From an uncultured Flavobacteriales bacterium (GTDB lineage Bacteria > Pseudomonadota > Alphaproteobacteria > UBA8366 > JADFVY01): a stretch of DNA of 64,000 nucleotides. Made by a program: the position numbers and the translations under genes. The stretch lies in assembly GCA_964347475.1 (NCBI GenBank), contig CAYFYY010000001.1, positions 6,879 through 70,878 on the forward strand, written 5' to 3'. Within the stretch, counting starts at the first letter, position 1, and every line of letters starts with the position of its first letter. The notes below the pieces were generated by a model. It was given only the letters and a program-made list of their open reading frames with translations, made no database searches and had not been told where the DNA came from. Positions 1 through 64,000 of the stretch are shown piece after piece.

Positions 1-314
1 GGCACGCGCCCGTCCGTAAAATCGAAGAAGCTCCAGCGGTCGACTTCGAACTCGCCGGTCGAGAACAGCTGCGCCGTGGCTTGCACGGCTTCGAGATGCT
101 GGTTTACGGCATTCTGCACAACCTTGACGTGATGTTCGGCCTCACGATCGAATTCGTGCTGGTCGGCACGTTCCAGATAATACCGCGAGGTGACGTACCC
201 GCCGGCCGAGATCGCCGCGCCCGCCACCAGGACCACAATCACCGGCAGGTGCTCGCGCCACTGCCGGCGCCATCTGACGCGCAAGATGCGATACGTGCGG
301 TGCGAGAATGCCAT
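1..314 (-). CDS. CHASE-type sensor histidine kinase, 5' part only (gene runs off the left edge)
   Basis: Not in the ORF track. My reverse-complement translation from the ATG at 314 gives MAFSHRTYRILRVRWRRQWREHLPVIVVLVAGAAISAGGYVTSRYYLERADQHEFDREAEHHV...VDRWSFFDFT. This aligns with the N-termini of the kinases at 1910-3946 and 6503-8626 (TM helix, then RYY..A.RHEFDR, then RWEF.F). An AGGAAG RBS lies 4-5 nt upstream. Confidence 0.6.
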   Translation of the reverse strand, partial: MAFSHRTYRILRVRWRRQWREHLPVIVVLVAGAAISAGGYVTSRYYLERADQHEFDREAEHHVKVVQNAVNQHLEAVQATAQLFSTGEFEVDRWSFFDFTDGRV

Positions 315-562
315 CAGCTTCCTGAGCGCGATGGCGGCATAACGACGCGCAAGCTCCTTCGGACCGAAACTCCGGTCGGTCCGAGTGTCCGCAGACGTCG
401 CGCCCGTCATGGGCTCCACCCCGTGTTGCGGTTTGCTCCCCGTGTTATTGGAACGCAAATCCGTCCTTCCCTGGTTGTGTCGATCCCGTCGGCTCGAAGC
501 CATCGAGGATCACCGAACTGTCAATCTGTACCGTCTGAACCAAAACTCATCCTTCATTTCGC

Positions 563-1840
563 CTATCCGGTCACGCCGTCCAGATCAATTTGCCGGCCCA
601 GCCTCGTCAATTCGCCGGCCGGCAGGGCGCCAGGATCCAGGACCGGCACGAGCCACGCTCCGGTGTCCTTGTCCTGGCAGGCGACCGCCGGGTAGCTGCG
701 ATCGTCGTGGCGGGACTGTCGGATCACGACGAACGTCCGGCAGCCCTTGCCATTGGCGGTTTCCCGGATCCCGGTCGGCATGATGACGAATTTCGCCTCA
801 ACGCTCGTGCTGCTCCAGCCGGATCGGGCGCCGGTAGGTTGTCCGTTCAGCGCATCCTGGATCGCCCAGTCCAACCCTGCGCGCGCCGCCGCTGGCCAGC
901 CGCGGCCGCCAGGACGAATGGCAACCAGTCCAACCGCTTCGATTGACCCGTCGCTGAACCGGTCGACCCGGCGGACATAATGCCGCGCCGCAGGGGCATA
1001 GAACCAGGTGCGGTACCGCCACTCGTCTGCACCGACGGTGCTTCGCTGACACGTTATCACCCGTGTGTCGAACGTTCCGGCGGGAACGGTCACCTTTTCC
1101 GTTCCCTGCGGCATACACATCCACTCGCGTTCCGATTCTGTCCCCGCGGGCCCCGTCGTCGTGACATGGAAGCTGACACGTGCGCCGGGGCGGATCGGCC
1201 ACAGGTGTTTGGTATCGACGCTGACGGTCGCACTGCCGGGTCCGGAGGCCCGATCCCACGACGTTGGCGGCACGATGAAATTGCGGTCGGCATTGAAGCT
1301 TGTGCCATTGCTGGCACGCCAGAAGACGCGACCGTCGCCAATCCGGATAACGGTTTCCACGAGACCGTCCGACCAGGCAAACTCATCGCCGGTTTCATAG
1401 AGTGGTGGCAGGTCCTCGTTATTGCCGTTAATGACAACGTCGTCCTTGGCGACCTCCCGCCCGGTATCCGGTGGAGGCAGCGATCCGTCCCCCAGGCCCG
1501 GCGCCGGCACCGGGTTTGCACGCAGGCTTTCGAGCAGCGCCACCGAGACCCTGCCGTCCACCGGCAATCCGGCGGCGGCCTGATAGCGACGAATCGCGGC
1601 TCTCGTGTTGGCGCCTGCAATTCCGTCGATCGGGCCCGGCGCATAGCCCAGCTGCGACAACGCCCGCTGGATTGCCTTGATATCGTCCTTTTGCACCGCT
1701 TCTTGCGATTGTTCGAGCCGCCCGGCCGTGCGACCTTCTCCACCGACCCTGAAAAGCCCGTCGAGATCGCAGGCCGTCAACGCAAACAGGCTCAGAACAA
1801 TCAACCCCGACGCGGCAATACGTGGCGCGGCGCCGCGCAT
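563..1840 (-). CDS. Secreted or lipoprotein-type peptidoglycan-binding protein: one PG_binding_1-like repeat plus an unassigned ~300-aa C-terminal domain
   Basis: Signal or lipobox-like N-terminus MRGAAPRIAASGLIVLSLFALTAC. PG-binding motif IQRALSQLGYAPGPIDGIAGANTRAAIRRYQAAAGLPVDG. The C-terminal domain is paralogous to that of 4339-6225. I prefer the start at 1840 (GAGGTGG RBS); the ORF track start at 1894 is the alternative. Confidence 0.7.
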   Translation of the reverse strand: MRGAAPRIAASGLIVLSLFALTACDLDGLFRVGGEGRTAGRLEQSQEAVQKDDIKAIQRALSQLGYAPGPIDGIAGANTRAAIRRYQAAAGLPVDGRVSVALLESLRANPVPAPGLGDGSLPPPDTGREVAKDDVVINGNNEDLPPLYETGDEFAWSDGLVETVIRIGDGRVFWRASNGTSFNADRNFIVPPTSWDRASGPGSATVSVDTKHLWPIRPGARVSFHVTTTGPAGTESEREWMCMPQGTEKVTVPAGTFDTRVITCQRSTVGADEWRYRTWFYAPAARHYVRRVDRFSDGSIEAVGLVAIRPGGRGWPAAARAGLDWAIQDALNGQPTGARSGWSSTSVEAKFVIMPTGIRETANGKGCRTFVVIRQSRHDDRSYPAVACQDKDTGAWLVPVLDPGALPAGELTRLGRQIDLDGVTG

Positions 1841-1909
1841 CCCCAGACCACCTCGCGGCGAATTTCTCGTTTCGTGTCGTGTCTTCTCCACCATGGGAAT
1901 ACCCTGCGT

Positions 1910-3946
1910 TTACTCCGCTGCGATCGGACGATCGATCGCACGTTCGCGCGGGAAGATCGCACTGGCTGTCGTGCCCTCGCCCATCCTGCTCTCGATTTCC
2001 AGGATGCCGCCGTGCAGCTCCACGAGACTCTTGGTCAACGGCAGGCCGAGACCGGTTCCCTCGTATCTGCGGGACAGCGACGAATCCACCTGAATGAACG
2101 GCTGCAGGATGGTCCGGAGATCCGGCTCGGCAATGCCGATGCCGGTGTCGGAAATGCTGACGACGAAACCACGCCTTCGATCGTAATAGGCGGAAACCGT
2201 GACGTGCCCGTCGCGCGGCGTGAACTTGATCGCGTTCGACAACAGATTGAGGACAATCTGCTTGAGGGCGCGCTCGTCGGCATAGAGGACCGGGAGGGAT
2301 TCGGCGATCTCCGTCCGCAGGCCAATCCCCGCATCCCGAGCTTTGGCCTCGACGAAGTGCAGCGTCTCGGCCACGAGATCGGACAGCACGATGTTCTGTT
2401 CGTTCAACTGGAACTTGTTGGCCTCAACCTTGGACAGATCGAGGATGTTGTTGATCAGCCCCAGGAGGTGGAGGCCGCTGCTGCGAATGTCCTCGGCATA
2501 TCCCTTGTAGCGATCGTCGCCAATCGGGCCGAACATTTCGAAGACCAGCATCTCGGAGAACCCGATCACCGCGTTCAGCGGCGTGCGCAGTTCATGGCTG
2601 ACCATCGCGAGGAACTCCGACTTCGCCCGGCTGGCGACTTCGGCCTGTTCCTTGGCCGTGCGAAGTTCCGATTCGACACGTCTGCGCTCCCTGATTTCTC
2701 TTTCGAGCGCGGCATTGGACTCATTGGCGGCGAGCAGCTGCGCGGTCCTCTGCTCCACCCGGCGTTCGATCACCTTTTGCCGGTTCTGCGCCGAAACCAG
2801 ATAAAGCGCCAGCAGACTGGTCAGCAACAAACCGGCGAGGCCGACTCCCCAGGGCACGATGCCTTGGTCGAGCCGCATGGTTCCGGGCACGGGTTTGACC
2901 AAAATGGACAGTCTCCAGTCCGCGAGCTGGTGCTGCACGGTCGCGGAAAATCCGCCACCGGCGTCCGCAACGAGCTGCAATGGCTGGTCCGCGGCCCTCA
3001 GAAGCGACGGCTGAATGTAGATGAGGCTGAAAGATCCGTCATCAGCCTCTTCGAACACGAAAGTGTCAAGCCATCCCGGTGCCGTGAACTCGCGCAAGGT
3101 CTGTTCGACCAGAAGATCGACCTCGATCAGGCCTACGATGTAACCGACGAACGCCGTGCCGGATTCGCCGGTCGCGGCCCCCTTCGCATCGACATTCTCG
3201 AGAAACACCGGGCGGATCAGCAGGAGGCTGTTCCCGGTTGCACCGGCGCCGGAGCGGCCGGCCCAATCCGCGACCGTCATCTTGCCGGTTTCGTACGCCC
3301 GTTCGAGCGCAACCTTGTAGCTGCTGCGCGATGCCAGGTCGAAACCGAGGAAATTCTCATTCCCGTCAAACGGCTCGACGTAGTAGAGCGGCGCATATGT
3401 CGGTCGCTCCCCAGCCGGGTGTATGTTGCGCTCCACCCTCCATTCGTTGAACCGGAACCCGTGCAGGCCGTCTTCGCGCGCCCTCTGTTCATAAGCGGGC
3501 CGGCCGGCAGCGGACACCGCGGGAACCCAGGCAATAGCACGGAACCCCGGATGGATGTCCAGGTGGCGCTCGGCGAATTCGCCAAATTCCCAGCGATCGG
3601 TCGCCTGGCCGGGGTCGGAAAATAGGTTTGCGGCCGAGACCATCACGTCGGCGTGTCGGTCGACGGCCTTTTCCAGGGCCAACAGGTAATGGCCGGCCTG
3701 CCGGTCGAAATCGTGCCGTGCCGCAGCAAGGTAAAGGTTCTGAACAACAATGAGGCCGGCAATGGAAATCGCCGTGCCGCCGGCAATTACCAGTATGGCG
3801 GCACGGTGCACGCGCAGCGTTCGGGCGGATCTACGGGCGAATACGGCCAGGCGGCCGCCCAGGCCGGAGCCCGACGCCAACCGCGCCGGCAACCACCCGC
3901 ACAACAACGTCGCGATATTCGCGATGACGCGCTTCGATCCACCCAT
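1910..3946 (-). CDS. Sensor histidine kinase with a periplasmic CHASE-like domain and no receiver domain
   Basis: TM, then CHASE-like block (WEFGEFAERHL..AIAWVP..YAPLYYVEPFDGNENFLGFDLAS..ALERAYETGKMTV), then TM and a coiled coil. H-box MVSHELRTPLNAVIGFSEM, plus N/G boxes (LLSNAIKFT, DTGIGI, GTGLGLPLTKSLVELHGG). The protein ends right after the ATPase domain. The start at 3946 (MGGSKRV, GGAAGGG RBS) matches the paralogue start MGGDPRF. The ORF track start at 3997 is the alternative. Confidence 0.85.
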   Translation of the reverse strand: MGGSKRVIANIATLLCGWLPARLASGSGLGGRLAVFARRSARTLRVHRAAILVIAGGTAISIAGLIVVQNLYLAAARHDFDRQAGHYLLALEKAVDRHADVMVSAANLFSDPGQATDRWEFGEFAERHLDIHPGFRAIAWVPAVSAAGRPAYEQRAREDGLHGFRFNEWRVERNIHPAGERPTYAPLYYVEPFDGNENFLGFDLASRSSYKVALERAYETGKMTVADWAGRSGAGATGNSLLLIRPVFLENVDAKGAATGESGTAFVGYIVGLIEVDLLVEQTLREFTAPGWLDTFVFEEADDGSFSLIYIQPSLLRAADQPLQLVADAGGGFSATVQHQLADWRLSILVKPVPGTMRLDQGIVPWGVGLAGLLLTSLLALYLVSAQNRQKVIERRVEQRTAQLLAANESNAALEREIRERRRVESELRTAKEQAEVASRAKSEFLAMVSHELRTPLNAVIGFSEMLVFEMFGPIGDDRYKGYAEDIRSSGLHLLGLINNILDLSKVEANKFQLNEQNIVLSDLVAETLHFVEAKARDAGIGLRTEIAESLPVLYADERALKQIVLNLLSNAIKFTPRDGHVTVSAYYDRRRGFVVSISDTGIGIAEPDLRTILQPFIQVDSSLSRRYEGTGLGLPLTKSLVELHGGILEIESRMGEGTTASAIFPRERAIDRPIAAE

Positions 3947-4105
3947 TATCCCTTCCGCATCAAGACGATCGCTGCGAATTTCCCGTTTTTCACCCATGCA
4001 CCCGTGCTTGTCTGTGGACCCGTCGGATCGTGGTATGTTTCCAGATCATTTGGGTTTTTTTTGGGCCGTCGGGCTTCGGCGCCTGATCCCCGGAAGAATA
4101 GCATA

Positions 4106-4125
4106 TTAATACTGTCTTAGTATTA
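4106..4125. promoter_or_regulatory. Inverted repeat TAATACT-N5-AGTATTA in the AT-rich island upstream of kinase 1910-3946
   Basis: The 7-bp arms are at 4107-4113 and 4119-4125, inside the AT-rich stretch at about 4100-4170 of an otherwise GC-rich region. This overlaps a TTAA-N7-TTAGT string starting at 4106. Confidence 0.25.
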
Positions 4126-4338
4126 TCAATTGGTTAAACCTTTTGTACAATTTTACATAATTTTCAACGGCTTGGATGGTCGACGCAGGGGCCTGACGCC
4201 GGCCCCGACGCCTCGCATTACACTGCGCCAAGACGGCCTGTTTCGCATGGCGGGATGCTTTGCCACATGACCTCCGCACAATGAAGATTCCTTTGAAGTG
4301 GGAACCAATGACGGTTGCAGACCGCCCGCCCCGGCAGC

Positions 4339-6225
4339 TCAGTTCGTGACCAGCGGTCCAACCGCACCCTTGTCCTGGTCGAGCACCGGCACGAGCCAGG
4401 GGTCGGACTCTCTGCTCCGACATGCAACTGCGGGATAGGCGCGCGGATCGGGTGTCTGCGAGCGCACCAGGACATATGTCCGGCACGGCACACCGTCGGG
4501 CCCCTCGAACTCTCCGGTCGCCTTCATGACGAACGCCTCGCCGACCGCGGTGCTTCGCCAGCGGCCCTCGGAGCCGATTTCGCCGTTCTCCAGCATGTCC
4601 TGCACGCGTTGTTCTAGGCCGGCACGCACGGCGGGGGGCCAGTCATGTCCGCCCGGCCGGATCGCCACGAGTTCTATGCGATACGGGCCGTCATCGCCGT
4701 GCAGCAGATCGTCCCGGCGGACATAATGGCGCACGGCCGGCGCGTAGTACCACACACGCGTGTGCCACGCAGCCGGGGGCGGATTGGAGCGCTTGCAGAC
4801 AACGGGAATTGTTTCAAAGACCCCGGCAGCGACCGAGATGCGTTCACCGCCCTTGCGCCGGCAACCCCATGTTTCGGTCGATTTGGTTGCCGTCCCCGGG
4901 GCGTCAGCTGGCGTCCAGAAGACACTGACACCGAACGAAACCGCTTTGCGCCTGGAACTCGGCCAGGCGTCGTCGGCATTCATGTCGACCGTTGCCTCGC
5001 CGCTGCCGGTCGCTGTCTGCCATGCGATGCGTGGCAGAATGAAATTGCGGTGTGTCGTCAGGCTGTCGCCCGCGCGCGTACGCCACCAGACGCGGTCGCT
5101 GCCGACCCGGAGGATCGTCTCCACCCGGCCATCCGAATAGGCGAATGTGTCACTGACCTCGTAAACCGGTTCGAACTCGTCCCGCTGATATCCGATCACG
5201 ACGTCGCCCGGTCCTGCATAGGGGGCATCGCGCGCCGATATCCCGGCCGAGGCGTTCAGGTGTTCGAGCAGGATCAGCGAGACCTTACCGTCAACCGGCA
5301 ATCCGGCCCGCGTCTGGTAGTCCCGGATTGCCGCAGCAGTCTTCCGGCCGGGATATCCGTCCGCCGGACCGGGATCATAGCCGCGCGCCGCCAGCAGCCG
5401 TTGTGCGGACTTTACGGTCTCGCGGGTAAGGTGCTCGACAAGCTCCAGTGACGGCTCGCCGTCGACGTCCAGCCCGGCCCGCCTTTGATATTCCTCGATT
5501 GCGGACTTCGTCTTGCTTCCAGCGAGCCCGTCAATCGTGCCGGCATCATAGCCAAGCACAGCGAGCATCCGCTGCACGGATTTCACCATTTCGCGCAGCA
5601 TATGGTCAGCCAGGGCATCCGTGGCCTCGCCGTCAGCCGGCAGGCCGACCATGGCCTGATATTCGCTGATTGCGGCGCTGGTCTTGCGGCCGGCGAAGCC
5701 GTCGACGGGGCCCGGGTCATATCCGCGCTCGGTCAGCATGCGTTGTACCGTCGCCACCGTCTCGCGTCGAAGATGATTGGCCAGCGCCTGGGTCGCCTCT
5801 CCGTCAACCCTCAGCCGAGCTTGCGCCTGATAGAGCCGGATCGCCCGTGTCGTCTTGTGCCCGGGCAGGCCGTCCGCCGGACCGGGATCGTAACCGCGCG
5901 CCGACAGCGAGAGCTGGATCGCACGCACGGTCTCACGCTTCAGGTGCTCGAACAGGGCGCGCGATGCCTTGCCATCGACCGGCAAACCGGCCCTCTCTTG
6001 ATACGCGCGGATCGCGGCTGTCGTCTCGCTGCCGGCAAACCCGTTTATCTGGCCGACATCGTAGCCGCGAGCGGCGAGCGCGCCCTGTATCGATTTCACG
6101 ACGTCGACCGACTGCTGAGCCAACGCCTCCGTTGCTGGAGCCGTGCCAAAGGCCATCACGCCGGCGGCGAGTACGACAACCGCCAGGCGCGTCAGCCGCG
6201 CCAAGCCACCCTGCTTGCGGGGCAT
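4339..6225 (-). CDS. Secreted protein with five tandem PG_binding_1-like repeats plus the same unassigned C-terminal domain as 563-1840
   Basis: Signal peptide MPRKQGGLARLTRLAVVVLAAGVMAFGTAPATEALA. Five 57-aa repeats of the form xVxxxQxxLxxxGYDPGPxDGxxGxKTxxAIxxYQxxxGLxVDG. The C-terminal domain aligns with 563-1840 (YSDGRVETILRVG..RVWWR, YYAPAVRHYVRR, PCRTYVLVRS..YPAVACRS..PWLVPVLD). The start is uncertain: there is no clear RBS at 6225, and the track ORF extends to 6432. Confidence 0.75.
   Translation of the reverse strand: MPRKQGGLARLTRLAVVVLAAGVMAFGTAPATEALAQQSVDVVKSIQGALAARGYDVGQINGFAGSETTAAIRAYQERAGLPVDGKASRALFEHLKRETVRAIQLSLSARGYDPGPADGLPGHKTTRAIRLYQAQARLRVDGEATQALANHLRRETVATVQRMLTERGYDPGPVDGFAGRKTSAAISEYQAMVGLPADGEATDALADHMLREMVKSVQRMLAVLGYDAGTIDGLAGSKTKSAIEEYQRRAGLDVDGEPSLELVEHLTRETVKSAQRLLAARGYDPGPADGYPGRKTAAAIRDYQTRAGLPVDGKVSLILLEHLNASAGISARDAPYAGPGDVVIGYQRDEFEPVYEVSDTFAYSDGRVETILRVGSDRVWWRTRAGDSLTTHRNFILPRIAWQTATGSGEATVDMNADDAWPSSRRKAVSFGVSVFWTPADAPGTATKSTETWGCRRKGGERISVAAGVFETIPVVCKRSNPPPAAWHTRVWYYAPAVRHYVRRDDLLHGDDGPYRIELVAIRPGGHDWPPAVRAGLEQRVQDMLENGEIGSEGRWRSTAVGEAFVMKATGEFEGPDGVPCRTYVLVRSQTPDPRAYPAVACRSRESDPWLVPVLDQDKGAVGPLVTN
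5248..6108 (-). repeat. Five tandem ~171-nt (57-aa) coding repeats (PG-binding modules) inside 4339-6225
   Basis: Repeat units were read from the translation, each ending in ..HL(K/R/T)RE. Coordinates were derived by counting residues, so they are approximate to a few codons. Confidence 0.8.
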
Positions 6226-6502
6226 GGAGCGGCAGGCGGCGTCGGACCCTGATTCGGTCGGCGGTTCTGTGATTTGTGCATTTTTCAGATCGATATCAAA
6301 CATCCAATAACAACCTGTGATATTCGCTACCCACGCCTGCCGATCACCGGAAGAATACGTGACGCATATGACTCGCTGTCCCCTTTCCCGGTGAAACAAG
6401 ATTCTTTTATTCAATGCAGCGTTAACAAACAAAAAACCTTAGTGCGCCAGCCGACAGTTATTCGCCGCGATATCGCCAAATGATGTACCAACCGTGCCCC
6501 GC

Positions 6503-8626
6503 CTATTCCGCGGCGGCGGCCGTTCTTCGGGAGATCACACGCTCCTTCGGCAAGATGATCTTGACGCTCGTTCCTGCGCCCTCCTTGCTCTTGAGCTCGA
6601 GTTCGCCGTCGTGAAGCTCCACGAGGCTCTTGGTCAGCGGCAGCCCGAGGCCGGTTCCCTCGTATTTCCGTGACAAGGACGAATCGGCCTGGATGAACGG
6701 TTGGAATATCCGCGCCTGATCGCGCTTGGCGATCCCAACTCCGGTGTCCGAAACGGTCGCAACGAGGCGCCCCTTGTAGTCGATCCGCCCGTTGACCACG
6801 ATTCGTCCCCCCGGTTCGGTAAACTTGACCGCATTCGAAAGGAGGTTGACGAAGATCTGCTTCAGGGATCTGGCGTCACCGAACACGACCAGGCACGGAT
6901 GCGCGTATTCGGTCTCGATCGTCACGCCCACGCTTACCGCCTTGTCACGCAACAGGCTAATCGCTTCTTCGACGATCCCGGCGATATCGACCTCCTGCTC
7001 GTCCAGTTCGAATTTCTTGGCCTCCACCTTGGAAAGGTCGAGGATGTTGTTAATCAGACTGAGCAGATGCAGGCCGCTATTGCGGATATCCTGTCCATAT
7101 TCCCGATACCTCTCGCCGACGGGACCGAACAGCTCGTATACGGTCATCTCGGAAAATCCGATGACGGCATTCAGGGGCGTCCGAAGTTCATGGCTGACCA
7201 TGGCCAGGAATTCCGATTTGGCCCGGTTGGCCACTTCCGCCTGTTCCTTGGCAGCGCGCAATTCCCCCTCGACGCGTTTACGCCGGGCGATCTCCTTGCC
7301 AAGCGCAACGTTCGATGCATTCGCCCGAGTCAGCTCCTTGGTACGCTGGACGACGGCGCGCTCGATCAGCAGCTGGCGATTTCGCGTCGCGTTCATGTGC
7401 ACGACCAGCGCCAGGGTCAGCAGGAGACACACCACGCCGAACCCCCAGGGCGCGATACCGGAACCGGAGACCAGTTCGCCAGAAACGGGCTTGACGACGA
7501 TCGACCACTCACGATCGGCGAGTGTGAACCCGGCCGATGTGTAAAATCCTGTCTTGACGCCCGTTTCGTCGATGGACGGGAGGTTCTTTGTGTGCAGTGG
7601 TGACGGCCGATAGTAGAGCAGCCGCTGTCCCTCGGACGCATGCTCGTCGACCAAGAATGTGTCCAGCCAGTCCGGTGTCGTGAACATGGCGAGGGTCGAA
7701 TCGATGATGGCGCCAACATCGAGGAGGCCTGCGGCAAACCCCACAAGCTTCCGACGCCGGTCGGCGAGGCTGAGCGGCGTATTCGAGGTGGTGTACACGG
7801 GCGCAACGACAAGCAACGTCGCCTCCGCGTTGCGTGTCGCATCCTCCGGCGCCACGCGTGCAGTCGTCAGCTTTCCACTGTCGCGCGCCCGTTCCAGAGC
7901 GTTCCTGTAGGCGGGCCGGGAGGCCAGATCGAGACCCAGAAGATCCTCGTTTCCGTCGAAAGGCTCGACGAAATAGACCGGGGCATATTCCGGCCGCGCG
8001 TCAGCCTTCGTCATATTGCCCGTTGCATCGCGCTCGGTAATCCGGAAGTTGAACAAGCCATCGTCATTGGCGGCCTGTTCAAGGTCGGCGCGCTCGGATT
8101 CATAAATCCGCGGCACCCACGCCAGCGCCTGTATGCCGGGGTAGTCGGGGAGCCGCTCCTCGGTGAATTTATAGAATTCCCACCTGTTGACCTGCCCGCC
8201 GAACTCACCGATCAAGGTGGCGACCTCGGACACCGCCCCGACGTACCGGTCCACGGCGGTGCGCGAAACAAGCAGATAGTGCGCCGCCTTCCTGTCGAAC
8301 TCATGCCGGTCGGCCGCCTCGTCGTAATATCGAACGGTCAGAAATGCGGCGACCGAAATCATCACGCCAATGACCAGCACGACCACTTCGGGCGCCCGTG
8401 CGCGGAGCTCTGCCCGCAGTTTCGCGCTCAAGACTTCCCGCAGCGGCGCGGAGCTGAGCCACCATTCCCGCCATGGGACAAACCTGCTCAGAGCCGGGCC
8501 GGTAACTGCAAGTCGCCGCACCGCAGGCGCGGTTGCCTGCAGAAGCCCACCGAGATATGTGGCAACGGTAACAGCGAAATGGTCTATACGCGCAACAACC
8601 CGCCTGAAACGCGGATCACCACCCAT
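6503..8626 (-). CDS. Sensor histidine kinase with a periplasmic CHASE-like domain and no receiver domain (paralogue of 1910-3946)
   Basis: Same architecture and motifs as the paralogue: RWEFYKFTEERL..ALAWVP..YAPVYFVEPFDGNEDLLGLDLAS..ALERARDSGKLT, then MVSHELRTPLNAVIGFSEM, LLSNAVKFT, DTGVGI, GTGLGLPLTKSLVELHDG. An AGGAG RBS precedes the ATG at 8626. Confidence 0.85.
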   Translation of the reverse strand: MGGDPRFRRVVARIDHFAVTVATYLGGLLQATAPAVRRLAVTGPALSRFVPWREWWLSSAPLREVLSAKLRAELRARAPEVVVLVIGVMISVAAFLTVRYYDEAADRHEFDRKAAHYLLVSRTAVDRYVGAVSEVATLIGEFGGQVNRWEFYKFTEERLPDYPGIQALAWVPRIYESERADLEQAANDDGLFNFRITERDATGNMTKADARPEYAPVYFVEPFDGNEDLLGLDLASRPAYRNALERARDSGKLTTARVAPEDATRNAEATLLVVAPVYTTSNTPLSLADRRRKLVGFAAGLLDVGAIIDSTLAMFTTPDWLDTFLVDEHASEGQRLLYYRPSPLHTKNLPSIDETGVKTGFYTSAGFTLADREWSIVVKPVSGELVSGSGIAPWGFGVVCLLLTLALVVHMNATRNRQLLIERAVVQRTKELTRANASNVALGKEIARRKRVEGELRAAKEQAEVANRAKSEFLAMVSHELRTPLNAVIGFSEMTVYELFGPVGERYREYGQDIRNSGLHLLSLINNILDLSKVEAKKFELDEQEVDIAGIVEEAISLLRDKAVSVGVTIETEYAHPCLVVFGDARSLKQIFVNLLSNAVKFTEPGGRIVVNGRIDYKGRLVATVSDTGVGIAKRDQARIFQPFIQADSSLSRKYEGTGLGLPLTKSLVELHDGELELKSKEGAGTSVKIILPKERVISRRTAAAAE

Positions 8627-8813
8627 TACGACTCCTGTCCTAGCCCCTGAAGAGTCAGACTTCGGGTCGGAAAGCCGATTGCGCTTTCCAATTCATTTTT
8701 TGATCCCTGTGACTGCTTGTTATGTTCGCAGCATTCCGGGACGTTTCGAATTCAACCCTTCGGGGGTTGGGACTGTAACAAACTTTGCCGCCAGAAGCTG
8801 TACCAAAGGTATC

Positions 8814-8830
8814 AGATTTTATTAAAATCT
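8814..8830. promoter_or_regulatory. Perfect 17-bp palindrome AGATTTTA-T-TAAAATCT upstream of kinase 6503-8626
   Basis: Read directly from the sequence: 8-bp arms around a single central T. It lies in the AT-rich spacer 8627-8893, between the kinase start and the end of the HAD gene. Confidence 0.3.
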
Positions 8831-8893
8831 CCTTCTTTCGGATAATCGGCGCTGAGCCGCAAGGGACGCAATCATGGGGCTTCGTCGGTCCCC

Positions 8894-9607
8894 TTAATCG
8901 AGTACCGTTTCTATTTCGAACACGCTGTCTATCACGCGGTCGGCAATCGCCAGCAGGTCCTCACGCGGGGTTGCACCGGTCAGCACGGCGACGGCAAGCC
9001 GGGCACCGCCGGCCCGAGCCATGTTCATGTCGCGATCTGTGTCACCGACCACGACGACCTCGTCCGGCGACAGGTCCGCTGCCGCGCAGAAGGCCAGAAG
9101 CATGGCCGGTGCGGGCTTGGGATCGAAACCGCTGTCGTAACCGCTGATGAAGGACAGGTATGGCGTCAGGTCAAGCGCATCGGCAGTGGCGCGGGCCACG
9201 GTCTCGCTGTCCATGGTTGCCATGCCCAGCGCCAGCCCCCGTCCCGCGAGCCGGCGGAACAGATCGGCGGTTCCGGGACCGACCGGTATCGGACGGTCGA
9301 TGACGTAGGCCTCCATTGCGCCCTGCAGTTGGCGGGAAAGTGCCGGCGGATCGGGAACATTTGCCTGCGAGGCCCACAGATCGCAGATGTCAGGGGTCGT
9401 GCCGCCGGCAAGCATGGATACAGGATCGAGCACTCCCGTCGCGGGATCGTAGCCGCCGAGACGGAGCAGGCGGTCGCCGAGCATGGGGTCGCCGGCTACG
9501 TCCGATGCCAGAACCGAGACCGCGCGGTATGCCGGGAGCCAGGTTCGAAAGAAATCGACGAGCGTGCCGTCCTTGTCGAACAGTATTCCCCTGATCGAGG
9601 TCACCAA
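8894..9607 (-). CDS. HAD-superfamily hydrolase (phosphoglycolate phosphatase-like)
   Basis: Motif I ILFDKDGTLVDF sits near the N-terminus once the ORF is trimmed. Later HAD motifs are present (ATMDS.., VVVGDTDRDM). An AGGAGG RBS precedes TTG/GTG at 9607/9604. The upstream 67 codons of the track ORF have no support. Confidence 0.7.
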   Translation of the reverse strand: MVTSIRGILFDKDGTLVDFFRTWLPAYRAVSVLASDVAGDPMLGDRLLRLGGYDPATGVLDPVSMLAGGTTPDICDLWASQANVPDPPALSRQLQGAMEAYVIDRPIPVGPGTADLFRRLAGRGLALGMATMDSETVARATADALDLTPYLSFISGYDSGFDPKPAPAMLLAFCAAADLSPDEVVVVGDTDRDMNMARAGGARLAVAVLTGATPREDLLAIADRVIDSVFEIETVLD

Positions 9608-9795
9608 GGTTTCCCTCCTGCGGCGCTCGTCGCCCTCCGGCGTCCGTCCATGTTTCCACCTCCGTCCGGTCCGACATTCAGTACTACGTCGTGCGGAAAA
9701 GAACAGATGCTCTGATGTGCCGGCGTGGGATTTCATTTCCGGCGAAGCGGCATATCTTCGTGCCAAGATAGGCCGGGATAACAAGGAGCTGATCA

Positions 9796-10668
9796 ATGAC
9801 GACAAGCTGGCGCAAGGTCGAGCGCGTGATCACGGGGCGGGAAACCAGCGACGGTGCCGGGGTCCGGCTGAAGCGCGTGATCGGGCAGCCACAACTCGAT
9901 TACCTTGATCCGTTCCTGATGCTGGATGCGTTCGGGTCCGACGAGGCAGACGACTATATCGCCGGATTTCCGCCGCATCCCCATCGCGGCATCGAGACCG
10001 TGACCTATATGCTCGCCGGACGCATGCGGCACGAGGATGACGCGGGAAACGCCGGTGTCCTGGGTCCCGGTGGCGTGCAGTGGATGACCGCCGGCCGCGG
10101 CATTATCCACTCGGAAATGCCTGAGCAGGAAGAAGGCGAAATGCGGGGCTTCCAGCTCTGGGTGAACCTCCCGGCGCGGGACAAGATGTGCCCACCGCGT
10201 TATCAGAATATCGACCCGGAAGAGATTCCCGAGGTGACCCGCGAAGGTGGCACGGTCATCAGGATCATCGCCGGGACGGTCGACGGTGTCGAAGGCCCGG
10301 TCCGCGGCATCGCCGCGGCGCCGCTCTACATAGATGTGACATTGCCGGCCGGCGCCGTCAGCGATCATGCGCTAGCCCCGGACCATAACGCCTTCTGTTA
10401 CGTGTTCGGTGGCGCCGCGGCGATCGGCGCGAGCGAGACGGCAGAGGGCAAGCTGATACGCGACGGCGAGCTTGCCGTGCTGGGCCGCGGCAATGCCGTG
10501 CGCATCCGCGCGGGCGAGCATGGCGCCCGCCTGATCCTCGTAGCGGGTCAGCCGCTGGGCGAGCCCGTGGTGAGGTATGGCCCGTTTGCGATGAACACCA
10601 GGGACGAGATCGTGCAGGCCATCCAGGATTTCCAGAACGGAACCTTCAGTACCCCGGCGAAGCCGTGA
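9796..10668 (+). CDS. Pirin-family protein
   Basis: Cupin metal motif GFPPHPHRGIETVTYML, then GGVQWMTAGRGIIHSE. AAGGAG RBS upstream. Confidence 0.85.
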   Translation: MTTSWRKVERVITGRETSDGAGVRLKRVIGQPQLDYLDPFLMLDAFGSDEADDYIAGFPPHPHRGIETVTYMLAGRMRHEDDAGNAGVLGPGGVQWMTAGRGIIHSEMPEQEEGEMRGFQLWVNLPARDKMCPPRYQNIDPEEIPEVTREGGTVIRIIAGTVDGVEGPVRGIAAAPLYIDVTLPAGAVSDHALAPDHNAFCYVFGGAAAIGASETAEGKLIRDGELAVLGRGNAVRIRAGEHGARLILVAGQPLGEPVVRYGPFAMNTRDEIVQAIQDFQNGTFSTPAKP

Positions 10669-10742
10669 CCTTCGTGCCTTTCCCGTGTCCTTGAGCGAGC
10701 GCAGGAATTGCTCTACACCGGACTGCGAACCGAGGGGACGAC

Positions 10743-13226
10743 ATGACCGACCACAAACCGCTGCCGGCCGATGAGCTGTTCATGGCGTGCGACCCGTCAC
10801 GCCTGGGATTCAAGACAACGTCCGAGTTGGACCCGTTGGAGGAGCTGATCGGGCAGGACCGGGCGGTGGAGGCGGTGGCGTTCGGGATCGGCATTCGCCG
10901 CGACGGCTTCAACCTGTTCGCCGCGGGCCCGGCGGGTACCGGCAAGCACACGCTCATCGGCGAATTCCTGCAGCGCGAGGCGCGCGCCGGGCCAATCCCC
11001 GACGATTGGTGTTACGTCTATAATTTCGAGGATCCGCGGCGGCCGCAGGCGTTGCAGCTGCCGGCGGGTCGGGCCCATCCCCTCGCCCGCGATATGGAGC
11101 GTCTCACCCAGGACCTGCGGGCCGCACTTCAGGCCACATTCGAAAGCGAAGACTACCGCAATCGCCGCGAAGCGCTGGCGCAGGAATTCAAGAACCGGCA
11201 GGAACATGCGTTCGAAGATATCCAGAAGCGCGCGAAGGAGCACAGCATTGCGCTCGTGCGCACGCCTCTCGGACTCGCGCTGGCACCGCTGCGCGAGGGC
11301 CAGGTGCTCAGCCCGGAAGAGTTCGAGGCCTTGCCAGAGGCAGAGCGGGAGCAGACGAAGTCGGACCTCAAGCAGCTCGAGGAACGGCTCCAGGCGACGC
11401 TGCGGCAGGCGCCACGCTGGGAGCGCGAGCACCGCGACCGCGTGCGCGAGATAAACCGCGAGGTCAGCCGTCTCGCAGTGGACCATTTGATCGATGAGAT
11501 CCGCAAGAAGCACGAAGATCTGCCGGACGTCATAGCGTGGCTGCAGGCGGTCGAGGAAGACGTGGTGGACAAGGCGGAAACGCTGCTCGCGGGGTCTCAG
11601 CAGGCGACCGGCGAGGCGGGCCAGCAGCCGCAGCCCGCACATGCGCCGACGCAGGACGGGGCGATGCGCCATTACACGGTCAACGTCCTGGTGGGCCGAG
11701 ATGCCGATGGCGGCGCCCCCGTCGTGTATGAGGATCATCCGACCTACGGCAATCTTTTGGGCCGCATCGAGCACCGTTCGGAATTTGGCACGCTCGTCAC
11801 CGACTTCACGCTGATCAAGGCCGGCGCCCTCCACCGGGCCAATGGCGGTTTTCTTGTCGTGGATGCCTACAAGCTACTGACCCAGCCGTACAGCTGGGAC
11901 GGACTGAAACGGGTCCTGCGAGCGGGCGAGATCAGCATCGAACCGCTTGGACAGACACTCAGCCTGGTCGATACGGTATCGCTCGATCCGCAACCGATTC
12001 CGCTCGACATCAAGATCGTCCTCGTCGGTGAGCGCATGCTCTATTACCTGCTCTGCGCCTACGACCCCGATTTCAACGAGCTGTTCAAGGTCCAGGCGGA
12101 CTTCGAGGAGGAGATGCCGCGCAACGAGGCCAGTGTCGACCTCTACGCCCGGCTGATCGGCACCATCGTCGGCAATGAGGGGATGCGTCCGTTCGAGGCG
12201 GGCGCCGTCGCCCGCGTGATCGAGCGCGCGGCCCGACTGGCCGGAGACCGAGGGAAACTGACCACCCATATGCGGAGCATCGCCGACCTGCTGCACGAAG
12301 CGGACTACTGGGCCGAGACGGCCGGCCACGAAACCGTCACCGCTGCGGACGTGACGCGAGCCATCGACGCCCATATTCGGCGCTCGGACCGGCTGCGCGA
12401 AAAGATCCAGGAAGCGATCGCCGAGGGCATCGTCCTGATCGACAGCGCCGGGGCCAAGCCGGGCCAGTTGAACGGACTTTCGGTGATGCAGCTGGGCGGA
12501 TTTTCGTTCGGCCGGCCGAGCCGGATCACCGCCCGGGTCAGCATGGGTCGCGGCCGGGTCATCGACATCGAGCGCGAGGTCAAGCTCGGCGGCCCGCTGC
12601 ATTCGAAGGGCGTGCTGATCCTCTCGGGCTTCCTTGCCGACCGCTTCGGGCGCGAACGTCCCCTGGCCCTGGCGGCCAGCCTGGTCTTCGAACAGTCCTA
12701 TGGTGGGGTCGACGGCGACAGCGCCTCGTCGACCGAACTCTATGCGCTGATGTCCGCCCTGTCGGGCGTGCCGGTCAAGCAGGGCTTCGCCGTCACCGGC
12801 TCGGTCAACCAGCGCGGCGAAGTGCAGGCGATCGGCGGCGCCAACGAGAAGATCGAAGGGTTCTTCGATGTCTGCAAGGCGCGCGGGTTGACCGGCGACC
12901 AGGGCGTCCTCATCCCGGCGTCGAATGTCCGACACCTGATGCTACGCGATGACGTGGTCGAGGCCTGCCGCAAGGGCGAATTCGCGATCTACAGCGTCGA
13001 AACAATCGATCAGGGGCTGGAAATCCTGACCGGGGTGCCGGCCGGCGAGCCAGGCAGCGAGGGCATCTATCCGGAGGGTACGATCAACCGTCTCGTCGCC
13101 GACCGTCTGGAAGGCTTCGCCGAGAAAGCGCGCAAGGCCGGGATCGACAGGGATGGCGGCGACAACAAGGGCAACAGCAACAAGGACGGCGACGCGACGT
13201 CCCAGGTCACGCCAGGATCCGGCTGA
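10743..13226 (+). CDS. Lon-like ATP-dependent protease (AAA+ N-terminal part, S16 Lon C-terminal domain; COG1067/LonB-like type)
   Basis: Walker A AAGPAGTGKHTL. C-terminal proteolytic domain GGVDGDSASSTELYALMSALSGVPVKQGFAVTGSVNQRGEVQAIGGANEKIEGFF, with a Ser-Lys dyad context. Confidence 0.8.
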   Translation: MTDHKPLPADELFMACDPSRLGFKTTSELDPLEELIGQDRAVEAVAFGIGIRRDGFNLFAAGPAGTGKHTLIGEFLQREARAGPIPDDWCYVYNFEDPRRPQALQLPAGRAHPLARDMERLTQDLRAALQATFESEDYRNRREALAQEFKNRQEHAFEDIQKRAKEHSIALVRTPLGLALAPLREGQVLSPEEFEALPEAEREQTKSDLKQLEERLQATLRQAPRWEREHRDRVREINREVSRLAVDHLIDEIRKKHEDLPDVIAWLQAVEEDVVDKAETLLAGSQQATGEAGQQPQPAHAPTQDGAMRHYTVNVLVGRDADGGAPVVYEDHPTYGNLLGRIEHRSEFGTLVTDFTLIKAGALHRANGGFLVVDAYKLLTQPYSWDGLKRVLRAGEISIEPLGQTLSLVDTVSLDPQPIPLDIKIVLVGERMLYYLLCAYDPDFNELFKVQADFEEEMPRNEASVDLYARLIGTIVGNEGMRPFEAGAVARVIERAARLAGDRGKLTTHMRSIADLLHEADYWAETAGHETVTAADVTRAIDAHIRRSDRLREKIQEAIAEGIVLIDSAGAKPGQLNGLSVMQLGGFSFGRPSRITARVSMGRGRVIDIEREVKLGGPLHSKGVLILSGFLADRFGRERPLALAASLVFEQSYGGVDGDSASSTELYALMSALSGVPVKQGFAVTGSVNQRGEVQAIGGANEKIEGFFDVCKARGLTGDQGVLIPASNVRHLMLRDDVVEACRKGEFAIYSVETIDQGLEILTGVPAGEPGSEGIYPEGTINRLVADRLEGFAEKARKAGIDRDGGDNKGNSNKDGDATSQVTPGSG

Positions 13227-13800
13227 TCCGGCGACGAAGTTCCGCCACCAGCTCCGCTTCGAACCACGGATTGCGCCGCAGCCAGGCCGTGTTGCGCCAG
13301 CTGGGATGGGGCAGCGGCAGAAAGTCCGGCAGGTAATCGCGCCATGCCGCCACGGTGTCGGTCAGGTTGCCGCGCCGGTGGCGACCGAGATAGTGCGCCT
13401 GGGCGTACTGGCCCACCAGCAGGATGAGTGCAACGTCCGGCATGTGCGCGGTCAGACGGCGATGCCACAGCGGTGCGCATTCGCTGCGCGGCGGCAGGTC
13501 GCCGCCACGCTGGTAGCGTCCGGGATAGCAGAAGCCGATCGGCAGGATCGCGACGCGAGACGCGTCGTAGAATGTCGCACGGTCCATCGCGAGCCAGTCG
13601 CGCAGCCGCTCGCCGGACGCATCGTTCCACGGGATGCCGGTCTCATGCACCCGGGTCCCCGGCGCCTGTCCCACGATCAGCAGTCGCGCGGTCGGCGAGG
13701 CCCGGAAGACCGGCCGCGGGCCGAGCGGCAGGTGCTCGATACAATGGGTGCAGGCCCGGGCGGCCGCGATGGCCTGGTCGAGCGTCTCGCGGCCGCTCAC
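13207..13800 (-). CDS. Uracil-DNA glycosylase superfamily protein
   Basis: Motifs LLIVGQAPG and LPLPHPSWRN. The GTG start at 13800 overlaps the cobB stop (GTGA). The track ORF start at 13833 is the alternative. Confidence 0.75.
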   Translation of the reverse strand: MSGRETLDQAIAAARACTHCIEHLPLGPRPVFRASPTARLLIVGQAPGTRVHETGIPWNDASGERLRDWLAMDRATFYDASRVAILPIGFCYPGRYQRGGDLPPRSECAPLWHRRLTAHMPDVALILLVGQYAQAHYLGRHRRGNLTDTVAAWRDYLPDFLPLPHPSWRNTAWLRRNPWFEAELVAELRRRISRILA

Positions 13801-14516
13801 CCGGCCGCGCCCCGGCCCAGCCTGCCGAACCACTCGGGCACGACCGTGCCGGCCGGGCCGTAAACCGCCTCCTCGAACAGCGTCGCGCCTTCCGACGGCT
13901 CCAGGTTCAACTCAACCGTTCGCGCGCCCGCCATGCGGGCCGACTGCACGAATCCGGCCGCCGGATACACATTGCCCGATGTGCCGATCGAAACGAACAG
14001 ATCGCAGGACTCGAGCGCCGCATAAATACGGTCCATCTCGATGGGCATTTCGCCGAACCAGACCACATGCGGGCGCATCGTCCCCAACTCGGCGCAGGCA
14101 AGACAGGGCGTGTCGAGGCACAGGTCCTCGCGGCACGACACGACGTCGCCGCAGCGATCGCAGCGCGCCTTGAGCATCTCGCCGTGCATGTGGATCAGAT
14201 TGCGGCTGCCGGCCCGCTCGTGGAGGTTGTCGATGTTCTGGGTCACCAGCAGAAACTCGCCGGGCCATACCGCCTCGAATTCCGCCAGCGCCAGGTGCGC
14301 CGGGTTTGGCGCGATGTTGTTGCCCAGCAGGTTGCGCCGGCGCGTGTTGTAGAACTCCTGGACGCGCGCCGGATCGCGCCGGAAGGCCTCCGGCGTCGCG
14401 ACGTCCTCGATCCTCACCGTGGCCCAGATGCCGTCGGCGTCGCGGAAGGTGTGCAGGCCGGACTCGCGGGAAATTCCAGCGCCGGTCAGCACGACGATTG
14501 AGCGGGGTTCAGCCAT
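13797..14516 (-). CDS. cobB: NAD-dependent protein deacylase (Sir2/CobB family)
   Basis: VVLTGAGISRESGLHTFRD, QNIDNLHERAG, Zn-ribbon CDRCG...CLAC, and FVSIGTSGNVYPAAGF. The track ORF (to 14900) was trimmed to the ATG at 14516. The upstream part is antisense to the phosphatase gene. Confidence 0.85.
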   Translation of the reverse strand: MAEPRSIVVLTGAGISRESGLHTFRDADGIWATVRIEDVATPEAFRRDPARVQEFYNTRRRNLLGNNIAPNPAHLALAEFEAVWPGEFLLVTQNIDNLHERAGSRNLIHMHGEMLKARCDRCGDVVSCREDLCLDTPCLACAELGTMRPHVVWFGEMPIEMDRIYAALESCDLFVSIGTSGNVYPAAGFVQSARMAGARTVELNLEPSEGATLFEEAVYGPAGTVVPEWFGRLGRGAAG

Positions 14517-14565
14517 GTCGCCGGGCATGCTAAACCAAACGCCCGAAACCGCAAACGGGAAGCGT

Positions 14566-15039
14566 ATGGTCCGTATCCTGTTCGTCTGTACCGGCAATAT
14601 CTGCCGTTCACCGACTGCCGAGGGCGTGTTCCGCCACCTCATCACGGCGGCCGGCCACGATGGCGTCATCGAGGCGGACTCCGTGGGCCTTGGCGGCTGG
14701 CACGTCGGCGACCCGCCGGATCCGCGGGCGGTCGAGGCGGCAGCCCGGCGCGGCATCGACCTGTCCGGGCTCCGGGCGCGGCAGCTGGCGCTGCCCGACT
14801 TCGATGCCTTCGACCTGCTGCTGGCGATGGATCGCGGCCACTTTCGCGAGATGGCCGGCCGGGCGCCGCGCGAGCACGCGGCCAAGGTGCGGATGTTCAT
14901 GGAAGCCGCGCGCGGCGACGGCGCACCTTCCGTGCCGGACCCCTATTACGGCGCCCGCGCCGGCTTCGAGGAGGTGCTCGACTTGATCGAAGAGGGGGCG
15001 CGCGCTTGGCTGCGGGAGCTGGAGGCCAACTGGTTGTGA
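14566..15039 (+). CDS. Low-molecular-weight protein-tyrosine phosphatase
   Basis: The P-loop LFVCTGNICRSP (CX5R) lies immediately after MVRI, and DPYY lies near the C-terminus. Confidence 0.85.
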   Translation: MVRILFVCTGNICRSPTAEGVFRHLITAAGHDGVIEADSVGLGGWHVGDPPDPRAVEAAARRGIDLSGLRARQLALPDFDAFDLLLAMDRGHFREMAGRAPREHAAKVRMFMEAARGDGAPSVPDPYYGARAGFEEVLDLIEEGARAWLRELEANWL

Positions 15040-15890
15040 CGCCCGCGGTACGCCGGGCCGTCGCCGCGGCCGCCGGTGCCGAGGTCAGCCGCGTCAGGCC
15101 GATGTCGGGCGGCTGCATCGGCGAGGTCTGGCAGGTGACGCTGGCGGACCGGCGGCAGCTGGTCGCCAAGACCGCCGGCACGGACGGAAACCTCGACATC
15201 GAGGGCTACATGCTCGACTACCTCGCACGTACGGAGACCGTACCCGTGCCGGACGTTCTCCACGCCGCGTCGGATCTCCTGCTCATGTCCTGGGTCGAAA
15301 CCGCCGGGCCGCTCGGCCCGGGCGCTGAGGAACACGCGGCGGACCTGCTGGCCGCGCTGCACGCCGTCACGGCCGATGCATACGGACACGAGCGGGATAC
15401 GCTGATCGGCCCGCTGCCGCAGCTGAACCCCTGGACCGATTCGTGGCTGGCGTTCTTCCGCGATCGGCGCCTGCTCCAAATCGGGCGCGACGCCATGGAC
15501 GCCGGCCGGCTGCGGCGTGAAACGTATGGCCGCCTGGAGGCGTTCTGTGCCGCCAGACTCGACACGTACATCGAGGAGCCGGCGCAGCCGGCGCTGATCC
15601 ACGGCGACATGTGGGGCGGCAACGTGCTGTGCAGCAACGACCGGATCGCCGCCTTCATCGACCCGGCGATCTATCACGCCGACCCCGAGATCGAGCTCGC
15701 CTTCTCGACCCTGTTCGGCACGTACGGCGACCGGTTCTTCCGCCGGTACAACGAGCGCCGCCCGATCCGCCCCGGCTTTTTCGAGGCCCGCCGCGACATC
15801 TACAACCTGTACCCGCTACTGGTCCACACGCGGCTGTTCGGCGGCCACTACGGATCGCAGGTTGACGCTATCCTGAGGCGGTATGGCTAA
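15036..15890 (+). CDS. Fructosamine/ketosamine kinase family protein
   Basis: LIHGDMWGGNVL and DPAIYHADPEIELA. The GTG start overlaps the upstream stop (GTGA). Confidence 0.8.
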   Translation: MTPAVRRAVAAAAGAEVSRVRPMSGGCIGEVWQVTLADRRQLVAKTAGTDGNLDIEGYMLDYLARTETVPVPDVLHAASDLLLMSWVETAGPLGPGAEEHAADLLAALHAVTADAYGHERDTLIGPLPQLNPWTDSWLAFFRDRRLLQIGRDAMDAGRLRRETYGRLEAFCAARLDTYIEEPAQPALIHGDMWGGNVLCSNDRIAAFIDPAIYHADPEIELAFSTLFGTYGDRFFRRYNERRPIRPGFFEARRDIYNLYPLLVHTRLFGGHYGSQVDAILRRYG

Positions 15891-16432
15891 GGCGCACTAC
15901 CCAACGGATAGCTCGCCTCCTCGATGTAGACGGCGCCCTCGGACTTCAGGAAGCTGGCGAACAGCACGAACCGGTCGGCGGGAAACGGGGCCGAGCGGAA
16001 GGCCCCGTGCGTGGCGGCCCATTCCTCGACGCGGGCGTTGCGCACGTCCCGGAGGCGCGCGATGGTCACGTGCGGCGAGAACTTGCGGGTCTCGGCCGCG
16101 AGCCCGGCCCGCACCAGCGCGGATTCGATCTTCGCCTGCAGATGCGCCAGCGGCTTCGAGGGGACAACGCCAACCCACAGCGCGTGGGGACGTTTGCCGC
16201 GGCCGAAATTGCCGATGCCGTCGAGCTGCAGTGTGAACGCGGGGGCGCTGACCTCTGCCAGCGCAGAATCGATATCATTGGCGACATCGTTCGGCACCTC
16301 GCCGATGAAACGCAGCGTCAGGTGGATGTTCTCCGGCTTGACCCAGCGTGCGCCCCGCAGACCGGATTGCAGCAGCGCCAACTGCGTCCTGACCGGATCC
16401 GGCAACGGAATGGCGACGAAGAGGCGGATCAT
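15887..16432 (-). CDS. thpR: RNA 2',3'-cyclic phosphodiesterase (2H phosphoesterase, ThpR/LigT)
   Basis: Two HxTx motifs (HLTLRFIG and HVTIARL). Starts MIRLFVAIPLP after trimming. Confidence 0.8.
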   Translation of the reverse strand: MIRLFVAIPLPDPVRTQLALLQSGLRGARWVKPENIHLTLRFIGEVPNDVANDIDSALAEVSAPAFTLQLDGIGNFGRGKRPHALWVGVVPSKPLAHLQAKIESALVRAGLAAETRKFSPHVTIARLRDVRNARVEEWAATHGAFRSAPFPADRFVLFASFLKSEGAVYIEEASYPLGSAP

Positions 16433-16568
16433 GACCCGGAGCGCCTGACGCTGTTTCGATACCAAGGACTGGCTGTCACCCGCCGATTCGGCCAGTGAGC
16501 GAAATCGGTGCCCGCCGCGGTCGGGACGGCTGCAGCTCCCGATCGGCGCCACGTTAATGGAAACGGCA

Positions 16569-17696
16569 CTAGAGGAACAGTGTCAGCACGCCGGTATACC
16601 CGTACAGGCGATTGTGGTTGATCTCTCCGTTCGCAAACAGGCCGGCGATCGGGAATTCGCCCAACTCGTCGGCGACCATCGCCATCTCCCGGCTGCCCGG
16701 CCCGAACTGGTTCGGACCCCGGGCAACGCAGGTGTAATACAGCGCGCCGCGGATGCCGTTCGCGGTCCGCTGCCGCAGGCGCCTGAGCATGCGGTGCAGG
16801 TCGTCGGCGGCGGTCTTCTCGTCACGGCGGCAGAACAAGACCTTGTCCCCGACCGACACGACATCGCCGATCGCCAGCAATCCGTTCTCGCGGTCGATCC
16901 CCATCAGGTTCCGCACGAGGTAGTCGCCGGTATCGGATCCGGCGACCGGCAGCGCTGCGAAGAACTGCCCCCCGGCGCGACGCGGATCACGCGGCAGGGC
17001 GTTGCCGACATCATCCTCGAAGATGTCCAGCGCCGGTTGATCGTCCAGTTCGATCAGAACATTGCCGTCGGCGCGGGTCACGGTATGGGTCGGCCCGATG
17101 GGCGAGCATCCCTGGGTCAGGCCAACCGCAACGGGCAGCACGTACGGCGACAGCAACACCCCCGACAGGCCACCGGAAATGCGACCGTCGGCGAGCTGGA
17201 CAGCGCCCTCCTTGACCGAGGTCAGGCCGCCGACGAGATAGGCATTGGTGGACACGGCGAAATCCCTTACCAGCCCCTGGACCCGCGGGTTCCTGGGGTC
17301 GGCATGAACCACGGCCAGAGGCGGATCATTGGCGGCCAGCCATTCCGCCTGCGATTCCGCGATGCCGCGCACGTCCGCCTTGAGGCCGCCGAATACACGA
17401 AACCCGTCGCCGTCGATCGGCAACACGAGGACAGAGACAGCGGGCTCCTCGAAATACTCGGCGCGGAAGCCGCACACGCCCATGCCGGCGGCACCGATCC
17501 AGTGCGCCACGCCGGTGCTTTGTCGCAGCACGACCTCGATTTCGGGCAGCGCGTCGGCGAAAGCCTCGGTCACGAAGACGAGGCCCAGCCGGTGCTCACG
17601 GCCAATTTCGCCAAGGCGGGCGAGAACCTTGCCGACAGCGTCCTGCCATCGCACCGCGCTGGCCGCAGCCGCCCTGAAGTCGCCCGCGTCGGTCAC
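16569..17696 (-). CDS. FIST-domain signal-transduction protein (FIST_N + FIST_C)
   Basis: LGLVFVTEAF..HWIGAAGMGVCG in the N-terminal half. YYTCVARGPNQFG..E...LGEFPIAGLFANGEI at the C-terminus. The GTG start overlaps the tesA stop (GTGA). Confidence 0.65.
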   Translation of the reverse strand: MTDAGDFRAAAASAVRWQDAVGKVLARLGEIGREHRLGLVFVTEAFADALPEIEVVLRQSTGVAHWIGAAGMGVCGFRAEYFEEPAVSVLVLPIDGDGFRVFGGLKADVRGIAESQAEWLAANDPPLAVVHADPRNPRVQGLVRDFAVSTNAYLVGGLTSVKEGAVQLADGRISGGLSGVLLSPYVLPVAVGLTQGCSPIGPTHTVTRADGNVLIELDDQPALDIFEDDVGNALPRDPRRAGGQFFAALPVAGSDTGDYLVRNLMGIDRENGLLAIGDVVSVGDKVLFCRRDEKTAADDLHRMLRRLRQRTANGIRGALYYTCVARGPNQFGPGSREMAMVADELGEFPIAGLFANGEINHNRLYGYTGVLTLFL

Positions 17697-18385
17697 CGTT
17701 CGGCCTCCTTCAGCGCCGCGCTCACCACCGGCAGGATGTTGTCGACGATTACGGCAATGCCAGCTGCCGTGGGATGGATACCGTCGTCCTGGTTGAGCGT
17801 CGGGTTTGCCGCCACGCCGTCAAGGAAGAATGGGTAATAGGCCGTCCCGTGTTTTTCCGCGAGATCCGCGAAGAGAGCCGCAAAGGCATCACCATATCGA
17901 GAGCCCAGATTCGGCGGTGCCCGCATCCCGGCAAGCAGGACGTGCGCGCCGGCGGCCCGGATCCGCGTGATGATCTCGTCGAGATTGCGCCGCGTCGCCG
18001 CGGGTTCCAGACCCCTGAGACCGTCGTTCCCACCGAGCGCGACGATCACCAGGTCGGGCCGTTCCGCAAGCAGCCAGTCCAACCGTGCAAGCCCGCCCGC
18101 CGTGGTGTCGCCGGACACGCCGCCGTTGACGACCCGCACGGCGATGCCGGTGCGCGCCAGCGCCGCTTCGAGCTGCGCCGGGAAGCTTTCCTCGAGGGCC
18201 AGACCGTATCCGGCCGTCAGACTGTCGCCCAGCGCGAGGATGACCGGCTGGTCCTTGACGACCGACATTGCAGGCCGCCCGGCGACCCCGAGCATTGCGA
18301 TCAGAAGCATCGGGAGCCATGGCCGATTGAATATCCCGCCGGCAGCGCGATATATCGTTGAGACGTGGCGCGGTTTCGGTTTCAT
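17693..18385 (-). CDS. tesA: SGNH/GDSL arylesterase-thioesterase (TesA-like)
   Basis: ILALGDSLTAGYG, GGNDGLRG and DGIHP blocks. Divergent from a YbbA/YbbP-type ABC pair, which is the classical arrangement. Confidence 0.8.
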   Translation of the reverse strand: MKPKPRHVSTIYRAAGGIFNRPWLPMLLIAMLGVAGRPAMSVVKDQPVILALGDSLTAGYGLALEESFPAQLEAALARTGIAVRVVNGGVSGDTTAGGLARLDWLLAERPDLVIVALGGNDGLRGLEPAATRRNLDEIITRIRAAGAHVLLAGMRAPPNLGSRYGDAFAALFADLAEKHGTAYYPFFLDGVAANPTLNQDDGIHPTAAGIAVIVDNILPVVSAALKEAER

Positions 18386-18451
18386 TGACGATCCTGCGGC
18401 GTACAGATCTGCAACGAATGCATAACGGACGACTCCCTAATCTAAACCCAA

Positions 18452-19186
18452 TTGGCAATGCAGGATCAAATGACAACCCCCGGTGCGGGGGCCGGACCCA
18501 TCGTCGCGCTGTCGGGACTCAAGCTGGCCCTTTCCAGTGATGCCGGAACGGTGGAAATCCTCCGCGGCATCGACCTTCGCATTCAGCCCGGCGAGCAGGT
18601 GGCACTGGTCGGCGCGTCCGGCGCCGGCAAGTCATCGATGATGATGATCATCGGCGGCCTGGAGCGGGCGACGGCAGGCTCTGTCCGCGTCGCCGGGCAC
18701 GACCTGACCACGATGAGCGAGGACGAGCTCGCGCTGTTCCGCCGTGAGAACATAGGTATCGTGTTCCAGTCGTTCCACCTGATCCCCACGATGACGGCGC
18801 TGGAGAACGTCGCGGTGCCGCTCGAGTTCGCCGGGCACGGCGATGCCTTCGCGCTTGCCGCCGAGGAGCTTGCTGCGGTCGGGCTCCACCACCGTACCGC
18901 GCACTATCCGAGTCAGTTGTCCGGCGGCGAGCAACAACGCGTCGCGCTTGCCCGCGCCTTCGTAACCGAACCTCGCTTGCTGCTGGCGGATGAGCCCACC
19001 GGAAATCTTGATGGCGAGACCGGCGCCCAGATCATCGACCTGATGTTCCGGCTGTCCGAGCAGAAGGGAACGACCTTGCTGCTCATTACCCATGACCCGG
19101 CCCTTGCGTCGCGCTGCGCCCGCGAACTGCGCATTGCCGACGGCCGGATCGTCGACGATGTGGCGCGAGAGGTGGCGGCGCAATGA
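18452..19186 (+). CDS. ABC transporter ATP-binding protein (YbbA/LolD-like)
   Basis: Walker A GASGAGKSS, signature LSGGEQQRVALARA, Walker B LLLADEPTGNLD. Confidence 0.85.
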   Translation: MAMQDQMTTPGAGAGPIVALSGLKLALSSDAGTVEILRGIDLRIQPGEQVALVGASGAGKSSMMMIIGGLERATAGSVRVAGHDLTTMSEDELALFRRENIGIVFQSFHLIPTMTALENVAVPLEFAGHGDAFALAAEELAAVGLHHRTAHYPSQLSGGEQQRVALARAFVTEPRLLLADEPTGNLDGETGAQIIDLMFRLSEQKGTTLLLITHDPALASRCARELRIADGRIVDDVAREVAAQ

Positions 19187-21741
19187 CGTGGGCAGTGGCA
19201 ACGCCGCCGAGGTATTTCCTGACCTGGCGGCTGGCACGCCGAGAGCTGCGGGGTGGCCTGCGCAGTCGGTTCCGAGGGTTCCGGATATTTCTTTCGTGTC
19301 TTGTGCTGGGAACGGCGGCAATCGCCGGCGTCGGGTCGGTCTCGTCCTCGATCGACGCAGGGCTTCGCGCGGAGGGTCGAGCGCTGCTCGGCGGCGATCT
19401 TGAACTGCGAATCCACCACCGTCCGGCGACGCCGGAACAACGCGAGTGGCTGGCCGGCGTGGGCCGCGTTTCGGAGATGGTGGGCCTGCGGGCGATGGCC
19501 AACCGGCTCGACGCCACGGACCGGCGGCTGGTCGAATTGAAGGCCGTCGACGGCGCGTATCCGCTGGTCGGAAACGTCGTCCTGCGCGGTGGCCGACCCC
19601 TCGCCGACGCCCTCGAGCGCCGCGACGATGCACATGGCCTGGTCGCTTCGGAATCGCTCCTCAACCGGCTCGGTCTTACGATCGGCGACCGGCTGACGAT
19701 CGGCGACGCAACACTCGAGATCACCGGGGTCCTGATCCACGAGCCCGACCGCGCCACACGGGGCATACAGCTCGGGCCGCGGGTGATCGTGTCGCGGGCG
19801 GCGCTTGAGGCAACGCAGCTCCTGCAGCCGGGCGCCCTGTCCCAATATTACTACCGCATCGTTTTGCCGCCCGGAGCGCGGGAGGACGAGGTCCGCAGCC
19901 GGCTCGCGCGGGTATTCCCGGACGCCCCCTGGCGTGTGCGCGGGCCGGCCGAAGCGGCCCCGGGGCTCAAGCGCTTCGTCGAACGACTGACCTTGTTCCT
20001 CACCCTGGTCGGGCTGTCGTCGCTGCTGATCGGCGGGATCGGCATCGGCAACGCGGTGCATGCCTTCCTGATGCAGCGGCAACCGACCATCGCCACGTTG
20101 AAGTGTCTGGGGGCACCGGCCGGTCTGGTGCTGCGGATGTACCTTGCACAGATCCTGTTGCTCGCAACGCTGGGCATTGCGGTCGGCATCTCGCTCGGCG
20201 CCGTGGCACCGCGGGCCGCCGCGCCGCTGCTCGGGAGCCTGCTGCCTGTCGGTATGGAGGTCGGCTTGTTCCCGCGCCCCCTTTTTCTGGCGGCGGCGTT
20301 TGGTCTGCTGACGACGCTGCTGTTCTCACTGGCGCCCCTGATGCTCGCCCGCGATGTGCCGGCCGCGGCTCTGTTTCGCAAAACCGTGGTTCCGGCGCGG
20401 ATCCAGATCCACAGTGGCAGCGCGGCGATCCTGGCAGCGCTCACAGTCGGTCTGGCGGCGCTGACCGTCACCACGTCCAGCGACAGGGGCCTTGCCATCT
20501 GGTTCGTCTCGGGCGCAATCGCGACCTTCGCGACGTTTCGCCTGGCCGCCGTCGGCGTGACCCGATTGGCGGCGAGGGTGCCCCGTCCCCGGCAACCTCG
20601 CCTCCGGCTTGCGCTGGCCAATCTGCATCGGCCGGGCGCGCCGACGAACAGCGTGATTGTGTCGCTGGGCATGGGCATCACCGTCCTGGTCGCAATCATG
20701 ATGATCGAGCGGAACCTGAGCGACCGAATCGCGGAGGTCATCGAGAAAGAGGCGCCGGCCTTCTTTTTTTTGGACATTCAGCCGCAGCAAACCGAAGCAT
20801 TCGCCGCGCTTGTCCGCTCGTTCCCCGGCGCCGGCGCGGTACGCGAAGTGCCGATGCTGCGGGGCCGCATCACGGCGATGGCCGGCGTGCCGGTCTCGGA
20901 CATCGAACCGCCGCCACATCACGCCTGGGTCATCCGCGGCGATCGCGGCCTGACGTGGGCAAGGATGCCGCCGGAAGGCGGCAGCGACATCGTCAAGGGC
21001 GAGTGGTGGCCGGCCGATTATGACGGACCGCCGCTGATCTCGTTCGATGCAGAGGCGGCGCAGGCGTTCGGCCTTGCAATTGGCGACGAGGTCGCCTTCA
21101 ACATCCTCGGCCGGCCGTTCGTTGCGAGAATCGCCAATCTGCGCCGCATCGACTGGGCCTCCCTCGGCATGAATTTCGTGGTGATCTTCTCGCCGGGCGC
21201 GCTCGAGCATGCGCCCCAGACCAGTATCGCCACGGTCCGCATCGACCGCGACTCGGAGGATGCCCTGGAGGCGGCGGTCAGCACGCGGTTCCCCAACATC
21301 TCTGCGGTCCGCGTGCGCGACGTGGTGACGGACGTCAACCGCATCATGGAGTCGGTCGACACCGCCGCCAAGGCGATCGCGGCCGTGGCGATCATCGCCG
21401 GCGTTCTGGTCCTCTCCGGTGCGATCGCCGCCGGTCGCCGGCAGCGTATCTACGACGCCGTTGTCCTGAAGACCCTGGGCGCCACTCGCCGGGACGTGCT
21501 GGGCACATATCTGATCGAATTTGCCCTGCTTGGCCTCGTGACCGCCGCCATCGCCGGGGCCGCGGGGAGCGTTGCCGCGTGGGCCGCGACGACGAACCTG
21601 ATGCATATCGACTGGACGTTCACCCCCGCGGCGATGCTGTGGACCACCGTTATCTGCGTTGCCGCAACCCTGTTCGTCGGAGCGCTGGGCGCGTGGCGCG
21701 CGCTCGGCCGGAAGGCGGCGCCGCTGCTGCGCAACGAGTAG
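19183..21741 (+). CDS. ABC transporter permease, duplicated FtsX-type (YbbP-like)
   Basis: 852 aa with two FtsX-like membrane blocks. ATGA overlap with the ATPase gene. Confidence 0.8.
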   Translation: MTWAVATPPRYFLTWRLARRELRGGLRSRFRGFRIFLSCLVLGTAAIAGVGSVSSSIDAGLRAEGRALLGGDLELRIHHRPATPEQREWLAGVGRVSEMVGLRAMANRLDATDRRLVELKAVDGAYPLVGNVVLRGGRPLADALERRDDAHGLVASESLLNRLGLTIGDRLTIGDATLEITGVLIHEPDRATRGIQLGPRVIVSRAALEATQLLQPGALSQYYYRIVLPPGAREDEVRSRLARVFPDAPWRVRGPAEAAPGLKRFVERLTLFLTLVGLSSLLIGGIGIGNAVHAFLMQRQPTIATLKCLGAPAGLVLRMYLAQILLLATLGIAVGISLGAVAPRAAAPLLGSLLPVGMEVGLFPRPLFLAAAFGLLTTLLFSLAPLMLARDVPAAALFRKTVVPARIQIHSGSAAILAALTVGLAALTVTTSSDRGLAIWFVSGAIATFATFRLAAVGVTRLAARVPRPRQPRLRLALANLHRPGAPTNSVIVSLGMGITVLVAIMMIERNLSDRIAEVIEKEAPAFFFLDIQPQQTEAFAALVRSFPGAGAVREVPMLRGRITAMAGVPVSDIEPPPHHAWVIRGDRGLTWARMPPEGGSDIVKGEWWPADYDGPPLISFDAEAAQAFGLAIGDEVAFNILGRPFVARIANLRRIDWASLGMNFVVIFSPGALEHAPQTSIATVRIDRDSEDALEAAVSTRFPNISAVRVRDVVTDVNRIMESVDTAAKAIAAVAIIAGVLVLSGAIAAGRRQRIYDAVVLKTLGATRRDVLGTYLIEFALLGLVTAAIAGAAGSVAAWAATTNLMHIDWTFTPAAMLWTTVICVAATLFVGALGAWRALGRKAAPLLRNE

Positions 21742-21745
21742 GACG

Positions 21746-22525
21746 TCAGCCGGCCAGCGAGATCGTGTGACCGTCGACCGCGAGCGCCTGGCCGGAGATC
21801 TTGGCGCCGGCGGCGGAACAGACGAACAGCGCCATATTGGCGATGTCGGCCGCATTCACGAAGGTCCGCATTGATACCTGGGCCTCGTAAGCGGCGCGGA
21901 CGTCCGCCTCGTCCAGACCCCGGGCCGCCGCGTCGGCAGCGATGACCCGGTCGATCCGCGGGCCCGTAACGCAGCCCGGACAGATCGCGTTGACGCGGAT
22001 ACCGTACGCTCCGAGTTCCATGGCCAGCGTCTTGGTGAGCCCGATAAGGCCCCACTTGGCGGATGCGTAGGGGCTGCGATTGGGGAAGCCGAACAGGCCG
22101 GCGGTCGATGCGATATTGACGATGCAACCGCCGCCGGCCCGCTTCAGCTCTGGGATCGCCCTGCGCGCACAATGGAACGCACCGTCCAGATCGACGGCGA
22201 TCGTGCGGCGCCAGTCATCCGGCGCGATGTCCTCGACCGGCGCCGTGGGCCCGGCAATGCCGGCATTGTTGACCAGGATATCGAGCCCGCCGAGCCCGTC
22301 CAGCGCCTCATCGAACAGCCGGTCGACCGCGGCCACATCGGCAACGTCGGCCACGGTCGCGCCAAGACCCGACACCGATTCCCGCACGCTCGCGAGCGCC
22401 GCCCCGTCGACGTCGCAGGTGTGGACGCGGGCGCCGGCTCCCACGAATGCTTCGATGATCGCCCGGCCGATGCCCGCCGCTCCGGCGGTCACGACCACTC
22501 GTTTGCCTTGGAGTTCCAGTGCCAT
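21746..22525 (-). CDS. Short-chain dehydrogenase/reductase
   Basis: MALELQGKRVVVTAGAAGIGRAI (Rossmann), NNAG, and YASAK catalytic context (SPYASAKWG). The track ORF was trimmed by 78 codons. Confidence 0.8.
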   Translation of the reverse strand: MALELQGKRVVVTAGAAGIGRAIIEAFVGAGARVHTCDVDGAALASVRESVSGLGATVADVADVAAVDRLFDEALDGLGGLDILVNNAGIAGPTAPVEDIAPDDWRRTIAVDLDGAFHCARRAIPELKRAGGGCIVNIASTAGLFGFPNRSPYASAKWGLIGLTKTLAMELGAYGIRVNAICPGCVTGPRIDRVIAADAAARGLDEADVRAAYEAQVSMRTFVNAADIANMALFVCSAAGAKISGQALAVDGHTISLAG

Positions 22526-22661
22526 CGCGGTCGCCTCCTTCACGCCGAACGAGATTGCGCCAAATTCTCGCCGGTTCCTGTTGATTCGTGAGTCCGATAT
22601 GCCAATATTAGTCGCGTCGAAACAACTGCTTTCACGTGGTTGGCATAGAGAGAGAGGAAAT

Positions 22662-23378
22662 ATGGCACTCGATCCGCGCACACAGGTTGCAACCCCGGCC
22701 GGCGCACGCACAGCCGATATTGACGAAGGTCTGCGTTCGTACATGCTTCGCGTGTACAACTATATGGCCCTTGGCGTCGCCTTCACGGGCATCGTGGCCA
22801 TGGCCGTCGCATCAAGCGAGCAGTTGATGCAGACGGTGTTCGGCGCCCGTTGGATCTTGTTCTTCGGCATCATCGGACTGGGCTTCTTCGGCGGCCGGCT
22901 GATCTTCACCGGCAGTAGCGTGCTCGCACACGGCGCATATTGGCTGTATGCAGGCATGTGGGGCGCGCTGATCGCGCCGATGTTCTGGATCTACACCGAC
23001 GCGAGCATTGCGCGCGTCTTCTTCATTACGGCGGCCGCCTTCGCGGGCGTTAGCCTCTATGGTTACACGACGAAGCGCGACCTCTCGGCGATGGGCGCGT
23101 TCCTCGCCATGTCGACCTTCGGAATCCTGATCGCTGTTCTCGCCAACGCGTTGATTTTTCAGAGCTATGACCTCCACATGATCCTGTCGGTGGTCATCGT
23201 CGTCGTATTCGCCGGTCTGACGGCATACGAAACTCAGGCGATCCGCAGGATGTACCTGTCGGGCGAGGGTGGCGAAATGATGCAGCGGAAAGCGATCTTC
23301 GGCGCGTTCCTGCTGTACGGCAGCTTCGTGACGATGTTCGTCTGGCTGCTTCAGCTGCTGGGCGTCGCGCGCGACTGA
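22662..23378 (+). CDS. BAX inhibitor-1/YccA family membrane protein
   Basis: The real start MALDPRTQ..GLRSYMLRVYNYMALGV comes after a GAGAGAGG RBS. Seven hydrophobic segments are visible. The upstream part of the track ORF is antisense to the SDR gene. Confidence 0.85.
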   Translation: MALDPRTQVATPAGARTADIDEGLRSYMLRVYNYMALGVAFTGIVAMAVASSEQLMQTVFGARWILFFGIIGLGFFGGRLIFTGSSVLAHGAYWLYAGMWGALIAPMFWIYTDASIARVFFITAAAFAGVSLYGYTTKRDLSAMGAFLAMSTFGILIAVLANALIFQSYDLHMILSVVIVVVFAGLTAYETQAIRRMYLSGEGGEMMQRKAIFGAFLLYGSFVTMFVWLLQLLGVARD

Positions 23379-23402
23379 GCCGCCGGACGACAATTCGAAT
23401 CG

Positions 23403-23434
23403 AAACCGCCCGGGGCTCCCGGGCGGTTTATTTT
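23403..23434. terminator. Bidirectional rho-independent terminator between convergent genes
   Basis: Perfect 12-bp stem AAACCGCCCGGG / CCCGGGCGGTTT with a 3-nt loop. Flanked by A-rich sequence on one side and ATTTT on the other. Confidence 0.75.
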
Positions 23435-23467
23435 GCACATCACGTCACATGCGCCGGCGCCACGCCG

Positions 23468-23698
23468 TTACGAATCGAAATCGGAGCAGGCGTCAACGTA
23501 GCTCTGTATCGTGGCCTGCCACTCGGCCGTCGTAAGGTCTTCATCCTGACCGCACATCGGACACGTATGCGCGTCGTTTCCAATCAGCCAGGAAACCGGC
23601 TTCTTCACCTTGTGGCCGCACTGGCGACAGGCGATTTCCGCATCGACCTGATCCATCAACTTGTCCATGTGCGGAGTGTGCGCTTCCGGCGACCGCAT
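23468..23698 (-). CDS. Small Cys-rich (zinc-ribbon-like) hypothetical protein
   Basis: CRQCGH...CPMCG pair of CxxC motifs. Lies 18 nt downstream of the SDR gene and just upstream of the terminator. No convincing RBS, and the start is uncertain. Confidence 0.4.
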   Translation of the reverse strand: MRSPEAHTPHMDKLMDQVDAEIACRQCGHKVKKPVSWLIGNDAHTCPMCGQDEDLTTAEWQATIQSYVDACSDFDS

Positions 23699-23716
23699 GT
23701 AAAGTTAATGCTCGGT

Positions 23717-24463
23717 TCAAATGCAGCGGCCGCCATCGACCTCGAGGCACACACCGGTGAGGAACCGGGCCTCATCGGAACACAGGAAAAGCGCCGAATC
23801 GGCGACGTCCCGTGGTGTGCTGAGACGTCCGAGCGGCACGGTGGATACGAACTGCCGGCGGCGCTCCGGCGTATCTTCGCCTAAGAACAGATGCAGCATG
23901 CCCGTTTCGCCGGCGACCGGATTCAGTGCGCAGACGCGAATCGAGTCCGGCGCAAGTTCCAGCGCCATGGATTTGGTAATCGTGATCACCGCGCCCTTCG
24001 ACCCGTTGTACCAGACGAGCCCCGGGCGCGGGCGCACGCCGGCCGTCGACGCAATGTTCAGGATCACGCCGCCGCCGCGTGCACGAAAGACCGGCACGAC
24101 ATTCCTGGCGGCGTGGTAGAGGGATTTCACGTTGACCGCGAAGATCCGATCGATGTCCTCCTCGCTGACATCCAGCATCGGCCCGTTGCGGTGCGTAAAC
24201 CCCGCATTGTTGACGAGAATGTCGAGCCCACCGAAGGACTCGAGCGTATTCCCGACCGTTCGCGCCATGTCGTCGCCGCGGGTAACATCCGTATGTACGA
24301 ACAGAGCCGAAGTTCCGAGTGAGTCGGCGACAGCCTGGCCGGCGGTCTCATCGATGTCGGCAATCACAACCTTCGCCCCCTCCGCGGCGAACCGGCGTGC
24401 GATTCCTTCCCCGAATCCCGACCCCGCACCTGTGACCACTGCAACTTTTCCGGAAAGCCGCAT
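23717..24463 (-). CDS. Short-chain dehydrogenase/reductase
   Basis: MRLSGKVAVVTGAGSGFGEGIA, NNAG, and YNGSKGA catalytic motif. Confidence 0.85.
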   Translation of the reverse strand: MRLSGKVAVVTGAGSGFGEGIARRFAAEGAKVVIADIDETAGQAVADSLGTSALFVHTDVTRGDDMARTVGNTLESFGGLDILVNNAGFTHRNGPMLDVSEEDIDRIFAVNVKSLYHAARNVVPVFRARGGGVILNIASTAGVRPRPGLVWYNGSKGAVITITKSMALELAPDSIRVCALNPVAGETGMLHLFLGEDTPERRRQFVSTVPLGRLSTPRDVADSALFLCSDEARFLTGVCLEVDGGRCI

Positions 24464-24722
24464 TTTCCTATCCCCACCGAACCGTACAAAATTGCGTACG
24501 ATTTCCCGATCCGCCGCCAGAAAATCGACTCCGTACAACTTATCATTAATGCATCCCGTTCACGATAACACGCCAGCGAACAAAAAGGCTTGAACATGCA
24601 CCACATGCTTCTGCTATCTTCGCGGTGAAGGTTATACAGGCTCGAAAGTGGGATTTTTGAGCCGATTGGGATATCTTCGTGCGACTCCTCGCGGTTCGAA
24701 TTCGCGGAGTGAGAGTTAAGGA

Positions 24723-26159
24723 ATGAGTGGCAGTACCGTATTGCTCGTCGAAGACACGCCCTCTCTGGCGCGCCTGTATAACAAGTATCTCGATGGCGAA
24801 GACCTGGACGTCACTCCCGTTGGCACGGGCAAGGAAGCACTTGCGGCGCTGAACGCGGAACCGCCGTCCGTGGTGCTGCTCGACCTTCGGCTGCCGGACA
24901 TGGACGGCCTGGATATCCTGAAGGAAATCAAGGCGCGTGAGCTGCCGAGCGAAGTCGTGGTGATCACTGCACATGGCTCCATCAACGTCGCCGTCGAGGC
25001 GATGCGCGCCGGCGCCTACGACTTTCTGGTCAAGCCGTTCAACGCCGAACGTCTTCTGGTCACCGTGCGCAACGCCCTTAAGCACCGGTCCCTGTCGGCC
25101 ATCGTCGAGAAGATCAAGGACGTCTCGCGCGACAGCTATTTCGGGTTCATCGGCTCGTCACTGGCAATGCAGGCGGTATACCGCACCGTCGACGCAGCGG
25201 CCGCGTCGAAGGCGACGGTCTTCATCACCGGCGAGTCGGGTACCGGCAAGGAGGTGGCGGCCGAAGCGATCCACCGACAGAGCCCGCGCAAGAACGGCCC
25301 GTTCGTTGCGATCAATTGCGGCGCAATTCCGAAGGATCTGATGGAGTCCGAAATCTTCGGCCATGTGAAGGGCGCCTTCACCGGCGCCCACGCCGATCGT
25401 GACGGGGCGGCCTCCCGCGCGTCGGGCGGTACGCTGTTTCTTGACGAAATCTGTGAGATGGACCTGGCCCTGCAGACCAAGCTGCTACGATTCATCCAGA
25501 CCGGCACGTTCCAGAAAGTGGGCGGCGGGAAGAACGAAAAGGTGGATGTCCGCTTCGTCTGCGCCACCAACCGGGAACCGCTCGCCGAAGTCGAAGCCGG
25601 AAATTTCCGCGAGGACCTGTATTACCGGCTGCATGTGATCCCGGTGCATCTCCCGCCGTTGCGCGATCGGAACGGCGACGTTGTCGAAATCGCGCGGCAT
25701 TTCCTTAGCGCCTACGCCGCCGAGGAGGGCAAGACGTTTGCCAACTTCAGTCCGGAGGCCGAGCAGATCATCGGACAGTTCAACTGGCCCGGTAACATCC
25801 GGCAGCTGCAGAATGTCATCCGTAACATCGTGGTGCTGAACGAGGGCGATACCGTTACCGCGGATATGTTGCCACCGCCGCTCAACCAACTCGGACCGCC
25901 GGCGAAATCGGGCGCTGACGTCCAACAGCCGGCTGAGCGGCCTCAGGTCGCATCGACCGGGGCGACCGCCGCCATTGCCGCCGGCAACGGCGACATCCTG
26001 CCGCTGTGGAAAGTCGAGCGTGATGTCATCGAGCGCGCCATCGAAGCGTGCGACGGCAACATTCCCAAGGCGGCGGCAAAGCTGGGGATTTCGCCGTCGA
26101 CCATCTATCGCAAGAAGTTGAGCTGGGAATCCGAGGAACCCGAGCCCAAGAATACCTGA
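24723..26159 (+). CDS. Sigma-54-dependent response regulator (REC-AAA+-HTH; LuxO/NtrC-like)
   Basis: Receiver VVLLDLRLPDMDG..ITAHGS. AAA+ GESGTGKE. GAFTGA sigma-54 contact loop (VKGAFTGA). C-terminal Fis-type HTH AAKLGISPSTIYRKK. The receiver and linker resemble Vibrio LuxO by eye. Confidence 0.9.
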   Translation: MSGSTVLLVEDTPSLARLYNKYLDGEDLDVTPVGTGKEALAALNAEPPSVVLLDLRLPDMDGLDILKEIKARELPSEVVVITAHGSINVAVEAMRAGAYDFLVKPFNAERLLVTVRNALKHRSLSAIVEKIKDVSRDSYFGFIGSSLAMQAVYRTVDAAAASKATVFITGESGTGKEVAAEAIHRQSPRKNGPFVAINCGAIPKDLMESEIFGHVKGAFTGAHADRDGAASRASGGTLFLDEICEMDLALQTKLLRFIQTGTFQKVGGGKNEKVDVRFVCATNREPLAEVEAGNFREDLYYRLHVIPVHLPPLRDRNGDVVEIARHFLSAYAAEEGKTFANFSPEAEQIIGQFNWPGNIRQLQNVIRNIVVLNEGDTVTADMLPPPLNQLGPPAKSGADVQQPAERPQVASTGATAAIAAGNGDILPLWKVERDVIERAIEACDGNIPKAAAKLGISPSTIYRKKLSWESEEPEPKNT

Positions 26160-26207
26160 CACGTCCATTACCGCGCATGGCGGGTGATACGGCCGAAGAC
26201 GTGCGGC

Positions 26208-28100
26208 TCACTTCGGCGGCGGATACCCGGCCCGGGCATATTCCGACCAGCTTTCAGCGACAAGCTCGGGCACACGATCCAGCAGCTCGGCTGCCAGGTC
26301 GGCGTCATTCACATTGGCCGCCGCCTCCAGACGCTGGACGAGGACCTGCAGGCGCAACGCGCCGAACGTGCCGGAGCTGCTTTTCATGGCGTGCGCTTCC
26401 GCAGCGACGGAATCGAGGTCTCCGCAACGCATGGCCTCCTGCATGCGCAGGATGCGCTCATCAGTCTCGGTCATGAACGATGCGATCAGCTCGTTCACCA
26501 GCGCGGGGCCGGCATCATCCTGCAACTGCCGCAGAACGTCCCTGTCGGCCAGGGTCTCGTCTCTGGGCCCGACCGTTGTGGCCTCGGCGTCCTCGGGCCG
26601 ACCTTCCTCCCCATCGGCGCCGTCCGCATCGGGCGCGCCAACAAGACGGCGGAGCACAGACGACAGGATCCGCCGATCCACAGGTTTCGAGACATGATCA
26701 TCCATGCCGGATTCGAGGCAGAGTTGCCGGTCTTCGGCATTGACATGCGCCGTCATGGCCACGACGGGTATCGAACGTTCTGGTCCGGGCAAGCCTCTGA
26801 TCTGCGCCGTCGCCTCGAAGCCGTCCATTCCGGGCATCCTGATGTCCATCAGGACGAGGCCGTATCGTCCTTCGCGCACGGCGTCGACGGCGCGCTGTCC
26901 GTTTTCCACCGCGTCGCACTCATAACCCATCTTTTTGAGGATCGAAACACCCAGAAGCCGGTTGGTCTGGCTGTCATCAACAAGAAGCACGCGCTGCCCG
27001 CGCGCACCGGCCGGCTCGGCGGCACGCGACGGCACGCTCGCTGGTGCGCTTGGCAACACCTCGGGCGGCGCTGCGCCGAAAACGCCGACGCCGCAATAAC
27101 CGAGAAACACGCCGTCGCCGTCGATTCGGGGAACGCCGCTCAACCGCAGTGTCCGCGTCCGGTCGTGGTCCTGCAAGATGAGTGCAACATCGGTCAATCT
27201 GCGATGTGCGTCCATGTCCTCAAGGCATTGCGACAGGGCGGCATCACCGCCGGCGCCGGCAGGCGACGCAAGTTCCGCAAGGCTGCGTCCAACCATCCAG
27301 TGCAGTTCGTCCCGGTTCAGCTCACTACGGACCGGAACGGCCAGGGAAAACCGATGCAGTACGTCGGTTTCCCATATCCATGCACCTGCGGCCGATATAA
27401 TCAGGCGTGATCGTTCCCGCTCGCCGCTCGCCGCCGCCGCGCGTTCACGCTCGGCCGTTATGTCGGTCGCACTGACGATAAAACCACCGTCCGGCAGTTT
27501 GGCATGATCAAACCGCACCCATGTTCCGCCCTCGAGCTGCCGTTCGCCGACAAGTCGGGTCCCTGCGACGTCAGGTGTCTGCGTACCGGCGGGGGGGCCG
27601 GCCGACTCGTGGTACATGCTGCCGATCGTGATGAGGTCGTCGACGCCGGCGAATATTTCGCGCCAGTGATTGTTGTAGTATGCAAGCCGCGCATCGGCAT
27701 CGTACGCGGCGAGTCCAATCGGTACCGACTCCATCAGGTCGCGCCCGGATTCCGTAGACCATGGCCACGCACTCCCGGCCGCGGTGTCGCGTGACATGAT
27801 GCGGGCCGCGACGAAGGCCAGACCCGCTCCTGCCAGCACCACGCCGCCCAGCCAGAATGCCAGCTCTGGTCGCGAGCCCGCGCCCGCGTCGATCTCAGCG
27901 AACCGAATCAGGAGACCCGCCAGCGCCGCCAGAAACAACACCGCCAATCCAGTGAGCGACAAGAGTCGTGATCTCAAACCACTAGCCCCTGCGATTGCGT
28001 AGGAGGGGACCGCAGTGCAGTCCATCAATCGTGCAGACAATGCTCTCTCCCAATTCGCGCCATGCGTCAAGGGTCGACAGATCGCTTGCCACCATTCCAC
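26208..28100 (-). CDS. Membrane PAS-PAS-REC-HPt phosphorelay protein with no HisKA/HATPase core
   Basis: Two N-terminal TM helices and two PAS-like segments. Receiver RVLLVDDSQTNRLL..LVLMDIRMPGMDGFE..VVAMTAH..KP. C-terminal HPt AAEAHAMKSSSGTFGA. No H-box or G-boxes were seen between PAS2 and REC. Alternative start at 28025. Confidence 0.8.
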   Translation of the reverse strand: MEWWQAICRPLTHGANWERALSARLMDCTAVPSYAIAGASGLRSRLLSLTGLAVLFLAALAGLLIRFAEIDAGAGSRPELAFWLGGVVLAGAGLAFVAARIMSRDTAAGSAWPWSTESGRDLMESVPIGLAAYDADARLAYYNNHWREIFAGVDDLITIGSMYHESAGPPAGTQTPDVAGTRLVGERQLEGGTWVRFDHAKLPDGGFIVSATDITAERERAAAASGERERSRLIISAAGAWIWETDVLHRFSLAVPVRSELNRDELHWMVGRSLAELASPAGAGGDAALSQCLEDMDAHRRLTDVALILQDHDRTRTLRLSGVPRIDGDGVFLGYCGVGVFGAAPPEVLPSAPASVPSRAAEPAGARGQRVLLVDDSQTNRLLGVSILKKMGYECDAVENGQRAVDAVREGRYGLVLMDIRMPGMDGFEATAQIRGLPGPERSIPVVAMTAHVNAEDRQLCLESGMDDHVSKPVDRRILSSVLRRLVGAPDADGADGEEGRPEDAEATTVGPRDETLADRDVLRQLQDDAGPALVNELIASFMTETDERILRMQEAMRCGDLDSVAAEAHAMKSSSGTFGALRLQVLVQRLEAAANVNDADLAAELLDRVPELVAESWSEYARAGYPPPK

Positions 28101-28120
28101 GAGCGATGCATTAGTGGCGG

Positions 28121-28846
28121 ATGATCGTGCTTTTCTCGGATTTTGGTGTGTCCGGACCCTATGTGGGACAGATGCGGACGCGAATTCTGGACGAGGCCCC
28201 CGAAGTTGTCGTCGTCGACCTGATGCACGATGCGCCGCGCTGTGACCCCAGGTCGGCCGCTTACCTGCTTGCGGCGCTGGTCACGCACTTGCCTGCCGGA
28301 TGTGTCTGTGTTGCTGTCGTCGACCCGGGGGTCGGGAGCGATCGGCCACCGCTCATTGTCAGGGCGGATGACCGATATTTTGTTGGGCCGGGCAACGGCT
28401 TGTTCGAGATCCTTGCGCGACGGGCGCATGATATGCGGGCCTGGCGGATCGACTGGCGGCCGGAAAACATGGCCGATACGTTTCACGGACGCGATCTGTT
28501 CGGCCCGGTTGCCGCGAAGCTGGCGCGCAACGAGTTTCCGCAGGCAAGCGAAATCGCATGGCAGAGCCTTGCGACGGCATGGCCCGACGATCTGCCGGAA
28601 GCGATATATCTGGACAGCTTCGGGAACGTCATGAGTGGCCTGCGCGCGTCGCCGCTGGGCGACGTGGCACGGGTCGCCGCCGGCGGGCGAGATTTGCAGC
28701 GCCGCCGAACGTTCGCCGATGTCGCGCCCGGTGAGGCTTTCTGGTACCAGAACGCCATCGGCCTCGTTGAAATCGCCGTCAACCGCGGCAGTGCGGCCGA
28801 CGTGCTGGGGCTGAAGCTGGGCGATCCGGTGACCCCCGTTCCTTGA
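28121..28846 (+). CDS. SAM hydroxide adenosyltransferase family protein (DUF62, chlorinase/fluorinase-like fold)
   Basis: N-terminus MIVLFSDFGVSGPYVGQMRTRIL, and later DSFGNV, both typical of this family. Confidence 0.7.
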   Translation: MIVLFSDFGVSGPYVGQMRTRILDEAPEVVVVDLMHDAPRCDPRSAAYLLAALVTHLPAGCVCVAVVDPGVGSDRPPLIVRADDRYFVGPGNGLFEILARRAHDMRAWRIDWRPENMADTFHGRDLFGPVAAKLARNEFPQASEIAWQSLATAWPDDLPEAIYLDSFGNVMSGLRASPLGDVARVAAGGRDLQRRRTFADVAPGEAFWYQNAIGLVEIAVNRGSAADVLGLKLGDPVTPVP

Positions 28847-28864
28847 CCAAGGGAGATCCGATCC

Positions 28865-29791
28865 ATGGAGCGTGGCGCGCACGCATTCGTCGATGATCCC
28901 CGCAACGAGACGGTCCTGGTCTATGTGAATGGCGCACTGGTGCCACGGGCCGAAGCGGTGGTCTCGGTCTTCGACAGCGGTTTCCTCATGGGCGACGGCG
29001 TATGGGAAGGTATGCGGTTGCACAACGGGCGGATTGCCTTTCTGGACCGGCATCTTGCCCGGCTGTACGAGGGAGCGAAGGCGATCGATCTCGACATCGG
29101 CATGGACCCGGAGGAAATGTCCCGGGTATTGCACGACACCGTCGGTGCGAACGGCATGGAATCCGGTGTGCACATTCGCCTGATGGTCACGCGGGGCCTC
29201 AAGTCCACGCCATACCAGAGCCCGAAAGTGAATGTCGGCGGGGCGACGGTGGTCGTCATCGCGGAACACAAGACGGCCGATGAAGCGGTGGCCGCTCGGG
29301 GCGTGACATTGTTTACAGTACATGTGCGGCGCGGCGCGCCGGACGTCCTCGACCCCAAGCTCAACATGCACTCCAAACTCAATTGCATCACGGCGGCGAT
29401 TCAGGCCGACAAGGCGGGCGCCGACGAAGCCCTGATGCTCGACCCGCACGGCTTTGTCGCCACCTGCAACTCGACGAACTTCTTCATCGTCCGGCGCGGC
29501 CAGCTGTGGACGTCGACCGGTCGCTACTGCATGAACGGCATCACCCGGGCAAACGTTCTGGCGCTTGCGAAACAGGACGGCATCCCCGCGGAAGAGCGGG
29601 ACATTTCGCTAACCGAGGTCTACAGTGCCGAAGAGGCTTTCGTGACCGGTACGTTCGGGGGGCTGACGCCGGTGCGGGAAATTGATGGCCGATCCATCGG
29701 CGACGACGTGCCCGGCCCGGTCACCCGCCGGCTGACCGAATTGTATCGCGAGCTGATCGCGCGCGAATGCCCGCCCCCCCCGCGGGCCTGA
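28865..29791 (+). CDS. Class IV (branched-chain/D-amino-acid) aminotransferase
   Basis: GDGVWEGMR, a K in the HSKLN context, and EAFVTGTFGGLTPVREIDGR. Confidence 0.8.
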   Translation: MERGAHAFVDDPRNETVLVYVNGALVPRAEAVVSVFDSGFLMGDGVWEGMRLHNGRIAFLDRHLARLYEGAKAIDLDIGMDPEEMSRVLHDTVGANGMESGVHIRLMVTRGLKSTPYQSPKVNVGGATVVVIAEHKTADEAVAARGVTLFTVHVRRGAPDVLDPKLNMHSKLNCITAAIQADKAGADEALMLDPHGFVATCNSTNFFIVRRGQLWTSTGRYCMNGITRANVLALAKQDGIPAEERDISLTEVYSAEEAFVTGTFGGLTPVREIDGRSIGDDVPGPVTRRLTELYRELIARECPPPPRA

Positions 29792-29796
29792 GGGAC

Positions 29797-30528
29797 ATGG
29801 CGACAACGCGGATCGCAATGTGGTCGGGACCGCGCAATGTCTCGACAGCGCTGCTGCGCTCATGGGGCAACCGGCCGGATACCGCGGTCTGGGACGAGCC
29901 GCTGTACGCGCATTACCTGACGCAGCGCACGCCGGACCACCCCGGGATCGAAGAGGTCATCGCCAGCCACGAGACGGACTGGCGCCGGGTGGTCGCCAGC
30001 ATGCTGGGGCCCGTTCCGGGCGGCCGCGCCATCTTCTACCAGAAGCACATGGCGCATCACATGCTGCCCCATATCGACGACAGCTGGCTGGCCAGGCTGG
30101 ACAATGCCTTCCTCATCCGCGATCCGGCAGAGGTCCTGCTGTCGATGTCCAAGACGATGCAGACCGTCACCTTGCAGGATACGGGTTTTCCCGATCAAAT
30201 CCGCCTGTTCGAACGGGTGCGGGATCTTACCGGCACGATCCCGCCGGTGATCGACGCGCGAGACATCGGCACCGATGCAGAGGGAACGTTACGGGTGCTG
30301 TGCGCGGTGCTGTCTGTACCGTTCGACTCGGCCATGCTGTCATGGCCACCGGGCCCGCGGCCGACCGACGGTGTGTGGGGCAAATACTGGTATGCCGGCG
30401 TCAACGCGTCCACCGGCTTCCGGCCGTGGAAGGCCCGTGCCGAAGCGCTGCCGGAGCGCGTCAGACCGCTTCTCGACGAACTGGTGGGACTTTATGACGC
30501 GCTGGGTCGGCACCGGCTGCGCCCCTGA
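29797..30528 (+). CDS. Sulfotransferase-like P-loop protein (uncharacterised family)
   Basis: The N-terminal MWSGPRNVSTAL resembles the sulfotransferase 5'-phosphosulfate-binding loop. The rest is unassigned. Family call is tentative. Confidence 0.45.
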   Translation: MATTRIAMWSGPRNVSTALLRSWGNRPDTAVWDEPLYAHYLTQRTPDHPGIEEVIASHETDWRRVVASMLGPVPGGRAIFYQKHMAHHMLPHIDDSWLARLDNAFLIRDPAEVLLSMSKTMQTVTLQDTGFPDQIRLFERVRDLTGTIPPVIDARDIGTDAEGTLRVLCAVLSVPFDSAMLSWPPGPRPTDGVWGKYWYAGVNASTGFRPWKARAEALPERVRPLLDELVGLYDALGRHRLRP

Positions 30529-30537
30529 CCAATCGGG

Positions 30538-31671
30538 TCAGCTGCGTCCTTCCAGGTCCATCTTCAGGCCGATCAGGTGCAGCAGGTCTTTCAACGTGAC
30601 CAGGCCGATCAACCGGCCTTTTTCGACCACCATCAGCCGGCTGTTGCCGGTCCGTCGCATGATATTCAGGGCATCGACGGCGTCGCGCTCCGCTTCCACG
30701 GTGTTCTCGTCCGAGGCCGGCGACATGATTTCGAAGACCCGTGCGACCTCCCACTTGTCGCGCGGAACCTGCTTGATCTGCGCGATCCCGACACATCCGA
30801 GCAGTTCCGACTCGTCGACCACCGGAAACAACTCGTGGTAATGCACGTAAACGTAGTCGCTGACCAGCCTTTGTACCGTGATATCAGGCGGCACGGTCAC
30901 GGGATCGCGGACCATGAAGCGGCGAACGGGCTCGCCCCCGAATACGCGTCGTGTCTGGAGCTGCATGTAGGAGCTGGAGGCGGCAGCCCGCAGAAACATC
31001 CCGATCAGCGCATACCAGATCCCGCCGATCAAATTGCCGGCAATGAAATTCATCAGCCCCAGCCCGATCAGCACGAACCCGAAAACAGATCCGGCATTGG
31101 CCGACATTCGGGTTGCCCATTGCAGATTGCCGGTCCAGTGCCACAGGGCCGCGCGCAACATGCGCCCACCGTCGAGCGGGAATGCCGGCACCAGATTGAA
31201 GATCGCCAGCATCGTGTTGACGAAGGCAAGCCAGTCGACAACGCCTTCCACCGGCAGCGGAATGCCGAGCCCGGCGCCGCCCAACCCGGCGACGTAGAAC
31301 GACAGCGCGAGCACGCCACTGGCAATGGGTCCGGCAACGGCCATCAGGAATTCCGCCTGCGCGGTCGGCGGCTCGTCCTCCATTTCGGCAACGCCGCCGA
31401 ATATGAAAAGGGTTATTCCGCGGATCGGCATGCCGTACCGGCGTGCGACAATGGAATGGCTGAGTTCGTGGAAGATAATCGAGCCGAACAGACCGACTGC
31501 CCCCGCCACGCCCATCCACAAATATTGCGCCGGCAAGAGGTCGCGATAGTTTTCGGGGAAGTAGCCTCCCGCAAGCGACCATGTCACGAGCACGGCCAGG
31601 ATCAGCCAGCTGGCATCGATCTTCACTTCGAAGCCGAGAATTTCGAACAGCCTGACGCCGCGCCCGAACAT
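30538..31671 (-). CDS. Site-2 protease family (M50) zinc metalloprotease with a C-terminal CBS pair
   Basis: HELSHSIVARRYG (HExxH), NLVPAFPLDGGR, and a C-terminal CBS-like region. An AAGAGG RBS precedes the ATG at 31671. Confidence 0.8.
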   Translation of the reverse strand: MFGRGVRLFEILGFEVKIDASWLILAVLVTWSLAGGYFPENYRDLLPAQYLWMGVAGAVGLFGSIIFHELSHSIVARRYGMPIRGITLFIFGGVAEMEDEPPTAQAEFLMAVAGPIASGVLALSFYVAGLGGAGLGIPLPVEGVVDWLAFVNTMLAIFNLVPAFPLDGGRMLRAALWHWTGNLQWATRMSANAGSVFGFVLIGLGLMNFIAGNLIGGIWYALIGMFLRAAASSSYMQLQTRRVFGGEPVRRFMVRDPVTVPPDITVQRLVSDYVYVHYHELFPVVDESELLGCVGIAQIKQVPRDKWEVARVFEIMSPASDENTVEAERDAVDALNIMRRTGNSRLMVVEKGRLIGLVTLKDLLHLIGLKMDLEGRS

Positions 31672-31705
31672 TACGTGCCTCTTGACGGGGTCCCGGGATA
31701 TGCCA

Positions 31706-32008
31706 CTACCCCTCATCCCCGCGCTGGCCGGACGGCATGCCGCTCCGGCGGGTGGTGTCGCGACGCAACCATGACCGCAGCCGGCGGCGCAGCGGCGGAA
31801 CATCGAGTGCGATCAGCGCAATGCCGAGTGGAATCATCCATAAGCCCAAGACCGGCAAGAACCAAAGCGCACCGCCGACCAGCAGTGCGAGTCCGACGAC
31901 GGCACGCAACCCGAAGGGAAGTCTCGACCGCCCCCAGGTGAACGCCCGCCGGAGCTTGCGCTGAAGGCTGTTCTTCCATTCTTCGGTAGGCGTCAATCGT
32001 ATCACCAA
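31706..32008 (-). CDS. Small two-TM membrane protein (PGPGW-like), hypothetical
   Basis: LLVGGALWFLPVLGLWMIPLGIALIALDVPPLRRRL. Non-ATG start (TTG/GTG) and no clear RBS. Confidence 0.4.
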   Translation of the reverse strand: MVIRLTPTEEWKNSLQRKLRRAFTWGRSRLPFGLRAVVGLALLVGGALWFLPVLGLWMIPLGIALIALDVPPLRRRLRSWLRRDTTRRSGMPSGQRGDEG

Positions 32009-32099
32009 ATTGATAACGTTTGCATTTCCTGACCTCAGCGGCCGGCTTCATCGATGAATGTGGGCATCCAATCAGTCCGGCGCAACGCGGCGCGAGTCT

Positions 32100-33017
32100 C
32101 TACACCACCCCCATCGGCGGCGGCCGTCGGCGCATGCCGCTCAGCGCCTGCCCGGCGATCGAGACCAGCAGTATGCCACCGCCCGCCAAGGTGGCCGGAT
32201 GCGGTATCTCGGCGAAGACGAGCCAGACCCACACCGGACCCAATACCACCTCGGTCAGCGACAACAGCGCGAGTTCGGCGGCCGGGACCGATCGTGAGCC
32301 GATCGTGAATACGATGAGGCTTGTGCCGATGGCGAACGCCCCATAGGACACGCACAGCAGCAGATCGTTTCCGCTCACCGCGAATCCATCGCCAGTCGCG
32401 AGGAGCACGAGCCCTGCGACACTTGCCCCGAACAGCCCGGCAATGCATGTGGCCGGCATCATATCCGCGCTGCGGCCGCGGCGCAGCGCGATCGCGAATC
32501 CAGCAAAGCCGGTCGCGGCCCCGAGCCCCATCAGATTGCCGAATAGATCTCCCGAAACCAGCCCGTCGCCCAACATCAGCGCGACTCCGATCACCGCACC
32601 GATCATCGCGACCCAGGTGGCGCGGCGTACGCGCTCGGCGAGGATGATGCGGCCCAACACTGCGGCGATGAAGGGGCCGGCACTCAACATGAACAGCGTA
32701 TTGGCGACCGTCGTGTGCAGAATCGAGAACACGAAAAAGGTGAACCCGGTGGCCAGGCACATGCCGGCAACCGCCGCCATCGCGCCCGCGGCGCGAAATG
32801 CCGAGGCAATCCTCCCGTTGCTGCGCAGCGCGATGTACAGCAACAGCGCGGCCGCGATCCCGAGCGACCGCCAGAACAGGATCTGCCATTCCCCCGCGCT
32901 TTCGATGGAGCGAATGAACAGACCGCCCAGGCTCATCCCCATTCCGGCGACGAGAACCAGAACCCGGCCACGCAGCAGGGCCGGGGTGTCGGCCGCGATT
33001 GCGCCAGCGTCACTCAC
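32100..33017 (-). CDS. DMT-superfamily (EamA-type) transporter
   Basis: About ten hydrophobic segments in two similar halves. Composition is typical of EamA proteins. Confidence 0.75.
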   Translation of the reverse strand: MSDAGAIAADTPALLRGRVLVLVAGMGMSLGGLFIRSIESAGEWQILFWRSLGIAAALLLYIALRSNGRIASAFRAAGAMAAVAGMCLATGFTFFVFSILHTTVANTLFMLSAGPFIAAVLGRIILAERVRRATWVAMIGAVIGVALMLGDGLVSGDLFGNLMGLGAATGFAGFAIALRRGRSADMMPATCIAGLFGASVAGLVLLATGDGFAVSGNDLLLCVSYGAFAIGTSLIVFTIGSRSVPAAELALLSLTEVVLGPVWVWLVFAEIPHPATLAGGGILLVSIAGQALSGMRRRPPPMGVV

Positions 33018-33086
33018 CCGTCGCCAGGCCCCCCTTCCTTCCGGTGGTGAGGGTGCAATACCGGCGCGAACGGACCGGATGTCGCG

Positions 33087-34193
33087 CTAACCCCGCGAGA
33101 ACATCCCGGTCAGGGCGCCCCCGAAGCTCCCTTCCTCCAAATATTTCACACCATAGACTCCGCCGGCGATGATTGACAGCAATGCGATCACGGAGCCGAT
33201 GGCCAGCGTCGATACGCCCGTAACGCCCTGCCCGATGGTGCAGCCCATCGCCAGGATCCCACCTGTCCCCATCAGGGCAGCGCCACACAGATGGCGAATC
33301 ATATCGTTGGAATCGCTGAAGCTTTCGATACGAAACGTGCCCGTCGCGATCGCCATGACGAAGGACCCCGCGATCACGCCGCCGACAACGGCAATTCCGA
33401 AATTGACGGTCGCCCCGGTGAACGTCATCAGATAGACGAGGCTCTCGCCAGTGGGATTGACGAATGTGAAGGAGGCCAGCTGGGTCGGCTCGAAATCATC
33501 GTACCCGATCACGCCTGTCGTATACCACCCCGCCGGGATCAGCAGGCCGATGATGAGGCCGGCGGCGACATCCCGACGCGACGCGCGGAACCTCGAATCC
33601 TTGAAGCAGAACGCCAGCAGGAAACCCGCCATGATCACCGTGACGACCCAGCGGACAACCTCGACAGATGCGCCGGCCAGGCCCGCCATCACCTCCGGCA
33701 TGCCTTGCGAGTCGAATGACCCGGACAGGTCGATATTGGTTGCGGTTTCCAGTTCAACGCGGGCAAGACCGATGATGCCCCGCAGCGTCATATACGCGAA
33801 TATGCCGAGCACCACCGCGACGACAAGGGATTTGAGGTTGCCCGCTCCCAGGCGAACGAGCGTCTTGTTGCCGCAACCGCCACCGAGAGTCATGCCGAAA
33901 CCGAACATCAAGCCACCGAGGATCGCGCCGAGCCACCCCAGATTCGTCGTCAGATAGATCGATTCGCCGAGGTCGATCACCTCGAAGGCATGCAGACCCT
34001 GACTCATCAGCATGGCGACGGCGATCGCCAGCATCCACGCACGGAACCTGTTCCAGTTCCCCATCAGGAGCATGTCGGATATGGCGCCCATAGTGCAGAA
34101 ATTCGTGCGCTGCGCCGTTGCGCCAAAGATTCCGCCCAGCGCGAAACCCAGCAGTGCGACGATGGTGCCGACGGATATTTCTTCCATTGGCAT
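33087..34193 (-). CDS. YeeE/YedE family sulfur-compound transporter
   Basis: GFALGGIFGATAQRTNFCTMGAISD, with a second conserved Cys block GGGCGNKTL / LAMGCTIGQG. The second ATG at 34187 has better spacing to the GAGGAA RBS. Confidence 0.8.
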   Translation of the reverse strand: MPMEEISVGTIVALLGFALGGIFGATAQRTNFCTMGAISDMLLMGNWNRFRAWMLAIAVAMLMSQGLHAFEVIDLGESIYLTTNLGWLGAILGGLMFGFGMTLGGGCGNKTLVRLGAGNLKSLVVAVVLGIFAYMTLRGIIGLARVELETATNIDLSGSFDSQGMPEVMAGLAGASVEVVRWVVTVIMAGFLLAFCFKDSRFRASRRDVAAGLIIGLLIPAGWYTTGVIGYDDFEPTQLASFTFVNPTGESLVYLMTFTGATVNFGIAVVGGVIAGSFVMAIATGTFRIESFSDSNDMIRHLCGAALMGTGGILAMGCTIGQGVTGVSTLAIGSVIALLSIIAGGVYGVKYLEEGSFGGALTGMFSRG

Positions 34194-34450
34194 TTCCTCA
34201 CTTTCGGACCTTACACTTCAGCCCGCCGCTTCCCTCTCGGGGGCGACGGGCCGCGGATTGCTTCCGTCTTGTCAGTTACGAAAAATCTAATATGTAATCT
34301 GCCACCGCCGGGTGCCACGATGCAAGCCCGTATCGCGCCGTCGTGTGGCGTTCCCGGTTCGGTCTCGAATGCCGCGCAAAGTGCGGGCAGGAGCATTAAG
34401 GAAGTGGTTAAGATTCGCGGATAGTCTGAAAGGGTCTGGAAACAAGAACC

Positions 34451-36586
34451 ATGACCGGGCCCGACACGAATCAGCAGTACGACCAGTGGGTCGATCGCTG
34501 CCGGCAGCAGCTTGAACGAGGTGCCGCCGGCAATGCGCTTGCCGCGTGGATGCAGTCGGAGGGGGTGAGCGCGGACATGGCCGCCGCCATCCTCGAAGCG
34601 GCACGGGGCGGGGCTACCTTGGCGGCGGATGCGCGGGATGACGGAGACGCCGAAGCCGCGCCGCCACAAGCCACGCCCGCGCAACCAGCAACGGACCCCG
34701 CGGCCACCACCGCGGCCATCGCGAGTGATGCGGCCCAACCCGGCGCAGGCGAGTCCACCGATCACCCTGGGCCTCCCGCGCCGAACAAACAGGCACCGCC
34801 CCCCGCCCGCACTGCAACGACGTTTGCCAGGGCCTTCGGCAGGCCGGACGCAGCGGGCAGCCACGATCCTGGACCCCCGTCGGAAGACATCGCGGAACAG
34901 CAATCCGAGCCGGCGGATTCGGCGCCACCAGCCGGCACGGAGGTGAGCCCGATCGCACCGCAGGCGCCTGTGCAACCTGCGCCGTCGACGCCACCGACGA
35001 CGACTGGCGCAGGCGCAACCCCCGTCGCGTCCGAGCCCGCGGATCAAGTGCCACCATCGCAGACCGGACCGATGATTTCGGCGGATGGTCCCCCGGGTCA
35101 GGACGTGCCGGCCGAAGAGGTCACAGACGGCCTTGGCGGAACGTCCACTCCCGAGTCGGCAGACGAGCCCGTCGGTGAGGCGGTTCAAGTCCCTGAAAGC
35201 CGGACTGCCGGGTCGGCCCTGCCATCGAACCTGTTCGGCACGCCGCGACCGCCGATCACATTCGCCGATGCGCCGGCGCCGGGGACGCAGCGTGACGGCG
35301 AACAATTGGCGGCACCGCATGCACACACAGGCCAGCCGGGCGGGGACGCGGAGGAACAAGCCGAGTTGCATGAAGAGGCAGAAGCGTCGCACGACGAGGG
35401 CGTCGGGAGCGAGTCGAGTCGCCAGCCCGGTTCCGAGACGACGGCGCCGGAGCCGGACCCGGGCGATGCTACCGAACTTGGGGCGGATGACGCACTGGTG
35501 CCCGAGGCGGCCGATCACCGTCATGCGGACACTGGCGAGCCCGACCCGTGGCGGCGGGACGATGTTGGATTACTGGCGGAGCATCCTGTTCCGCCGGCCG
35601 ATCCCGTCGACGCGCAGATCGCCGAACACGAGGCCACAGAACCCGTTGATGCCGCCCAAGACACTGACGAACTGCCGACAATGGCGGAACAACCAGCCGT
35701 GGCGCAGGCGCCCGATTCGTCCCTGGACGAGGCGGGCGTCGACGACGGCATGTCCGAGGCAGCTGCCCCCGACGAGCCTGTGCGGTTCGACGACTCCCTG
35801 GAGGAAGCGGCGTCACGAATGGGTGCGGACCTGCGTCGCAGCGCTCCGGCCGCCCCGTCGGAATCCTACGAGGACTTCATAAAGGCAGAGCAAGAGCGCA
35901 CGCCGCGACCGGCAGAAATCGCCGGTGCCGAAAGCTCTGCCGATGGTTGCGATGAATCCAGCGCCGAGCTGGAGCGGAGCCCCGCCAAGCCCCGCCAGAC
36001 ATCGGCGAAAGAACGCAAATTCGGCCGGCGCAGCGCCAAGATCGCGACGGCCGAGACAGCGGACGGCGGCAATGAGACGATGCCGGCGGAGGGCAGTCGG
36101 GACGGTGACGGGGCAGAGCCGGCGACCCCCGCTTCTTCGGGTGAACTCGGCGGCGAACTGGCGCGGGCAATTCGCGAGGCCGCGCAGGACAGCGCCGAGG
36201 AGCCCGAAGCCCCGCCACTGCCGGCTGAGCCAAAGACCGAGGAGCAACTTGCGGCGGCAGCGAAACAGCTGGGGATCAGCTTCCGGGACGATCCAGAGCG
36301 CCCCCGCTCCGGCGACGTCGACGAGGACGAAGACGATACGACCCGCGCCGCACGCGAGATGGGCATCAGTTTCCGGGACGACCCGGCCGTCACGCGCGAA
36401 CCGGATCCTGAAGACGAAAGCACGAAGGCGGCGCGGGAACTCGGGATCAGCTTTCGCGACGCCGCAGAGGTGAAGCGTGAGCAAAAGAGCATGTTGCGGC
36501 GGTACTGGCCGATCGTTCTCCTCATGGTACTCGCCGCGATCGCCATGCCGATTGCCGCCACGCTGCTGCTGTTCTCCGGCGATTAG
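34451..36586 (+). CDS. Large acidic, Pro/Ala-rich, low-complexity protein with a single C-terminal TM anchor (hypothetical)
   Basis: High GC3 in this frame. Ordered-looking N-terminus MTGPDTNQQYDQWVDRCRQQLERG. Three copies of (L/M)GISFRD near the C-terminus, then RYWPIVLLMVLAAIAMPIAATLLLF. The antisense ORFs are Arg-rich shadows. Confidence 0.55.
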   Translation: MTGPDTNQQYDQWVDRCRQQLERGAAGNALAAWMQSEGVSADMAAAILEAARGGATLAADARDDGDAEAAPPQATPAQPATDPAATTAAIASDAAQPGAGESTDHPGPPAPNKQAPPPARTATTFARAFGRPDAAGSHDPGPPSEDIAEQQSEPADSAPPAGTEVSPIAPQAPVQPAPSTPPTTTGAGATPVASEPADQVPPSQTGPMISADGPPGQDVPAEEVTDGLGGTSTPESADEPVGEAVQVPESRTAGSALPSNLFGTPRPPITFADAPAPGTQRDGEQLAAPHAHTGQPGGDAEEQAELHEEAEASHDEGVGSESSRQPGSETTAPEPDPGDATELGADDALVPEAADHRHADTGEPDPWRRDDVGLLAEHPVPPADPVDAQIAEHEATEPVDAAQDTDELPTMAEQPAVAQAPDSSLDEAGVDDGMSEAAAPDEPVRFDDSLEEAASRMGADLRRSAPAAPSESYEDFIKAEQERTPRPAEIAGAESSADGCDESSAELERSPAKPRQTSAKERKFGRRSAKIATAETADGGNETMPAEGSRDGDGAEPATPASSGELGGELARAIREAAQDSAEEPEAPPLPAEPKTEEQLAAAAKQLGISFRDDPERPRSGDVDEDEDDTTRAAREMGISFRDDPAVTREPDPEDESTKAARELGISFRDAAEVKREQKSMLRRYWPIVLLMVLAAIAMPIAATLLLFSGD

Positions 36587-36682
36587 AAGCCGGCCCCGGC
36601 GAGGCGTCCCCGGCAGCATTAACCGGATCGCAACCCAAAGGTCGTATGCTGGGAATGGGGCTAGCTTGTGGTGGAGACCACC

Positions 36683-37138
36683 ATGCGTGTGGAAATAGGC
36701 GTATTCTTCGCGGATTCGCCCCTGACGGACATGGAAGCATTGCAGCGGTATCGGGCCCACGGCGGCGAGCCCAACGTAACTTGTGCGGACAGGCGGGCAC
36801 CCTGCCTGGATGCCTTCCTGAACGAGCTGACGGATCGATATCCCCGCCTCGACTCGCTGCTGACGGAAGACAGGGCCAAATCCCCCTGGACGGGCGATTT
36901 CGACGTCCGCCCGGATCAGGCGTTGATCGCACTGGGCGGCAGCGAATGCGCCAATGCGGTCGAGCTCGTCCTCGAGCTGGCGGAAAAGCACGGCCTCGTA
37001 TGCTTTGACCCGAAAACCCGGTCGATCCTCACGGCGCCGCCCGGCATCCATGTCGAACGGCAGGCGGACACCGCGATCTGGCCATTGACGCTCGCGACCC
37101 TCTCGCTTGCGCTTGTCAGTGTCCTGTGGCTGCATTGA
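36683..37138 (+). CDS. Hypothetical protein with a C-terminal hydrophobic segment
   Basis: A GGAGA RBS lies 7 nt before the ATG. No recognisable motif. Confidence 0.4.
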   Translation: MRVEIGVFFADSPLTDMEALQRYRAHGGEPNVTCADRRAPCLDAFLNELTDRYPRLDSLLTEDRAKSPWTGDFDVRPDQALIALGGSECANAVELVLELAEKHGLVCFDPKTRSILTAPPGIHVERQADTAIWPLTLATLSLALVSVLWLH

Positions 37139-37285
37139 GGTCCTGAGGTCAACGCAGCGGGGCGTCGGCGGAAGGCAGCCACGGCTTGAATCCGTTTGAG
37201 TGAGGCTTCGGGGCGGCGGATGGCATGGCCCGCTTTCGACGTGCCGGCCGACAGACTCCGGCAAACCCGATCCGCGAGGACCGAA

Positions 37286-38155
37286 ATGCCCAAGCTCATC
37301 GAACCGGTTGCTGCGCAGTGCGGGCGCTGTGCCTTGGCGGCCCTGATCGCCGCCTCCACGATGGCTGCGACGGCACGCGCCGACGAGGCCGCACTCGCCG
37401 AGGCGATCTGGCGCGCCAACGAGGTGGGGGCTGAGACGCCCCGGGTCTCTGTGCTCGACCCGGCGATCGGCCTCGAGGGCGCCTACCGGGTCCAGCAGTT
37501 GATCGTCGACCGGGCGCTCGCCTCGGGGGATTCGGTGGCCGGCTACAAGGCGGGGCTGACCGGCAGGCTGGCGCGCTGGTGGTTCAAGATCGAGGATCCC
37601 GTGTTCGGCGTGATCCCGTCCTCCGGCCTGCGCCGCAGCGGCGATGCGATCGTCGAGCCGGCCGGCCGCCACATGCTGCTGGAGACCGAGATCGCCTTCG
37701 TCGCCGGGGCGCGGATCGACAATCCGGTCGCCGACGTGGCGGCGCTGAAGCCGCTGATCCGCGGCGTCGTGCCGGTGATCGAGGCGCCGGCCGGCGGATT
37801 CCCGGAAGACCAGGCCCGCAAGCTGACCGTGGCCGACATCGTCGCCAACAACGTCTCGGCGCATATCCTGATCGTCGGCGAGGAGCGGCCCGCCGAAGGC
37901 CTTGACCTTGTCCGGCTGGAAGCGACGCTGTCCCGCGACGGCAAGCAGCTCAGCAAGGGGACCGGCGCGGACGCGATGGGCGATCCTTGGATCGCGGCGC
38001 TGTGGCTGGTGAACGTCGCCGTCAAGCAGGGCCGCGTCATCGAGCCGGGCCATTACCTCTCGACCGGTGTCATCGGCAAGCGGATCGAATCCGAGCCCGG
38101 CCGCTATGTCGCGAAATTCGGGGAACTTGGGACGATCGAGGTCGAGTTCAAATGA
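37286..38155 (+). CDS. 2-keto-4-pentenoate hydratase / 4-oxalocrotonate decarboxylase family protein with an apparent signal peptide
   Basis: LEGAYRVQQLIV..GDSVAGYKAGLTG is characteristic of the MhpD/XylJ family. The N-terminus MPKLIEPVAAQCGRCALAALIAASTMAATARA looks like a signal peptide. GAGGA RBS. Confidence 0.65.
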   Translation: MPKLIEPVAAQCGRCALAALIAASTMAATARADEAALAEAIWRANEVGAETPRVSVLDPAIGLEGAYRVQQLIVDRALASGDSVAGYKAGLTGRLARWWFKIEDPVFGVIPSSGLRRSGDAIVEPAGRHMLLETEIAFVAGARIDNPVADVAALKPLIRGVVPVIEAPAGGFPEDQARKLTVADIVANNVSAHILIVGEERPAEGLDLVRLEATLSRDGKQLSKGTGADAMGDPWIAALWLVNVAVKQGRVIEPGHYLSTGVIGKRIESEPGRYVAKFGELGTIEVEFK

Positions 38156-38203
38156 CCGAAACTATCGGGCCAGCAGCCCAGTCACGCACTGAACAGCTTT
38201 ACG

Positions 38204-39979
38204 CTACGACCCGACTGCCCGCGTCGCCTGTTCCAGCCACACCGCTGTGTCGGCGTCCACCAGCGGCGTCAGCGCCTCGCTGACCCGCGCGTGGTAGTCG
38301 TTGAGCCACGCGATCTCGGCCGGAAGCAGGAGGGACGTCTCGACAAGGTTCAGGTCGATCGGCGCCAGCGTCAGGGTCTCGAAGCCGAGCATCGTCTTCT
38401 CCGCACCGTCGATCTCGACCGGGACGACACACACGAGGTTCTCGATGCGGATACCATACGCGCCCTCCTTGTAATAGCCGGGCTCGTTCGAGACGATCAT
38501 GCCCGGCTTCAGCGCCACCGTATTGGGGATCTTGGAGATGCGCTGCGGGCCCTCATGGACGCCAAGATAGCTGCCAACCCCGTGACCGGTGCCATGATCG
38601 TAGTCGAGGCCGGCCTGCCACAGGGCGGTGCGGGCCAGCGCGTCGAGCTGGGCGCCGCTGGTGCCCTCCGGGAAGCGCGCGGTGGCAATGGCGATGTGGC
38701 CTTTCAGCACCCGGGTGAAGCGGTCGCGCATCTCCGGCGTCGGCGCGCCGATGGCGACCGTGCGGGTCACGTCCGTCGTGCCGTCGAGATACTGCGCCCC
38801 GGAATCGACGAGATAGAGCTCGCCGGCCTGCAGCACGCGGTCGCTCTCGGGCGTGACCGAGTAATGGACGATGGCGCCGTTCGAGCCGGAACCGGATATG
38901 GTACGGAACGACAAATCACGGATGTTCTCGCCCTCGAAGCGCAGGCCGCGCAGCCGGTCGGCGGCGGCGATCTCGGTGATGCCGCCGTTTGCAGCCGCCG
39001 TTGCGAGCCAACCCAGGAAGCGGCTCAACGCCGCCCCGTCACGGCGGTGCGCGGCGCGGGTGCCCTCGATCTCGATCTCGTTCTTGCAGGCCTTGGGCAG
39101 CTGGCAGGGATCGGCGTCCCGGACGATCTTCGCCCCTGCCTTGCCGAGGCGATCGAAGACCACTGACGCTGTGCCGGCCGGGTCCGCCAGCACGCGGGAA
39201 TTCCCTAGCGCCCACAGCGCCGGCTCGAACTCATCCTGTCCGCGGACCGTGACGTCGTCGCCGAGATGCGCCGACAGGTCCGGGCCGGTCTTGGCGGGAT
39301 CGACGAACCATTCGACCCGGCCGTCAGCATAGAGAACGGCGAACGACAGGGGCAACGGGGTGTGCGCGACATCGCCGCCGCGCAGGTTGAGCAGCCAGGC
39401 GATTGAATCGGGCGCCGTGATCACGGCGACATCGGCGCCCTTCTCCGCCAGCGCCGTGCCGACCCGCGTGCGCTTGGCTTCGGAACTCTCCCCGGCGAAC
39501 GCGAGATCGTGCGGCACGATCGGCGCCGCGGGCGCGGCGGGGCGATCGGCCCACACCGCATCCACCGGATTGGTCTCGGCCGCGACCAGCTCCCCGCCGG
39601 CCTTATCCGCCGCGTCGCGCCAGCTTTCCAGCGCCTTTTCCGTGTGCAGCCAGGGATCGTAGCCGAGCCGCCCGCCCTCCGGCAGGTGGTCGGCAATCCA
39701 GTCCTTCGGCGGCTGCTCGGTGATGTGGCGGATCTCGAACAGCGTTGCGTCGACCTGCTCGCGGATCTGCAGCGTATAGCGGCCGTCTGTGAAGATCGCC
39801 GCCCTGTCGGCCAACACCACCGCGACGCCCGCCGACCCGGTGAAGCCGGTCAGCCACGCGAGCCGTTCGGCGGACGGCGGCAGGTACTCGTTCTGGAACT
39901 CGTCGGAATGGGGCACGATGAACCCGTCCAGCCCCTGCCGAGCCAGCTCGCCTCGGAGATCTTCCAGCCGTTCCTTCAT
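38204..39979 (-). CDS. pepP: Xaa-Pro aminopeptidase (M24B, aminopeptidase P, long form)
   Basis: HGTGHGVGSYLGVHEGPQ, NEPGYY, and the IRIENL metal-ligand blocks. Trimmed to MKERLEDLR, which has a GGGAGTGGA RBS. Confidence 0.85.
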   Translation of the reverse strand: MKERLEDLRGELARQGLDGFIVPHSDEFQNEYLPPSAERLAWLTGFTGSAGVAVVLADRAAIFTDGRYTLQIREQVDATLFEIRHITEQPPKDWIADHLPEGGRLGYDPWLHTEKALESWRDAADKAGGELVAAETNPVDAVWADRPAAPAAPIVPHDLAFAGESSEAKRTRVGTALAEKGADVAVITAPDSIAWLLNLRGGDVAHTPLPLSFAVLYADGRVEWFVDPAKTGPDLSAHLGDDVTVRGQDEFEPALWALGNSRVLADPAGTASVVFDRLGKAGAKIVRDADPCQLPKACKNEIEIEGTRAAHRRDGAALSRFLGWLATAAANGGITEIAAADRLRGLRFEGENIRDLSFRTISGSGSNGAIVHYSVTPESDRVLQAGELYLVDSGAQYLDGTTDVTRTVAIGAPTPEMRDRFTRVLKGHIAIATARFPEGTSGAQLDALARTALWQAGLDYDHGTGHGVGSYLGVHEGPQRISKIPNTVALKPGMIVSNEPGYYKEGAYGIRIENLVCVVPVEIDGAEKTMLGFETLTLAPIDLNLVETSLLLPAEIAWLNDYHARVSEALTPLVDADTAVWLEQATRAVGS

Positions 39980-40272
39980 GCGCCGTCCACTCCCGCCTCC
40001 CGGCACAAGCTAGGCGCGCCTCTGCCCGCGGGCAAGGGGTTAGGCCGCGACCCGCCGCGCGAATCCGGCCCCGGCGGCAATGATCCCTGGCACGGTCGTG
40101 CGAAACGGGGTCAGGGCTGGCGACGCTGGTCGGGCTCCCACAAGGGCAATGCGGTTCGAGCCCGATCCGTCGCCGCCGCCCCGGCCCCGTCGGCCCGGAA
40201 GCGCCGTGCGCTTCCGGGCCGTTTGGGAAAGCGCACGCTTCCCCTGGGCTGAACGGCATCTTGCGCCCGGCG

Positions 40273-40539
40273 TCACACAGGCTGGCCGGGCTCGCAGTTC
40301 GCCTCCCCGATTTCGAGGGTCCGCAACAGGTCGCCGTAGGTGCGGATCCTGTCGATTTGCTCGTCACGCACGATCACACCGTAGATCTCCTCCGCCGCGA
40401 TCAGCACGCGCACGAGATCGAGACCGTCGAGACCGAGCACGCGGCGCAGACAGTCGCCCGGCCGCAGCGCCCGCACGTCGCGCCCCGTCAACCGTGCGAT
40501 CAGCCCGCGTAACAGTCCGTCGTCGCGTCGTTCCGCCAT
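40273..40539 (-). CDS. Acyl/peptidyl-carrier-protein-like small protein lacking the phosphopantetheine-attachment Ser
   Basis: Four-helix ACP-like pattern LGLDGLDLVRVLIAAEEIYGVIVRDEQIDRIRTYGDLLRTL. The canonical D-S-L is D-G-L here. Strong GGAGGAG RBS. Confidence 0.55.
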   Translation of the reverse strand: MAERRDDGLLRGLIARLTGRDVRALRPGDCLRRVLGLDGLDLVRVLIAAEEIYGVIVRDEQIDRIRTYGDLLRTLEIGEANCEPGQPV

Positions 40540-40580
40540 GACCGTGACTCCTCCGTGCCGGCATTGCTACACGATAAATT

Positions 40581-40605
40581 GGAAATGAGAAACGTTTTCA
40601 TTTCC
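40581..40605. promoter_or_regulatory. Nested palindrome GGAAATGA-g-AAACGTTT-TCATTTCC upstream of the carrier-protein-like gene
   Basis: Read directly from the sequence: 8-bp outer arms plus a perfect 8-bp palindromic core. It lies 42-66 nt upstream of the ATG at 40539. Confidence 0.3.
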
Positions 40606-40884
40606 ATCGCAACGGCGCGCCGGCACTCGCATTTCGCCGCAACATCGTCGTGCCGGGTGCACCGATGCCGGTTCGCAACGAAGCACGGCAGCTTCGAAAT
40701 ACGAAGCGGTCCGGATTTCCCGGAGAGAGGCGTTGCGGGTGCCATGGCGCGTGCCGGATTGGCGCGAGCGACGGGAACGAGCCCATGCGTTAGGGTTTTC
40801 CGCGGGTTTCCGGCGGGCTCTGCCGGGCCGCGAGCGGGTCCCGATGTCAAAGTGCTGGACTTCGCCGCCGATGGCACGAAAATC

Positions 40885-40892
40885 TTAACCAT
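40885..40892 (+). promoter_or_regulatory. TTAACCAT (CtrA-type 8-mer) upstream of the membrane-protein pair
   Basis: Exact 8-mer, 60-75 nt upstream of the start at 40952/40967. Confidence 0.3.
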
Positions 40893-40951
40893 TATGCAAT
40901 CCCATTGCGGGACAATGGGTCGATGATGGTGAACCACCCTGCCACCGCCAT

Positions 40952-41452
40952 GTGGGGCGTAGGGCCATGACCGCCCCGCGGCGATCCGGACGGCCGGCGC
41001 TGTATGCGCTGCGGCCCGTGGAGCCCGGCAACCTGCTGCTCGGGCTGTTCGTGCTGTTCGTCATGCAGATCGTCGCCGTCGCGTTCTGGCAGTGGGCGAT
41101 CGGGAAGTTCCCCGGGACACTCGCCGGGCCGGTGCAGCCCTTCGTCGCCGCAATGGCCTGTTCCCTGAACGCCTTCATCACCACGGTGCTGAGCCGCCCG
41201 CAAGGCCGCCGCGAGGCCCTCGCGGCCTGCGTCGCCGCGGTCATCAGCGCCGTTGCCGTTGCCGGCGGCGTGGTTGTCGCCGCGCTGGCGGCGCTGGCGG
41301 CGTTTCCGGACCACGCGGACAGCCGCCTGGTGCAGGCCTTCGTCGCCACCATGGGCTTCTGGAGCGGCACGCCGGTCATCTACGGTGCGGTGGTGCGGCT
41401 CGGGCTGCGCCGCGTCGACAATCGAAACGGCAACGGCGGACCCGAGCTGTGA
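40952..41452 (+). CDS. Hypothetical polytopic membrane protein
   Basis: Four hydrophobic segments. GTG start at 40952 or ATG at 40967. Its stop overlaps the next start (GTGA). Confidence 0.4.
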   Translation: MGRRAMTAPRRSGRPALYALRPVEPGNLLLGLFVLFVMQIVAVAFWQWAIGKFPGTLAGPVQPFVAAMACSLNAFITTVLSRPQGRREALAACVAAVISAVAVAGGVVVAALAALAAFPDHADSRLVQAFVATMGFWSGTPVIYGAVVRLGLRRVDNRNGNGGPEL

Positions 41453-41997
41453 GCGAGCCGAAGCAAGACAGCGCGGCAGCGGCTGACGAGGTAAAGCCCG
41501 GCGGGCCGCGGCTGATCGTGAAGATCCTGCTGGCGCTCGGCGGGTTCGCGGCCCTGGCGATCGCGCTGGAGGGGGCGCGGACCTGGAGCTGGTGGGCCAG
41601 CGCGGTGCTGACCGCCTGGCGCATCGGCGGCACGCCGGCGGCCCCGGAGCTGTTCATCTACCCGGCGTTCTTCACCATGGTGCTGGCGCTCTCGCGGCCG
41701 GCGCCGCGGGCGGTCACCGCGCAATTTCTGGTCGCCGGCCTCCTATGGAGCGCCGCCCTGTTCGTCGCCGACCCCGCGTTGCGGGCGGCTATCAACGCGG
41801 TTGCCCCGACGCTGGCCGAGACCGGCGCTGCCCTGACCGTGCGGGGCACGCTGCTGTACGGCCTGCTGTTCGCCTGGATGTATCTGACCTTCCGCCATCT
41901 CATCCCGCGCGGCAAGGGCATCCTGGCGGAATCCGAGGCGAGTCCAAGGCAATCGGCAAAGGCGAAGACCGAAAGCGACGGCGGCACGGCGAAATAG
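41449..41997 (+). CDS. Hypothetical polytopic membrane protein
   Basis: The GTG start is coupled to the upstream stop. Starts VSEPKQDS..IVKILLALGGFAALAIAL, followed by further TM segments. Confidence 0.45.
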   Translation: MSEPKQDSAAAADEVKPGGPRLIVKILLALGGFAALAIALEGARTWSWWASAVLTAWRIGGTPAAPELFIYPAFFTMVLALSRPAPRAVTAQFLVAGLLWSAALFVADPALRAAINAVAPTLAETGAALTVRGTLLYGLLFAWMYLTFRHLIPRGKGILAESEASPRQSAKAKTESDGGTAK

Positions 41998-42077
41998 CGG
42001 CGAATCGAGACACTGGCACCGACACGCGACCGGCCCGTGCGCGTGTGCACCGGAGGGCGACATTCGACCACATCGGC

Positions 42078-42114
42078 AACAAAAACCCGGGGGACAGCCG
42101 GCCGGCTGTCCCCC
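42078..42114 (-). terminator. Rho-independent terminator downstream of fccB
   Basis: Perfect 11-bp stem GGGGGACAGCC / GGCTGTCCCCC with a GGCC loop. On the minus strand it is followed by GGGTTTTTGTT. Confidence 0.7.
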
Positions 42115-42146
42115 GTCGCCGTTTCGCGACCGCTACCGCCCAGCGA

Positions 42147-43424
42147 TCAGCCGAAGATGTCGGCCGTGATCCCGGCGTACCAGCTTTCCGCCTCCTCGGC
42201 AGTGACCGTGCGGGTCGCCGCGTCCTCGCCGGTCTTGCTGATGAAGGTATCGGTGCTGGCGATCTTCTCCTCGGTCGCCTTGTACGAGGCGCCGACCTTC
42301 ACCGCATCGCCCGAGGCGATCAGGCTCCAGCAGGTGTTGCTGTAGCGCGGCTCGAAGGCCCGTGAGCCCGTCAGCTCGGCACGGATCGCCATGGCGCAGG
42401 CCTTGGCCTGGCTGTTGGCTGAGAAGCCCGATTTCGGCATTTGCGCGGCGATGCTGGCGTCACCCAGCACGTAGACGTGCGGCACGCGGGTCGAGGCCAT
42501 GGTAAACGGGTCGATCGGGCACCAGCCGGATCCGTCGGCCAGCCCCGCGGCGATGGCGATGGCGCCCGCCTTCTGCGGCGGAATGATGTTGATGACGTCG
42601 CCCTTGAAGCTCTCGCCGCCAGTGTGCAGCGTCATTCCCGTCACGTCGACCCGCTGGACGCCGCCGGTAATGCTCAGCGGCAGCCATTCGATCATGCCTT
42701 CGTAGTATTTCGCCCAGCCTTCCTGGAACAGAGCCTGCTTGGAGAACTTCTCCTTGGCGTCGACCGCGATGATCTTCGAGCGCGGCTTGTTCTGCTTGAA
42801 GTACTGGGCGACCAGCGAGATGCGCTCGTACGGGCCGGGCGGGCAGCGGAACGGATCGGGCGGTGGCGCGATCAGGAAGACACCGCCGTCATCCATCGCT
42901 TCGAGCTGGCGCCGCAGGATCTGCGACTGCGGGCCGGCCTGCCAGGCATGGGGCAACGTTTCGGCCACGTCCTTGCTGTAGCCCTCATAGGCATCGTAGT
43001 GGAAGTCGATGCCGGGCGCGACCACCAGCTTGTCGTAGGACACGGTGTCGCCGCCGGTGATGCTGACGGTGCGCCGCGCCGCGTCGACCCCGTTGGCGAA
43101 CCCCTGCACGACCCGGATGCCGTGCTCGGATCTCAGCTTGTCGTAGCCGTGCGTGATCGAATCGAAGCTACGCAGCCCACCGATATAGAGGTTGCTGAAG
43201 AAGCAGGTGGTATGGCGCGCATTGGCCTCGACCAGCGTGACGTCGATCGCGCCTCTGGAATCCTTGGCGACGTATCGGGCAACCGTAGCCCCGCCGGGTC
43301 CCCCGCCGATTACAACGAGTTTCGGTTTGGCTTGGGCGATCGCCGGTGTCGCCAGGGCCGATGCCGCGACGCCCGCCGCGCCGGCCATCATCCCGAACTC
43401 GCGCCTCGTGAATTTCCTGTTCAT
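42147..43424 (-). CDS. fccB: Flavocytochrome c sulfide dehydrogenase, flavoprotein subunit (FccB/SoxF-like)
   Basis: Tat signal MNRKFTRREFGMMAGAAGVAASALATPAIAQA, FAD fold VVIGGGPGGATVARY, and a C-terminal ..WYAGITADIFG. Confidence 0.85.
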   Translation of the reverse strand: MNRKFTRREFGMMAGAAGVAASALATPAIAQAKPKLVVIGGGPGGATVARYVAKDSRGAIDVTLVEANARHTTCFFSNLYIGGLRSFDSITHGYDKLRSEHGIRVVQGFANGVDAARRTVSITGGDTVSYDKLVVAPGIDFHYDAYEGYSKDVAETLPHAWQAGPQSQILRRQLEAMDDGGVFLIAPPPDPFRCPPGPYERISLVAQYFKQNKPRSKIIAVDAKEKFSKQALFQEGWAKYYEGMIEWLPLSITGGVQRVDVTGMTLHTGGESFKGDVINIIPPQKAGAIAIAAGLADGSGWCPIDPFTMASTRVPHVYVLGDASIAAQMPKSGFSANSQAKACAMAIRAELTGSRAFEPRYSNTCWSLIASGDAVKVGASYKATEEKIASTDTFISKTGEDAATRTVTAEEAESWYAGITADIFG

Positions 43425-43435
43425 GCCTGTTGCTC

Positions 43436-43759
43436 CTATTGTCCCTGTTTCCCGAAAAATTCGGCAAGTGCCCTTATGTCCTCGTCGCTCAGGCGCCTGG
43501 CGACGTTCTGCATCAACGCGTCGTCGCGCTCACCTACCTTGTAGGCTTCCATGACCATGACGAAGGCCTCGACGGGCCATCCCGTGATTGCGGGGATCGC
43601 ACCGCCCTGACCGTCCAGGCGGTGGCATGCCGTACAGTCGCCGGAGAGATATTCGCCAAGCTCGTAAAGCTCGTCGGCCGCGGCGGACCCATACAGAAAT
43701 CCACCGGCGCAAAGGCCGGCCGTAACGGTAATCGCGGTCTTCGTCCAATAATAGCCCAT
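43436..43759 (-). CDS. fccA: Monohaem cytochrome c subunit (FccA/SoxE-like)
   Basis: Signal-like N-terminus and a CTACH haem motif. Lies 11 nt upstream of fccB. Trimmed to MGYYWTK. Confidence 0.7.
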   Translation of the reverse strand: MGYYWTKTAITVTAGLCAGGFLYGSAAADELYELGEYLSGDCTACHRLDGQGGAIPAITGWPVEAFVMVMEAYKVGERDDALMQNVARRLSDEDIRALAEFFGKQGQ

Positions 43760-43846
43760 TGACGCGCCTCGTCTTCCTCTCGCCCCGCCAGAGCGAAGGC
43801 CCGCAGGGAAACGGGGCATTTCCCGCCCCTTCAGGGCGCCAACATT

Positions 43847-43854
43847 ATGGTTAA
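43847..43854 (-). promoter_or_regulatory. TTAACCAT (CtrA-type 8-mer) upstream of fccA
   Basis: ATGGTTAA on the plus strand, which is TTAACCAT on the gene strand. It lies about 90 nt upstream of the fccA start. Confidence 0.3.
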
Positions 43855-43953
43855 CCGTAATTACACACATTTCTTATTGGAGAATCAAGTGGAACGATAG
43901 GTCGTGCTGCACGGGGCCGGCCGCTGCGGCGCAGGCGACGGCTGCCGCCTCGA

Positions 43954-44808
43954 TCAGGCCGCCTGTGTGGCCGCCCGGGCAACCGCACGTAGGCTCTCCA
44001 CCGCACGCGAGAGCACCGGGTCTTCGCGGTTCTGCCAGGCGACAAAGGCCGGTCGGGTGAATTCCGGCGCGGCGGCGACGAGGTGCAGCTGGCCGGACAC
44101 GAGGTATGGCTGGACGACACGATACGGGAAATACGCCCCGCCGCCCTCGTGAAGGATGTGGTTCAGGGCCACCGCCCCCAAGCCGACCGTCAGCGCCGGC
44201 GTATCGATGTCGGGGAAGGCCGCCGCGTGGTCGTTGCCAAATTCGGAGCCCCAGTCGACCAGCACATATTCGGAATCGCCGGGCCACACGCCCGTGTCCT
44301 TCGTGCCGACGAGAACCAGGCGTTCCTCGAGCAACGGTTCGATGCGCAGGCCGGCCCGCGGCTGGGGCGCATACAGCACCGCGATGTCGAGCCCGCCCTC
44401 GAGGAGCAGGCGGGTCAGCTCGTCAGGCCGCGCAACATCGGCCCGCAGAGCCACGCCCGGCTCGGTCCGGCGCATATGCGCCAGCCAGAGCTGCAGCACA
44501 CGGTCCCACAATGTGTGCTGACCGCCCACCGACAATACGGTCTCGAACCTCTCGGGCAGGCCCACTTCTTGCCGCGCGCGGCGCCAGCTGCGAAGCATCG
44601 CCTCGGCATGCGGCCGGAAATGCCGTCCGGCCGAGGTCAGGACCGCACCGGAACGACTCCGGACGAACAGAGATCGGCCGAGGCGAGCCTCGAGTTCCTT
44701 GATCCGGGCGCTGACCGTCGACTGGGTGACGTTCAAACGCTCCGCCGCGCGTACGAAATGGCCGGACTCCATGATCTCGATGAAAGTGCGAAGAAGCTCG
44801 ACGTCCAT
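43954..44808 (-). CDS. LysR-family transcriptional regulator
   Basis: N-terminal wHTH MDVELLRTFIEIMESGHFVRAAERLNVTQSTVSARIKELE, followed by a substrate-binding domain. Confidence 0.85.
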   Translation of the reverse strand: MDVELLRTFIEIMESGHFVRAAERLNVTQSTVSARIKELEARLGRSLFVRSRSGAVLTSAGRHFRPHAEAMLRSWRRARQEVGLPERFETVLSVGGQHTLWDRVLQLWLAHMRRTEPGVALRADVARPDELTRLLLEGGLDIAVLYAPQPRAGLRIEPLLEERLVLVGTKDTGVWPGDSEYVLVDWGSEFGNDHAAAFPDIDTPALTVGLGAVALNHILHEGGGAYFPYRVVQPYLVSGQLHLVAAAPEFTRPAFVAWQNREDPVLSRAVESLRAVARAATQAA

Positions 44809-44827
44809 GGCTATGCCTCAACAATAT

Positions 44828-44842
44828 ATCGCGATAATCGAT
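44828..44842. promoter_or_regulatory. LysR-type box ATC-N9-GAT (T-N11-A) in the divergent promoter region
   Basis: ATCGCGATAATCGAT lies 20-34 nt upstream of the LysR start. It overlaps the perfect 10-bp palindrome TATCGCGATA (44827-44836). A direct repeat TTCGATT-G-TTCGATT follows at about 44860. Confidence 0.4.
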
Positions 44843-44937
44843 ATTATAGCGCAAAAAATTTCGATTGTTCGATTTATTAGCGCGCCCTAGATTCGCCGCG
44901 CCGGTGAATCATTGCCGGCATGGAGGAGACATCGAAA

Positions 44938-45075
44938 ATGCCCACGACCACCCAGAAACCCGGCCAGACCGGCAGCAAACCGGCATCGTCGGCCGCAATG
45001 AAACCCGCCGGCAGCAAGCCGGCCGTAAGCGCGAAGCCGTCTTCCCCGTCCAAGGGAAGCCGCCCTTCCAAGTAG
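44938..45075 (+). CDS. 45-aa Lys/Pro/Ser-rich small protein (hypothetical; absent from the ORF track because it is under 60 aa)
   Basis: My translation is MPTTTQKPGQTGSKPASSAAMKPAGSKPAVSAKPSSPSKGSRPSK. A GGAGGAG RBS lies 7 nt upstream, and the third codon positions are mostly G/C. Confidence 0.35.
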   Translation: MPTTTQKPGQTGSKPASSAAMKPAGSKPAVSAKPSSPSKGSRPSK

Positions 45076-45115
45076 GCACGCAGCCTGACGTGTGAAGGCG
45101 GACGGGAGGCTACCC

Positions 45116-45394
45116 ATGAACAAGCTTGCGACTCTCGCGCTCGGCGTTGTCGTCGCGTTCGTCACCCCTCAGATCGCGCAGGCGGTCGATCTGGTGAACG
45201 AGGATGCGACCGATCATATCGTCACGGTCATCGAGGACGGCGAGGAAAAGAATATCACCGTGAACGCGGGCTCATCCGTAACGGAAGTCTGCGAGTCCTG
45301 CTATCTGTCGATCGGGGACAGCGACCCTGTCGAGGCTGAAGGCGACGAAGAGATCTTCGTCAAGAACGGCATGCTGAACAAGCGTTCCGGCTGA
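45116..45394 (+). CDS. Small secreted acidic protein with a CxxC motif (hypothetical)
   Basis: Signal peptide MNKLATLALGVVVAFVTPQIAQA, a GGGAGG RBS, and a CESC motif. A strong terminator follows. Confidence 0.5.
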   Translation: MNKLATLALGVVVAFVTPQIAQAVDLVNEDATDHIVTVIEDGEEKNITVNAGSSVTEVCESCYLSIGDSDPVEAEGDEEIFVKNGMLNKRSG

Positions 45395-45422
45395 TCCCCC
45401 TTGGCCGGTTCCGATCGGCACA

Positions 45423-45465
45423 GGCCGCCTGCCTCCCCCCCGGGGCGGGCGGCCGATCTTTTTTT
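45423..45465 (+). terminator. Rho-independent terminator
   Basis: 11-bp stem GGCCGCCTGCC / GGCGGGCGGCC with one G-U pair, followed by GATC and seven T. Confidence 0.75.
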
Positions 45466-45647
45466 GCGACCGTGCGCAAGCTGGTGCAGGTGAGCCGCCC
45501 TGGCCGCGACACGCGGCAGGCGCCGATGGCCGGAACACGCCTCCAGGTACGTCCCGTAGGCGCATTCCGGCGCATCGTGTCCGTATCTTCGATTCCGTAA
45601 CGGTGGGCGGCCCCCGGCGACGGCCGGACCCGCCCCGACCGCATCGA

Positions 45648-47186
45648 TCAGAACGGCATCACTTCGTAGACACAGACCACGCCGCTGCCTTCATTCGCGG
45701 CATAGATGAAAACCGATCCCTGCCGCTTGAAATAGGCGATGCCTTCCGGCGCCTGGCTACCCAGAGACTTGCCCGGGTTGGCGCCGGCAAGCGAGACCAC
45801 TGTGGGATTGGCGGGGTCGGCCAGGGAGACGAGCGCGACCGCGTCGGCCCGCTCCAGCCCCACAGCGGCATAATGAACGCCACGGAACTGGAAGGTCACG
45901 AGGTTCTCCGGCTCAGCGCCCTTGCTGTCGCTGCGGCTGTCAGGATAGAGGCCGGCCGCATCGGCGGCGATGTCGAGCTGTTCGGCGGTATCGCCCAGCA
46001 GGATGCCGGTCTCGGCGTCGAACACGCTGACCGTGCGGCCGCCGGCGGTCGCAAAGCCATCCGGCGTCTTGGAGGCCTTCGGGTCGGTATCGCCCTCGTC
46101 GGCGGTCACGAAATACAGACCGTCGACGGTGGTGGCGATGCCGTCCGGCTCACGCAGCGCGACGAGGGTTTCATTAAAGTCGATGACACCGTTGTCGGTC
46201 TTGTCAGCGACATGGGTGGTGATCCCGAGGCCGATATAGCCGACGAATTCGCCGTCCTCGAGATCGATCACGGCAACGCCGTTGTTCTCCTGCATAACGA
46301 CGAAAGCAAGGTCGCCGTCCTTGGAGAACGAGGCGAGCTCCGGCTCAAGATACCGCGGCGTGTTGTCGAGCAGCGGAATCATCACCAGTTCACCGGACTC
46401 CTCGTTGCCCCACACCTCGGCACCGTCGATGAAGCCGGCCAGGAAATCCAGGTCCTCGATCACGCCGTTGCCGTTGTAATCGAAACCGCCCTCGCCGTCC
46501 TCGAACTCGTCGGCGATGACGCCGTCGCCGTTGAGGTCGACGCCGCGTTCAAGAAGGCGCTTGTCGGCGCCGCTGACCATGCCCGGCGTGCCCGTCGCAT
46601 CCGGCAGTTCCACCAGCGTCGCCTTGGCGCGCCGGGGGCCCTCGCTGAGATTGACGATCGTCACGCTGCCGGGTGGCGAGCTGAATTCCAGAGTCTTGCG
46701 ATCGAAGGAGAACGATTCGCCTTCGTTGGACACCACGGCGAAGTCGCCGTCGGCATCGATCGCCACCGCGTCCGGCTCCGACCCGGCCTTGAGCGCCTTC
46801 AGGAGTTTGCCGTCGGACGCGCGGCGAATTTCGATGCGGCCGTTCTTCTTCGTCCCCTCCACCTCGATGGCGACGATGAAATAGTCCTCTTCCGGATGGA
46901 AGGCGACCGACGTCACGCCCTCGCCGGACCTCAGGCGCAGGTCGAACACGGCGGACACCATCGGCGCGGCCGGATTGCTCAAATCAAGAATCGTGATTGT
47001 GCCTGCGGCTGCGTTCGTCACCGCGGCGCGGGCGGTTTTGCCCTGTACGCTGATGACTTCCGTGCCCTCGCCGACTCCGCTGTCCCAGTGGCCGACCAAG
47101 CTCAGGCTGGCCTCGGCCAGGACGGGCGAACCTGACGCCAAAACGAGCGCCAGCCCCGCGCAGGTTGTCAACGTAATATTCCTCAT
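45648..47186 (-). CDS. Secreted beta-propeller protein, choice-of-anchor-I-like, with an EF-hand/dockerin-like Ca-binding insert
   Basis: Signal MRNITLTTCAGLALVLASGSPVLA, with a GGAGA RBS at the 47186 start. Repeated ..AVxxxGxFAVVSNEG../..YAANEGSG.. strand motifs. Insert DLNGDGVIADEFE..DYNGNGVIEDLD. Family call is tentative. Confidence 0.6.
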   Translation of the reverse strand: MRNITLTTCAGLALVLASGSPVLAEASLSLVGHWDSGVGEGTEVISVQGKTARAAVTNAAAGTITILDLSNPAAPMVSAVFDLRLRSGEGVTSVAFHPEEDYFIVAIEVEGTKKNGRIEIRRASDGKLLKALKAGSEPDAVAIDADGDFAVVSNEGESFSFDRKTLEFSSPPGSVTIVNLSEGPRRAKATLVELPDATGTPGMVSGADKRLLERGVDLNGDGVIADEFEDGEGGFDYNGNGVIEDLDFLAGFIDGAEVWGNEESGELVMIPLLDNTPRYLEPELASFSKDGDLAFVVMQENNGVAVIDLEDGEFVGYIGLGITTHVADKTDNGVIDFNETLVALREPDGIATTVDGLYFVTADEGDTDPKASKTPDGFATAGGRTVSVFDAETGILLGDTAEQLDIAADAAGLYPDSRSDSKGAEPENLVTFQFRGVHYAAVGLERADAVALVSLADPANPTVVSLAGANPGKSLGSQAPEGIAYFKRQGSVFIYAANEGSGVVCVYEVMPF

Positions 47187-47303
47187 CACTGTCTCCAATT
47201 CTTCCTTTTTTGCCAATAACTGTTTGAATATTCGTTATTCTTTTTGGCCAATCTCCCCTCTTGTTCTCCCCAAAATCCTCACATATGCGCGTCAGCGACC
47301 GGC

Positions 47304-49010
47304 CTAACCTGCCAGCCGGTCGCGCAGACCGTTGCCCGACCCCGTACCGGCGGAGGACGCGGCATTGAGACGCAAGCCGTCGAGAAACGCCTCGATCTCC
47401 TTGTTCAATTGTTCGGACTGTCCGGACAGGCTCTGCGCGGCCTCGAGCACCTGCGCCGCCGAAGCGCCGGTCTCGCCGGCGACCTGGCGGACCTCCTCGA
47501 TGCTCTTGGAGACGACCTGCGTTCCCGCCGCGGCCTCCTGCACGCTGCGGGCGATCTCCTGCGTCGAGGAATCCTGTTGCTCGATCGCTGCGGCGATCGC
47601 CGCCGAGTTGTCGCTGATCCGCTGGATGATGCCGAGGATGCCTTGTGTGGCATCGACGGTCTTGCCCGTCGCCGCCTGCACCTCCTCGACCTGCATGGCG
47701 ATCTCGCCGGTCGCATGCGCCGTCTGCTTGGCGAGGTTCTTGACCTCCTGGGCGACCACGGCGAAGCCTTTGCCGGCCTCGCCGGCCCGCGCCGCCTCGA
47801 TCGTCGCATTGAGCGCGAGCAGGTTGATCTTGCTGGCGATCCTGTTGATAAGGTCGACGACCTGACTGATTTTTTCGGCGGCCCGCGCGAGGTCCTGGAC
47901 GGTCACGTCGATGTCCTCGGCGGCCCGAGCCGCTTGCGCCGCGACCTGGCTCGAATCCGTGATCTGACGGTTGATTTCGCGGACCGAGCTCGACAACTGC
48001 TCCGTCGCCGTGGCCGCGGTCTGCACGTTCATCGATGATTCCTCCGAAGCGCTGGCCACGGCGGTCGACTGCCGGTTGTTGTGGTCGGCGAAGGTCGACA
48101 TCGACTTCGCCGTTTCCTGCAGCTGACTCGATGCCGTCGACACGCTGGTCACGATGGCCTTTACGCTGGCATCGAAATGCCGCGCCAGACGTTCCATGGT
48201 CTGGCGCTTCTCCTCGCGAAGGTCCGCTTCGATCAGCTCCTGCTCGGCCTCGATCCGTTCCTTTTCGTTTATGGCGTCGCGGAAGACCCGGACGACGTGG
48301 GCCATCTGAACGATCTCGTTTTCCTGCGACCGGTCTGCCAGCGTGACATCCCCGTGGGCGCGGGCCAGTTCCACCAGCTGGGAAATGATCCGGGCCAGAG
48401 GCGCACTGACCAGCCGCCGGAACAGGACGACGAGGAAGACGATCGATCCCAGCAGGATCGCGGCAGACAGCAGCGACGACCTCTGCAGGGACGCGGCCAG
48501 ATCGGCCTCGATCCCGCGGAAATCCCAGAAGATCAGGACATGTCCCGCGGGCACGACCTTGTTGTATTTCGCCTGGTAATAGACGGACGGGGCGGACACG
48601 ACGGCGTAATCGCCCGCCATCCGGTATTCCGCCTTGTCCGAGCGCAGCACCGCATCGCCTTCGAGCAGACCCGGCAGCACGTCGGCCGTTCCGGCGCGCC
48701 GCCACTGGTAGACGGTGTCGCCGGCCTCGTTGATCGCGACGATGGCGAGAAGATCGCCGACATCGTCGAGAGCGAGCGTTTCGTGCACCTGGCCGAACAC
48801 CGGGGTCCGCCGCCAGCGCAGCGCACCGGACATGGCGGAGGCAATCAGTCCGGTCTGCACCTTCTTGTTCTCGACGATCCGGTTGACGGCGGTCGTTCGT
48901 TCGTGAATGCCCTGGGCAGCGATCAGGACCGCGAAGGACAGGGCGAAAATCCCCGCGACGATGGAAATTGCCCGTCCCTGAAAACTCTTCAGCCGAAGTT
49001 TCGACAGCAT
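47304..49010 (-). CDS. Methyl-accepting chemotaxis protein
   Basis: Two TM helices, a HAMP region, and the highly conserved signalling hairpin [47 protein letters not shown]. Confidence 0.9.
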
Positions 49011-49224
49011 CGTTCAACCCTCCCGGCGGACACATTGGGCGTCCGCCATTTCGGCGATCCCCTCACGCGAGGACCGGTTGGGGCCGGTCGCCGTGCGCCT
49101 CTCTCGTCTCTCTGCACGTTCATTGGTGACCGTGTTCGGTTACGCTGTTGCGCGCGACCCATTTCTTGCCCGCCGCGTCGCGAGCCCCGTCTGGCCGGGG
49201 CCGCGACGACAACGGGTTCACCGA

Positions 49225-49797
49225 TCAGAGCGCGTCAACGTTGAAACCGACGGTCACAGCACCGATCGGCTTGCCCGTGACGGGATCCTTGACCGTGAAA
49301 TTGGCCTGGGACTGCATCGACTGGGTCGAGTTGTCGAATTCGACCACGTCGACGAACATGGCGTCCGGACCGACCAGAAAGGTCTTGGTGAACTTGATCT
49401 CTTCACCTTGCCAGATGTCGGAATTCGGCGCCGACTGGGCGATGCTGAGGCCCATCGCGTCGATCACGCCGATCTCGTTCACCTTGTTGCCGGAGGCTTC
49501 GATGACCTGGCGCATGCGCTCGGCCAGCGAATTGCCGACCACGCTGTCGATCAGCGGGCGGTTGGAGCTGTCGATCTCCGTCTGCCAGGTGGCCTCGAGG
49601 TGATCGATGTCCGATTGGGTCATGTTGCTGCGCCTGGCGTTCGAGGCGCGCAGGGCTTCGATCAGGTCGTCCTGCACGATCATCGAGATGATTTCGGGCA
49701 TGGCCTGCTTGATCGGGGTTTCGTGGGAGTCTGCAATCGCGGGGGTTCCTGAAAAGGCTATGAGGCCCGCCGCAACGATTGTAATGGCGCGTAGCAT
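49225..49797 (-). CDS. Periplasmic protein of unknown function (possible sensor or ligand-binding module) upstream of the MCP gene
   Basis: Signal peptide MLRAITIVAAGLIAFSGTPAIA and an AAGGAAGAGGA RBS. No catalytic motif was recognised. Confidence 0.55.
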   Translation of the reverse strand: MLRAITIVAAGLIAFSGTPAIADSHETPIKQAMPEIISMIVQDDLIEALRASNARRSNMTQSDIDHLEATWQTEIDSSNRPLIDSVVGNSLAERMRQVIEASGNKVNEIGVIDAMGLSIAQSAPNSDIWQGEEIKFTKTFLVGPDAMFVDVVEFDNSTQSMQSQANFTVKDPVTGKPIGAVTVGFNVDAL

Positions 49798-50265
49798 ACC
49801 ATCCTCTTCCTTAGCAGTTTCACAGTGCTTTCATTACCACCGCAGATTGCCTTAAAACTTATTAACAAAGCGTTGATACAAGAAGAAAGTCAGCAGGCAT
49901 TTATTTTACAATAATTTATACATTTGCTACCTTTCGGTCCCATCTCCTAATGCGGGTAAGTTTAATAAAATTGCGCAGTCGGTTTGCAGATTGAACCCGC
50001 TGCGTTTTTTAAACTTAAGATGGAATTAATGCCCTGAGAGGGGCCAATCCGCGGGCTCGAACATCTGACCCGTCCGGGTCTGTCGAAGGCCCCGTAACGA
50101 GAGGTGAAGACCCTTCTCCGGGTTTCCACGGGGCAAAAGTGTCGGACTGTTGGCGGCGCGGAACGCCGGTCGTCGCGGCAGGATTCGCATGGCGGCAGCG
50201 GCCACCCGTGGAAGGCGCGTCGGCTCTTGCGCCTGGGCGCACCGGGGCGCGGTCGCGGCTTGCGG

Positions 50266-51546
50266 TCAGCCGAAGATTTCGGCGGTGATGCCGGCGTACC
50301 AGGCCGCGCCGTCCCGCGCCGCGGCAGCCCGGGTCGCGTCGCTCTCGCCGAGGGGGCTGATCTCCAATTCGATGCGCTGCAGCGCACCCGCCACGACGGC
50401 AAAGGCGGCGCTTTCGTGCACCGCATGATCCGGGGCCACGTGGCTCCAGCACGTGCCGCCGAGGACGCCTGGCCCGGCCGATTCGCCGGAGAGTGCCTCC
50501 AGGATTGCCCGCGCGCAGGATTCCGCATGCTGGTGCGCGGCATAGGCGGCCTTGGGCATCGGCGAGGCGAGCGCGGCGTCGCCGATGACGTGGATGCCGC
50601 GTTGCTGCGTCGACTCGAATGTCAGGGGATCGACCGGGCACCAGCCGCGCCGGTCCGCCAGCCCCGACTGCACGGCGATGCGTCCCGCCGTCTGCGGCGG
50701 AATGACGTTGGCGACGGCGACTTTGAACGACTCGTCCTCGGCCATGACCGTCATGGTCGCCGGGTCCACGCCCTTGATGCCGCCCGCGAAGTCGGCGGGC
50801 AGGACCTCGATCATGCCGGGGTAGAATCGCGTCCAGGCTTCGTGGAACAGGTCGTGGAGCGGAAAATCGTTCTTCGAGTCCAGGATGATGATCCTGGATT
50901 TCGGCTTCTCGCGCCTGAAATAATGGGCGACGAGCGACGCCCGCTCGTACGGCGCGGTCGGGCAGCGATACGGCATGTCCGGCGGTGCGATTAGAAAGGT
51001 GCCGCCGTCGTCCATCGCCTCGAGCTGGATTCGCAGCAGTTCCGTCTGTTTGCCCGCCTGCCAGGCATGCGGCATGGCATTCGCCTCCGCCGGACCGTAG
51101 CCGTCGATCGCGTCCCAGTCGAAGTCGATCCCGGGTGCGACGATCAGCCGGTCCCAGGACAGCACGTCGCCGCCGGCGAGGCGAACCGTCCGCGCGGACG
51201 GATCGATCGCCACCGCAACCTGGTGCATGAGCGTGATGCCGTAGCGTTCGGACAGGACGTCATAGGTGTGGGTCAGCGACTCCAGCGAACGCATTCCACC
51301 GATATGGAGATTGGAGAAGAAACAAGTAACGTAGCGGGTCTTGGGCTCGACGAGGGTGATATTCAGGCCCTTGCCCGCCGCGGCCAGGAATCGGGCCGCC
51401 GTGGCGCCGCCGGCGCCGCCGCCGATCACGACGACCCGGCCGCCGGCCGCCAGCGCATCGCGCCGCATCACGAAGGGCGCAGCCATCAGCGCCGCGCCCG
51501 CCGTCCTGATGAAGTGTCGCCGGCGCATCCCTGCCATGCCTGCCAT
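50266..51546 (-). CDS. FccB-like FAD-dependent sulfide dehydrogenase flavoprotein (second copy, no adjacent cytochrome gene)
   Basis: Tat signal MRRRHFIRTAGAALMAAPFVMRRDALA, VVVIGGGAGGATAARF, and the C-terminal WYAGITAEIFG. Paralogous to 42147-43424 along its whole length. Confidence 0.8.
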   Translation of the reverse strand: MAGMAGMRRRHFIRTAGAALMAAPFVMRRDALAAGGRVVVIGGGAGGATAARFLAAAGKGLNITLVEPKTRYVTCFFSNLHIGGMRSLESLTHTYDVLSERYGITLMHQVAVAIDPSARTVRLAGGDVLSWDRLIVAPGIDFDWDAIDGYGPAEANAMPHAWQAGKQTELLRIQLEAMDDGGTFLIAPPDMPYRCPTAPYERASLVAHYFRREKPKSRIIILDSKNDFPLHDLFHEAWTRFYPGMIEVLPADFAGGIKGVDPATMTVMAEDESFKVAVANVIPPQTAGRIAVQSGLADRRGWCPVDPLTFESTQQRGIHVIGDAALASPMPKAAYAAHQHAESCARAILEALSGESAGPGVLGGTCWSHVAPDHAVHESAAFAVVAGALQRIELEISPLGESDATRAAAARDGAAWYAGITAEIFG

Positions 51547-51635
51547 CCGATCGAGCCGGAGGTTGAGTCCTCCCGACCGCCACTGTACAGGCGAAATGCC
51601 GGATGCGTAAGCCCGCCATGGCGCAAGGCGAAGGC

Positions 51636-52331
51636 TCAGGCGGCGCGCGTTGCCCCCGGTGCGGCGTCGAGGTCGCCGGAAGCCGTCGCCCCGATGATTT
51701 CCCAGCTCCGTGCCCGCGCCGCGCGGGCAAGCCGCCGATCGGGGCGGACGGCGATCGGCCGCGCCACCCGTGCCAGCAGCGCAAGGTCATGAATCGAGTC
51801 GGCATAAGCGGCGGCCCGCGCAAGCTCGGCGCCGTGCCGCGCGCACAGATCGTCGGCCGCGGCGATCTTGTCGATCCCCAGCGGATGACGGACCGGCGGG
51901 GCCGCCGCGAACCGGCCATCCCGTAGCGCATAGCGCGCGCCCTGCCAGCCGTCGGCGCCGATCCGCTCCGCCAGCGGCCTGGCGAGGAAATCCGGGGTTC
52001 CGGTCAGCAGCAGGATCACATCGCCGGCACGGCGGTGCTCCTCGATGCGCTGCAGGACGGCCCGGTCGATCAGGCGGGCAAGATCGCGCTCCGCGAACGC
52101 GCGTGCAAGGGCGGCCACATCGTCGAGCGCGAGGCCGGCCAGATAGGCCTTGTTCTTGCGCAGCACGTGACGCCGGTAACGCCATCCGTTCGCCAGCATG
52201 AACCAGCCGGCCGCGGCAATCTGCGGCACGCCGATCACGCGGCGCCGCAGGAGATCCCGGACGAACAGGGATTCACTGCTGTGCGGTCCGGTCAGCAGTG
52301 TTCCATCGACGTCGAAAATCGCTGCGTTCAC
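51636..52331 (-). CDS. HAD-IB family phosphatase (SerB-like subfamily)
   Basis: Motif I AIFDVDGTLL, LLTGTPDF, and YADSIHDLALL. The GTG start overlaps the upstream stop (GTGA). Confidence 0.75.
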   Translation of the reverse strand: MNAAIFDVDGTLLTGPHSSESLFVRDLLRRRVIGVPQIAAAGWFMLANGWRYRRHVLRKNKAYLAGLALDDVAALARAFAERDLARLIDRAVLQRIEEHRRAGDVILLLTGTPDFLARPLAERIGADGWQGARYALRDGRFAAAPPVRHPLGIDKIAAADDLCARHGAELARAAAYADSIHDLALLARVARPIAVRPDRRLARAARARSWEIIGATASGDLDAAPGATRAA

Positions 52332-52978
52332 TCCACTGCCTCACGATAGGTCGAGCCGCGGGCCGGCTCCGCCACGGGACCCGGCCGCCTGGCGAGGAAC
52401 TCTATCACGACCGGCACGCCGCGGACGAGGCACATGACCACCGAGCACCACACGAGACCGCTGAGAATCGCCATGGCGGCGCCACCGAACTCGACCCAGA
52501 AGGACAGGTAGAGCGCGGGCAGCGGCTGCACCAGCAGGGCCAGGCCGAAGGTGGCCGTCTTGACCGTGTTGTAGAGGCCGCGCATGAAGCGTCCGCCGAC
52601 AAGAAAGCGGCCCAGGGGCGAGCGCATCATGTCGAACGGCGCGACGCCCTCGGACGCCGCCGCCGAATTGCGGATCGCATCGACGACGTTGCCCCGGACG
52701 ATGAACACGAGGGCGGCCCACACGGGCAGCAGGCCGATTTGGGCCAGCACGACCCACAGGACCGTTTCGACGACCCGGTCTGCGGCGATATCGAACGTCG
52801 CCCCGAATAGCGATGTCTCGCCGAACGCGCGCGCCGCATATCCGTCCAGCGCGTCCATCACCATGATGAGCGCGAGCAGCGGCAGGTTCCACAGCTGCCA
52901 GGCCGGCGGCGCCCAGTAGACCATGCCGACCAGGACGAACAGGAGGGTGAGACGGCCAAGCGTCACCAGATTTGCCAT
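52328..52978 (-). CDS. CDP-alcohol phosphatidyltransferase family protein (paralogue A)
   Basis: Complete signature DALDGYAARAFGETSLFGATFDIAADRV, i.e. D-x2-D-G-x2-A-R-x8-G-x3-D-x3-D. About six TM segments. Confidence 0.8.
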   Translation of the reverse strand: MANLVTLGRLTLLFVLVGMVYWAPPAWQLWNLPLLALIMVMDALDGYAARAFGETSLFGATFDIAADRVVETVLWVVLAQIGLLPVWAALVFIVRGNVVDAIRNSAAASEGVAPFDMMRSPLGRFLVGGRFMRGLYNTVKTATFGLALLVQPLPALYLSFWVEFGGAAMAILSGLVWCSVVMCLVRGVPVVIEFLARRPGPVAEPARGSTYREAVE

Positions 52979-53123
52979 GCGTGGGCTCCGTTGGACATGT
53001 ACGACGCTTCGCCCGGCGCGACCAGGCGATGGCCTCGTCGATTTGGCGGAACTCTACGGCCTTGTCTCTTAAACTTCGTTAAGGATTGTCGGGTTGCCAA
53101 GGGGTCCGGGCGCCGTGCCGCCG

Positions 53124-53759
53124 CTACTCGGCGCTGCCGGGCGCGCGGCGCAGGCCCGCGAACGGGTCCTCGCGCTGGAAGAACTCCGCGAGCACGGGAA
53201 TGCCGCGCAGGAAATTGATCGCCACGGCGAGCCACACGAGGCCCGCCAGCACGGCTTCGAACAGCGCGCCCCGCGCGACCCAGAAGGCGGGGTCGATCGC
53301 CGGCAGCGGCTGCATCAGCACGGCCCAGCCGAAGGCGGCCACCTTGCTGCCGCACGACATGCCGCGCATGAACTTGCCGACGACGAGCGCCCGTCCCCAG
53401 CGCGAGCGCATCATCTCATACGGCGCCTGGCCCTCGCTTGCCCCGGTCTGGCGGATCGAATCGGTCAGGTGGCCGCGGACGATGAAATACACCGGCACCC
53501 ACACCGGCACCAGACCGAGATGGGCCAGCACGACCCACATCACGCTCTCCACGATGCGGTCGACGGCGATGTCGAACACCGCGCCGAACAGCGTGGATTC
53601 GTTGCGCCGCCGCGCCACGACGCCGTCGAGCCAGTCGAGCAGCACGACGGCCAGCAGCAGCGGCAGGTCGATAAGCTGCCAGGCCGGGGGCGCGAAATAC
53701 ATCATCACAACGAGGACGAACAGGAGCAGCAGGCGGGCCAGGGTGATCGCGTTCGCCAT
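53124..53759 (-). CDS. CDP-alcohol phosphatidyltransferase family protein (paralogue B)
   Basis: Signature DWLDGVVARRRNESTLFGAVFDIAVDRI. The start MANAITLARL aligns with the paralogue A start MANLVTLGRL and has a GGAGAGAG RBS. The track ORF start at 53774 is a TTG. Confidence 0.8.
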   Translation of the reverse strand: MANAITLARLLLLFVLVVMMYFAPPAWQLIDLPLLLAVVLLDWLDGVVARRRNESTLFGAVFDIAVDRIVESVMWVVLAHLGLVPVWVPVYFIVRGHLTDSIRQTGASEGQAPYEMMRSRWGRALVVGKFMRGMSCGSKVAAFGWAVLMQPLPAIDPAFWVARGALFEAVLAGLVWLAVAINFLRGIPVLAEFFQREDPFAGLRRAPGSAE

Positions 53760-53854
53760 ATCGACTCTCTCCAAACGTTCGGGAACCGCGCAGACCAGGA
53801 CGGACTGCGCCGCAAGATGAACACGGCGGCCAGCACGACTCGGCAGACCGGCTC

Positions 53855-53862
53855 TTAACCAT
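53855..53862 (+). promoter_or_regulatory. TTAACCAT (CtrA-type 8-mer) in the divergent spacer between paralogue B and the Sel1 gene
   Basis: Exact 8-mer within the 370-nt spacer 53760-54129. Confidence 0.3.
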
Positions 53863-54129
53863 GATTATAACGTAAACAAACGGCTTGAGGAGGGGGCATC
53901 CTGAACCGCCGCCCGTCGCGGACTCCGCGGCCGAGGAGTCGCCGGGCGGCAAGACCGCTCCGACCTGGGGACACGGCCGGCGGGCGTGCCGAACGGCTGC
54001 GCGGGTGTCGCCGGATTCATCGAAACGAAACCTTCTGTCGGCTATCTGAATCGCTTGCGAGATGTACGGCAGGGCCCGGAAAGGGTCGCCCCGCGGAACC
54101 ATCACGCATCCTGTGACGGAGACTCCACG

Positions 54130-56019
54130 ATGAAAAGGCTTGTCGTCGCGCTCTTTCTGGTGATCGTCCTGACCGACCCGGCCCGGCCCGGCATCGATGA
54201 GGCGCAGGACGCATACGACCGGGGCGACTTCGCAGCGGCATACGCTGAAGTTCGACCCCTCGCCGAGAACGGCAACCCCGAGGCCCAGGTCTTGCTCGGC
54301 GCCCTGTACGAGTATGGCCACGGTGTACGCGGCGCCCCTTCAGAGGCTGTACGTTGGTACCGGTTGGCCGCGGAGCAGGGCCATGCCCGGGGCCAGGCCT
54401 ATCTAGGCGCCATGTTTCTGACGGGGACGGGCGTGGCACAGGACGAGGCCACCGCGCTGTCCTGGTTCCGTCTGTCGGCCGAGCAGGGAGACGCGCGCGG
54501 ACAGACCAGTCTCGGCTACATGTACGAGACCGGGAGGGGCGTGGCCGCGGACGTCACCGAGGCGGCACGATGGTACGGAATGGCCGCCGAGCAGGGGTAT
54601 GCCGTCGCGCAGTACAATCTGGCCTTGATGTTCGAAAATGGCCGGGGCGTCGAGCAGGACGACGAGGAAGCGGCACGCTGGTACTTGATGGCGGCGCGAC
54701 AGGGCGATGCCGACGCCCAGACGAACCTCGGCTGGATGTACGAGAACGGCCGGGGTGTCGAGCAGGACGACGAGGAAGCGGCACACTGGTACTTGATGGC
54801 GGCGCGACAGGGCGATGCCGACGCGCAGACGAACCTCGGCTGGATGTACGAGAACGGCCGAGGCGTCGAACAGAATGACACAGAGGCTGTACGCTGGTAT
54901 CGCCTTGCTGCGGACCAGGGGTACGCGCGTGCGCAGACCAATCTTGGCTGGGTGTATGAGAACGGCCGGGGCGTCGCGCAGAATGATACAGAAGCCGTGC
55001 GCTGGTACCAAATCGCGGCGGAGCAGGACTATGACCGCGCCCAGAACGTCATGGGCCTGATGCATCAGTGGGGCCGTGGCGTGCCGCAGGATTACGCCGA
55101 AGCGGTGCGCTGGTACCGGAAGGCGGCCGAACAGGACTATCCCACCGCACAGTACAATCTGGCTTTGATGTATGAAAAGGGTCGAGGTGTTGACCAGGAC
55201 AGCGCGGCGGCCGTGCGCTGGTATCGCCGCGCCGCCGAGCAGGGGAACGCGGACGCCCAGACCAACCTTGGCTGGATGTACGGCAATGGCCGGGGAGTCG
55301 CCGAGGACGACGCGGAAGCCGTGCGCTGGTACGGCCTCGCAGCCGAGCAGGCGCATGCCGTCGCGCAGTACAATCTTGGCATCATGTACCGCTACGGCCA
55401 AGGGGTCGCCCGGAATTACCGACAGGCTCTCCAGTGGTTCAGGCTTGCTGCCGAGCAGGGCGACATCGATGCGCAATACAATATGGGCGAAATGTACGAG
55501 TCCGGGTTGGGCGTCGAGCGAGATCGGGCCGAAGCTGCGCGGTGGTACCGCCTGGCAGCCAACCAGGGCGATGGCGATGCGCAGGCCAAGCTCGGCTGGT
55601 TCTATCTCGAGGGAGCCGGAGTCGACCAGGACTACCGGGAAGCCCTCAGCTGGTTCCGACTTGCCGCCGAACAGGGAAGCGCGTCGGCCCAGTACAATCT
55701 CGGGCTCATGTACGAGACCGGCAAGGGAGTGGCAAGGAACGGCGCGAGCGCGACAGCCTGGTACCGTCGGTCGGCGGGGAACGGCGACGTCGACGCGCTG
55801 TTCCGGCTCGGCGTGATCTACGACGAGGGCCAGGGAATCGATGCGGACCGAACGGAAGCCTATAAGTGGTTTGTGCTGGCCAAGCGCCGCGGCAATCCGT
55901 CGGCGTCGCCTCGGCTTCTGTTGCTGTGGTTCGCCATGAATGCGGACGAAATCGCCGCAGCCGAAGCGCTGGCGGACGAATGGCAGGGCCTGCATCCGGT
56001 GCCCAACCGGGCGGACTGA
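54130..56019 (+). CDS. Secreted Sel1-repeat (SLR/TPR-like) protein, about 15-16 repeats
   Basis: Signal MKRLVVALFLVIVLTDPARP. Iterated A.(R/S)W(Y/F)..AAEQG.A.AQ.NLG.MYE.G.GV.QD units. GGAGA RBS. Confidence 0.85.
   Translation: MKRLVVALFLVIVLTDPARPGIDEAQDAYDRGDFAAAYAEVRPLAENGNPEAQVLLGALYEYGHGVRGAPSEAVRWYRLAAEQGHARGQAYLGAMFLTGTGVAQDEATALSWFRLSAEQGDARGQTSLGYMYETGRGVAADVTEAARWYGMAAEQGYAVAQYNLALMFENGRGVEQDDEEAARWYLMAARQGDADAQTNLGWMYENGRGVEQDDEEAAHWYLMAARQGDADAQTNLGWMYENGRGVEQNDTEAVRWYRLAADQGYARAQTNLGWVYENGRGVAQNDTEAVRWYQIAAEQDYDRAQNVMGLMHQWGRGVPQDYAEAVRWYRKAAEQDYPTAQYNLALMYEKGRGVDQDSAAAVRWYRRAAEQGNADAQTNLGWMYGNGRGVAEDDAEAVRWYGLAAEQAHAVAQYNLGIMYRYGQGVARNYRQALQWFRLAAEQGDIDAQYNMGEMYESGLGVERDRAEAARWYRLAANQGDGDAQAKLGWFYLEGAGVDQDYREALSWFRLAAEQGSASAQYNLGLMYETGKGVARNGASATAWYRRSAGNGDVDALFRLGVIYDEGQGIDADRTEAYKWFVLAKRRGNPSASPRLLLLWFAMNADEIAAAEALADEWQGLHPVPNRAD
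54649..54864 (+). repeat. Near-identical tandem duplication, 2 x 108 nt (one Sel1 unit each), inside 54130-56019
   Basis: Units 54649-54756 and 54757-54864 differ at 4 of 108 positions by my direct comparison. This gives one amino-acid change, R to H. Confidence 0.9.
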
Positions 56020-56184
56020 AAGCCGGCGGCGGCGGAAATACGTCTGATGCCAACGCAACCCCGATATGCTGATATATCGCACCGGGCCATTTCACGGTTT
56101 GCGCTGGCGGCCCGGTCTGGATGGCATTACAAATCACCGCCTGCCCGCCGCGGGACGACGGGATCGCTACCAAATATCTTCCGG

Positions 56185-57306
56185 ATGCATCACGCACAGA
56201 TACGCAAGGCAAGACTGGCCGACATATCGGCGCTCGTGACCCTAGAGAACCGGTCATTCGAGCATGACCGGCTGTCGCGGCGCAGCTTCCGTTACCTGCT
56301 GACCCGCGGCCACGCGGAGACCGTCGTCGCGGCCAGCGCCGGCAAGGTGATTCTCGGCTATGCGATGGTGCTGTTCAACCGCGGCACGTCGCTGGCCCGG
56401 CTGTATTCCATCGCGGTCGACCCGAATCACCGGGGCCACGGGCTGGGCACCCGACTGCTGCACGCCGCAGAGGAAGCGGCGCGTGACCATGGCGCTGCCT
56501 ATATGCGCCTCGAGGTGCGCGAGGACGATCCGGCGACGCGCCGCCTCTACGAGAAGGAGGGATATCGCAAGTTTGCGGTCGAGCACCATTATTATGAGGA
56601 CGATGTCGACGCGATCCGCATGGAACGGTCGCTCGCACCGGCGCGCGACCCGAGCCTCGCGCGGGTGCCGTATTACAGCCAGAATCTGGATTTCACCTGC
56701 GGGCCGGCAGCGATCTTGATGGCCATGCATGCGCTGGATACGGACATCCCCGTCGACCAGACGGCCGAACTTCGCCTGTGGCGTGAGTCGACGACGATCT
56801 ACATGACGTCGGGCCACGGCGGCTGCAGCCCGCTGGGGCTCGCCGTCGCGGTCTCGCGCCGCGGATTTCCGGTGGCGGTCTGGCTCAGCCAGCAGTCACC
56901 GCTCTTCGTCGACTCGGTGCGTAGCGAGAAAAAGAAGGAAGTCATACGCCTTGTCGAAGAGGATTTCCGCAGGGAAGCGCGGGAACGAGGAATTCCGATC
57001 AGCTACCGGCCGTTATCGGTCAAGGCCATGCGGGAGAAATTCGATGCCGGCGGCATTCCGATCGTGCTGGTCAGCTCCTGGCGCTTCGATCGCGAGCGGA
57101 CACCGCACTGGGTCGTTGTCACCGGCTTCGACGATGAATATGTCTATCTCCACGATCCCTATATCGACCCCGATCAGGACAAGTCGGCCACCGATTGCAT
57201 GCAGATACCGGTCCCCCTCAGCGACTTCCGGCGAATGGCGCGCTACGGCCGCGCACAGCAGAAGGCGGCGCTGGTGATCAGCCCGCGCGCGGACGACGCC
57301 CGCTGA
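56185..57306 (+). CDS. Fusion protein: GNAT N-acetyltransferase plus a papain-fold C39-like peptidase domain
   Basis: GNAT core RGHGLGTRLLHAAEEAARDHGAAYMRLEV..LYEKEGY. C-terminal VPYYSQNLDFTCGPAAILMAMHAL (Cys) and HWVVVTGFDDEYVYLHDP (His). The start is uncertain; the ATG at 56047 is the alternative. Confidence 0.75.
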   Translation: MHHAQIRKARLADISALVTLENRSFEHDRLSRRSFRYLLTRGHAETVVAASAGKVILGYAMVLFNRGTSLARLYSIAVDPNHRGHGLGTRLLHAAEEAARDHGAAYMRLEVREDDPATRRLYEKEGYRKFAVEHHYYEDDVDAIRMERSLAPARDPSLARVPYYSQNLDFTCGPAAILMAMHALDTDIPVDQTAELRLWRESTTIYMTSGHGGCSPLGLAVAVSRRGFPVAVWLSQQSPLFVDSVRSEKKKEVIRLVEEDFRREARERGIPISYRPLSVKAMREKFDAGGIPIVLVSSWRFDRERTPHWVVVTGFDDEYVYLHDPYIDPDQDKSATDCMQIPVPLSDFRRMARYGRAQQKAALVISPRADDAR

Positions 57307-58832
57307 TGCCGCTGCATCTGATTATCGTGGACAAGCCCGAGGACTTCCCCTGGGACATGCCAGGCTGTCGCGTCGTCGTCGCCCGCGACTTCATCCGCGA
57401 GCCGGCGCCGCCCAAGTCGACCTCCATGCGGGTGGTCAATCTGTGCCGCGACCACAGCTATTTGAGCCTCGGCTACTACTGTTCCCTGCTGGCGGAAGGG
57501 CGCGGCCATCGCACGATCCCGTCGATCGAAGTCATGCTGGACCTGCACTGGAAGCGGTTGCTGCGCATCGCCCTGCCGGAGGTCAACGAGCTCGTCGAGA
57601 AGACCTTCCAGGCGCCGCCCGAATCGAGCCCGGTGATCGCGCATGTTTACTTCCGTCAGCCGGACGACTCCCGCCTCGCGGATGCGGCCGGACGTATTTT
57701 CGACCTGTTTCGCTGTCCGATCCTCAAAGTGACCCTCGGCCACCGCGCCGGCCAGTGGGAAATAACCGACCTCGCCCCCGGCGCCATCCGCGATCTCGAC
57801 GAAGCCCAGCGGCAGACGTTCCGGCAGGCGCTGGAACGGTATCTCCAGGTCGCGTGGCGGCAACAGCGGACGACGACGCCGGCGCGATATTCGATCGCCA
57901 TCCTGCACGATCCGGCCGAGAAACTGCCGCCGTCGAATGCGCGTTCGCTGGAGAAATTCGTGAAAGCCGGCGCGCAGCTCGGCGTCGAGGTCGAGCTGAT
58001 CACAAAGGCGGACTACGGACGGCTGCTCGAGTTCGACGCCCTGTTCATCCGCGAGACCACGGCGCTCGACCACCACACCTACCGTTTCGCCAAGAAAGCG
58101 GATACGGAGGATCTCGTGGTGATCGACGACCCGCGTTCGATCCTGCGCTGCACCAACAAGATCTACCTGGCGGAGCTGCTTCAGACCAACGGCGTGCCGA
58201 CGCCGAAGACCCTTGTCATCGACCGCCGCGGCATCGAGCGCGTCGAGGTGGAGCTCGGCTTTCCCGCGGTGATCAAGATCCCCGACGGGTCGTTCTCGCG
58301 CGGCATGCACCGGGTGGCCGACGCGGCGGAGCTCAAGGCCATCACCGCGACGGTATTCGACGAGTCCGACCTCATCATCGCCCAGGAATACATGCGCACG
58401 GAATTCGACTGGCGCGTCGGTGTTCTGGACGGCAAGCCGATCTATGTCTGCCAGTACGAAATGGCCCGGGGCCACTGGCAGATCGTCAAGCACGACGGCG
58501 ACGGCCAGATGCTCGAGGGGGAGTCGCGCACGCTCGCGGTCGCCGACGCGCCGCCGGCGGTGGTCGACACCGCGCTCCGTGCGGCCGCGCTCATCGGCGA
58601 CGGGCTATACGGTGTCGATCTGAAGGAGACTCCGGCCGGCATCTTCGTGGTCGAGGTCAACGACAATCCCAGCATCGACGCCGGCGTCGAGGACCTCGTG
58701 CTGAAGGACTCGTTGTACCAGACCATCATCAACGCCTTCATCGAGCGGCTCGACCGCCGCTCGCAGTCGCAGCCGCGCCGCAACAACGGCGCCAAGGGCA
58801 CCGGCCAGGAAGCAGGCCGGAACCCGAAGTAA
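57306..58832 (+). CDS. RimK-family ATP-grasp ligase with a long N-terminal extension domain
   Basis: ATP-grasp blocks LGFPAVIKIPDGSFSRGM, IIAQEYMRTEFDWRV, and VVEVNDNPSIDAGVED. It is preceded by about 220 aa of non-grasp sequence. The start overlaps the upstream stop (TGATG). Confidence 0.8.
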   Translation: MPLHLIIVDKPEDFPWDMPGCRVVVARDFIREPAPPKSTSMRVVNLCRDHSYLSLGYYCSLLAEGRGHRTIPSIEVMLDLHWKRLLRIALPEVNELVEKTFQAPPESSPVIAHVYFRQPDDSRLADAAGRIFDLFRCPILKVTLGHRAGQWEITDLAPGAIRDLDEAQRQTFRQALERYLQVAWRQQRTTTPARYSIAILHDPAEKLPPSNARSLEKFVKAGAQLGVEVELITKADYGRLLEFDALFIRETTALDHHTYRFAKKADTEDLVVIDDPRSILRCTNKIYLAELLQTNGVPTPKTLVIDRRGIERVEVELGFPAVIKIPDGSFSRGMHRVADAAELKAITATVFDESDLIIAQEYMRTEFDWRVGVLDGKPIYVCQYEMARGHWQIVKHDGDGQMLEGESRTLAVADAPPAVVDTALRAAALIGDGLYGVDLKETPAGIFVVEVNDNPSIDAGVEDLVLKDSLYQTIINAFIERLDRRSQSQPRRNNGAKGTGQEAGRNPK

Positions 58833-58892
58833 CATGGCCGCCCGCCATCGGGAGCCGCGATCGCGGCGCATGGCGGTGGGGCACTCGTCCCG

Positions 58893-59783
58893 ATGACCCG
58901 CCGGATCGTCGCGCTCCTCCTGCTGGTCGGCGTTGCCCACGGGTCGGCGCTGGCCGGGGATGGCGATTTCACGCATGGCCTGTTGTGGCGCATCGAGTCG
59001 GCGGGGACGGCGCCGAGCTATCTGTTCGGGACCATGCACTCGGCCGACCCGGCGGTCGCAACGCCGCCCGATGCGCTGCGACGGGTTCTGGACGACGTCG
59101 ACAGCCTGACCATCGAGGTGGTGCTGGATGACGCCGCGAACACGGCGTTGGCGCACGCGACGCTGCTGCCGGAGGAACGGCGCCTCGGCGACATCGTCGG
59201 GCCCGAGCGGCTGCGCCGGGTGGTGGAGACCGGCGCGCGATACGGCATCCCGGCGGAGCAGATCGAAAGGTTCCGGCCCTGGGCGCTGCAGCTGATGTTC
59301 AGCCTGCCGCCGGCCGAGATCGAGCGCCAGGCGAAGGGCGGGCTGTTCCTCGACAAGGTGTTGCAGCTGCGGGCCGAGGAGCGCGGCATCCCGGTGCACG
59401 GCCTCGAGACGGTCGAGGAGCAGATCGCCGCACTGGCCGGCACATCGGACGAGGAACAAGTCATTCTGCTCGATGCGGTGTTGACGCTGAACAACGAAAT
59501 CGACGCCATCTTCGAGACGCTGAAGCAGCTCTACCTAACGGGCGATCTTGCCGGCCTGCACCGCATGATGCTGGAGACCACCGGCGGCGCGCCGCGCGAG
59601 CTGATCGATGCCTATACCGATCGGCTTGTGCGCGAGCGCAATCGGCGCATGGTCGATCGCCTTGCAGCGCGCCTCGCCGAGGGCAACGCGCTTATCGCCG
59701 TCGGCGCCCTCCACCTGTATGGCGACGACGGCGTGCTGGGATTGCTGGCGCGGCGCGGCTACACGGTGACGCGGGTGGAGTGA
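58893..59783 (+). CDS. TraB/GumN family protein (secreted)
   Basis: Signal MTRRIVALLLLVGVAHGSALA. Family motif LLWRIESAGTAPSYLFGTMHSADP, and VGALHLYG near the C-terminus. Confidence 0.75.
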   Translation: MTRRIVALLLLVGVAHGSALAGDGDFTHGLLWRIESAGTAPSYLFGTMHSADPAVATPPDALRRVLDDVDSLTIEVVLDDAANTALAHATLLPEERRLGDIVGPERLRRVVETGARYGIPAEQIERFRPWALQLMFSLPPAEIERQAKGGLFLDKVLQLRAEERGIPVHGLETVEEQIAALAGTSDEEQVILLDAVLTLNNEIDAIFETLKQLYLTGDLAGLHRMMLETTGGAPRELIDAYTDRLVRERNRRMVDRLAARLAEGNALIAVGALHLYGDDGVLGLLARRGYTVTRVE

Positions 59784-60114
59784 CGAATTTCGACGGCATG
59801 TCGCTCTTGATCGGCCGTCCAAAAAATGTTGCCTCCAACTCCGTACATCCCGGTGAGTCTTGGTGCCGCCTAGCGTTCCGGTCAGAAACGGCGGTGGCCT
59901 TTCCAAAGGAGAGCTTCATTGCGGGGAGCACGTCAAGAATCCATCTTCGCGAACCGATGATGCCCGTTGCGACCATTGGTGCAATCTTTGCGAGACGGTC
60001 CGCAACCCGGTATATTCGAGGTTGCAGAGAAACACAGTAGGCAAGGTTTGCCGAACTGCTTGTTACCGCGGTTCCTGTAATCACGAACGCGGCTGCGACA
60101 GGGAACGCTTAAAT

Positions 60115-60843
60115 ATGAGCACGGAAGAGAAATTCCACCGCGAGGGTGAGTTGGATGAGCTGCAGAGTCTCGCGCAACGCGGCGACGCCGAAGCCCAGTT
60201 CGATCTCGCCGTGCTCTATATGTGGGGACGTGGCGTAGCACCCGATTTGCCGAAAGCCGCGCAACTGTTCGAACTGGCCGCAATAAAAGGTCACGAATAT
60301 GCACAGTGCAACCTTGCCTCCCTCTACGTTGAGGGAATGGGAGTTGCGCAGGATTACGCGAAGGCCATGTTCTGGTTTCGGCAGGCGGCGGAGCAGGGTA
60401 ACGCGCGGGCGCAGTGCACGGTCGGTCACTTTCATTATCTCGGGATCGGCGCGCCGCAGGATTACGCTGAAGCGCTCCGGTGGTTCCGACTTGCCGCAAG
60501 CCAGCATGACCCTCGTGGCCAGCATTTCGTCGGCGTCATGCACGATAAAGGCGAAGGGACCGCCAAGGACGTTGCCGAAGCTCTGCGGTGGTATCGAATG
60601 GCTGCCGAGCAGGATTTGCCACTGGGACAATTGGCGTTGGCATGGAAATATTACAAAGGTGACGGCGTCGAGCAGGATCTGCCCCGCGCCTACGCCTGGT
60701 CTTCGTTGGCCGCCGACGCGACAGAGGTCGAGCTGGCGGGTCGTCTGTACAATGAGATTGGCAGCTTCATGACGCCCGCCCAGATAGCTGACGGCTCGCG
60801 TTTGGCGCAAGAATTGCGAAGCAGAATTCGGGCGCGACATTAG
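60115..60843 (+). CDS. Sel1-repeat protein (about 6 repeats, no obvious signal peptide)
   Basis: GDAEAQFDLAVLYMWGRGV.., A.FWFRQAAEQGNARAQ.., and similar units. The track ORF was trimmed to the ATG at 60115. Confidence 0.8.
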   Translation: MSTEEKFHREGELDELQSLAQRGDAEAQFDLAVLYMWGRGVAPDLPKAAQLFELAAIKGHEYAQCNLASLYVEGMGVAQDYAKAMFWFRQAAEQGNARAQCTVGHFHYLGIGAPQDYAEALRWFRLAASQHDPRGQHFVGVMHDKGEGTAKDVAEALRWYRMAAEQDLPLGQLALAWKYYKGDGVEQDLPRAYAWSSLAADATEVELAGRLYNEIGSFMTPAQIADGSRLAQELRSRIRARH

Positions 60844-60853
60844 GGATTGGACG

Positions 60854-61417
60854 CTATGTCCTCTCCGCCCCGAACGGCGGGCGCGCGAAGATCCGCCGCA
60901 GCATCGGCTCGAAGTGCTCCAGCGGCAGGGTGTCGTAGTCCGGGTCGAACGACGCCTGGTCCCATCGGTGGCAGAAATCGACCGCGGCCTGGTAGTGCGG
61001 GTGATCCCTGAAACGGTCGCGGGCGTTGCGGTCGCCACCCACGTGATGGGCGTAGTACCAGGCCTGGAAGATCCCATGATGCTTGACCACCCAGTACGTA
61101 CGCTCGGACACGTACGGCTTGAGGATCGCCGCCGCGAAGGCACTGTGATTGTATGGCGCCAACGCATCGCCGATGTCGTGCAGCAGCGCGGCCACCACCA
61201 TCTCTTCCTCCGCGGCGTCGCGCAGCGCCCGGGTCGCGGTCTGCAGGCCATGCTCCTGGCGGGTCACCGCGTAGCCTCCGAACGTCTGGTCGAGGCCATG
61301 GAAATAGGCGAGTACGCGGTCCGCGAGCCCCGCCGCATAGGCGGCCTCGAGACCGTGGAGGAATTCGTACTCGTCCCGCGTGCCGTCCTCCATGCGGGTG
61401 AACCGGACGACGTCCAT
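60854..61417 (-). CDS. HD-domain metal-dependent protein (phosphohydrolase or HD-type oxygenase; not distinguishable by eye)
   Basis: EHGLQTA..ALLHDIGD..NHS..KHHG pattern of His/Asp residues. The track ORF was trimmed by 177 codons to MDVVRF. Confidence 0.65.
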   Translation of the reverse strand: MDVVRFTRMEDGTRDEYEFLHGLEAAYAAGLADRVLAYFHGLDQTFGGYAVTRQEHGLQTATRALRDAAEEEMVVAALLHDIGDALAPYNHSAFAAAILKPYVSERTYWVVKHHGIFQAWYYAHHVGGDRNARDRFRDHPHYQAAVDFCHRWDQASFDPDYDTLPLEHFEPMLRRIFARPPFGAERT

Positions 61418-61452
61418 GGCACTCTCCCTCCCGGCTGTACGCGTGCGCGAGA

Positions 61453-62232
61453 TCAGTCGCGGTAGTCGGGTTCCTCCTCGTCGAGGATGTCCTTCATCGC
61501 CTCGAAGTGGTCGGCGGCGGCTGCCAGCGGGAACGCTGTCCACTGCCGGCAGGTCATCTCCGCCACCTCGTCGGAGGCGACGTGCAGCGGCTGGCCGGTC
61601 GACAGCGCCAGCACCTGAAGCTTGCAGGCGCGCTCCAGATAGTAGGCCTCGTCGAACGCCTCGGCTGCGCTGTGGCCGATCACCGCAACGCCGTGATTGG
61701 CCATGAACAGTACGCTCTTGCCGTCCTCGATCGCCGCGCCGATGCGCTGCCCCTCGACCGCGTCCAGCGCCATGCCGTTGAAGTTCTCGTCGTAAGCGAT
61801 GCGGCCGAAAAACCGCATCGCGTTCTGGTCGATCATCTGCAGCCGGTAGTCCTTGAGACAGGCGAGCGTCGTGGCGTGGAACATGTGGGTGTGCAGGATG
61901 CAGCGCGCCGCCGGATGGGCGGCGTGGATCCGGCCGTGGATGTGCCACGCGGTCGGGTCAGCCTTGCCGGCGCCGTGGCCGATCACGTCGTCGGTGCCGT
62001 CGGCGTCGAGCAGCAGCAGCTCGCTGGCCCGGATGCGGCTGAAATGCCGGCCCTGCGGGTTCATCAGGAAGCGCCTTCCATCGCCCGATACCGCGAGGCT
62101 GAAATGGTTGGCGATGCCCTCGTGCCAGTCGAGGCGCGCGGCGATGCGGAACAGCGCGGCGAGGTCGATGCGGCCCTGGCGCTCCACTTCGTCCATCGGC
62201 GATCCGTCCGGCCTTACGGCGTGCAGCGGCAT
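61453..62232 (-). CDS. Class II aldolase/adducin family protein
   Basis: The HTHMFHATTLA and ANHGVAVIG metal and active-site blocks are typical of this family. Confidence 0.8.
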   Translation of the reverse strand: MPLHAVRPDGSPMDEVERQGRIDLAALFRIAARLDWHEGIANHFSLAVSGDGRRFLMNPQGRHFSRIRASELLLLDADGTDDVIGHGAGKADPTAWHIHGRIHAAHPAARCILHTHMFHATTLACLKDYRLQMIDQNAMRFFGRIAYDENFNGMALDAVEGQRIGAAIEDGKSVLFMANHGVAVIGHSAAEAFDEAYYLERACKLQVLALSTGQPLHVASDEVAEMTCRQWTAFPLAAAADHFEAMKDILDEEEPDYRD

Positions 62233-62438
62233 GTCCCGGCTCTCCCGATTCGCGTTCCAGCCCAACTGGCGCGATCATGCGCACGGAATGCACGGCGAAT
62301 CAATACGCGGCCCAATGCCCCGACAAACAGGTCGCGCAGGTTGGCCGGCAGCGGGCCCCGATTTGTGATCGAAAACGCGCGGCAATATGCATGCAGTTGG
62401 GGTATCCTGTCGGCACACAGTGACGGGAGCGTTGCGAG

Positions 62439-63530
62439 ATGGGTTCGACGGCTGGTGGTGCCGGCGCACCGGCGATTTCCAAAACCAACCCGGTGGGCAC
62501 CGACGGGTTCGAGTTCGTCGAATACACGGCGCCCGATACCGCAATGCTCGACGAGCTGTTCCGGTCGATGGGCTTCGTCCGGGCGGCGCGCCATCGCTCG
62601 AAGGACGTCACGTTGTACCGCCAGGGCGAGGTCAACTTCATCGTCAATGCAGAGCCGGGCAGCTTCGGTGCCGAGTTCGCGAAGGCCCATGGGCCGTCCG
62701 CCTGCGCCATGGCGTTTCGCGTCGCCGACGCGGCGCTGGCGCTGCGGCGCGCCGCGGCGCTGGGGGCGAAGCCGGTGGAAGGGCAGATCGGCCCGATGGA
62801 GGTGAACATCCCGGCCATCGCGGGCATCGGCGGCAGCCTTCTGTATTTCGTCGACCGCTACGGGGCGCAGGGGACCATCTACGACATCGACTTCGTGCCG
62901 CTGGAGAATGACGGCGGCGGCAGTGTGGGCCTGACATACGTCGATCACCTGACGCACAATGTCGAACGCGGCAACATGGACGAGTGGGCCGGGTTCTACG
63001 AGCGTCTGTTCGGCTTTCGGGAACTCAAGTATTTCGACATCGAGGGCAAGCTGACGGGCCTGAAGTCCCGCGCCATGGTCAGCCCTTGCGGCAAGATCCG
63101 CATCCCGATCAACGAATCCTCCGACGACAAGTCCCAGATCGAGGAGTATCTGCGCGCCTATCGCGGCGAGGGCATCCAGCACGTGGCGCTGGGCACCGAC
63201 GACATCGTCGCCACGGTCGACGCGCTGAAGGCGAGGGGAATCCCGTTCATGGCGCCGCCGCCGGATACGTATTACGAGGCGGTGGACACGCGGGTCCCCG
63301 GCCACGGCGAGCCGCTCGCGGAGCTGAAACGCAACGGCATCCTGATCGACGGTGCGCCGACCGAGGGCGGCGGGCGACTGCTGCAAATCTTCACCGAGAC
63401 GGTGATCGGCCCGATCTTCTTCGAGCTGATCCAGCGCAAGGGCGACGAGGGGTTCGGCGAGGGCAACTTCCGCGCCCTCTTCGAATCGATGGAGCAGGAC
63501 CAGATCCGGCGCGGTGTGCTGAAGGAGTAG
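62439..63530 (+). CDS. hppD: 4-hydroxyphenylpyruvate dioxygenase
   Basis: GFEFVEYT, GEGIQHVALGTDDI, and FFELIQRKGDEGFGEGNFRALFESMEQDQIRRGVL. Confidence 0.9.
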   Translation: MGSTAGGAGAPAISKTNPVGTDGFEFVEYTAPDTAMLDELFRSMGFVRAARHRSKDVTLYRQGEVNFIVNAEPGSFGAEFAKAHGPSACAMAFRVADAALALRRAAALGAKPVEGQIGPMEVNIPAIAGIGGSLLYFVDRYGAQGTIYDIDFVPLENDGGGSVGLTYVDHLTHNVERGNMDEWAGFYERLFGFRELKYFDIEGKLTGLKSRAMVSPCGKIRIPINESSDDKSQIEEYLRAYRGEGIQHVALGTDDIVATVDALKARGIPFMAPPPDTYYEAVDTRVPGHGEPLAELKRNGILIDGAPTEGGGRLLQIFTETVIGPIFFELIQRKGDEGFGEGNFRALFESMEQDQIRRGVLKE

Positions 63531-63534
63531 CCCG

Positions 63535-63960
63535 TCACTCCGCCGCGATCGCGCGGGCCCGCCGACGGATCAGCAGGTATTCGTGCAGGGTGACCCAGCC
63601 GAGCAGCAACGTTCCCGCGGCGGCGACGTAGATGCGCACCGGCTCGAAATAGGCGAGGAGCAGTTCGCCGCCGAAGATCAGCAGCAGGATCTTGTTGCAC
63701 ACCGGGCAGGCGACGCCGAGAAAGGCGAGGATCCCGCCGGCGCCGGCGCCCTTTACCGAACAGAACGGCCGACGAATCGCAACATAGACGCCGGCCACGA
63801 GCGACATCGTCGCGAGCAGGGCGACCTCCCAGCCGCCGGCCGGCGTCATGCGAACGAAGACCGGGTTGTCCCACAGGGCCGCCACGGTACCGAGGAGGAC
63901 GAAGCTCACCGCTGCGGTCACCGCACCCGCCGCGATCCGTCTCGGGGTCACATGGTCCAT
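63535..63960 (-). CDS. Hypothetical four-TM membrane protein with an intramembrane CPVC motif
   Basis: LGVACPVCNKILLLIFG plus another conserved-looking Cys (RRPFCSV). Start is either the ATG at 63960 or the GTG at 63969. Confidence 0.4.
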   Translation of the reverse strand: MDHVTPRRIAAGAVTAAVSFVLLGTVAALWDNPVFVRMTPAGGWEVALLATMSLVAGVYVAIRRPFCSVKGAGAGGILAFLGVACPVCNKILLLIFGGELLLAYFEPVRIYVAAAGTLLLGWVTLHEYLLIRRRARAIAAE

Positions 63961-64000
63961 GGCGGCCACTCCTTTCGGCTCTGCGATCCGGTGGCGCGAC

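Follow-up and report, generated by a model that had tools for sequence, protein, structure and literature searches.

The 64-kb stretch of DNA that we analyzed (the window) contains a convergent gene pair, both members of which an earlier note on this DNA had located correctly. The first gene (24723..26159, +) encodes a 478-aa sigma-54 activator, hereafter LuxO-like, with a receiver (REC, residues 6-115, D54), an AAA+ domain (143-308), an AAA lid and a Fis-type HTH (428-464), matching Pfam REC, Sigma54_activat, AAA_lid_14 and HTH_8, respectively. The Walker A motif GESGTGKE and GAFTGA can both be read in the AAA+ sequence. Among NCBIfam models the protein scores 691.1 bits on LuxO (NF041946, LuxO_transreg_Vib) versus 433 on NtrC, and although this misses the LuxO equivalog cutoff of 800 bits, LuxO is still the best family by far. 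The LuxO structure (PDB 5EP0) matches with 507 bits and ~60% identity over residues 5-387, compared to 333 bits for the NtrC1 structure, the identity to Photobacterium LuxO being ~60%. The likeness to LuxO and the intact GAFTGA loop, both of which had been read from the sequence alone, are thus upheld by NCBIfam, Pfam and 5EP0. The luxO-like gene is flanked by a divergent short-chain dehydrogenase gene (23717..24463, –; Pfam). In an alignment of six orthologous intergenic regions 5' of luxO, the invariant columns cluster at 24590..24619 (+), where they outline a conserved sigma-70-like promoter (TTGAAC, 18 nt, CTATCT). The 260-bp intergenic region itself holds neither a sigma-54 promoter nor a Qrr-like gene, an Rfam scan of the 64-kb window returned no family, Qrr included, and across the same 64 kb sigma-54 promoters and TTGCA-N3-TGCAA boxes were not above shuffled background, so that no sigma-54 regulon emerged from them.

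The second gene (26208..28100, –) is convergent with luxO, so that the two cannot be co-transcribed. Its maximal open reading frame of 630 aa begins at a GTG (28100) just 20 bp from the ATG of a divergent gene of the SAM hydroxide adenosyltransferase family (SAM_HAT; 28121..28846, +; Pfam). A TTG at 28040 with the Shine-Dalgarno sequence GGGAGAG upstream is the likelier start, giving 610 aa, and gene callers report products of 577 or 610 aa. In the numbering of the 630-aa frame, the protein begins with a membrane-anchoring hairpin of two hydrophobic helices at residues ~44-106 (27783..27971, –), seen both in the AF2 model (helices 44-71 and 77-106) and as hydropathy peaks, with a loop of ~6-12 residues and no periplasmic domain. 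This is followed by PAS1, of the PAS_7/PAS_4 type (residues ~117-213; 27462..27752, –; Pfam ~120-220; AF2 pLDDT ~80), and by the PAS_3-like PAS2 (residues ~230-342; 27075..27413, –), which is delimited by the orthologue alignment, by a weak Pfam PAS match at 269-338 and by a WLWETD block in L092, a homologous kinase described below whose PAS1 aligns to that of the window protein. The receiver (residues 371-481; 26658..26990, –; Response_reg E 1.4e-27, and the orthologue alignment) has as its best PDB matches the receivers of hybrid or unorthodox kinases. The C-terminal HPt domain (residues 520-623; 26232..26543, –; Pfam Hpt 537-616, E 5e-13; AF2 pLDDT ~90) contains the HAMKSSSG motif, with H570 situated in HAMKSSSGTFGA. 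The AF2 model accordingly shows the hairpin, two alpha/beta PAS-like units, a receiver and a four-helix HPt bundle.

What the protein does not contain is a kinase core. Pfam found neither HisKA nor HATPase_c in the 630-aa frame, even at E<=1, and a regex scan found no H-box, G1 or G2 box, while the same scan recovers them in the L090 and L092 kinases (SHE[IL]RTP, DTGIGI and GTGLGL). The AF2 model has no DHp hairpin and no ATP-lid domain, and the best Foldseek matches are to the receiver domains of GacS, PA1611 and Sln1. The HMM scan for HisKA and HATPase_c thus revealed no cryptic kinase core in 26208-28100, in agreement with the earlier note, which had called the protein kinase-less. It had also called the receiver and HPt complete, and D375, D376, the phospho-acceptor D419, T450, K472, H570 and K573 are indeed retained in 23/23 aligned orthologues, as is the PAS2 motif WIWETD (241-246). 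The same kinase-less architecture is present in all ~32 full-length orthologues (counted as cluster representatives), and the invariance of the phospho-sites among orthologues at 40-92% identity argues for purifying selection on phosphotransfer and against a pseudogene.

We compared the position occupied by this gene, that is, convergent with luxO and divergent from SAM_HAT, among related Rhodospirillales and Azospirillum genomes. An HPt gene adjoins luxO convergently in 11/12 of the luxO loci examined, the window counted, and the slot is occupied by four forms. Full unorthodox kinases with the architecture PAS-PAS-PAS-HisKA-HATPase-REC-HPt are present in L090 (996 aa, Azospirillum halopraeferens) and L092 (1262 aa), the PAS-PAS-REC-HPt form in seven loci of the window clade (again with the window counted), a 270-aa REC-HPt protein in L087 (A. 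thermophilum), and a LuxU-like, 125-aa HPt-only protein in L088. The L088 HPt is 45% identical to that of the window (E 6e-19) and its own best PDB match is LuxU (1Y6D, E 1.5e-8). The direct match between the window HPt and 1Y6D is weak (E 0.08), and the likeness of the window HPt to LuxU would therefore be transitive, through L088. The pairing of the luxO and HPt genes persists across ~35% HPt divergence and neighbor-joining trees of LuxO and HPt share the same topology, which together with the LuxU-like L088 protein backs the link from HPt to the LuxO-like activator that had been proposed. SAM_HAT is the divergent neighbor of the HPt gene in every HPt-carrying luxO locus examined (L081-L090 and L092) and so marks the slot, and the short-chain dehydrogenase gene beside luxO is kept in the window clade, L088 and L092; for both genes any functional link is putative.

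The most informative comparison is that with the full-length kinase in L092. By BLASTP, window residues 79-338 correspond to L092 residues 179-456 (TM2, PAS1 and PAS2; E 3e-23) and window residues 346-625 to L092 residues 976-1245 (REC-HPt; E 1e-55). Between these two colinear blocks, at a junction around residues ~338-346 (27063..27089, –), ~520 aa of L092 comprising PAS3, HisKA and HATPase_c are without counterpart in the window protein. The N-terminal similarity to L092 is 29%, a value that is not unique to this pair since PAS_7 plus PAS_3 tandems are common in many long proteins, and the PAS match to the L090 kinase is weak. The REC-HPt portion is of the unorthodox kinase type in general, with window residues 368-610 being colinear with ArcB 525-753, BarA 667-903 and TorS 697-948 (106-116 bits). 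The kinase cores of L090 and L092 are 53% identical and hence orthologous, indicating that the full kinase predates the L090-L092 split. As the LuxO tree was midpoint-rooted only, the direction of change in the window clade, loss versus gain, rests on colinearity and parsimony. The shared slot, the colinear sensor and REC-HPt segments, and the trees point to orthology between the window protein and the full-length slot kinases. A LuxU-type protein that gained a receiver and PAS domains was considered and rejected, given that sister lineages hold the full kinase and that the ~520-aa core is missing from between two matching blocks.

Based on the colinear L092 blocks, the congruent trees and the invariant catalytic residues, we propose with moderate confidence that the window protein is a conserved, core-deleted descendant of LuxO's cognate kinase that now acts as a phosphotransfer hub fed in trans. 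The fusion of receiver, HPt and PAS domains, to which the earlier note had drawn attention, is from its slot and its colinear blocks more likely the remnant of an unorthodox kinase than a new design, and the PAS domains would accordingly be inherited sensor parts rather than, as had been suggested, an input added at the middle step of the relay. Specifically, we hypothesize that in a Rhodospirillales clade PAS3 was lost by internal deletion along with the DHp (HisKA) and ATP-binding (HATPase_c) domains, so that PAS1-PAS2 with their membrane anchor now directly adjoin the receiver-HPt module. Such a protein would be unable to autophosphorylate and would serve as a membrane-anchored hub. With HisKA and HATPase_c absent, the first phosphorylation must come in trans, and since what was kept is just the sensor and the pair of domains that hand on phosphate, the protein probably relays phosphate from another kinase. 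In the proposed mechanism, D419 of the receiver is phosphorylated by one or more histidine kinases encoded elsewhere, and the phosphoryl group would pass from D419 to H570 of the HPt domain, as is established for Asp to His transfer within the REC-HPt modules of ArcB, BarA and TorS. It would then move from H570 to D54 of the LuxO-like protein, switching its sigma-54-dependent ATPase and transcription activity. The same route would be reversible in nature, draining LuxO~P, and the retained PAS domains would probably gate or scaffold the phosphotransfer. Each of these transfers and the way in which it runs, what the PAS domains do and which kinase is the donor are inferred. The part of the previously suggested relay that runs from REC to HPt to LuxO is well supported.

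The proposed mechanism shares features with several known systems. As in the LuxN/LuxQ/CqsS-LuxU-LuxO relay of Vibrio, there is a close LuxO homologue with an HPt gene beside it, the HPt-only form in L088 matches LuxU, and the proposed His-Asp-His-Asp route ends on a sigma-54 activator. It differs in that the window HPt is the last domain of a 610-630 aa protein, fused behind a membrane anchor, two PAS domains and a receiver, whereas LuxU-type proteins are single domains of ~115 aa. The genes are convergent rather than arranged as a luxOU operon, and the window comes from an alphaproteobacterium that is Rhodospirillales-like and high in GC. Nor did the 64-kb window yield a Qrr sRNA, LuxO box, autoinducer synthase or hybrid kinase. 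The unorthodox kinases ArcB, BarA/GacS, TorS, EvgS and BvgS have the same colinear REC-HPt, the slot orthologues in L090 and L092 share their full architecture, and the best structural matches of the window receiver are the GacS D1 and PA1611 receivers; the window protein lacks their transmitter (HisKA and HATPase_c). RcsD (YojN) of E. coli is a kinase-derived inner-membrane protein with a C-terminal HPt that does not autophosphorylate and passes phosphate from RcsC to the regulator. RcsD lacks a receiver, however, and its kinase-like domain persists in degenerate form, while in the window protein the core appears cleanly deleted and two PAS domains remain together with a receiver that looks functional. 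ShkA-ShpA-TacA of Caulobacter is an alphaproteobacterial multistep relay whose last member is a receiver-bearing sigma-54 activator. There the hybrid kinase carries the relay receiver and the HPt is a separate protein, and TacA is, as far as tested, not a LuxO orthologue. The HptB network of P. aeruginosa, where several kinases (PA1611, ErcS', SagS) converge on one HPt, is also similar, and the best sequence matches of the window receiver and HPt among solved structures are the PA1611 receiver (7C1J) and its companion entry 7C1I, which we take to be HptB, the tool label being just 'Histidine kinase'. HptB differs in being a stand-alone HPt that feeds an anti-anti-sigma pathway instead of a sigma-54 activator. 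The logic proposed for the window, receiver-less kinases to a separate receiver to a His phosphotransferase to a final regulator, is that of Bacillus Spo0F-Spo0B, except that in Bacillus the two middle steps fall to individual soluble proteins, of which Spo0B has a fold other than HPt, whereas the receiver and HPt of the window are fused and membrane-anchored.

Other mechanisms must also be considered. The module might work mainly in reverse, as ArcB and LuxN/LuxQ do in phosphatase mode, with phosphate flowing from the Asp of LuxO to H570, to D419 and to Pi, the PAS domains setting the rate of the drain, and LuxO receiving its phosphate from another kinase, or from a hybrid kinase via the HPt. 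ArcB and the Vibrio Lux kinases are established cases of phosphate flowing backwards through REC-HPt modules, the domains retained are just those that such a path needs, and the kinase core has been lost repeatedly across the slot loci while the HPt was always kept. Phosphate would still require an entry point, however, and luxO has no other kinase as a partner in the window. At D+2 (R/W) and T+2 (H) the receiver has residues that resemble those of slow-hydrolyzing relay receivers such as Spo0F rather than those of sink receivers, which also argues, weakly, against a drain, and we regard it as unlikely to be the main function.

The identity of the donor bears on a second alternative, namely that the CHASE kinases of the window phosphorylate D419. 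The earlier note had listed three receiver-less kinases of this type. Two complete CHASE-HisKA-HATPase_c kinases without receiver are present (1910..3997, –, and 6503..8626, –; Pfam), and the third is represented by an N-terminal fragment (3-179) cut off by the window edge, so that the absence of a receiver applies to the two complete ones. They are the sole kinases in the 64 kb, just as the luxO/REC-HPt pair provides the sole receivers. In their DHp-CA cores the two share 42% and 39% identity with the core deleted relative to L092, consistent with a compatible, hybrid-like type and above the values for a bona fide hybrid kinase (37%) and for the CHASE2 kinase adjacent in L089 (30%). The best family matches of the CHASE kinases include the hybrid types HrmK, TorS, BarA and LuxQ, but their top matches also include DivJ and PdhS, which use stand-alone receivers. 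The best 120 of their >1100 homologues, down to 41% identity, are all receiver-less, and the family extends far beyond the ~32-member PAS-REC-HPt clade. With a PG_binding_1 protein, here encoded between them (4339-6432), the CHASE kinases form a conserved two-gene module of their own, which is found even in a distant genome without luxO nearby. They lie 16 kb from the luxO pair in the window and do not occur within 10 kb on either side of any related locus. The tie between these kinases and the REC-HPt protein is thus not supported, in that they belong to a large receiver-less family with its own module that is not specific to the clade, and we consider them rather improbable donors.

Hybrid kinases might instead phosphorylate H570 directly, in a Vibrio-like manner, leaving the internal receiver as a competitor, a regulator or a vestige. 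REC-PAS-PAS-HK-REC hybrid kinases are indeed encoded near the block in L085 and L089, a HAMP-HK-REC-REC kinase adjoins the HPt-only form in L088, and that form must operate in this way. For the window protein such wiring seems distinctly improbable, as a vestige would hardly keep all five catalytic receiver residues unchanged among orthologues at 40-92% identity, and there is no hybrid kinase in the 64-kb window. That the gene is a non-functional remnant of a broken kinase, beside luxO through inherited synteny alone, would fit its origin by loss of the catalytic core and the synteny of the whole neighborhood in close relatives, but is highly improbable for a frame that stays intact in >30 orthologues, the most distant at 40% identity, without change in the phospho-sites or the PAS2 motif, in a core block that persists at loci with differing outer flanks and whose HPt and LuxO co-diverge.

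A more speculative reading, to which we give only a small chance, takes the forms in the slot as a decay path, from full kinase to PAS-PAS-REC-HPt to REC-HPt to LuxU-type HPt, and the form in the window not as a decay intermediate but as a new class of PAS-gated, membrane-anchored hub that collects the input of orphan, receiver-less kinases. Orphan kinases such as those of CHASE/PG-binding modules would then feed the LuxO circuit, and the SAM_HAT, aminotransferase, sulfotransferase-like and short-chain dehydrogenase genes might make or process the signal.

The main value of the core-deleted kinase that we propose here lies in the evolutionary series of which it is part, and it reveals no new signaling chemistry. 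Rhodospirillales and Azospirillum widely carry close LuxO homologues with an HPt gene as partner, and a full-text literature search found no published study of this LuxO-HPt circuit in either group. The analysis also defines a small, conserved family of kinase-less PAS-REC-HPt proteins (~32 cluster representatives), whose retained PAS domains raise the question of whether PAS domains can regulate phosphotransfer itself rather than autophosphorylation. In this series the catalytic core of a dedicated tripartite kinase has been lost repeatedly, whereas the HPt serving the regulator remained, in some forms with the receiver and in others without it, which offers a specific and testable case of the origin of branched phosphorelays and of stand-alone HPt proteins like LuxU.

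Both ORFs named in the earlier note are present, the PAS-REC-HPt gene at 26208-28100 on the minus strand (maximal ORF 630 aa) and the convergent luxO-like gene at 24723-26159 on the plus strand. Pfam finds in the former product a PAS_7/PAS_4 domain, a weak second PAS, a receiver (Response_reg, E 1.4e-27), and an Hpt domain (E 5e-13). The HMM scan that the note had suggested finds no HisKA or HATPase_c in 26208-28100 even at E≤1, and a motif search likewise detects none of the H, G1, and G2 boxes. The AlphaFold2 model, with 23 orthologues as input (mean pLDDT 67, with REC and HPt at 85-95), comprises a two-helix membrane hairpin (residues 44-106), two PAS-like alpha/beta units, a receiver, and a four-helix HPt, with neither a DHp hairpin nor an ATP-lid domain, and the best Foldseek matches are the receiver domains of GacS, PA1611, and Sln1. 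On these four lines of evidence a cryptic kinase core is rejected, and the description as a kinase-less PAS-PAS-REC-HPt membrane protein is borne out. Translation likely starts at TTG 28040 (610 aa), which has GGGAGAG ahead of it; GTG 28100 is only 20 bp away from the start codon of the divergent SAM_HAT (SAM hydroxide adenosyltransferase family) gene, and in public gene calls the product is 577 or 610 aa long. A 408-aa ORF antisense to this gene (26184-27410, plus strand) was favored over the real gene by crude GC3-based gene calling, but it is unsupported and, with its high GC3, is a typical shadow ORF of GC-rich DNA.

The 478-aa product of the luxO-like gene contains Response_reg, Sigma54_activat, AAA_lid_14, and HTH_8 domains (Pfam) with D54, the Walker A motif GESGTGKE, and an intact GAFTGA. 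Among curated families Vibrio LuxO matches it best by far (691 bits, below the LuxO equivalog cutoff of 800, versus 433 for NtrC), and the closest solved structure is that of LuxO from Photobacterium angustum (5EP0, 507 bits, ~60% identity over REC and AAA+), in agreement with its assignment in the earlier note as a LuxO-like sigma-54 activator. Proteins resembling LuxO at ~65% identity are common among alphaproteobacteria, Azospirillum included, and some already carry the JGI label 'repressor protein LuxO'. Literature searches turned up no account of an alphaproteobacterial LuxO circuit or of the present REC-HPt family. What is conserved upstream of luxO is a sigma-70-like promoter (TTGAAC-N18-CTATCT, 24590-24619), and an sRNA as the conserved core of that region is rejected. 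Across the whole window, an Rfam gathering scan returned no family, including no Qrr, and ARAGORN returned no tRNA or tmRNA. Matches to the sigma-54 promoter in the window are not above background (77 versus 67.7 ± 8.6 in shuffled sequence), a weighted scan likewise gave no excess, and none lies inside the intergenic regions flanking luxO. The Vibrio LuxO box TTGCA-N3-TGCAA occurs twice in the window (1.07 expected), not above background and neither time in an intergenic region near the locus, and no intrinsic terminator was found between the convergent genes.

A search of 5.8 billion proteins recovered about 32 full-length orthologues of the window protein (40-92% identity, 545-630 aa), all of them PAS-REC-HPt proteins lacking a kinase core and all from MAGs or metagenomes, the named ones being 'Rhodospirillales bacterium'; past these, the matches are hybrid kinases that align over the REC-HPt part only. 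A scan of genome contigs with the 630-aa protein was dominated by the generic receiver motif MPGMDGFE and yielded no orthologues. In an alignment of 23 orthologues the invariant positions include D375 and D376 of the acidic pocket, the phospho-acceptor D419, T450, and K472 in the receiver, H570, K573, and G580 in the HPt, and the motif WIWETD in PAS2. Six loci of the orthologue clade keep a block of Sulfotransfer_5, Aminotran_4, and SAM_HAT genes, the PAS-REC-HPt gene convergent with the luxO-like gene, an SDR gene, and a small Zn-ribbon ORF, with variable outer flanks. The Zn-ribbon-like ORF (window 23468-23698, minus strand, downstream of the SDR gene) encodes 66-76 aa with two CxxC pairs, and a 66-68-aa gene takes its place in L082, L083, L085, L086, and L089. 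Farther out in the window, a 711-aa ORF with no Pfam match at E≤0.001 (34451-36586, plus strand) is matched in position by a 707-aa gene, also without Pfam match, in L082 and by a 529-aa gene in L081, and a 677-aa protein (53986-56019, plus strand) is built of Sel1 repeats over nearly its whole length (15 matched stretches, 519 bits).

The position convergent with luxO and divergent from SAM_HAT is filled differently in more distant relatives. It holds a 125-aa HPt-only protein in L088 and a 270-aa REC-HPt protein in L087 (A. thermophilum), both from Pfam rescans. In L090 (A. halopraeferens) it holds a 996-aa full unorthodox kinase, PAS-PAS-(PAS)-HisKA-HATPase_c-REC-Hpt by domain listing and kinase motifs, in L092 a 1262-aa kinase of the same architecture by Pfam rescan, and in L091 nothing. 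The window HPt is 45% identical to that of L088 (E 6e-19), and the window REC-HPt shares 38% identity with the L087 protein (E 7e-42). The L088 HPt has V. harveyi LuxU as its best solved-structure match (1Y6D, E 1.5e-8), whereas the window HPt itself matches LuxU only weakly (E 0.08). In every luxO locus with an HPt-bearing gene, whatever its architecture (the window, L081-L090, and L092), SAM_HAT is its divergent neighbor, followed in the window clade by Aminotran_4 and Sulfotransfer_5 (window 28121-30528, plus strand); these three genes could either serve the signaling pair, for example in signal synthesis, or reflect mere synteny. Both Azospirillum loci have a cold-shock-domain gene between luxO and the HPt-bearing gene (L087 9672-9884; L090 7722-7931); the window clade lacks it. 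The wider luxO surroundings of the window (10743-13226, plus strand) and of L092 (1-1487) both include a LonC/LonB-like AAA+ protease gene, and this gene, together with shared UDG, LMWPc, APH, LigT, and Bax1-I genes, indicates long-range synteny between kinase-less and full-kinase lineages.

Alignment of the window protein with the L092 kinase gives two colinear blocks. The first (window 79-338, L092 179-456; 29% identity, E 3e-23) spans TM2, the juxtamembrane segment, PAS1, and PAS2 (WIWETD in the window, WLWETD in L092), and the second (window 346-625, L092 976-1245; 42% identity, E 1e-55) spans REC and HPt. Between them, L092 residues 457-975 contain a third PAS_7, the H-box SHEIRTP, and the G1 and G2 boxes, in place of which the window protein has about eight residues. 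Neighbor-joining trees built for LuxO (midpoint-rooted only) and for the HPt domains are identical in topology: the window loci form a monophyletic clade, REC-HPt L087 has the full kinase L090 as its sister, and HPt-only L088 has the full kinase L092. The catalytic cores of L090 and L092 are 53% identical, placing the full kinase before their split. Parsimony thus favors descent of the occupants of this position from a full unorthodox kinase through at least three independent truncations, of which the window-clade version would be an internal deletion. An exhaustive search with the PAS1-PAS2 segment gave 2620 matches at E≤1e-3, the tandem being a common module of long sensor proteins, and by PAS sequence alone L092 is not the nearest relative; the argument for core deletion stands on gene position, colinearity, and REC-HPt orthology combined. 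Fission, with the deleted core surviving as an adjoining gene, is unsupported, as the CHASE2-PAS-HK beside the L089 block shares only 30% identity with the L092 core.

We propose that the window protein is probably a reversible phosphotransfer hub fed in trans. Specifically, by homology with ArcB, BarA, and TorS, the REC-HPt halves of which align colinearly with the window protein, the module would pass phosphate from Asp to His and then to a regulator, which would be the co-diverging LuxO-like protein. With the transmitter missing, D419 would have to be phosphorylated in trans. We infer every phosphotransfer step; the sites and their conservation are what the sequences themselves establish. 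Use of the same module as a dedicated reverse-relay drain for LuxO~P is unlikely. A Vibrio-like wiring, in which hybrid kinases feed H570 directly and the receiver is a modulator, seems very unlikely. A dead remnant is highly improbable, and the pseudogene reading is rejected, since the invariant receiver, HPt, and PAS2 positions in 23 orthologues argue strongly against it. One subclade has two kinds of kinase flanking the conserved block, a REC-PAS-PAS-HisKA-HATPase-REC hybrid and a receiver-less CHASE2-PAS-PAS_7 type (L085 9011-11434; L089 4102-6525 and 13819-16431); these are candidate relay inputs in those genomes, and neither is present in the window.

The earlier note counted three receiver-less CHASE kinases in the window and tentatively linked them to this relay as donors to the receiver. 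By tblastn with kinase, CHASE, receiver, and HPt segments, two are complete CHASE-HisKA-HATPase_c kinases (1910-3997 and 6503-8626, cores 62% identical), and the third is an N-terminal fragment at 3-179 that runs off the window. No receiver domain was detected in the 64 kb besides the two of the luxO-like/PAS-REC-HPt pair. Their transmitters best match DivJ/PdhS and the hybrid types HrmK, TorS, BarA, and LuxQ, and their cores share 42% and 39% identity with the core missing relative to L092, compared with 37% for a real hybrid kinase and 30% for the CHASE2 kinase adjoining in L089, so that donation to D419 is biochemically plausible. Their family has more than 1100 members and reaches far past the PAS-REC-HPt clade, and the nearest 120 homologues, to 41% identity, all lack a receiver, by which the idea that they are hybrids minus a lost receiver is rejected. 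The ORF between the two kinases encodes a five-repeat PG_binding_1 protein, and CHASE kinases alternate with such proteins along window 1-8626 on the minus strand (fragment ending at 179, 563-1894, 1910-3997, 4339-6432, 6503-8626). A distant 7.3-Mb genome (L093 6001-9192) repeats this pairing, with a PG_binding_1 protein encoded after the CHASE kinase and no response regulator in the vicinity. The pair looks like an independent, conserved orphan module of two genes that may sense a peptidoglycan-related signal, and nothing specific ties it to the relay; we consider its pairing with the relay quite unlikely. The observation of the earlier note is confirmed and its interpretation partly supported: the downstream half of the split four-step relay is well founded, but its origin appears to differ from that supposed, through deletion of a kinase core such as that of L092, and the CHASE kinases are not specifically supported as its donors.

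The system is akin to known kinds, namely an unorthodox kinase, a LuxU-LuxO relay, and an RcsD-like kinase-less HPt carrier. Its main value lies in the natural series found at a single locus, which begins with a tripartite kinase and ends with an HPt that stands alone, as LuxU does.

Follow-up and report, generated by a model that had tools for sequence, protein, structure and literature searches.

A PgsA-like CDP-alcohol phosphatidyltransferase coupled to a HAD-IB phosphatase: a putative two-step phospholipid module in several bacterial classes

The locus described here is best read as a real two-step phospholipid module, in which a PgsA-like transferase would work with a translationally coupled HAD-IB phosphatase, and which is conserved in several bacterial classes. 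It lies in a 64-kb stretch of DNA from an alphaproteobacterial lineage (the whole stretch that was analyzed, called the window below). The analysis shows the genes with their catalytic motifs, the fold, and the conservation of the coupling. A more specific reading, for which the chances stand about even, is that the module is self-contained and would make a lipid head group by PGP-type synthesis followed by dephosphorylation, with the duplicated transferase supplying isozymes. A literature search returned no paper characterizing this transferase subfamily.

Genes and candidate regulatory elements of the locus

A sequence-only reading had placed two CDP-alcohol phosphatidyltransferases in tandem on one strand, and both genes (CDP1 and CDP2) were found where it had put them, on the minus strand (Table 1). 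It had also proposed that the second transferase overlaps the start of a HAD-IB phosphatase by GTGA. The letters at the junction (...GCA GTG GAG TGA AAC...) bear this out, with the CDP2 stop codon TGA at 52328-52330 and the HAD start codon GTG at 52329-52331. HAD motif I occupies residues 7-11 of the protein read from this GTG, MNAAIFDVDGTLL, and the GTG start is therefore correct. The sequence GGAGAG was read 8 nt 5' of the CDP1 ATG. An alternative TTG start for CDP1 at 53774, which would give 216 aa, was dropped because homologues begin at MAN. An FCSD-type gene follows 89 nt downstream of the HAD gene on the same strand; a gene of this type comes after the HAD only in a close alphaproteobacterial clade (L006-L012 and L089) and is absent elsewhere. 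The CDP1-CDP2-HAD gene order is not accidental, since it recurs in related genomes.

Table 1. Features of the locus, in positions of the window.
Feature	Position	Strand	Details
CDP1, CDP-alcohol phosphatidyltransferase, upstream paralogue	53124..53759	-	211 aa, ATG start
CDP2, CDP-alcohol phosphatidyltransferase, paralogue translationally coupled to HAD	52328..52978	-	216 aa
HAD-IB phosphatase	51636..52331	-	231 aa, GTG start
GTGA overlap of CDP2 stop (TGA) and HAD start (GTG)	52328..52331	-	read from sequence
FCSD-type sulfide dehydrogenase flavoprotein, neighbor outside the module	50266..51546	-	PF21706, PF07992, PF09242
CDP1 upstream element GTTATAATCATGGTTAAGAG, TATAAT-like hexamer then TTAAGAG	53852..53871	-	sequence reading; candidate
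Spacer element CTTAA-CGAAGT-TTAAGAG, palindrome CTTAA-N6-TTAAG	53066..53083	-	in the CDP1-CDP2 spacer, 145 nt

The heptamer TTAAGAG occurs twice in the window, each time upstream of a CDP paralogue. The first element is about 93 nt before the CDP1 start codon and is largely kept in four related loci (L006, L007, L091 and L089). The second has a core, CTTAAC...TAAG, that is invariant in the alignment of the five tandem loci, and the CTTAA-N6-TTAAG palindrome is also found upstream of a locus with CDP2 only (L008). This spacer element is likely a promoter or operator of CDP2-HAD. Rfam at a permissive threshold returned no match in 50000-54400, a scan for the sigma-70 consensus returned no promoter match, and the terminator scan gave matches at background level and within coding sequence.

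The transferases form a PgsA-like subfamily

Each transferase had been credited with the complete signature D-x2-D-G-x2-A-R-x8-G-x3-D-x3-D. A search of all six frames of the 64-kb window with the pattern D-x2-D-G-x2-A-R-x(6-14)-G-x3-D-x3-D returned exactly two matches, DWLDGVVARRRNESTLFGAVFDIAVD and DALDGYAARAFGETSLFGATFDIAAD, one in each transferase gene. The estimate that more than half of their positions are identical also held, with 57% identity over 198 residues (BLASTP, E = 2e-75). Membership in the superfamily is indicated by PF01066, which scored 65.1 bits for CDP1 and 60.4 bits for CDP2 (cut-off 22).

Curated profiles place the two proteins in a distinct PgsA-like subfamily, far below every equivalog cut-off. 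The highest NCBIfam scores were those of TIGR00560 (pgsA), with 58.8 bits for CDP1 and 56.3 bits for CDP2, about half of the cut-off of 109.1, and the alignment to PgsA profiles covers only the N-terminal half, residues ~2-116. NF008090 gave 36.4 and 22.5 bits (cut-off 304). Archaetidylinositol-phosphate synthase (AIPS) and PIP synthase (PIPS) profiles reached at most 50 and 36 bits, respectively: 50.2 and 40.2 for NF040950 (cut-off 180), and 35.7 and 32.5 (cut-off 170) and 25.3 (cut-off 350) for NF045883/NF052561. Cls-AT (NF053678) gave 33.4 and 30.1 bits (cut-off 240), and the DIPPS profile 16-19 bits (cut-off 580). These scores bear out the earlier impression that neither copy looks like standard PgsA, PssA or Pcs. 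With the PgsA of E. coli or S. aureus, the transferases share only about 19-32% identity.

The AF2 model of CDP2 (pLDDT 86.5) has six long helices and a short interfacial helix, and thus shows the six-transmembrane-helix fold of the CDP-OH superfamily. All significant Foldseek matches of the model in the PDB are family members (PgsA, PSS, DIPPS, PIPS and AF2299). The best is S. aureus PgsA, 7DRJ/7DRK, with TM scores of 0.64/0.73 versus 0.52-0.56 (query-normalized) for PIPS; DIPPS (4MND) is also among the matches, with a TM score of 0.54. CDP2 alone had no more than marginal matches among PDB sequences (E ~0.007), and the family profile had 7DRJ as its top match. Taken by profile score and predicted fold, PgsA is clearly the nearest relative.

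A homologue search with CDP2 returned 444 sequences. In the alignment of this family, N3, R50, R68, R95, R103, R124, R133, K140 and R186 are invariant. The C-terminal, acceptor-side half is family-specific and differs from PgsA in its interfacial helix (residues 121-128), an extra element of this family, and in the invariant motifs QPxP and RGxPVxxEF.

In S. aureus PgsA the 3'-phosphate of PGP is bound by K83, R110, R118 and K137 (PMC8640168). The invariant R68, R95 and R103 align with K83, R110 and R118 in the HMM alignment to 7DRJ, and E. coli PgsA aligns at these three positions in like manner (hhalign). In addition, Asn5 and Arg65 of the S. aureus enzyme (PMC8640168) align with the invariant N3 and R50. 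The columns of K137 and Y181 fall in the poorly aligned C-terminal half, where K140 and R133 are candidates of uncertain register. In these alignments the residue at the R95 column is Thr in the M. tuberculosis PIPS chain, and nothing in PSS aligns there. Cls-AT, which uses a non-phosphorylated acceptor, has hydrophobic residues in place of the R110-type Arg, and R110 separates PgsA from Cls-AT (PMC10411912); the module transferases have an invariant Arg at this position.

The HAD-IB phosphatase

The phosphatase matched PF12710 with 86.9 bits and TIGR01488 (HAD-SF-IB) with 47.4 bits (cut-off 45). It carries motif I as D7xD9GT, motif II as the T in LLTGT, motif III as K155 and motif IV as D178/D182. 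The residues D7, D9, G10, T11, K155, D178 and D182 are invariant in both the locus-derived and the database-homologue alignments. The AF2 model built from the latter (pLDDT 90.5) has a four-helix C1 cap at residues 19-101, which carries a conserved aromatic/basic helix. Score, motifs I-IV and the alpha-helical C1 cap all place the protein in subfamily IB. The best fold matches were 3FVV, a soluble protein of unknown function, followed by HAD-IB phosphatases of the SerB type.

Against TIGR01490 ("hyp1"), a group that includes the Pseudomonas-type histidinol-phosphatase, the protein scored 95.9 bits, just under the cut-off of 98.3, and many of its homologues are annotated to this family by JGI. 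It resembles this group in its HMM score and has the same C1-cap fold. However, the module HADs stand sharply apart as an orthologous group: they were retrieved at E <= 1e-33, other TIGR01490-type proteins at E >= 1e-16, and they have invariant motifs of their own, KNKAYL and RGWE. By curated HMMs, their closest characterized relatives are soluble histidinol-phosphate phosphatases, at a score (84 bits) far under the cut-off of 280. Some distant relatives are fused to a PlsC acyltransferase (P0202 and P0211), and such fusion to 1-acylglycerol-3-phosphate acyltransferase makes a recurrent link between the TIGR01490 group and phospholipid synthesis.

The protein is a relative of PgpC but not a member of its family. 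Profile comparison with E. coli PgpC (hhalign) gave a full-length alignment of 183 columns with 97% probability, E = 7e-11 and 25% identity. SerB, used as a control, aligned as well, if only in the C-terminal 105 columns, and the similarity to PgpC is therefore not specific evidence. BLASTP to E. coli PgpC covered only the first ~30 residues (N-terminal 31), and no PgpC-type NCBIfam model was among the HAD matches at E <= 0.01. Since the PgpC family gave no match and histidinol-phosphatase was closest, the resemblance to PgpC lies at the general HAD-I level.

Conservation and distribution of the pair

What is conserved is the pair of transferase and HAD, and not the tandem. At 66 of the 80 species-genome loci a HAD gene lies directly downstream of the transferase on the same strand, and most of these loci have a junction of -4, -1 or 0 to +8 nt. 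The paired loci span Alphaproteobacteria, Salinisphaerales and other Gammaproteobacteria, Desulfobacterales, Syntrophales and others. The 14 loci where the transferase has no adjacent HAD belong mostly to Rhodospirillales and Defluviicoccus. Conservation of the three-gene arrangement, proposed as a check in the sequence-only reading, was thus seen for the pair, while the tandem proved lineage-specific.

Flanking-ORF clustering at the 80 loci, done twice, found no third conserved partner. No nucleotidyltransferase, MIPS-like or other gene recurred across lineages in these loci and in Pfam-annotated contexts; the substrates should therefore be ubiquitous metabolites. Other synteny is local: gpsA-secB-rhodanese is confined to Salinisphaerales, and ChaC-like upstream genes to some Rhodospirillales. 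No fusion-length protein was found among 150 representatives.

Carriers number at least 297 of 185,579 species genomes, with 167 clusters at E <= 1e-30, and most genomes have one transferase. They include Salinisphaera, Spectribacter, Litorivivens and marine-sediment Desulfobacterales, and many are halophilic or marine (salinity ranges in PMC11165706). The sporadic distribution looks like horizontal transfer. A tblastn search of 72,556 plasmids with CDP2 gave no match. Statements on the polar lipids of Spectribacter are uninformative because they are genome-predicted only.

Duplication of the transferase

The duplication is specific to the alphaproteobacterial lineage of the window. CDP1 orthologues of 79-94% identity were found in five loci (L006, L007, L090, L091 and L089), and CDP2 is the orthologue of the single-copy gene of most other genomes. 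The CDP1-CDP2 tandem occurs at five loci. Close relatives have CDP2-HAD alone (L008-L012) and one has CDP1-HAD alone (L089); therefore an obligate heterodimer, one form of the heterodimer suggested in the sequence-only reading, is unlikely. Both copies are under purifying selection (dN/dS 0.10-0.28 for both paralogues, 0.10-0.19 for CDP1). They retain all catalytic and family-invariant residues listed above. The CDP1 clade has two fixed changes, Y136S and C183N, at positions that are otherwise invariant in the family. In light of these changes, the two paralogues may make two head groups, as the sequence-only reading suggested. Selection maintains both copies, and either one can be the sole partner of the HAD; the tandem is therefore most readily taken as a pair of isozymes.

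Proposed pathway and alternatives

The scheme that follows infers a donor, an acceptor, a sequence for the two reactions and a role for the paralogues. First, the membrane transferase would join CDP-diacylglycerol to a phosphorylated alcohol, most probably sn-glycerol-3-phosphate, to give phosphatidylglycerol phosphate (PGP). Second, the translationally coupled HAD-IB phosphatase would take off the terminal phosphate, which by the glycerol-3-phosphate route would yield phosphatidylglycerol (PG). CDP1 and CDP2 would be two isozymes, of which CDP1 may have a shifted acceptor or acyl preference or a different regulation. The synthase-then-phosphatase logic offered in the sequence-only reading fits the pair and junction conserved at 66 of 80 loci and the arginines at three PGP-phosphate ligand positions. 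A link of the HAD to lipids, at the general level noted above, comes from its full-length homology to PgpC and from the HAD-PlsC fusions among its distant relatives.

The same two steps with another acceptor, such as myo-inositol-1-phosphate (PIP to PI), sn-glycerol-1-phosphate or another polyol or sugar-alcohol phosphate, are possible if unlikely; in that case the module would supply an accessory anionic lipid in addition to housekeeping PG. Canonical PgsA and PgpA are expected already in these proteobacteria. If the carriers do have them, a second PG route would be redundant, and a different acceptor would therefore be favored. With E. coli PgsA and PgpC as queries, tblastn found only the module genes in the fetched loci and the window, a result for loci and not for whole genomes. 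An accessory function would suit the sporadic, transfer-like distribution, and another acceptor would suit the scores under the PgsA cut-off, the C-terminal half with its own motifs, and the weak AIPS and PIPS matches. For a CDP-OH transferase with a HAD there is also a precedent, a cluster of Bacteroides and Prevotella with a putative role in inositol lipids (PMC9246714). However, beside the module no inositol-phosphate synthase or other precursor gene is conserved in any lineage, the R110-equivalent Arg of the module transferases is missing from the M. tuberculosis PIPS chain, and the fold is closer to PgsA than to PIPS. A combined reading, in which the HAD is a true lipid-phosphate (PGP-type) phosphatase and the transferase, especially that of the CDP1 clade, makes a non-glycerol head group, seems improbable.

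We would give little credence to the reverse order, in which the HAD would first convert a small phospho-alcohol (e.g. an amino-alcohol phosphate) to the free alcohol and a PssA- or Pcs-type transfer to CDP-diacylglycerol would follow. The nearest characterized relatives of the HAD are indeed soluble small-molecule phosphatases (histidinol-phosphate phosphatase by HMM, SerB by fold), and the nearest solved structure, 3FVV, is a soluble protein. Yet a neutral or cationic acceptor would need none of the three invariant arginines at the positions of the PGP terminal-phosphate ligands (PMC8640168), and Cls-AT, with its non-phosphorylated acceptor, has hydrophobic residues for the R110-equivalent Arg (PMC10411912). 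The tight coupling with the phosphatase gene second also fits sequential action on the transferase product, but is no more than suggestive.

The sequence of DIPP synthase and then phosphatase is the pathway logic of Archaeoglobus and Thermococcales. A module of this kind, making a soluble phosphodiester compatible solute (di-inositol-phosphate or diglycerol-phosphate type) from a soluble CDP-alcohol donor and a phospho-alcohol acceptor, with the HAD dephosphorylating the product afterwards as in archaeal IPCT/DIPPS, would suit the many halophilic or marine carriers and the presence of DIPPS among the fold matches. It is nevertheless very improbable here. No cytidylyltransferase is fused or adjacent in the 80 loci or annotated contexts, whereas the precedents are fused (the bifunctional A. 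fulgidus IPCT-DIPPS, 4MND, and the bifunctional Thermococcales enzyme, NF041135); the DIPPS score is negligible; and the best structural neighbor is a lipid enzyme, PgsA. Chance adjacency of an unrelated transferase and HAD, with the second transferase a decaying redundant copy, is scarcely credible: 14 of 80 loci lack an adjacent HAD and stop/start codon overlaps are common in GC-rich operons anyway, but the pair and its tight junction persist in at least three classes amid otherwise changing neighbors, the HAD partners are an orthologous group of their own, and both transferases keep their catalytic and family-invariant residues under the dN/dS values given above.

Comparison with known systems

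The system closest to the proposed PGP route is PgsA with PgpA, PgpB, PgpC or PgpP. The module shares with it the CDP-OH signature, the 6-TM fold and the logic of a synthase followed by a phosphatase, and PgsA is the best profile and fold match. HAD-superfamily PGP phosphatases are already known as PgpC in E. coli and PgpP in Gram-positives (PMC11804483), whereas the module HAD falls in the TIGR01490-like IB branch and in neither of those two families. Unlike the arrangement of E. coli pgsA, the module has its phosphatase in the same operon, with overlapping codons.

With PIP synthase and PIP phosphatase (mycobacterial PgsA1; Bacteroides BT_1523 and BT_1525), a CDP-OH transferase likewise makes a phosphorylated lipid as the substrate of a dedicated phosphatase, and the Bacteroides genes are clustered (PMC9246714). 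The module differs in its low PIPS scores, in the Arg at R95/R110 where M. tuberculosis PIPS has Thr, and in the absence of an accompanying MIPS gene in the flanks examined. By gene arrangement, the module can also be likened to the "alternative" inositol-lipid cluster of Bacteroides vulgatus and Prevotella, in which a CDP-alcohol phosphatidyltransferase and a HAD hydrolase are again coupled in the genome. That cluster has an NTP transferase in addition, adjoins MIPS, and has been proposed to use CDP-inositol; it is functionally unconfirmed, and in P. veroralis its transferase and HAD are fused (PMC9246714). The flanks of the module have neither NTP transferase nor MIPS, and no protein of fusion length was seen among 150 representatives.

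Significance

The head-group pathways of bacterial phospholipids tend to be regarded as solved, but new PGP phosphatases continue to be found. The description of PgpP dates only from 2025, and for whole phyla no PGP phosphatase is known yet; Rhizobiales, Actinobacteria and Chlamydiae are reported to lack both PgpA and PgpP (PMC11804483). In the locus, a synthase and its dedicated phosphatase make up a compact and apparently horizontally mobile unit. About 300 or more species carry it, and many of these are marine, halophilic or sulfur-cycling. If the HAD has a lipid-phosphate role, the TIGR01490-like HAD-IB branch, including the HAD-PlsC fusions, would be a further class of head-group phosphatases and a candidate for the "missing" PGP phosphatase of those three groups. 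If the pair makes PG, it would be a portable anionic-lipid cassette and would connect lipid-phosphate hydrolysis with the HAD-IB "hyp1" branch. If the product is another one, the pair would point to an undescribed phospholipid, and a non-glycerol head group from the CDP1 clade with its Y136S and C183N changes would be a new bacterial phospholipid. For annotators, the pair offers a criterion against the automatic names "PgsA" (JGI) and "phosphoserine phosphatase." Lastly, the natural CDP1-CDP2-HAD, CDP2-HAD and CDP1-HAD configurations provide a ready comparison for the specialization of the paralogues.

The three-gene cluster and its surroundings

The tandem CDP-alcohol phosphatidyltransferase genes, CDP1 and CDP2, and the phosphatase gene 3' of CDP2 (HAD) are all co-directional. 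What the sequence-only reading observed of these genes was borne out in every detail. CDP1 and CDP2, described there as more than half identical, share 57% identity (BLASTP E = 2e-75), and both match PF01066. The complete D-x2-D-G-x2-A-R...G-x3-D-x3-D signature occurs exactly twice in the 64-kb window in a six-frame regular-expression search, once in each CDP gene. The third protein matches PF12710 and the HAD-IB model TIGR01488, the latter above its cut-off, and its N-terminus, MNAAIFDVDGTL, places motif I at the usual position for HAD enzymes. The CDP2 stop codon shares bases with the HAD GTG start, which is the GTGA overlap previously described.

Features of the cluster and its neighbourhood in the window
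Feature	Coordinates	Strand	Remarks
CDP1	53124-53759	minus	211 aa; ATG start with GGAGAG 5' of it (ORF listing and sequence)
CDP2	52328-52978	minus	216 aa (ORF listing and sequence)
HAD hydrolase	51636-52331	minus	231 aa (ORF listing and sequence)
FCSD-type sulfide dehydrogenase flavoprotein	50266-51546	minus	89 nt 3' of HAD; twin-arginine-like N-terminus, MRRRHFIRTAGA
190-aa signal-peptide protein	49225-49797	minus	downstream of FCSD
Methyl-accepting chemotaxis protein	47304-49010	minus	downstream of FCSD
Choice-of-anchor I domain protein	45648-47216	minus	downstream of FCSD
Sel1-repeat protein	53986-56019	plus	677 aa, secreted-looking; about 15 Sel1 repeats (PF08238, 519 bits)
GNAT acetyltransferase fused to DUF3335/C39-like peptidase domain	56047-57306	plus	
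RLAN and RimK-type ATP-grasp protein	57195-58832	plus	overlaps the preceding GNAT fusion ORF
CTTAA-N6-TTAAG(AG) palindrome	53066-53083	minus	CDP1-CDP2 spacer; conserved
TATAAT hexamer with following TTAAGAG copy	53852-53871	minus	5' of CDP1 (sequence)

All close alphaproteobacterial relatives (L006-L012 and L089; L numbers denote genome loci, L001 being the window itself) likewise have a co-directional FCSD gene after HAD. FCSD has a second paralogue in some relatives, and in L011 and L012 a gene for a small CxxCH cytochrome lies nearby; no cytochrome subunit gene was recognised beside FCSD in the window. The order of the three genes 3' of FCSD is kept in the complete genome of L089, CP070634.1, and the 190-aa protein among them has no Pfam or NCBIfam match. 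The Sel1-repeat gene, divergent from CDP1 and also found upstream in L006-L008, encodes two consecutive near-identical units (…EAARWYLMAARQGDADAQTNLGWMYENGRGVEQDDEEAA…). The GNAT-fusion and RLAN/RimK ORFs overlap by about 110 nt as listed, so the true RLAN/RimK start is probably further downstream.

The TTAAGAG element occurs twice in the window, with about 90-95 nt separating each copy from the CDP start codon downstream of it; this count is not above chance (0.98 expected), and only the positions and conservation of the copies are notable. TTAAGAG or palindrome elements were also noted in L006, L007, L008, L089, L090 and L091. The palindrome lies 5' of CDP2 not only in the spacer but also in L008, where CDP1 is absent and CDP2 is the first gene; thus CDP2-HAD probably keeps its own regulatory site. 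The TTAAGAG elements are candidates for a shared operator or promoter.

Distribution of the transferase-HAD pair

Among 5.8 billion proteins searched, 444 were CDP2 homologues, whose database names are either generic or "PgsA" assigned by JGI auto-naming. With each of 185,579 species represented by a single genome, a pattern scan detected relatives encoded in at least 297 genomes. The alphaproteobacterial carriers are Rhodospirillales, Defluviicoccus, Kiloniellales and Virgifigura; the gammaproteobacterial carriers include about 28 genomes of Salinisphaera, Spectribacter and other Salinisphaerales, as well as Litorivivens and Nevskiales; further carriers are Desulfobacterales, Syntrophales, Binatota and a few others. 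Examples of carrier genomes are CP070634.1, NZ_CP145335.1 (Salinisphaera sp. SPP-AMP-43) and NZ_CP053923.1 (Defluviicoccus vanus). When 1.84 billion representatives clustered at 50% identity were searched exhaustively with a profile, 167 transferase clusters matched at E <= 1e-30, none of them of fusion length.

What is conserved is the combination of transferase and HAD. By tblastn and ORF clustering, 66 of the 80 best loci have a co-directional HAD orthologue directly after the transferase gene. In nearly all 66, the HAD start lies -4, -1 or 0 to +8 nt from the transferase stop, which indicates that translational coupling itself is conserved. The HAD proteins of the pair are an orthologous group of their own, with unbroken matches to E = 5e-33 and the next, other TIGR01490-type proteins, at 3e-16. 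Conservation of the three-gene arrangement holds for the pair and not for the tandem, which was found in five loci (the window, L006, L007, L090 and L091). Two independent clusterings of flanking ORFs identified no third partner recurring across lineages: a ChaC-like upstream gene is restricted to some Rhodospirillales, gpsA-secB-rhodanese synteny to Salinisphaerales, and FCSD 3' of the pair to the window's own alphaproteobacterial clade.

In the other 14 of the 80 loci, mainly Rhodospirillales and Defluviicoccus, the transferase has no adjacent HAD. In these (L014, L031, L036, L038, L052, L056, L065, L072, L077-L080 and L085) HAD is not found within 6 kb, the transferases keep every family-invariant residue, and several have a same-strand ChaC-like gamma-glutamylcyclotransferase gene just upstream.

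The transferases form a PgsA-like subfamily

The best curated NCBIfam match of CDP1 and CDP2 is PgsA (TIGR00560); the scores, 58.8 and 56.3 bits, reach roughly half of the 109-bit cut-off, and the match covers only the N-terminal 115 or so residues. The AIPS, PIPS, Cls-AT, PssA and DIPPS models score lower still, in agreement with the earlier view that neither copy is a standard PgsA, PssA or Pcs. In the family alignment, the family-specific C-terminal half is strongly conserved (GRxLVxGRFMRG, QPxP and RGxPVxxEF), and the basic residues R68, R95, R103, R124, R133, K140 and R186 are invariant.

The AlphaFold2 model built from this alignment (pLDDT 86.5, pTM 0.81) has six long helices and a short interfacial helix. 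Its significant Foldseek matches in the PDB are CDP-alcohol transferases only. Staphylococcus aureus PgsA (SaPgsA; 7DRJ/7DRK) is clearly first (TM 0.64/0.73, E = 1e-4), followed by Mycobacterium tuberculosis PIPS (query-normalised TM 0.48-0.56) and DIPPS (0.54). PgsA is also first in a family-profile search of PDB sequences, which provides a residue-level alignment. In this alignment the SaPgsA CDP ligands Asn5 and Arg65 correspond to N3 and R50, and Lys83, Arg110 and Arg118 to the invariant R68, R95 and R103. In the SaPgsA structure the 3'-phosphate of PGP is bound by Lys83, Arg110 and Arg118 together with Lys137 (PMC8640168). Lys137 and Tyr181 lie in the weakly aligned half, and no counterpart was mapped for either. 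Escherichia coli PgsA aligns in the same register; in the R95 column the residue of the PIPS chain is Thr, and no PSS residue aligns. An independent study reported that an Arg of the R110 type separates PgsA from Cls-AT, which is hydrophobic there (PMC10411912). We read the transferases as a PgsA-like subfamily, not PgsA orthologues, with an acceptor pocket built for a phosphate-bearing alcohol.

The HAD phosphatase

Each of the four HAD motifs is invariant (D7xD9GT, the T of LLTGT, K155 and D178/D182), and the AlphaFold2 model (pLDDT 90.5) shows a Rossmann core with a four-helix C1 cap. The nearest solved structure is 3FVV, an uncharacterised Bordetella protein, followed by SerB-type HAD-IB phosphatases. 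By HMM the protein falls at the edge of TIGR01490 (95.9 versus a cut-off of 98.3), and the nearest characterised family is the Pseudomonas-type histidinol-phosphatase (84 bits versus a cut-off of 280). Profile-profile comparison with E. coli PgpC, a HAD-type PGP phosphatase, gave 97% probability (E = 7e-11) over 183 columns, cap included. However, the SerB control also scored (95%, E = 2e-8, only the C-terminal 105 columns), so the PgpC resemblance is real yet too unspecific for substrate assignment. Distant homologues include HAD-PlsC acyltransferase fusions, which are a second, independent tie of this HAD branch to phospholipid synthesis.

Divergence of the two paralogues

In a neighbour-joining tree rooted on E. 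coli PgsA, the CDP1 clade (the window, L006, L007 and the database proteins P0049 and P0062) adjoins the CDP2 clade inside one alphaproteobacterial branch. Between CDP1 and CDP2 dN is 0.39 and dS is near saturation. This indicates a duplication that is lineage-specific and not recent. The dN/dS ratios (0.10-0.19 for CDP1, 0.21-0.28 for CDP2 and 0.24-0.36 for HAD) show that purifying selection acts on both paralogues.

The suggestion of a heterodimer, taken as an obligate form, is argued against by relatives with a single paralogue. CDP2-HAD occurs without CDP1 in L008-L012, and CDP1-HAD without CDP2 in L089 (a 3.86-Mb genome), whose transferase shares 86% identity with CDP1 and 55% with CDP2, and where FCSD and MCP follow downstream as in the window. 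Thus, either paralogue would be enough as the HAD partner. The CDP1 clade has fixed Y136S and C183N at positions that do not vary among the 117 other family members compared; these and other replacements, including V99T and F115Y, are compatible with shifted specificity.

Proposed reaction and alternatives

We propose that the transferase would join CDP-diacylglycerol to a ubiquitous phosphorylated alcohol, most probably sn-glycerol-3-phosphate, and that the co-translated HAD would then take off the terminal phosphate. As the module has no accompanying cytidylyltransferase, CDP-diacylglycerol is taken as the donor by default, and glycerol-3-phosphate is suggested because the phosphate ligands and fold are PgsA-like. 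In the roughly 28 Salinisphaera/Spectribacter genomes (L002-L005 and L017-L068) the pair is flanked by a co-directional gpsA (glycerol-3-phosphate dehydrogenase) some 80 nt upstream and, on its other side, by a gene for a SpoU-family (PF00588) methyltransferase. The gpsA adjacency, found in this single lineage, is suggestive of glycerol-3-phosphate supply. The synthase-then-phosphatase logic of the sequence-only reading, which matches both PgsA/Pgp and PIPS/PIP-phosphatase, gains from the conserved coupled pair and the PgsA-like phosphate ligands; the order of reactions is one that we infer. We give the two-step model as a whole an even chance, and glycerol-3-phosphate specifically less than that.

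The main weakness of this model is redundancy. Canonical PgsA and PgpA are expected already in these proteobacteria. If they are present, a second phosphatidylglycerol route would be redundant, which would favour a different acceptor. Another phosphorylated acceptor, such as inositol-1-phosphate, we consider rather unlikely, though it is the leading alternative. It is improbable that HAD acts upstream and supplies a free alcohol to a transferase with PgsA-like phosphate ligands. Still less probable is a soluble DIP- or DGP-like osmolyte as product. That the two genes are functionally unrelated, despite their conserved coupling, is scarcely credible.

The nearest genomic precedent for the coupling is an "alternative" inositol-lipid cluster in Bacteroides vulgatus and Prevotella, as yet unconfirmed, in which a CDP-OH transferase is physically coupled to a HAD (PMC9246714). 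In contrast to the module, that cluster has an NTP transferase and MIPS. No paper characterising this transferase subfamily was found in the literature searched; one study remarked on the variety of CDP-alcohol transferases in Rhodospirillales MAGs, which it left unexplained (PMC10411912).

The module is real, conserved and experimentally tractable, and conceptually it is no surprise. There is a small chance that the HAD-IB "hyp1" branch constitutes one more class of lipid-phosphate (PGP-type) phosphatase, that the head group made by the module is new, or both. If true, such a phosphatase class would bear on lineages reported to be without PgpA and PgpP (PMC11804483).

Follow-up and report, generated by a model that had tools for sequence, protein, structure and literature searches.

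Two adjacent genes in the window (the whole 64,000-nt stretch of DNA analyzed here) form a conserved operon that encodes an N-acetyltransferase fused to a papain-fold cysteine peptidase, followed by an ATP-grasp amino-acid ligase with an additional N-terminal domain. The product of this module is most likely a short non-ribosomal peptide that its enzymes assemble, N-acetylate, and trim. The pair is already listed in databases, and both of its unusual domains are defined Pfam families (RLAN, PF14401; DUF3335, PF11814). NCBI names the homologues [quoted passage not shown] and “RimK family protein”, and the GNAT-DUF3335 fusion is mentioned in a review (PMC10318531). In the searchable literature, we found no biochemical or genetic data for any RLAN or DUF3335 family member.

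An ORF check and a Pfam profile search of the window confirmed the two genes and three neighbors, all on the + strand (Table 1). Public gene calls, made independently for the same metagenome contig, give identical products of 373, 508, 296, and 242 aa, and a protein 100% identical to the 508-aa ligase is present in NCBI (P0121). At the junction of the pair (cgcTGATGccg), the TGA stop codon (57304-57306) and the ATG start codon (57306-57308) have one base in common, i.e., the overlap claimed in the first-pass annotation can be read directly; the 60-nt gap that it placed between the ligase gene and the TraB/GumN gene is also correct. A search of three of the proteins against the PADLOC anti-phage defense models gave no match at E 0.001 or better.

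Table 1. Features of the pair and its neighbors, with positions in the window
Feature	Position	Strand	Basis
Sel1 protein, 15 repeats	54130-56019	+	within window
Gene 1: GNAT N-acetyltransferase fused to DUF3335 (C39-like, papain-fold) cysteine peptidase, 373 aa	56185-57306	+	Pfam
GNAT domain, aa 1-152, RimI/NAT-like	56185-56640	+	HMM, alignment, structure matches
DUF3335 papain-fold peptidase domain, aa 161-365	56665-57279	+	alignments and profile
Peptidase catalytic residue Gln166	56680-56682	+	
Peptidase catalytic residue Cys172	56698-56700	+	
Peptidase catalytic residue His308	57106-57108	+	
Peptidase catalytic residue Asp324	57154-57156	+	
Stop/start overlap TGATG	57304-57308	+	direct reading
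Gene 2: RLAN and RimK/LysX-type ATP-grasp amino-acid ligase, 508 aa	57306-58832	+	Pfam, NCBIfam
RLAN domain, aa 1-195	57306-57890	+	predicted model and alignment
ATP-grasp catalytic region, aa about 196-485	57891-58760	+	alignments
Ligase residue Lys324	58275		
Ligase residues Gln360-Glu and Asp368-x-Arg370			
Ligase Mg ligand Asp438	58617		
Ligase Mg ligand Glu450	58653		
Ligase Mg ligand Asn452	58659		
TraB/PrgY/GumN protein, secreted, adjoins the pair	58893-59783	+	PF01963, E=4e-64
Sel1 protein, 5 repeats	60115-60843	+	within window

The GNAT-C39 gene is found in at least 590 species genomes, and more than 4800 homologues have the same domain order. Among the 80 best loci, 76 have the RLAN-ligase gene directly after the fusion gene in the same orientation; of the four that do not, two stop at the end of a contig, leaving 76 of 78 assessable genomes in which the two genes are linked, which bears out the first-pass annotation on this point. 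Spacing is typically short: the median gap for 73 related loci is 0 nt, with 36 pairs overlapping and 70 separated by ≤50 nt. The TGATG overlap in the window indicates, at the level of sequence, that gene 1 and gene 2 are translationally coupled. The taxonomic range of the pair takes in Alpha-, Beta-, and Gammaproteobacteria as well as Verrucomicrobiota, and its adjacency is kept in Verrucomicrobiota, Burkholderiales, and Azospirillum brasilense Sp7.

The reciprocal survey, of metagenome loci seeded with the ligase, placed this GNAT within 4 kb in 62 of 70 assessable loci, with the peptidase fused in 44 of these 62. The same association is seen within single proteins: (i) GNAT-RLAN-ligase single chains of 638-663 aa exist, the GNAT domain of one being 50% identical to that of the window; (ii) in Cohaesibacter, such a fused gene stands alone; (iii) one 885-aa ORF holds all four domains. 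The constant partner of the ligase is therefore the GNAT domain, and the peptidase, which had earlier been stressed as the ligase's partner, is an accessory that is absent from many loci. The conserved unit is the two-gene operon at 56185-58832 and not the five-gene set bracketed by Sel1 proteins, because TraB/GumN and Sel1 genes are not conserved neighbors.

The N-terminal half of the gene 1 product belongs to the GNAT superfamily (PF00583, E=1e-19; 71.3 bits versus a gathering score of 20.7). It has the acetyl-CoA motif R83-G-H-G86-L-G88, in which G86 and G88 are at least 90% conserved, and an invariant Y136-Y137. In a HMMER alignment to 5isv, Glu110 falls at the position of E. coli RimI Glu103, presumably the general base, and Tyr122, the equivalent of RimI Tyr115, is Tyr or Phe across the family. 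The score against the NCBIfam rimI model (TIGR01575) is just below the equivalog cutoff (83.6 versus 86.4 bits), and we therefore describe the domain as RimI-like, rejecting its assignment as a RimI orthologue (S18-alanine N-acetyltransferase). The AlphaFold model of the gene 1 product has a pLDDT of 90, and the top structural matches of its GNAT domain are Ard1, RimI, and Naa10 (TM about 0.85-0.9 on target). Judged by sequence and model together, the nearest relatives are alpha-amine acetyltransferases.

The C-terminal half is a full-length DUF3335 domain (PF11814, E=1e-88; 296.3 bits versus a cutoff of 25; the match covers positions 1-205 of the 206 in the profile), which Pfam labels “Peptidase_C39 like family”. 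The active-site residues of a papain-fold cysteine peptidase occur in the expected order, Gln (for the oxyanion hole), Cys, His, and Asp. In alignments of 16 and 52 sequences, Q166, C172, and H308 do not vary, and conservation of D324 is at least 90%. Thus, the Cys of FTCGPAA and the His of PHWVVVTG are intact, as first read, and the poor conservation of catalytic residues that would have spoken against the first-pass proposal is the opposite of what we see. A second invariant cysteine, Cys214, lies within a GGC loop. Gene 1 has no match at E 0.01 or better to the ABC-transporter-type C39 family (PF03412), the neighbor clusters surveyed include no recurrent ABC transporter or exporter, and no conserved short ORF (12-90 aa) lies within 600 nt on either side of the pair in 74 loci; short-ORF clusters found there are low-complexity sequence or alternative frames of neighboring genes. 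On these three grounds, we rejected a bacteriocin-processing C39 peptidase.

The gene 2 product begins with an RLAN domain (PF14401, E=2e-41; 141.5 bits versus 25; residues 26-174), with the ATP-grasp match following at residues 284-458 (PF08443, E=2e-6; 28 versus 21 bits). The extra N-terminal domain recognized in the first-pass annotation is therefore real, but it spans about 195 rather than about 220 aa. RLAN has the invariant motif N45-L-C-R48...Y52...G56-Y-Y58-x-S-L-L-A-E64-x-R66, and its predicted fold (AlphaFold pLDDT 88, pTM 0.83) resembles that of a cut-down ATP-grasp enzyme. Indeed, all of the top 50 Foldseek matches in the PDB have the ATP-grasp fold and are mostly ligases (ArgX, LysX, RimK, Ddl, PsnB), with E=3e-4 to 6e-2 and a query TM of about 0.5; a comparison of the RLAN profile with the ATP-grasp half of the same protein is colinear but weak (P=0.046).

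The catalytic region has the Lys, Gln-Glu, Asp-x-Arg, and Asp/Glu/Asn Mg ligands of an ATP-grasp ligase. K324, Q360, D368, R370, D438, E450, and N452 do not vary among 22 sequences aligned across phyla, and 54 homologues likewise conserve them; the region was also aligned to 3vpd of T. thermophilus and to the RimK of P. syringae (7qys). H390-W-Q392 is a family-specific motif; H-W-Q-I-V-K stands where LysX-type enzymes usually have an N-x-x-x-G-G substrate loop, and the sequence does not show which amino acid is added. Among RimK models, only the broad Pfam domain passes. Scores are far below the cutoffs of both rimK_fam (TIGR00768; 71 versus 143.4 bits) and S6-glutamate ligase (NF007764; 16.9 versus 331 bits), which led us to reject a RimK orthologue and to amend the initial label of RimK-family ligase.

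We propose that the operon specifies a cytoplasmic set of three activities. The ligase would convert a carboxylate to an acyl phosphate and then add one or more amino acids, probably glutamate-like, by RimK/LysX-type chemistry. The RimI-like GNAT would acetylate a free alpha-amino group of the same product, and the fused peptidase would hydrolyze or trim it; elsewhere, carboxypeptidase-type enzymes (M14 or DUF2817) may also take part in this step, with M14A-like neighbors in 10 of 80 genome loci and DUF2817 neighbors in 11 of 80 metagenome loci. No substrate is encoded beside the module, and the favored acceptor would be a free amino acid or short peptide. The product would be a small N-acetylated oligopeptide, probably acidic, comparable to N-acetylaspartylglutamate or N-acetylglutaminylglutamine amide and not to S6. 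The sequences directly show the identity of the domains, their intact catalytic residues, the conserved linkage with translational coupling, the gene fusions, and the lack of a linked precursor or carrier gene; the order of the reactions, the choice of amino acid, the type of acceptor, and the formation of a complex by the proteins are inferred. As a class of explanation, the idea put forward in the first-pass annotation, a system for building and trimming a peptide or protein tail, still fits best, shorn of its five-gene context.

Within that class, we tentatively favor a small metabolite over a protein tail, at a little under an even chance. Pointers to a small molecule come from neighboring genes and from the genes missing near the module. 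In GNAT-less variants, the ligase is paired with a second ligase, a YbdK-type GCS2, and in a single Legionella locus an N-formylglutamate amidohydrolase gene also follows. A gamma-glutamyltransferase (GGT) gene adjoins the ligase gene in one locus (L156) and is near it in another (L116). GCS2, GGT, and formylglutamate amidohydrolase are confined to a few GNAT-less variants, and function there may differ. In P. aeruginosa, the homologue of the RLAN-ligase stands by itself, in the vicinity of ggt and a Glu/Asp transporter. Across 1.78 Mb of related loci, there is no S6 (rpsF) or S18 (rpsR) gene in 167 loci and no LysW-like (zinc ribbon plus acidic W-G-E tail) or acid-tailed carrier ORF in 168 sequences.

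The strongest competitor, which we consider possible but on the unlikely side, is that the ligase extends the C-terminus of a protein encoded elsewhere, for example with glutamates on S6 or another housekeeping protein. The peptidase and M14-type carboxypeptidases would trim this tail, and the GNAT would acetylate the N-terminus of the same target or complex. Such a system would resemble RimK/RimB of Pseudomonas and, at a greater distance, the tubulin-modifying set of ligase, peptidase, and acetyltransferase. Several observations favor a protein tail and count against a small molecule: RimK and LysX/ArgX, the nearest characterized ligases, work on protein C-termini; the closest relatives of the GNAT (RimI, Ard1, Naa10) acetylate protein N-termini; and RLAN could be a domain that docks a protein substrate. 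A further point against a small molecule is that C39-like peptidases usually act on peptides or proteins. The recurrence of cytosolic M14 carboxypeptidases as neighbors is also consistent with a protein tail, a housekeeping target would agree with finding no substrate gene linked to the pair, and a partnership of RimK with a protease is experimentally established (PMC11957791). Against a protein tail stand the missing S6, S18, and carrier genes, the low scores against the RimK-family and S6-ligase models, and the enzymes typical of small-molecule metabolism in variant loci. Moreover, P. aeruginosa has the RLAN-ligase and, reportedly, canonical rimBK as well (PMC10092738), meaning that the two are not redundant.

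It is improbable that the papain-fold domain is instead a transferase, one that would take over the ligase's acyl or peptidyl product as a Cys172 thioester and transfer it to an amine. Enzymes that work in this manner are BtrH (butirosin synthesis), phytochelatin synthase, and CtaG (closthioamide assembly). BtrH_N-domain proteins are the best PDB sequence relatives of the peptidase-domain profile, but with weak E-values (0.003, next to 0.005 for the PCAT double-glycine protease). DUF3335 has been grouped with BtrH_N, C39, C70, and phytochelatin synthase (PMC10318531), and there appears to be a precedent for cooperation between an ATP-grasp enzyme and a papain-like enzyme that forms amides (PMC7183216). 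Neighbor surveys, however, link no carrier protein or acceptor-pathway genes to the pair, and the dispensability of the peptidase domain in many loci fits trimming or recycling better than core assembly.

We think it very doubtful that the five genes are one system, in which the product is exported and processed by the secreted TraB/GumN protein with Sel1 proteins as adaptors. The genes share a strand and are separated by short gaps in the window, and TraB/GumN follows the ligase gene in the two closest, moderately diverged relatives, L002 (71% relative) and L088 (81% relative). However, a third locus (L064) has TraB/GumN 4 kb away on the opposite strand, the other 157 of 160 related loci lack it, and Sel1 genes flank the pair in none of the 160; as a general statement, the five-gene block is thus already refuted, and with it the initial inclusion of these neighbors. 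TraB/GumN has an apparent signal peptide (MTRRIVALLLLVGVAHGSALA), whereas the products of genes 1 and 2 have none. We judge TraB/GumN to be outside the conserved module and, at most, a lineage-specific accessory.

Least credible is a RiPP of the graspetide (microviridin) type, in which the ATP-grasp enzyme would cross-link a precursor, the C39-like domain would remove its leader, and the GNAT would acetylate the new N-terminus, a three-enzyme combination found in microviridin-type clusters and the analogy raised in the first-pass annotation. C39-ABC transporters are the commonest neighbors of graspetide ligases (PMC8939145) and the RLAN model weakly matches the graspetide ligase PsnB, but the pair has no recurrent ABC transporter, its ligase is of the RimK/LysX type with RLAN, housekeeping genes surround the module, the fused Cohaesibacter gene has no companions, and no conserved precursor-peptide ORF lies near the ligase, for which reason we rejected graspetide membership, in agreement with the first reading of the sequence.

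Of known systems, RimK and RimB (RimABK) of Pseudomonas, with E. coli RimK, likewise place an ATP-grasp alpha-L-amino-acid ligase beside a dedicated peptidase, which there shortens what the ligase makes and promotes the synthesis of poly-glutamate (PMC11957791). The window ligase has the RimK ATP-grasp domain, with conserved Mg and ATP residues. By contrast, its peptidase is papain-fold rather than retropepsin-like, the GNAT is a constant partner, RLAN is extra, there is no link to rpsF, and scores are far below the RimK-family and S6-ligase cutoffs.

LysX/ArgX is the best-scoring characterized ligase family, and T. thermophilus 3vpd is the best PDB sequence match; the last step of the LysX/ArgX-LysW system is likewise carried out by a hydrolase, LysK (family M20). 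The score against NCBIfam LysX is nevertheless far below the equivalog cutoff (78.5 versus 275.6 bits), no locus has a LysW-like carrier, and the kinase, reductase, and aminotransferase genes are not linked to the module. The score and the missing carrier led us to reject membership of this system.

Bacterial Ngg (N-acetylglutaminylglutamine synthetase), and NAT8L with RIMKLA or RIMKLB in mammals (for N-acetylaspartylglutamate), combine a GNAT with a RimK-type ATP-grasp ligase to make an N-acetylated dipeptide from a small molecule. GNAT-RLAN-ligase single chains mirror the one-protein layout of Ngg, and the window GNAT matches the Ngg model (TIGR03103) weakly (E=2e-7), with 29.8 bits in the GNAT region only versus a cutoff of 569, and we rejected Ngg membership on this score. 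RLAN and the peptidase have no counterpart in Ngg, and no AsnO-type amidotransferase gene emerged in the neighbor surveys.

Tubulin tails are modified by TTL/TTLL ligases, vasohibin and CCP peptidases, and the alpha-TAT acetyltransferase. The folds correspond (ATP-grasp, papain-like cysteine peptidase, M14 carboxypeptidase, and GNAT-fold), an analogy with no homology beyond the fold level, and any protein target of the present module is hypothetical. Finally, within Pfam RLAN and DUF3335, the window proteins are clear members (141 and 296 bits) and differ in nothing of kind.

Genes 1 and 2 of this locus, which we refer to as "the pair" or "the module", lie in a run of five plus-strand genes spanning positions 54130-60843 of the window, with Pfam E-values between 1e-162 and 2e-6. 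Gene 1 encodes a GNAT-C39 fusion and gene 2 an RLAN-ligase. The stop codon of the former and the start codon of the latter share one base, as can be read directly in cgcTGATGccg. The products are identical in the public gene calls for this metagenome contig (GCA_012974985.1). The five-gene arrangement described in the first-pass annotation is therefore borne out by coordinates, Pfam matches, overlap and gene calls. The sole correction concerns the extra N-terminal domain of the ligase, which is present but measures ~195 aa and corresponds to the Pfam RLAN domain. Neither Rfam (searched with the window) nor PADLOC gave a match, and a promoter/terminator scan of the window returned chance-level results.

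Genes of the five-gene run, in window positions
Feature	Position	Strand	Basis
Sel1 protein, 15 repeats	54130-56019	+	Pfam
GNAT + DUF3335 (C39-like) fusion, 373 aa (gene 1)	56185-57306	+	Pfam
RLAN + RimK-type ATP-grasp ligase, 508 aa (gene 2)	57306-58832	+	Pfam
TraB/PrgY/GumN protein, N-terminus signal-peptide-like	58893-59783	+	Pfam
Sel1 protein, 5 repeats	60115-60843	+	Pfam

RLAN and DUF3335 are established Pfam families, and NCBI names of homologues already match the domains. A survey from 2023 (PMC10318531) notes the fusion of GNAT to DUF3335. We found no experimental study of either family in the searchable literature. The locus is another member of a known, uncharacterised gene pair.

Scanning one genome for each species with a pattern, we found at least 590 species genomes, from several phyla, that encode the GNAT-C39 fusion. 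In 76 of the best 80 of these loci, an RLAN-ligase lies directly downstream on the same strand; linkage of the fusion to a long RimK-type ligase, first seen in a single sequence, thus holds in other genomes. The two genes are likewise neighbours in Verrucomicrobiota, in Burkholderiales and, on a chromid, in Azospirillum brasilense Sp7. The gap between the two genes has a median of 0 nt across 73 loci, with 36 overlapping and 70 within 50 nt, which argues for translational coupling. Contig ends account for two of the four exceptions; the remaining loci (L022, 2114-6053; L061, 5006-8833) have an M14 carboxypeptidase, GNAT-C39 and DUF155, with no RLAN-ligase in the locus, meaning that the peptidase fusion can exist without an adjacent ligase. 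One Rhodospirillales metagenome-assembled genome (JBIOXH01) has two pairs on different contigs (L006 and L008), reflecting either paralogy or a strain mix.

The reciprocal test used 80 metagenome loci seeded with the ligase. GNAT-C39 was upstream on the same strand in 30, divergent in 12 and convergent in 2; GNAT alone was divergent in 14, and directly upstream or fused in 4; 8 loci had no GNAT despite room to see one, and 10 were not assessable. GNAT is therefore kept within 4 kb in 62 of the 70 assessable loci, as against 44 of 70 for the peptidase, making GNAT the constant partner of the ligase and the peptidase a frequent accessory. The obligatory partner is the acetyltransferase, not the peptidase. 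Fusions also occur. An exhaustive RLAN-domain search gave about 720 clusters at 50% identity, four of whose representatives are single GNAT-RLAN-ATP-grasp chains of 638-663 aa; one of these is 50% identical to the window's protein in GNAT and 42% in the ligase part. Cohaesibacter has the GNAT-RLAN-ligase gene by itself, and no peptidase is encoded close to it. A single 885-aa ORF in L085 (8001-10658) combines GNAT, DUF3335, RLAN and ATP-grasp; it may be a real fusion, or a frameshift introduced by sequencing where the two genes usually overlap by 1-4 nt.

Several other genes recur beside the pair. A cytosolic M14A-like carboxypeptidase is encoded upstream and divergently in 10 of 80 genome loci, and in 11 of 80 metagenome loci GNAT-C39 shares its operon with the gene for a DUF2817 protein, whose H-x-x-E and N-R-N motifs we read as M14-like. 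A DUF155 membrane protein is found downstream in 9 of 80 genome and 7 of 80 metagenome loci. A variant operon lacking GNAT (L120, 1530-5627; L149; L158) runs from a C39-only gene through RLAN-ligase to a YbdK-type GCS2 carboxylate-amine ligase. L156 has a gamma-glutamyltransferase gene immediately upstream of the ligase; in L116 such a gene is convergent and a short distance downstream. In Legionella adelaidensis (L170, 41-3232), the ligase gene is followed by GCS2 and then by N-formylglutamate amidohydrolase. In 27 loci from one gammaproteobacterial clade (including L010, L014, L015, L020 and L033-L037), argE is divergent to the module, with argA further upstream; argE is true (541-577 bits; cutoff 460). 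We discounted this adjacency as functional evidence, since it is probably clade synteny, though it may be tied to N-acetyl amino-acid metabolism.

The ATP-grasp hallmarks of the ligase are all invariant across phyla, and the protein scores well below cutoff on the models for the RimK family (71 bits; cutoff 143), S6 ligase (17; 331) and LysX (78; 276). Where the Thermus thermophilus LysX-type enzyme 3vpd has the loop H-W-I-T-N-T-A-R-G-G, RLAN-ligases have a conserved H-W-Q-I-V-K motif instead. The RLAN domain itself, reportedly from Iyer et al. 2009 (Mol Biosyst), has no sequence relative in the PDB. Its fold is predicted confidently (pLDDT 88), and the top 50 Foldseek matches all have the ATP-grasp fold, most being ligases (E=3e-4 to 6e-2; TM ~0.5). 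A profile-profile match to the protein's own ATP-grasp half is colinear and non-significant (P=0.046; probability 1%). Together, these matches suggest an internal duplication, with RLAN as a cut-down, probably inactive ATP-grasp copy, a view we hold loosely.

The GNAT domain falls just short of the RimI equivalog model (83.6 bits; cutoff 86.4), its invariant Glu110 aligns with Glu103 of E. coli RimI, and its predicted structure (pLDDT 90) best matches Ard1, RimI and Naa10. By these measures, it is a predicted acetyltransferase of the alpha-amine type and not a RimI orthologue. In the C39-like domain, the Cys and His picked out earlier (Cys172 and His308) are invariant in the family, as is Gln166, with Asp324 close to invariant.

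From these predicted activities, the ligase would form an amide at a carboxylate, the GNAT would acylate an alpha-amine, and the cysteine peptidase, sometimes joined by carboxypeptidases, would hydrolyse amides. The product we favour, with a likelihood put a little short of even, is a small N-acetylated oligopeptide, because a linked substrate gene is never seen, single-gene fusions occur by themselves, and small-molecule enzymes are encoded in variant loci. Across 1.78 Mb of loci there are no LysW-like or acid-tailed ORFs, and no S6/S18 genes matching the query sequences. A tail built on a protein is possible but less probable; in its favour, the nearest relatives of both GNAT and ligase are protein-directed. 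Equally tentative is the broader idea of a self-contained writer, cap and eraser, which might make either a regulated tail on a specific bacterial protein (a counterpart of the tubulin type) or an N-acetylated oligopeptide metabolite not described before, such as an osmolyte, a chelator or a thiol-like compound; RLAN would then be an inactivated ATP-grasp duplicate that holds substrate or measures length. The peptidase profile weakly matches BtrH_N-domain proteins and a PCAT double-glycine protease in the PDB (E=0.003-0.005); that the papain domain acts as a transferase we consider improbable.

That all five genes form one system, as their arrangement in the window might suggest, is very unlikely. 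Sel1 genes occur in 0 of the 160 related loci, and TraB/GumN in only three (L002, L088 and, on the opposite strand, L064), which rules both out as module parts. A role in RiPP maturation seems the most remote reading. The first-pass annotation had seen no precursor-peptide ORF, and our search agrees: within 600 nt of either end of the pair no short ORF is conserved, the candidates being low-complexity sequence or alternative-frame artefacts.

The genes around the module have features of their own. Inside the upstream Sel1 gene is a 108-nt tandem array (54511-55410; ~7 copies, 73-79% identity); internal duplication looks recent, as two 36-aa repeats (DADAQTNLGWMYENGRGVEQDDEEAA.WYLMAARQG) are almost identical. 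On the minus strand are tandem paralogous CDP-alcohol phosphatidyltransferase genes (52328-52978 and 53124-53774; 216 aa each); a HAD-IB hydrolase gene (51636-52331) is directly downstream of the first, since it overlaps its 3' end by 4 nt. Downstream of the five genes (60854-63530) are an HD-domain PhnZ-like oxygenase, a class II aldolase and a glyoxalase-fold dioxygenase. In L081, the longer public contig, a mercury-resistance set then follows (9044-11164): MerR, MerF and a flavoprotein disulfide reductase taken to be MerA.

This analysis contributes figures for the linkage, the fusion proteins, GNAT as the main partner, a suggested ATP-grasp-like fold for RLAN, recurring carboxypeptidase neighbours and the exclusion of TraB/GumN and Sel1. 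It narrows the experimental target to two genes. Three intact predicted activities, held together by overlap and fusion, suggest a defined chemistry awaiting discovery, which might be the making of a novel small peptide metabolite or a novel kind of protein modification. Tractable carriers are A. brasilense Sp7, for the full pair, and Pseudomonas aeruginosa, for the ligase. In the latter, plasmid pZYPA1927 (L168, 5902-7491) encodes a 529-aa homologue (48% identity) with no partner gene, within a chromosomal-type block including ggt, a Glu/Asp ABC transporter and pagP. By gene order and the label "hypothetical ATP-binding protein" in a paper that lists a CpxR box for it, this ligase is probably PA1345.

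Among known systems, Ngg and the mammalian NAT8L/RIMKLA route, which yield N-acetylated dipeptides, resemble the module in pairing a GNAT with a ligase. The Klebsiella CfmP paper was rejected as a lead, since it concerns another ATP-grasp family, TupA-like. P. aeruginosa reportedly has a separate canonical rimBK (PMC10092738), which argues against simple redundancy of its RLAN-ligase with S6 modification. Of the arrangements understood from experiment, RimK with the protease RimB (PMC11957791) comes closest. In that system, however, the protease is a retropepsin and there is no GNAT, whereas the module has a papain-fold peptidase together with a GNAT.
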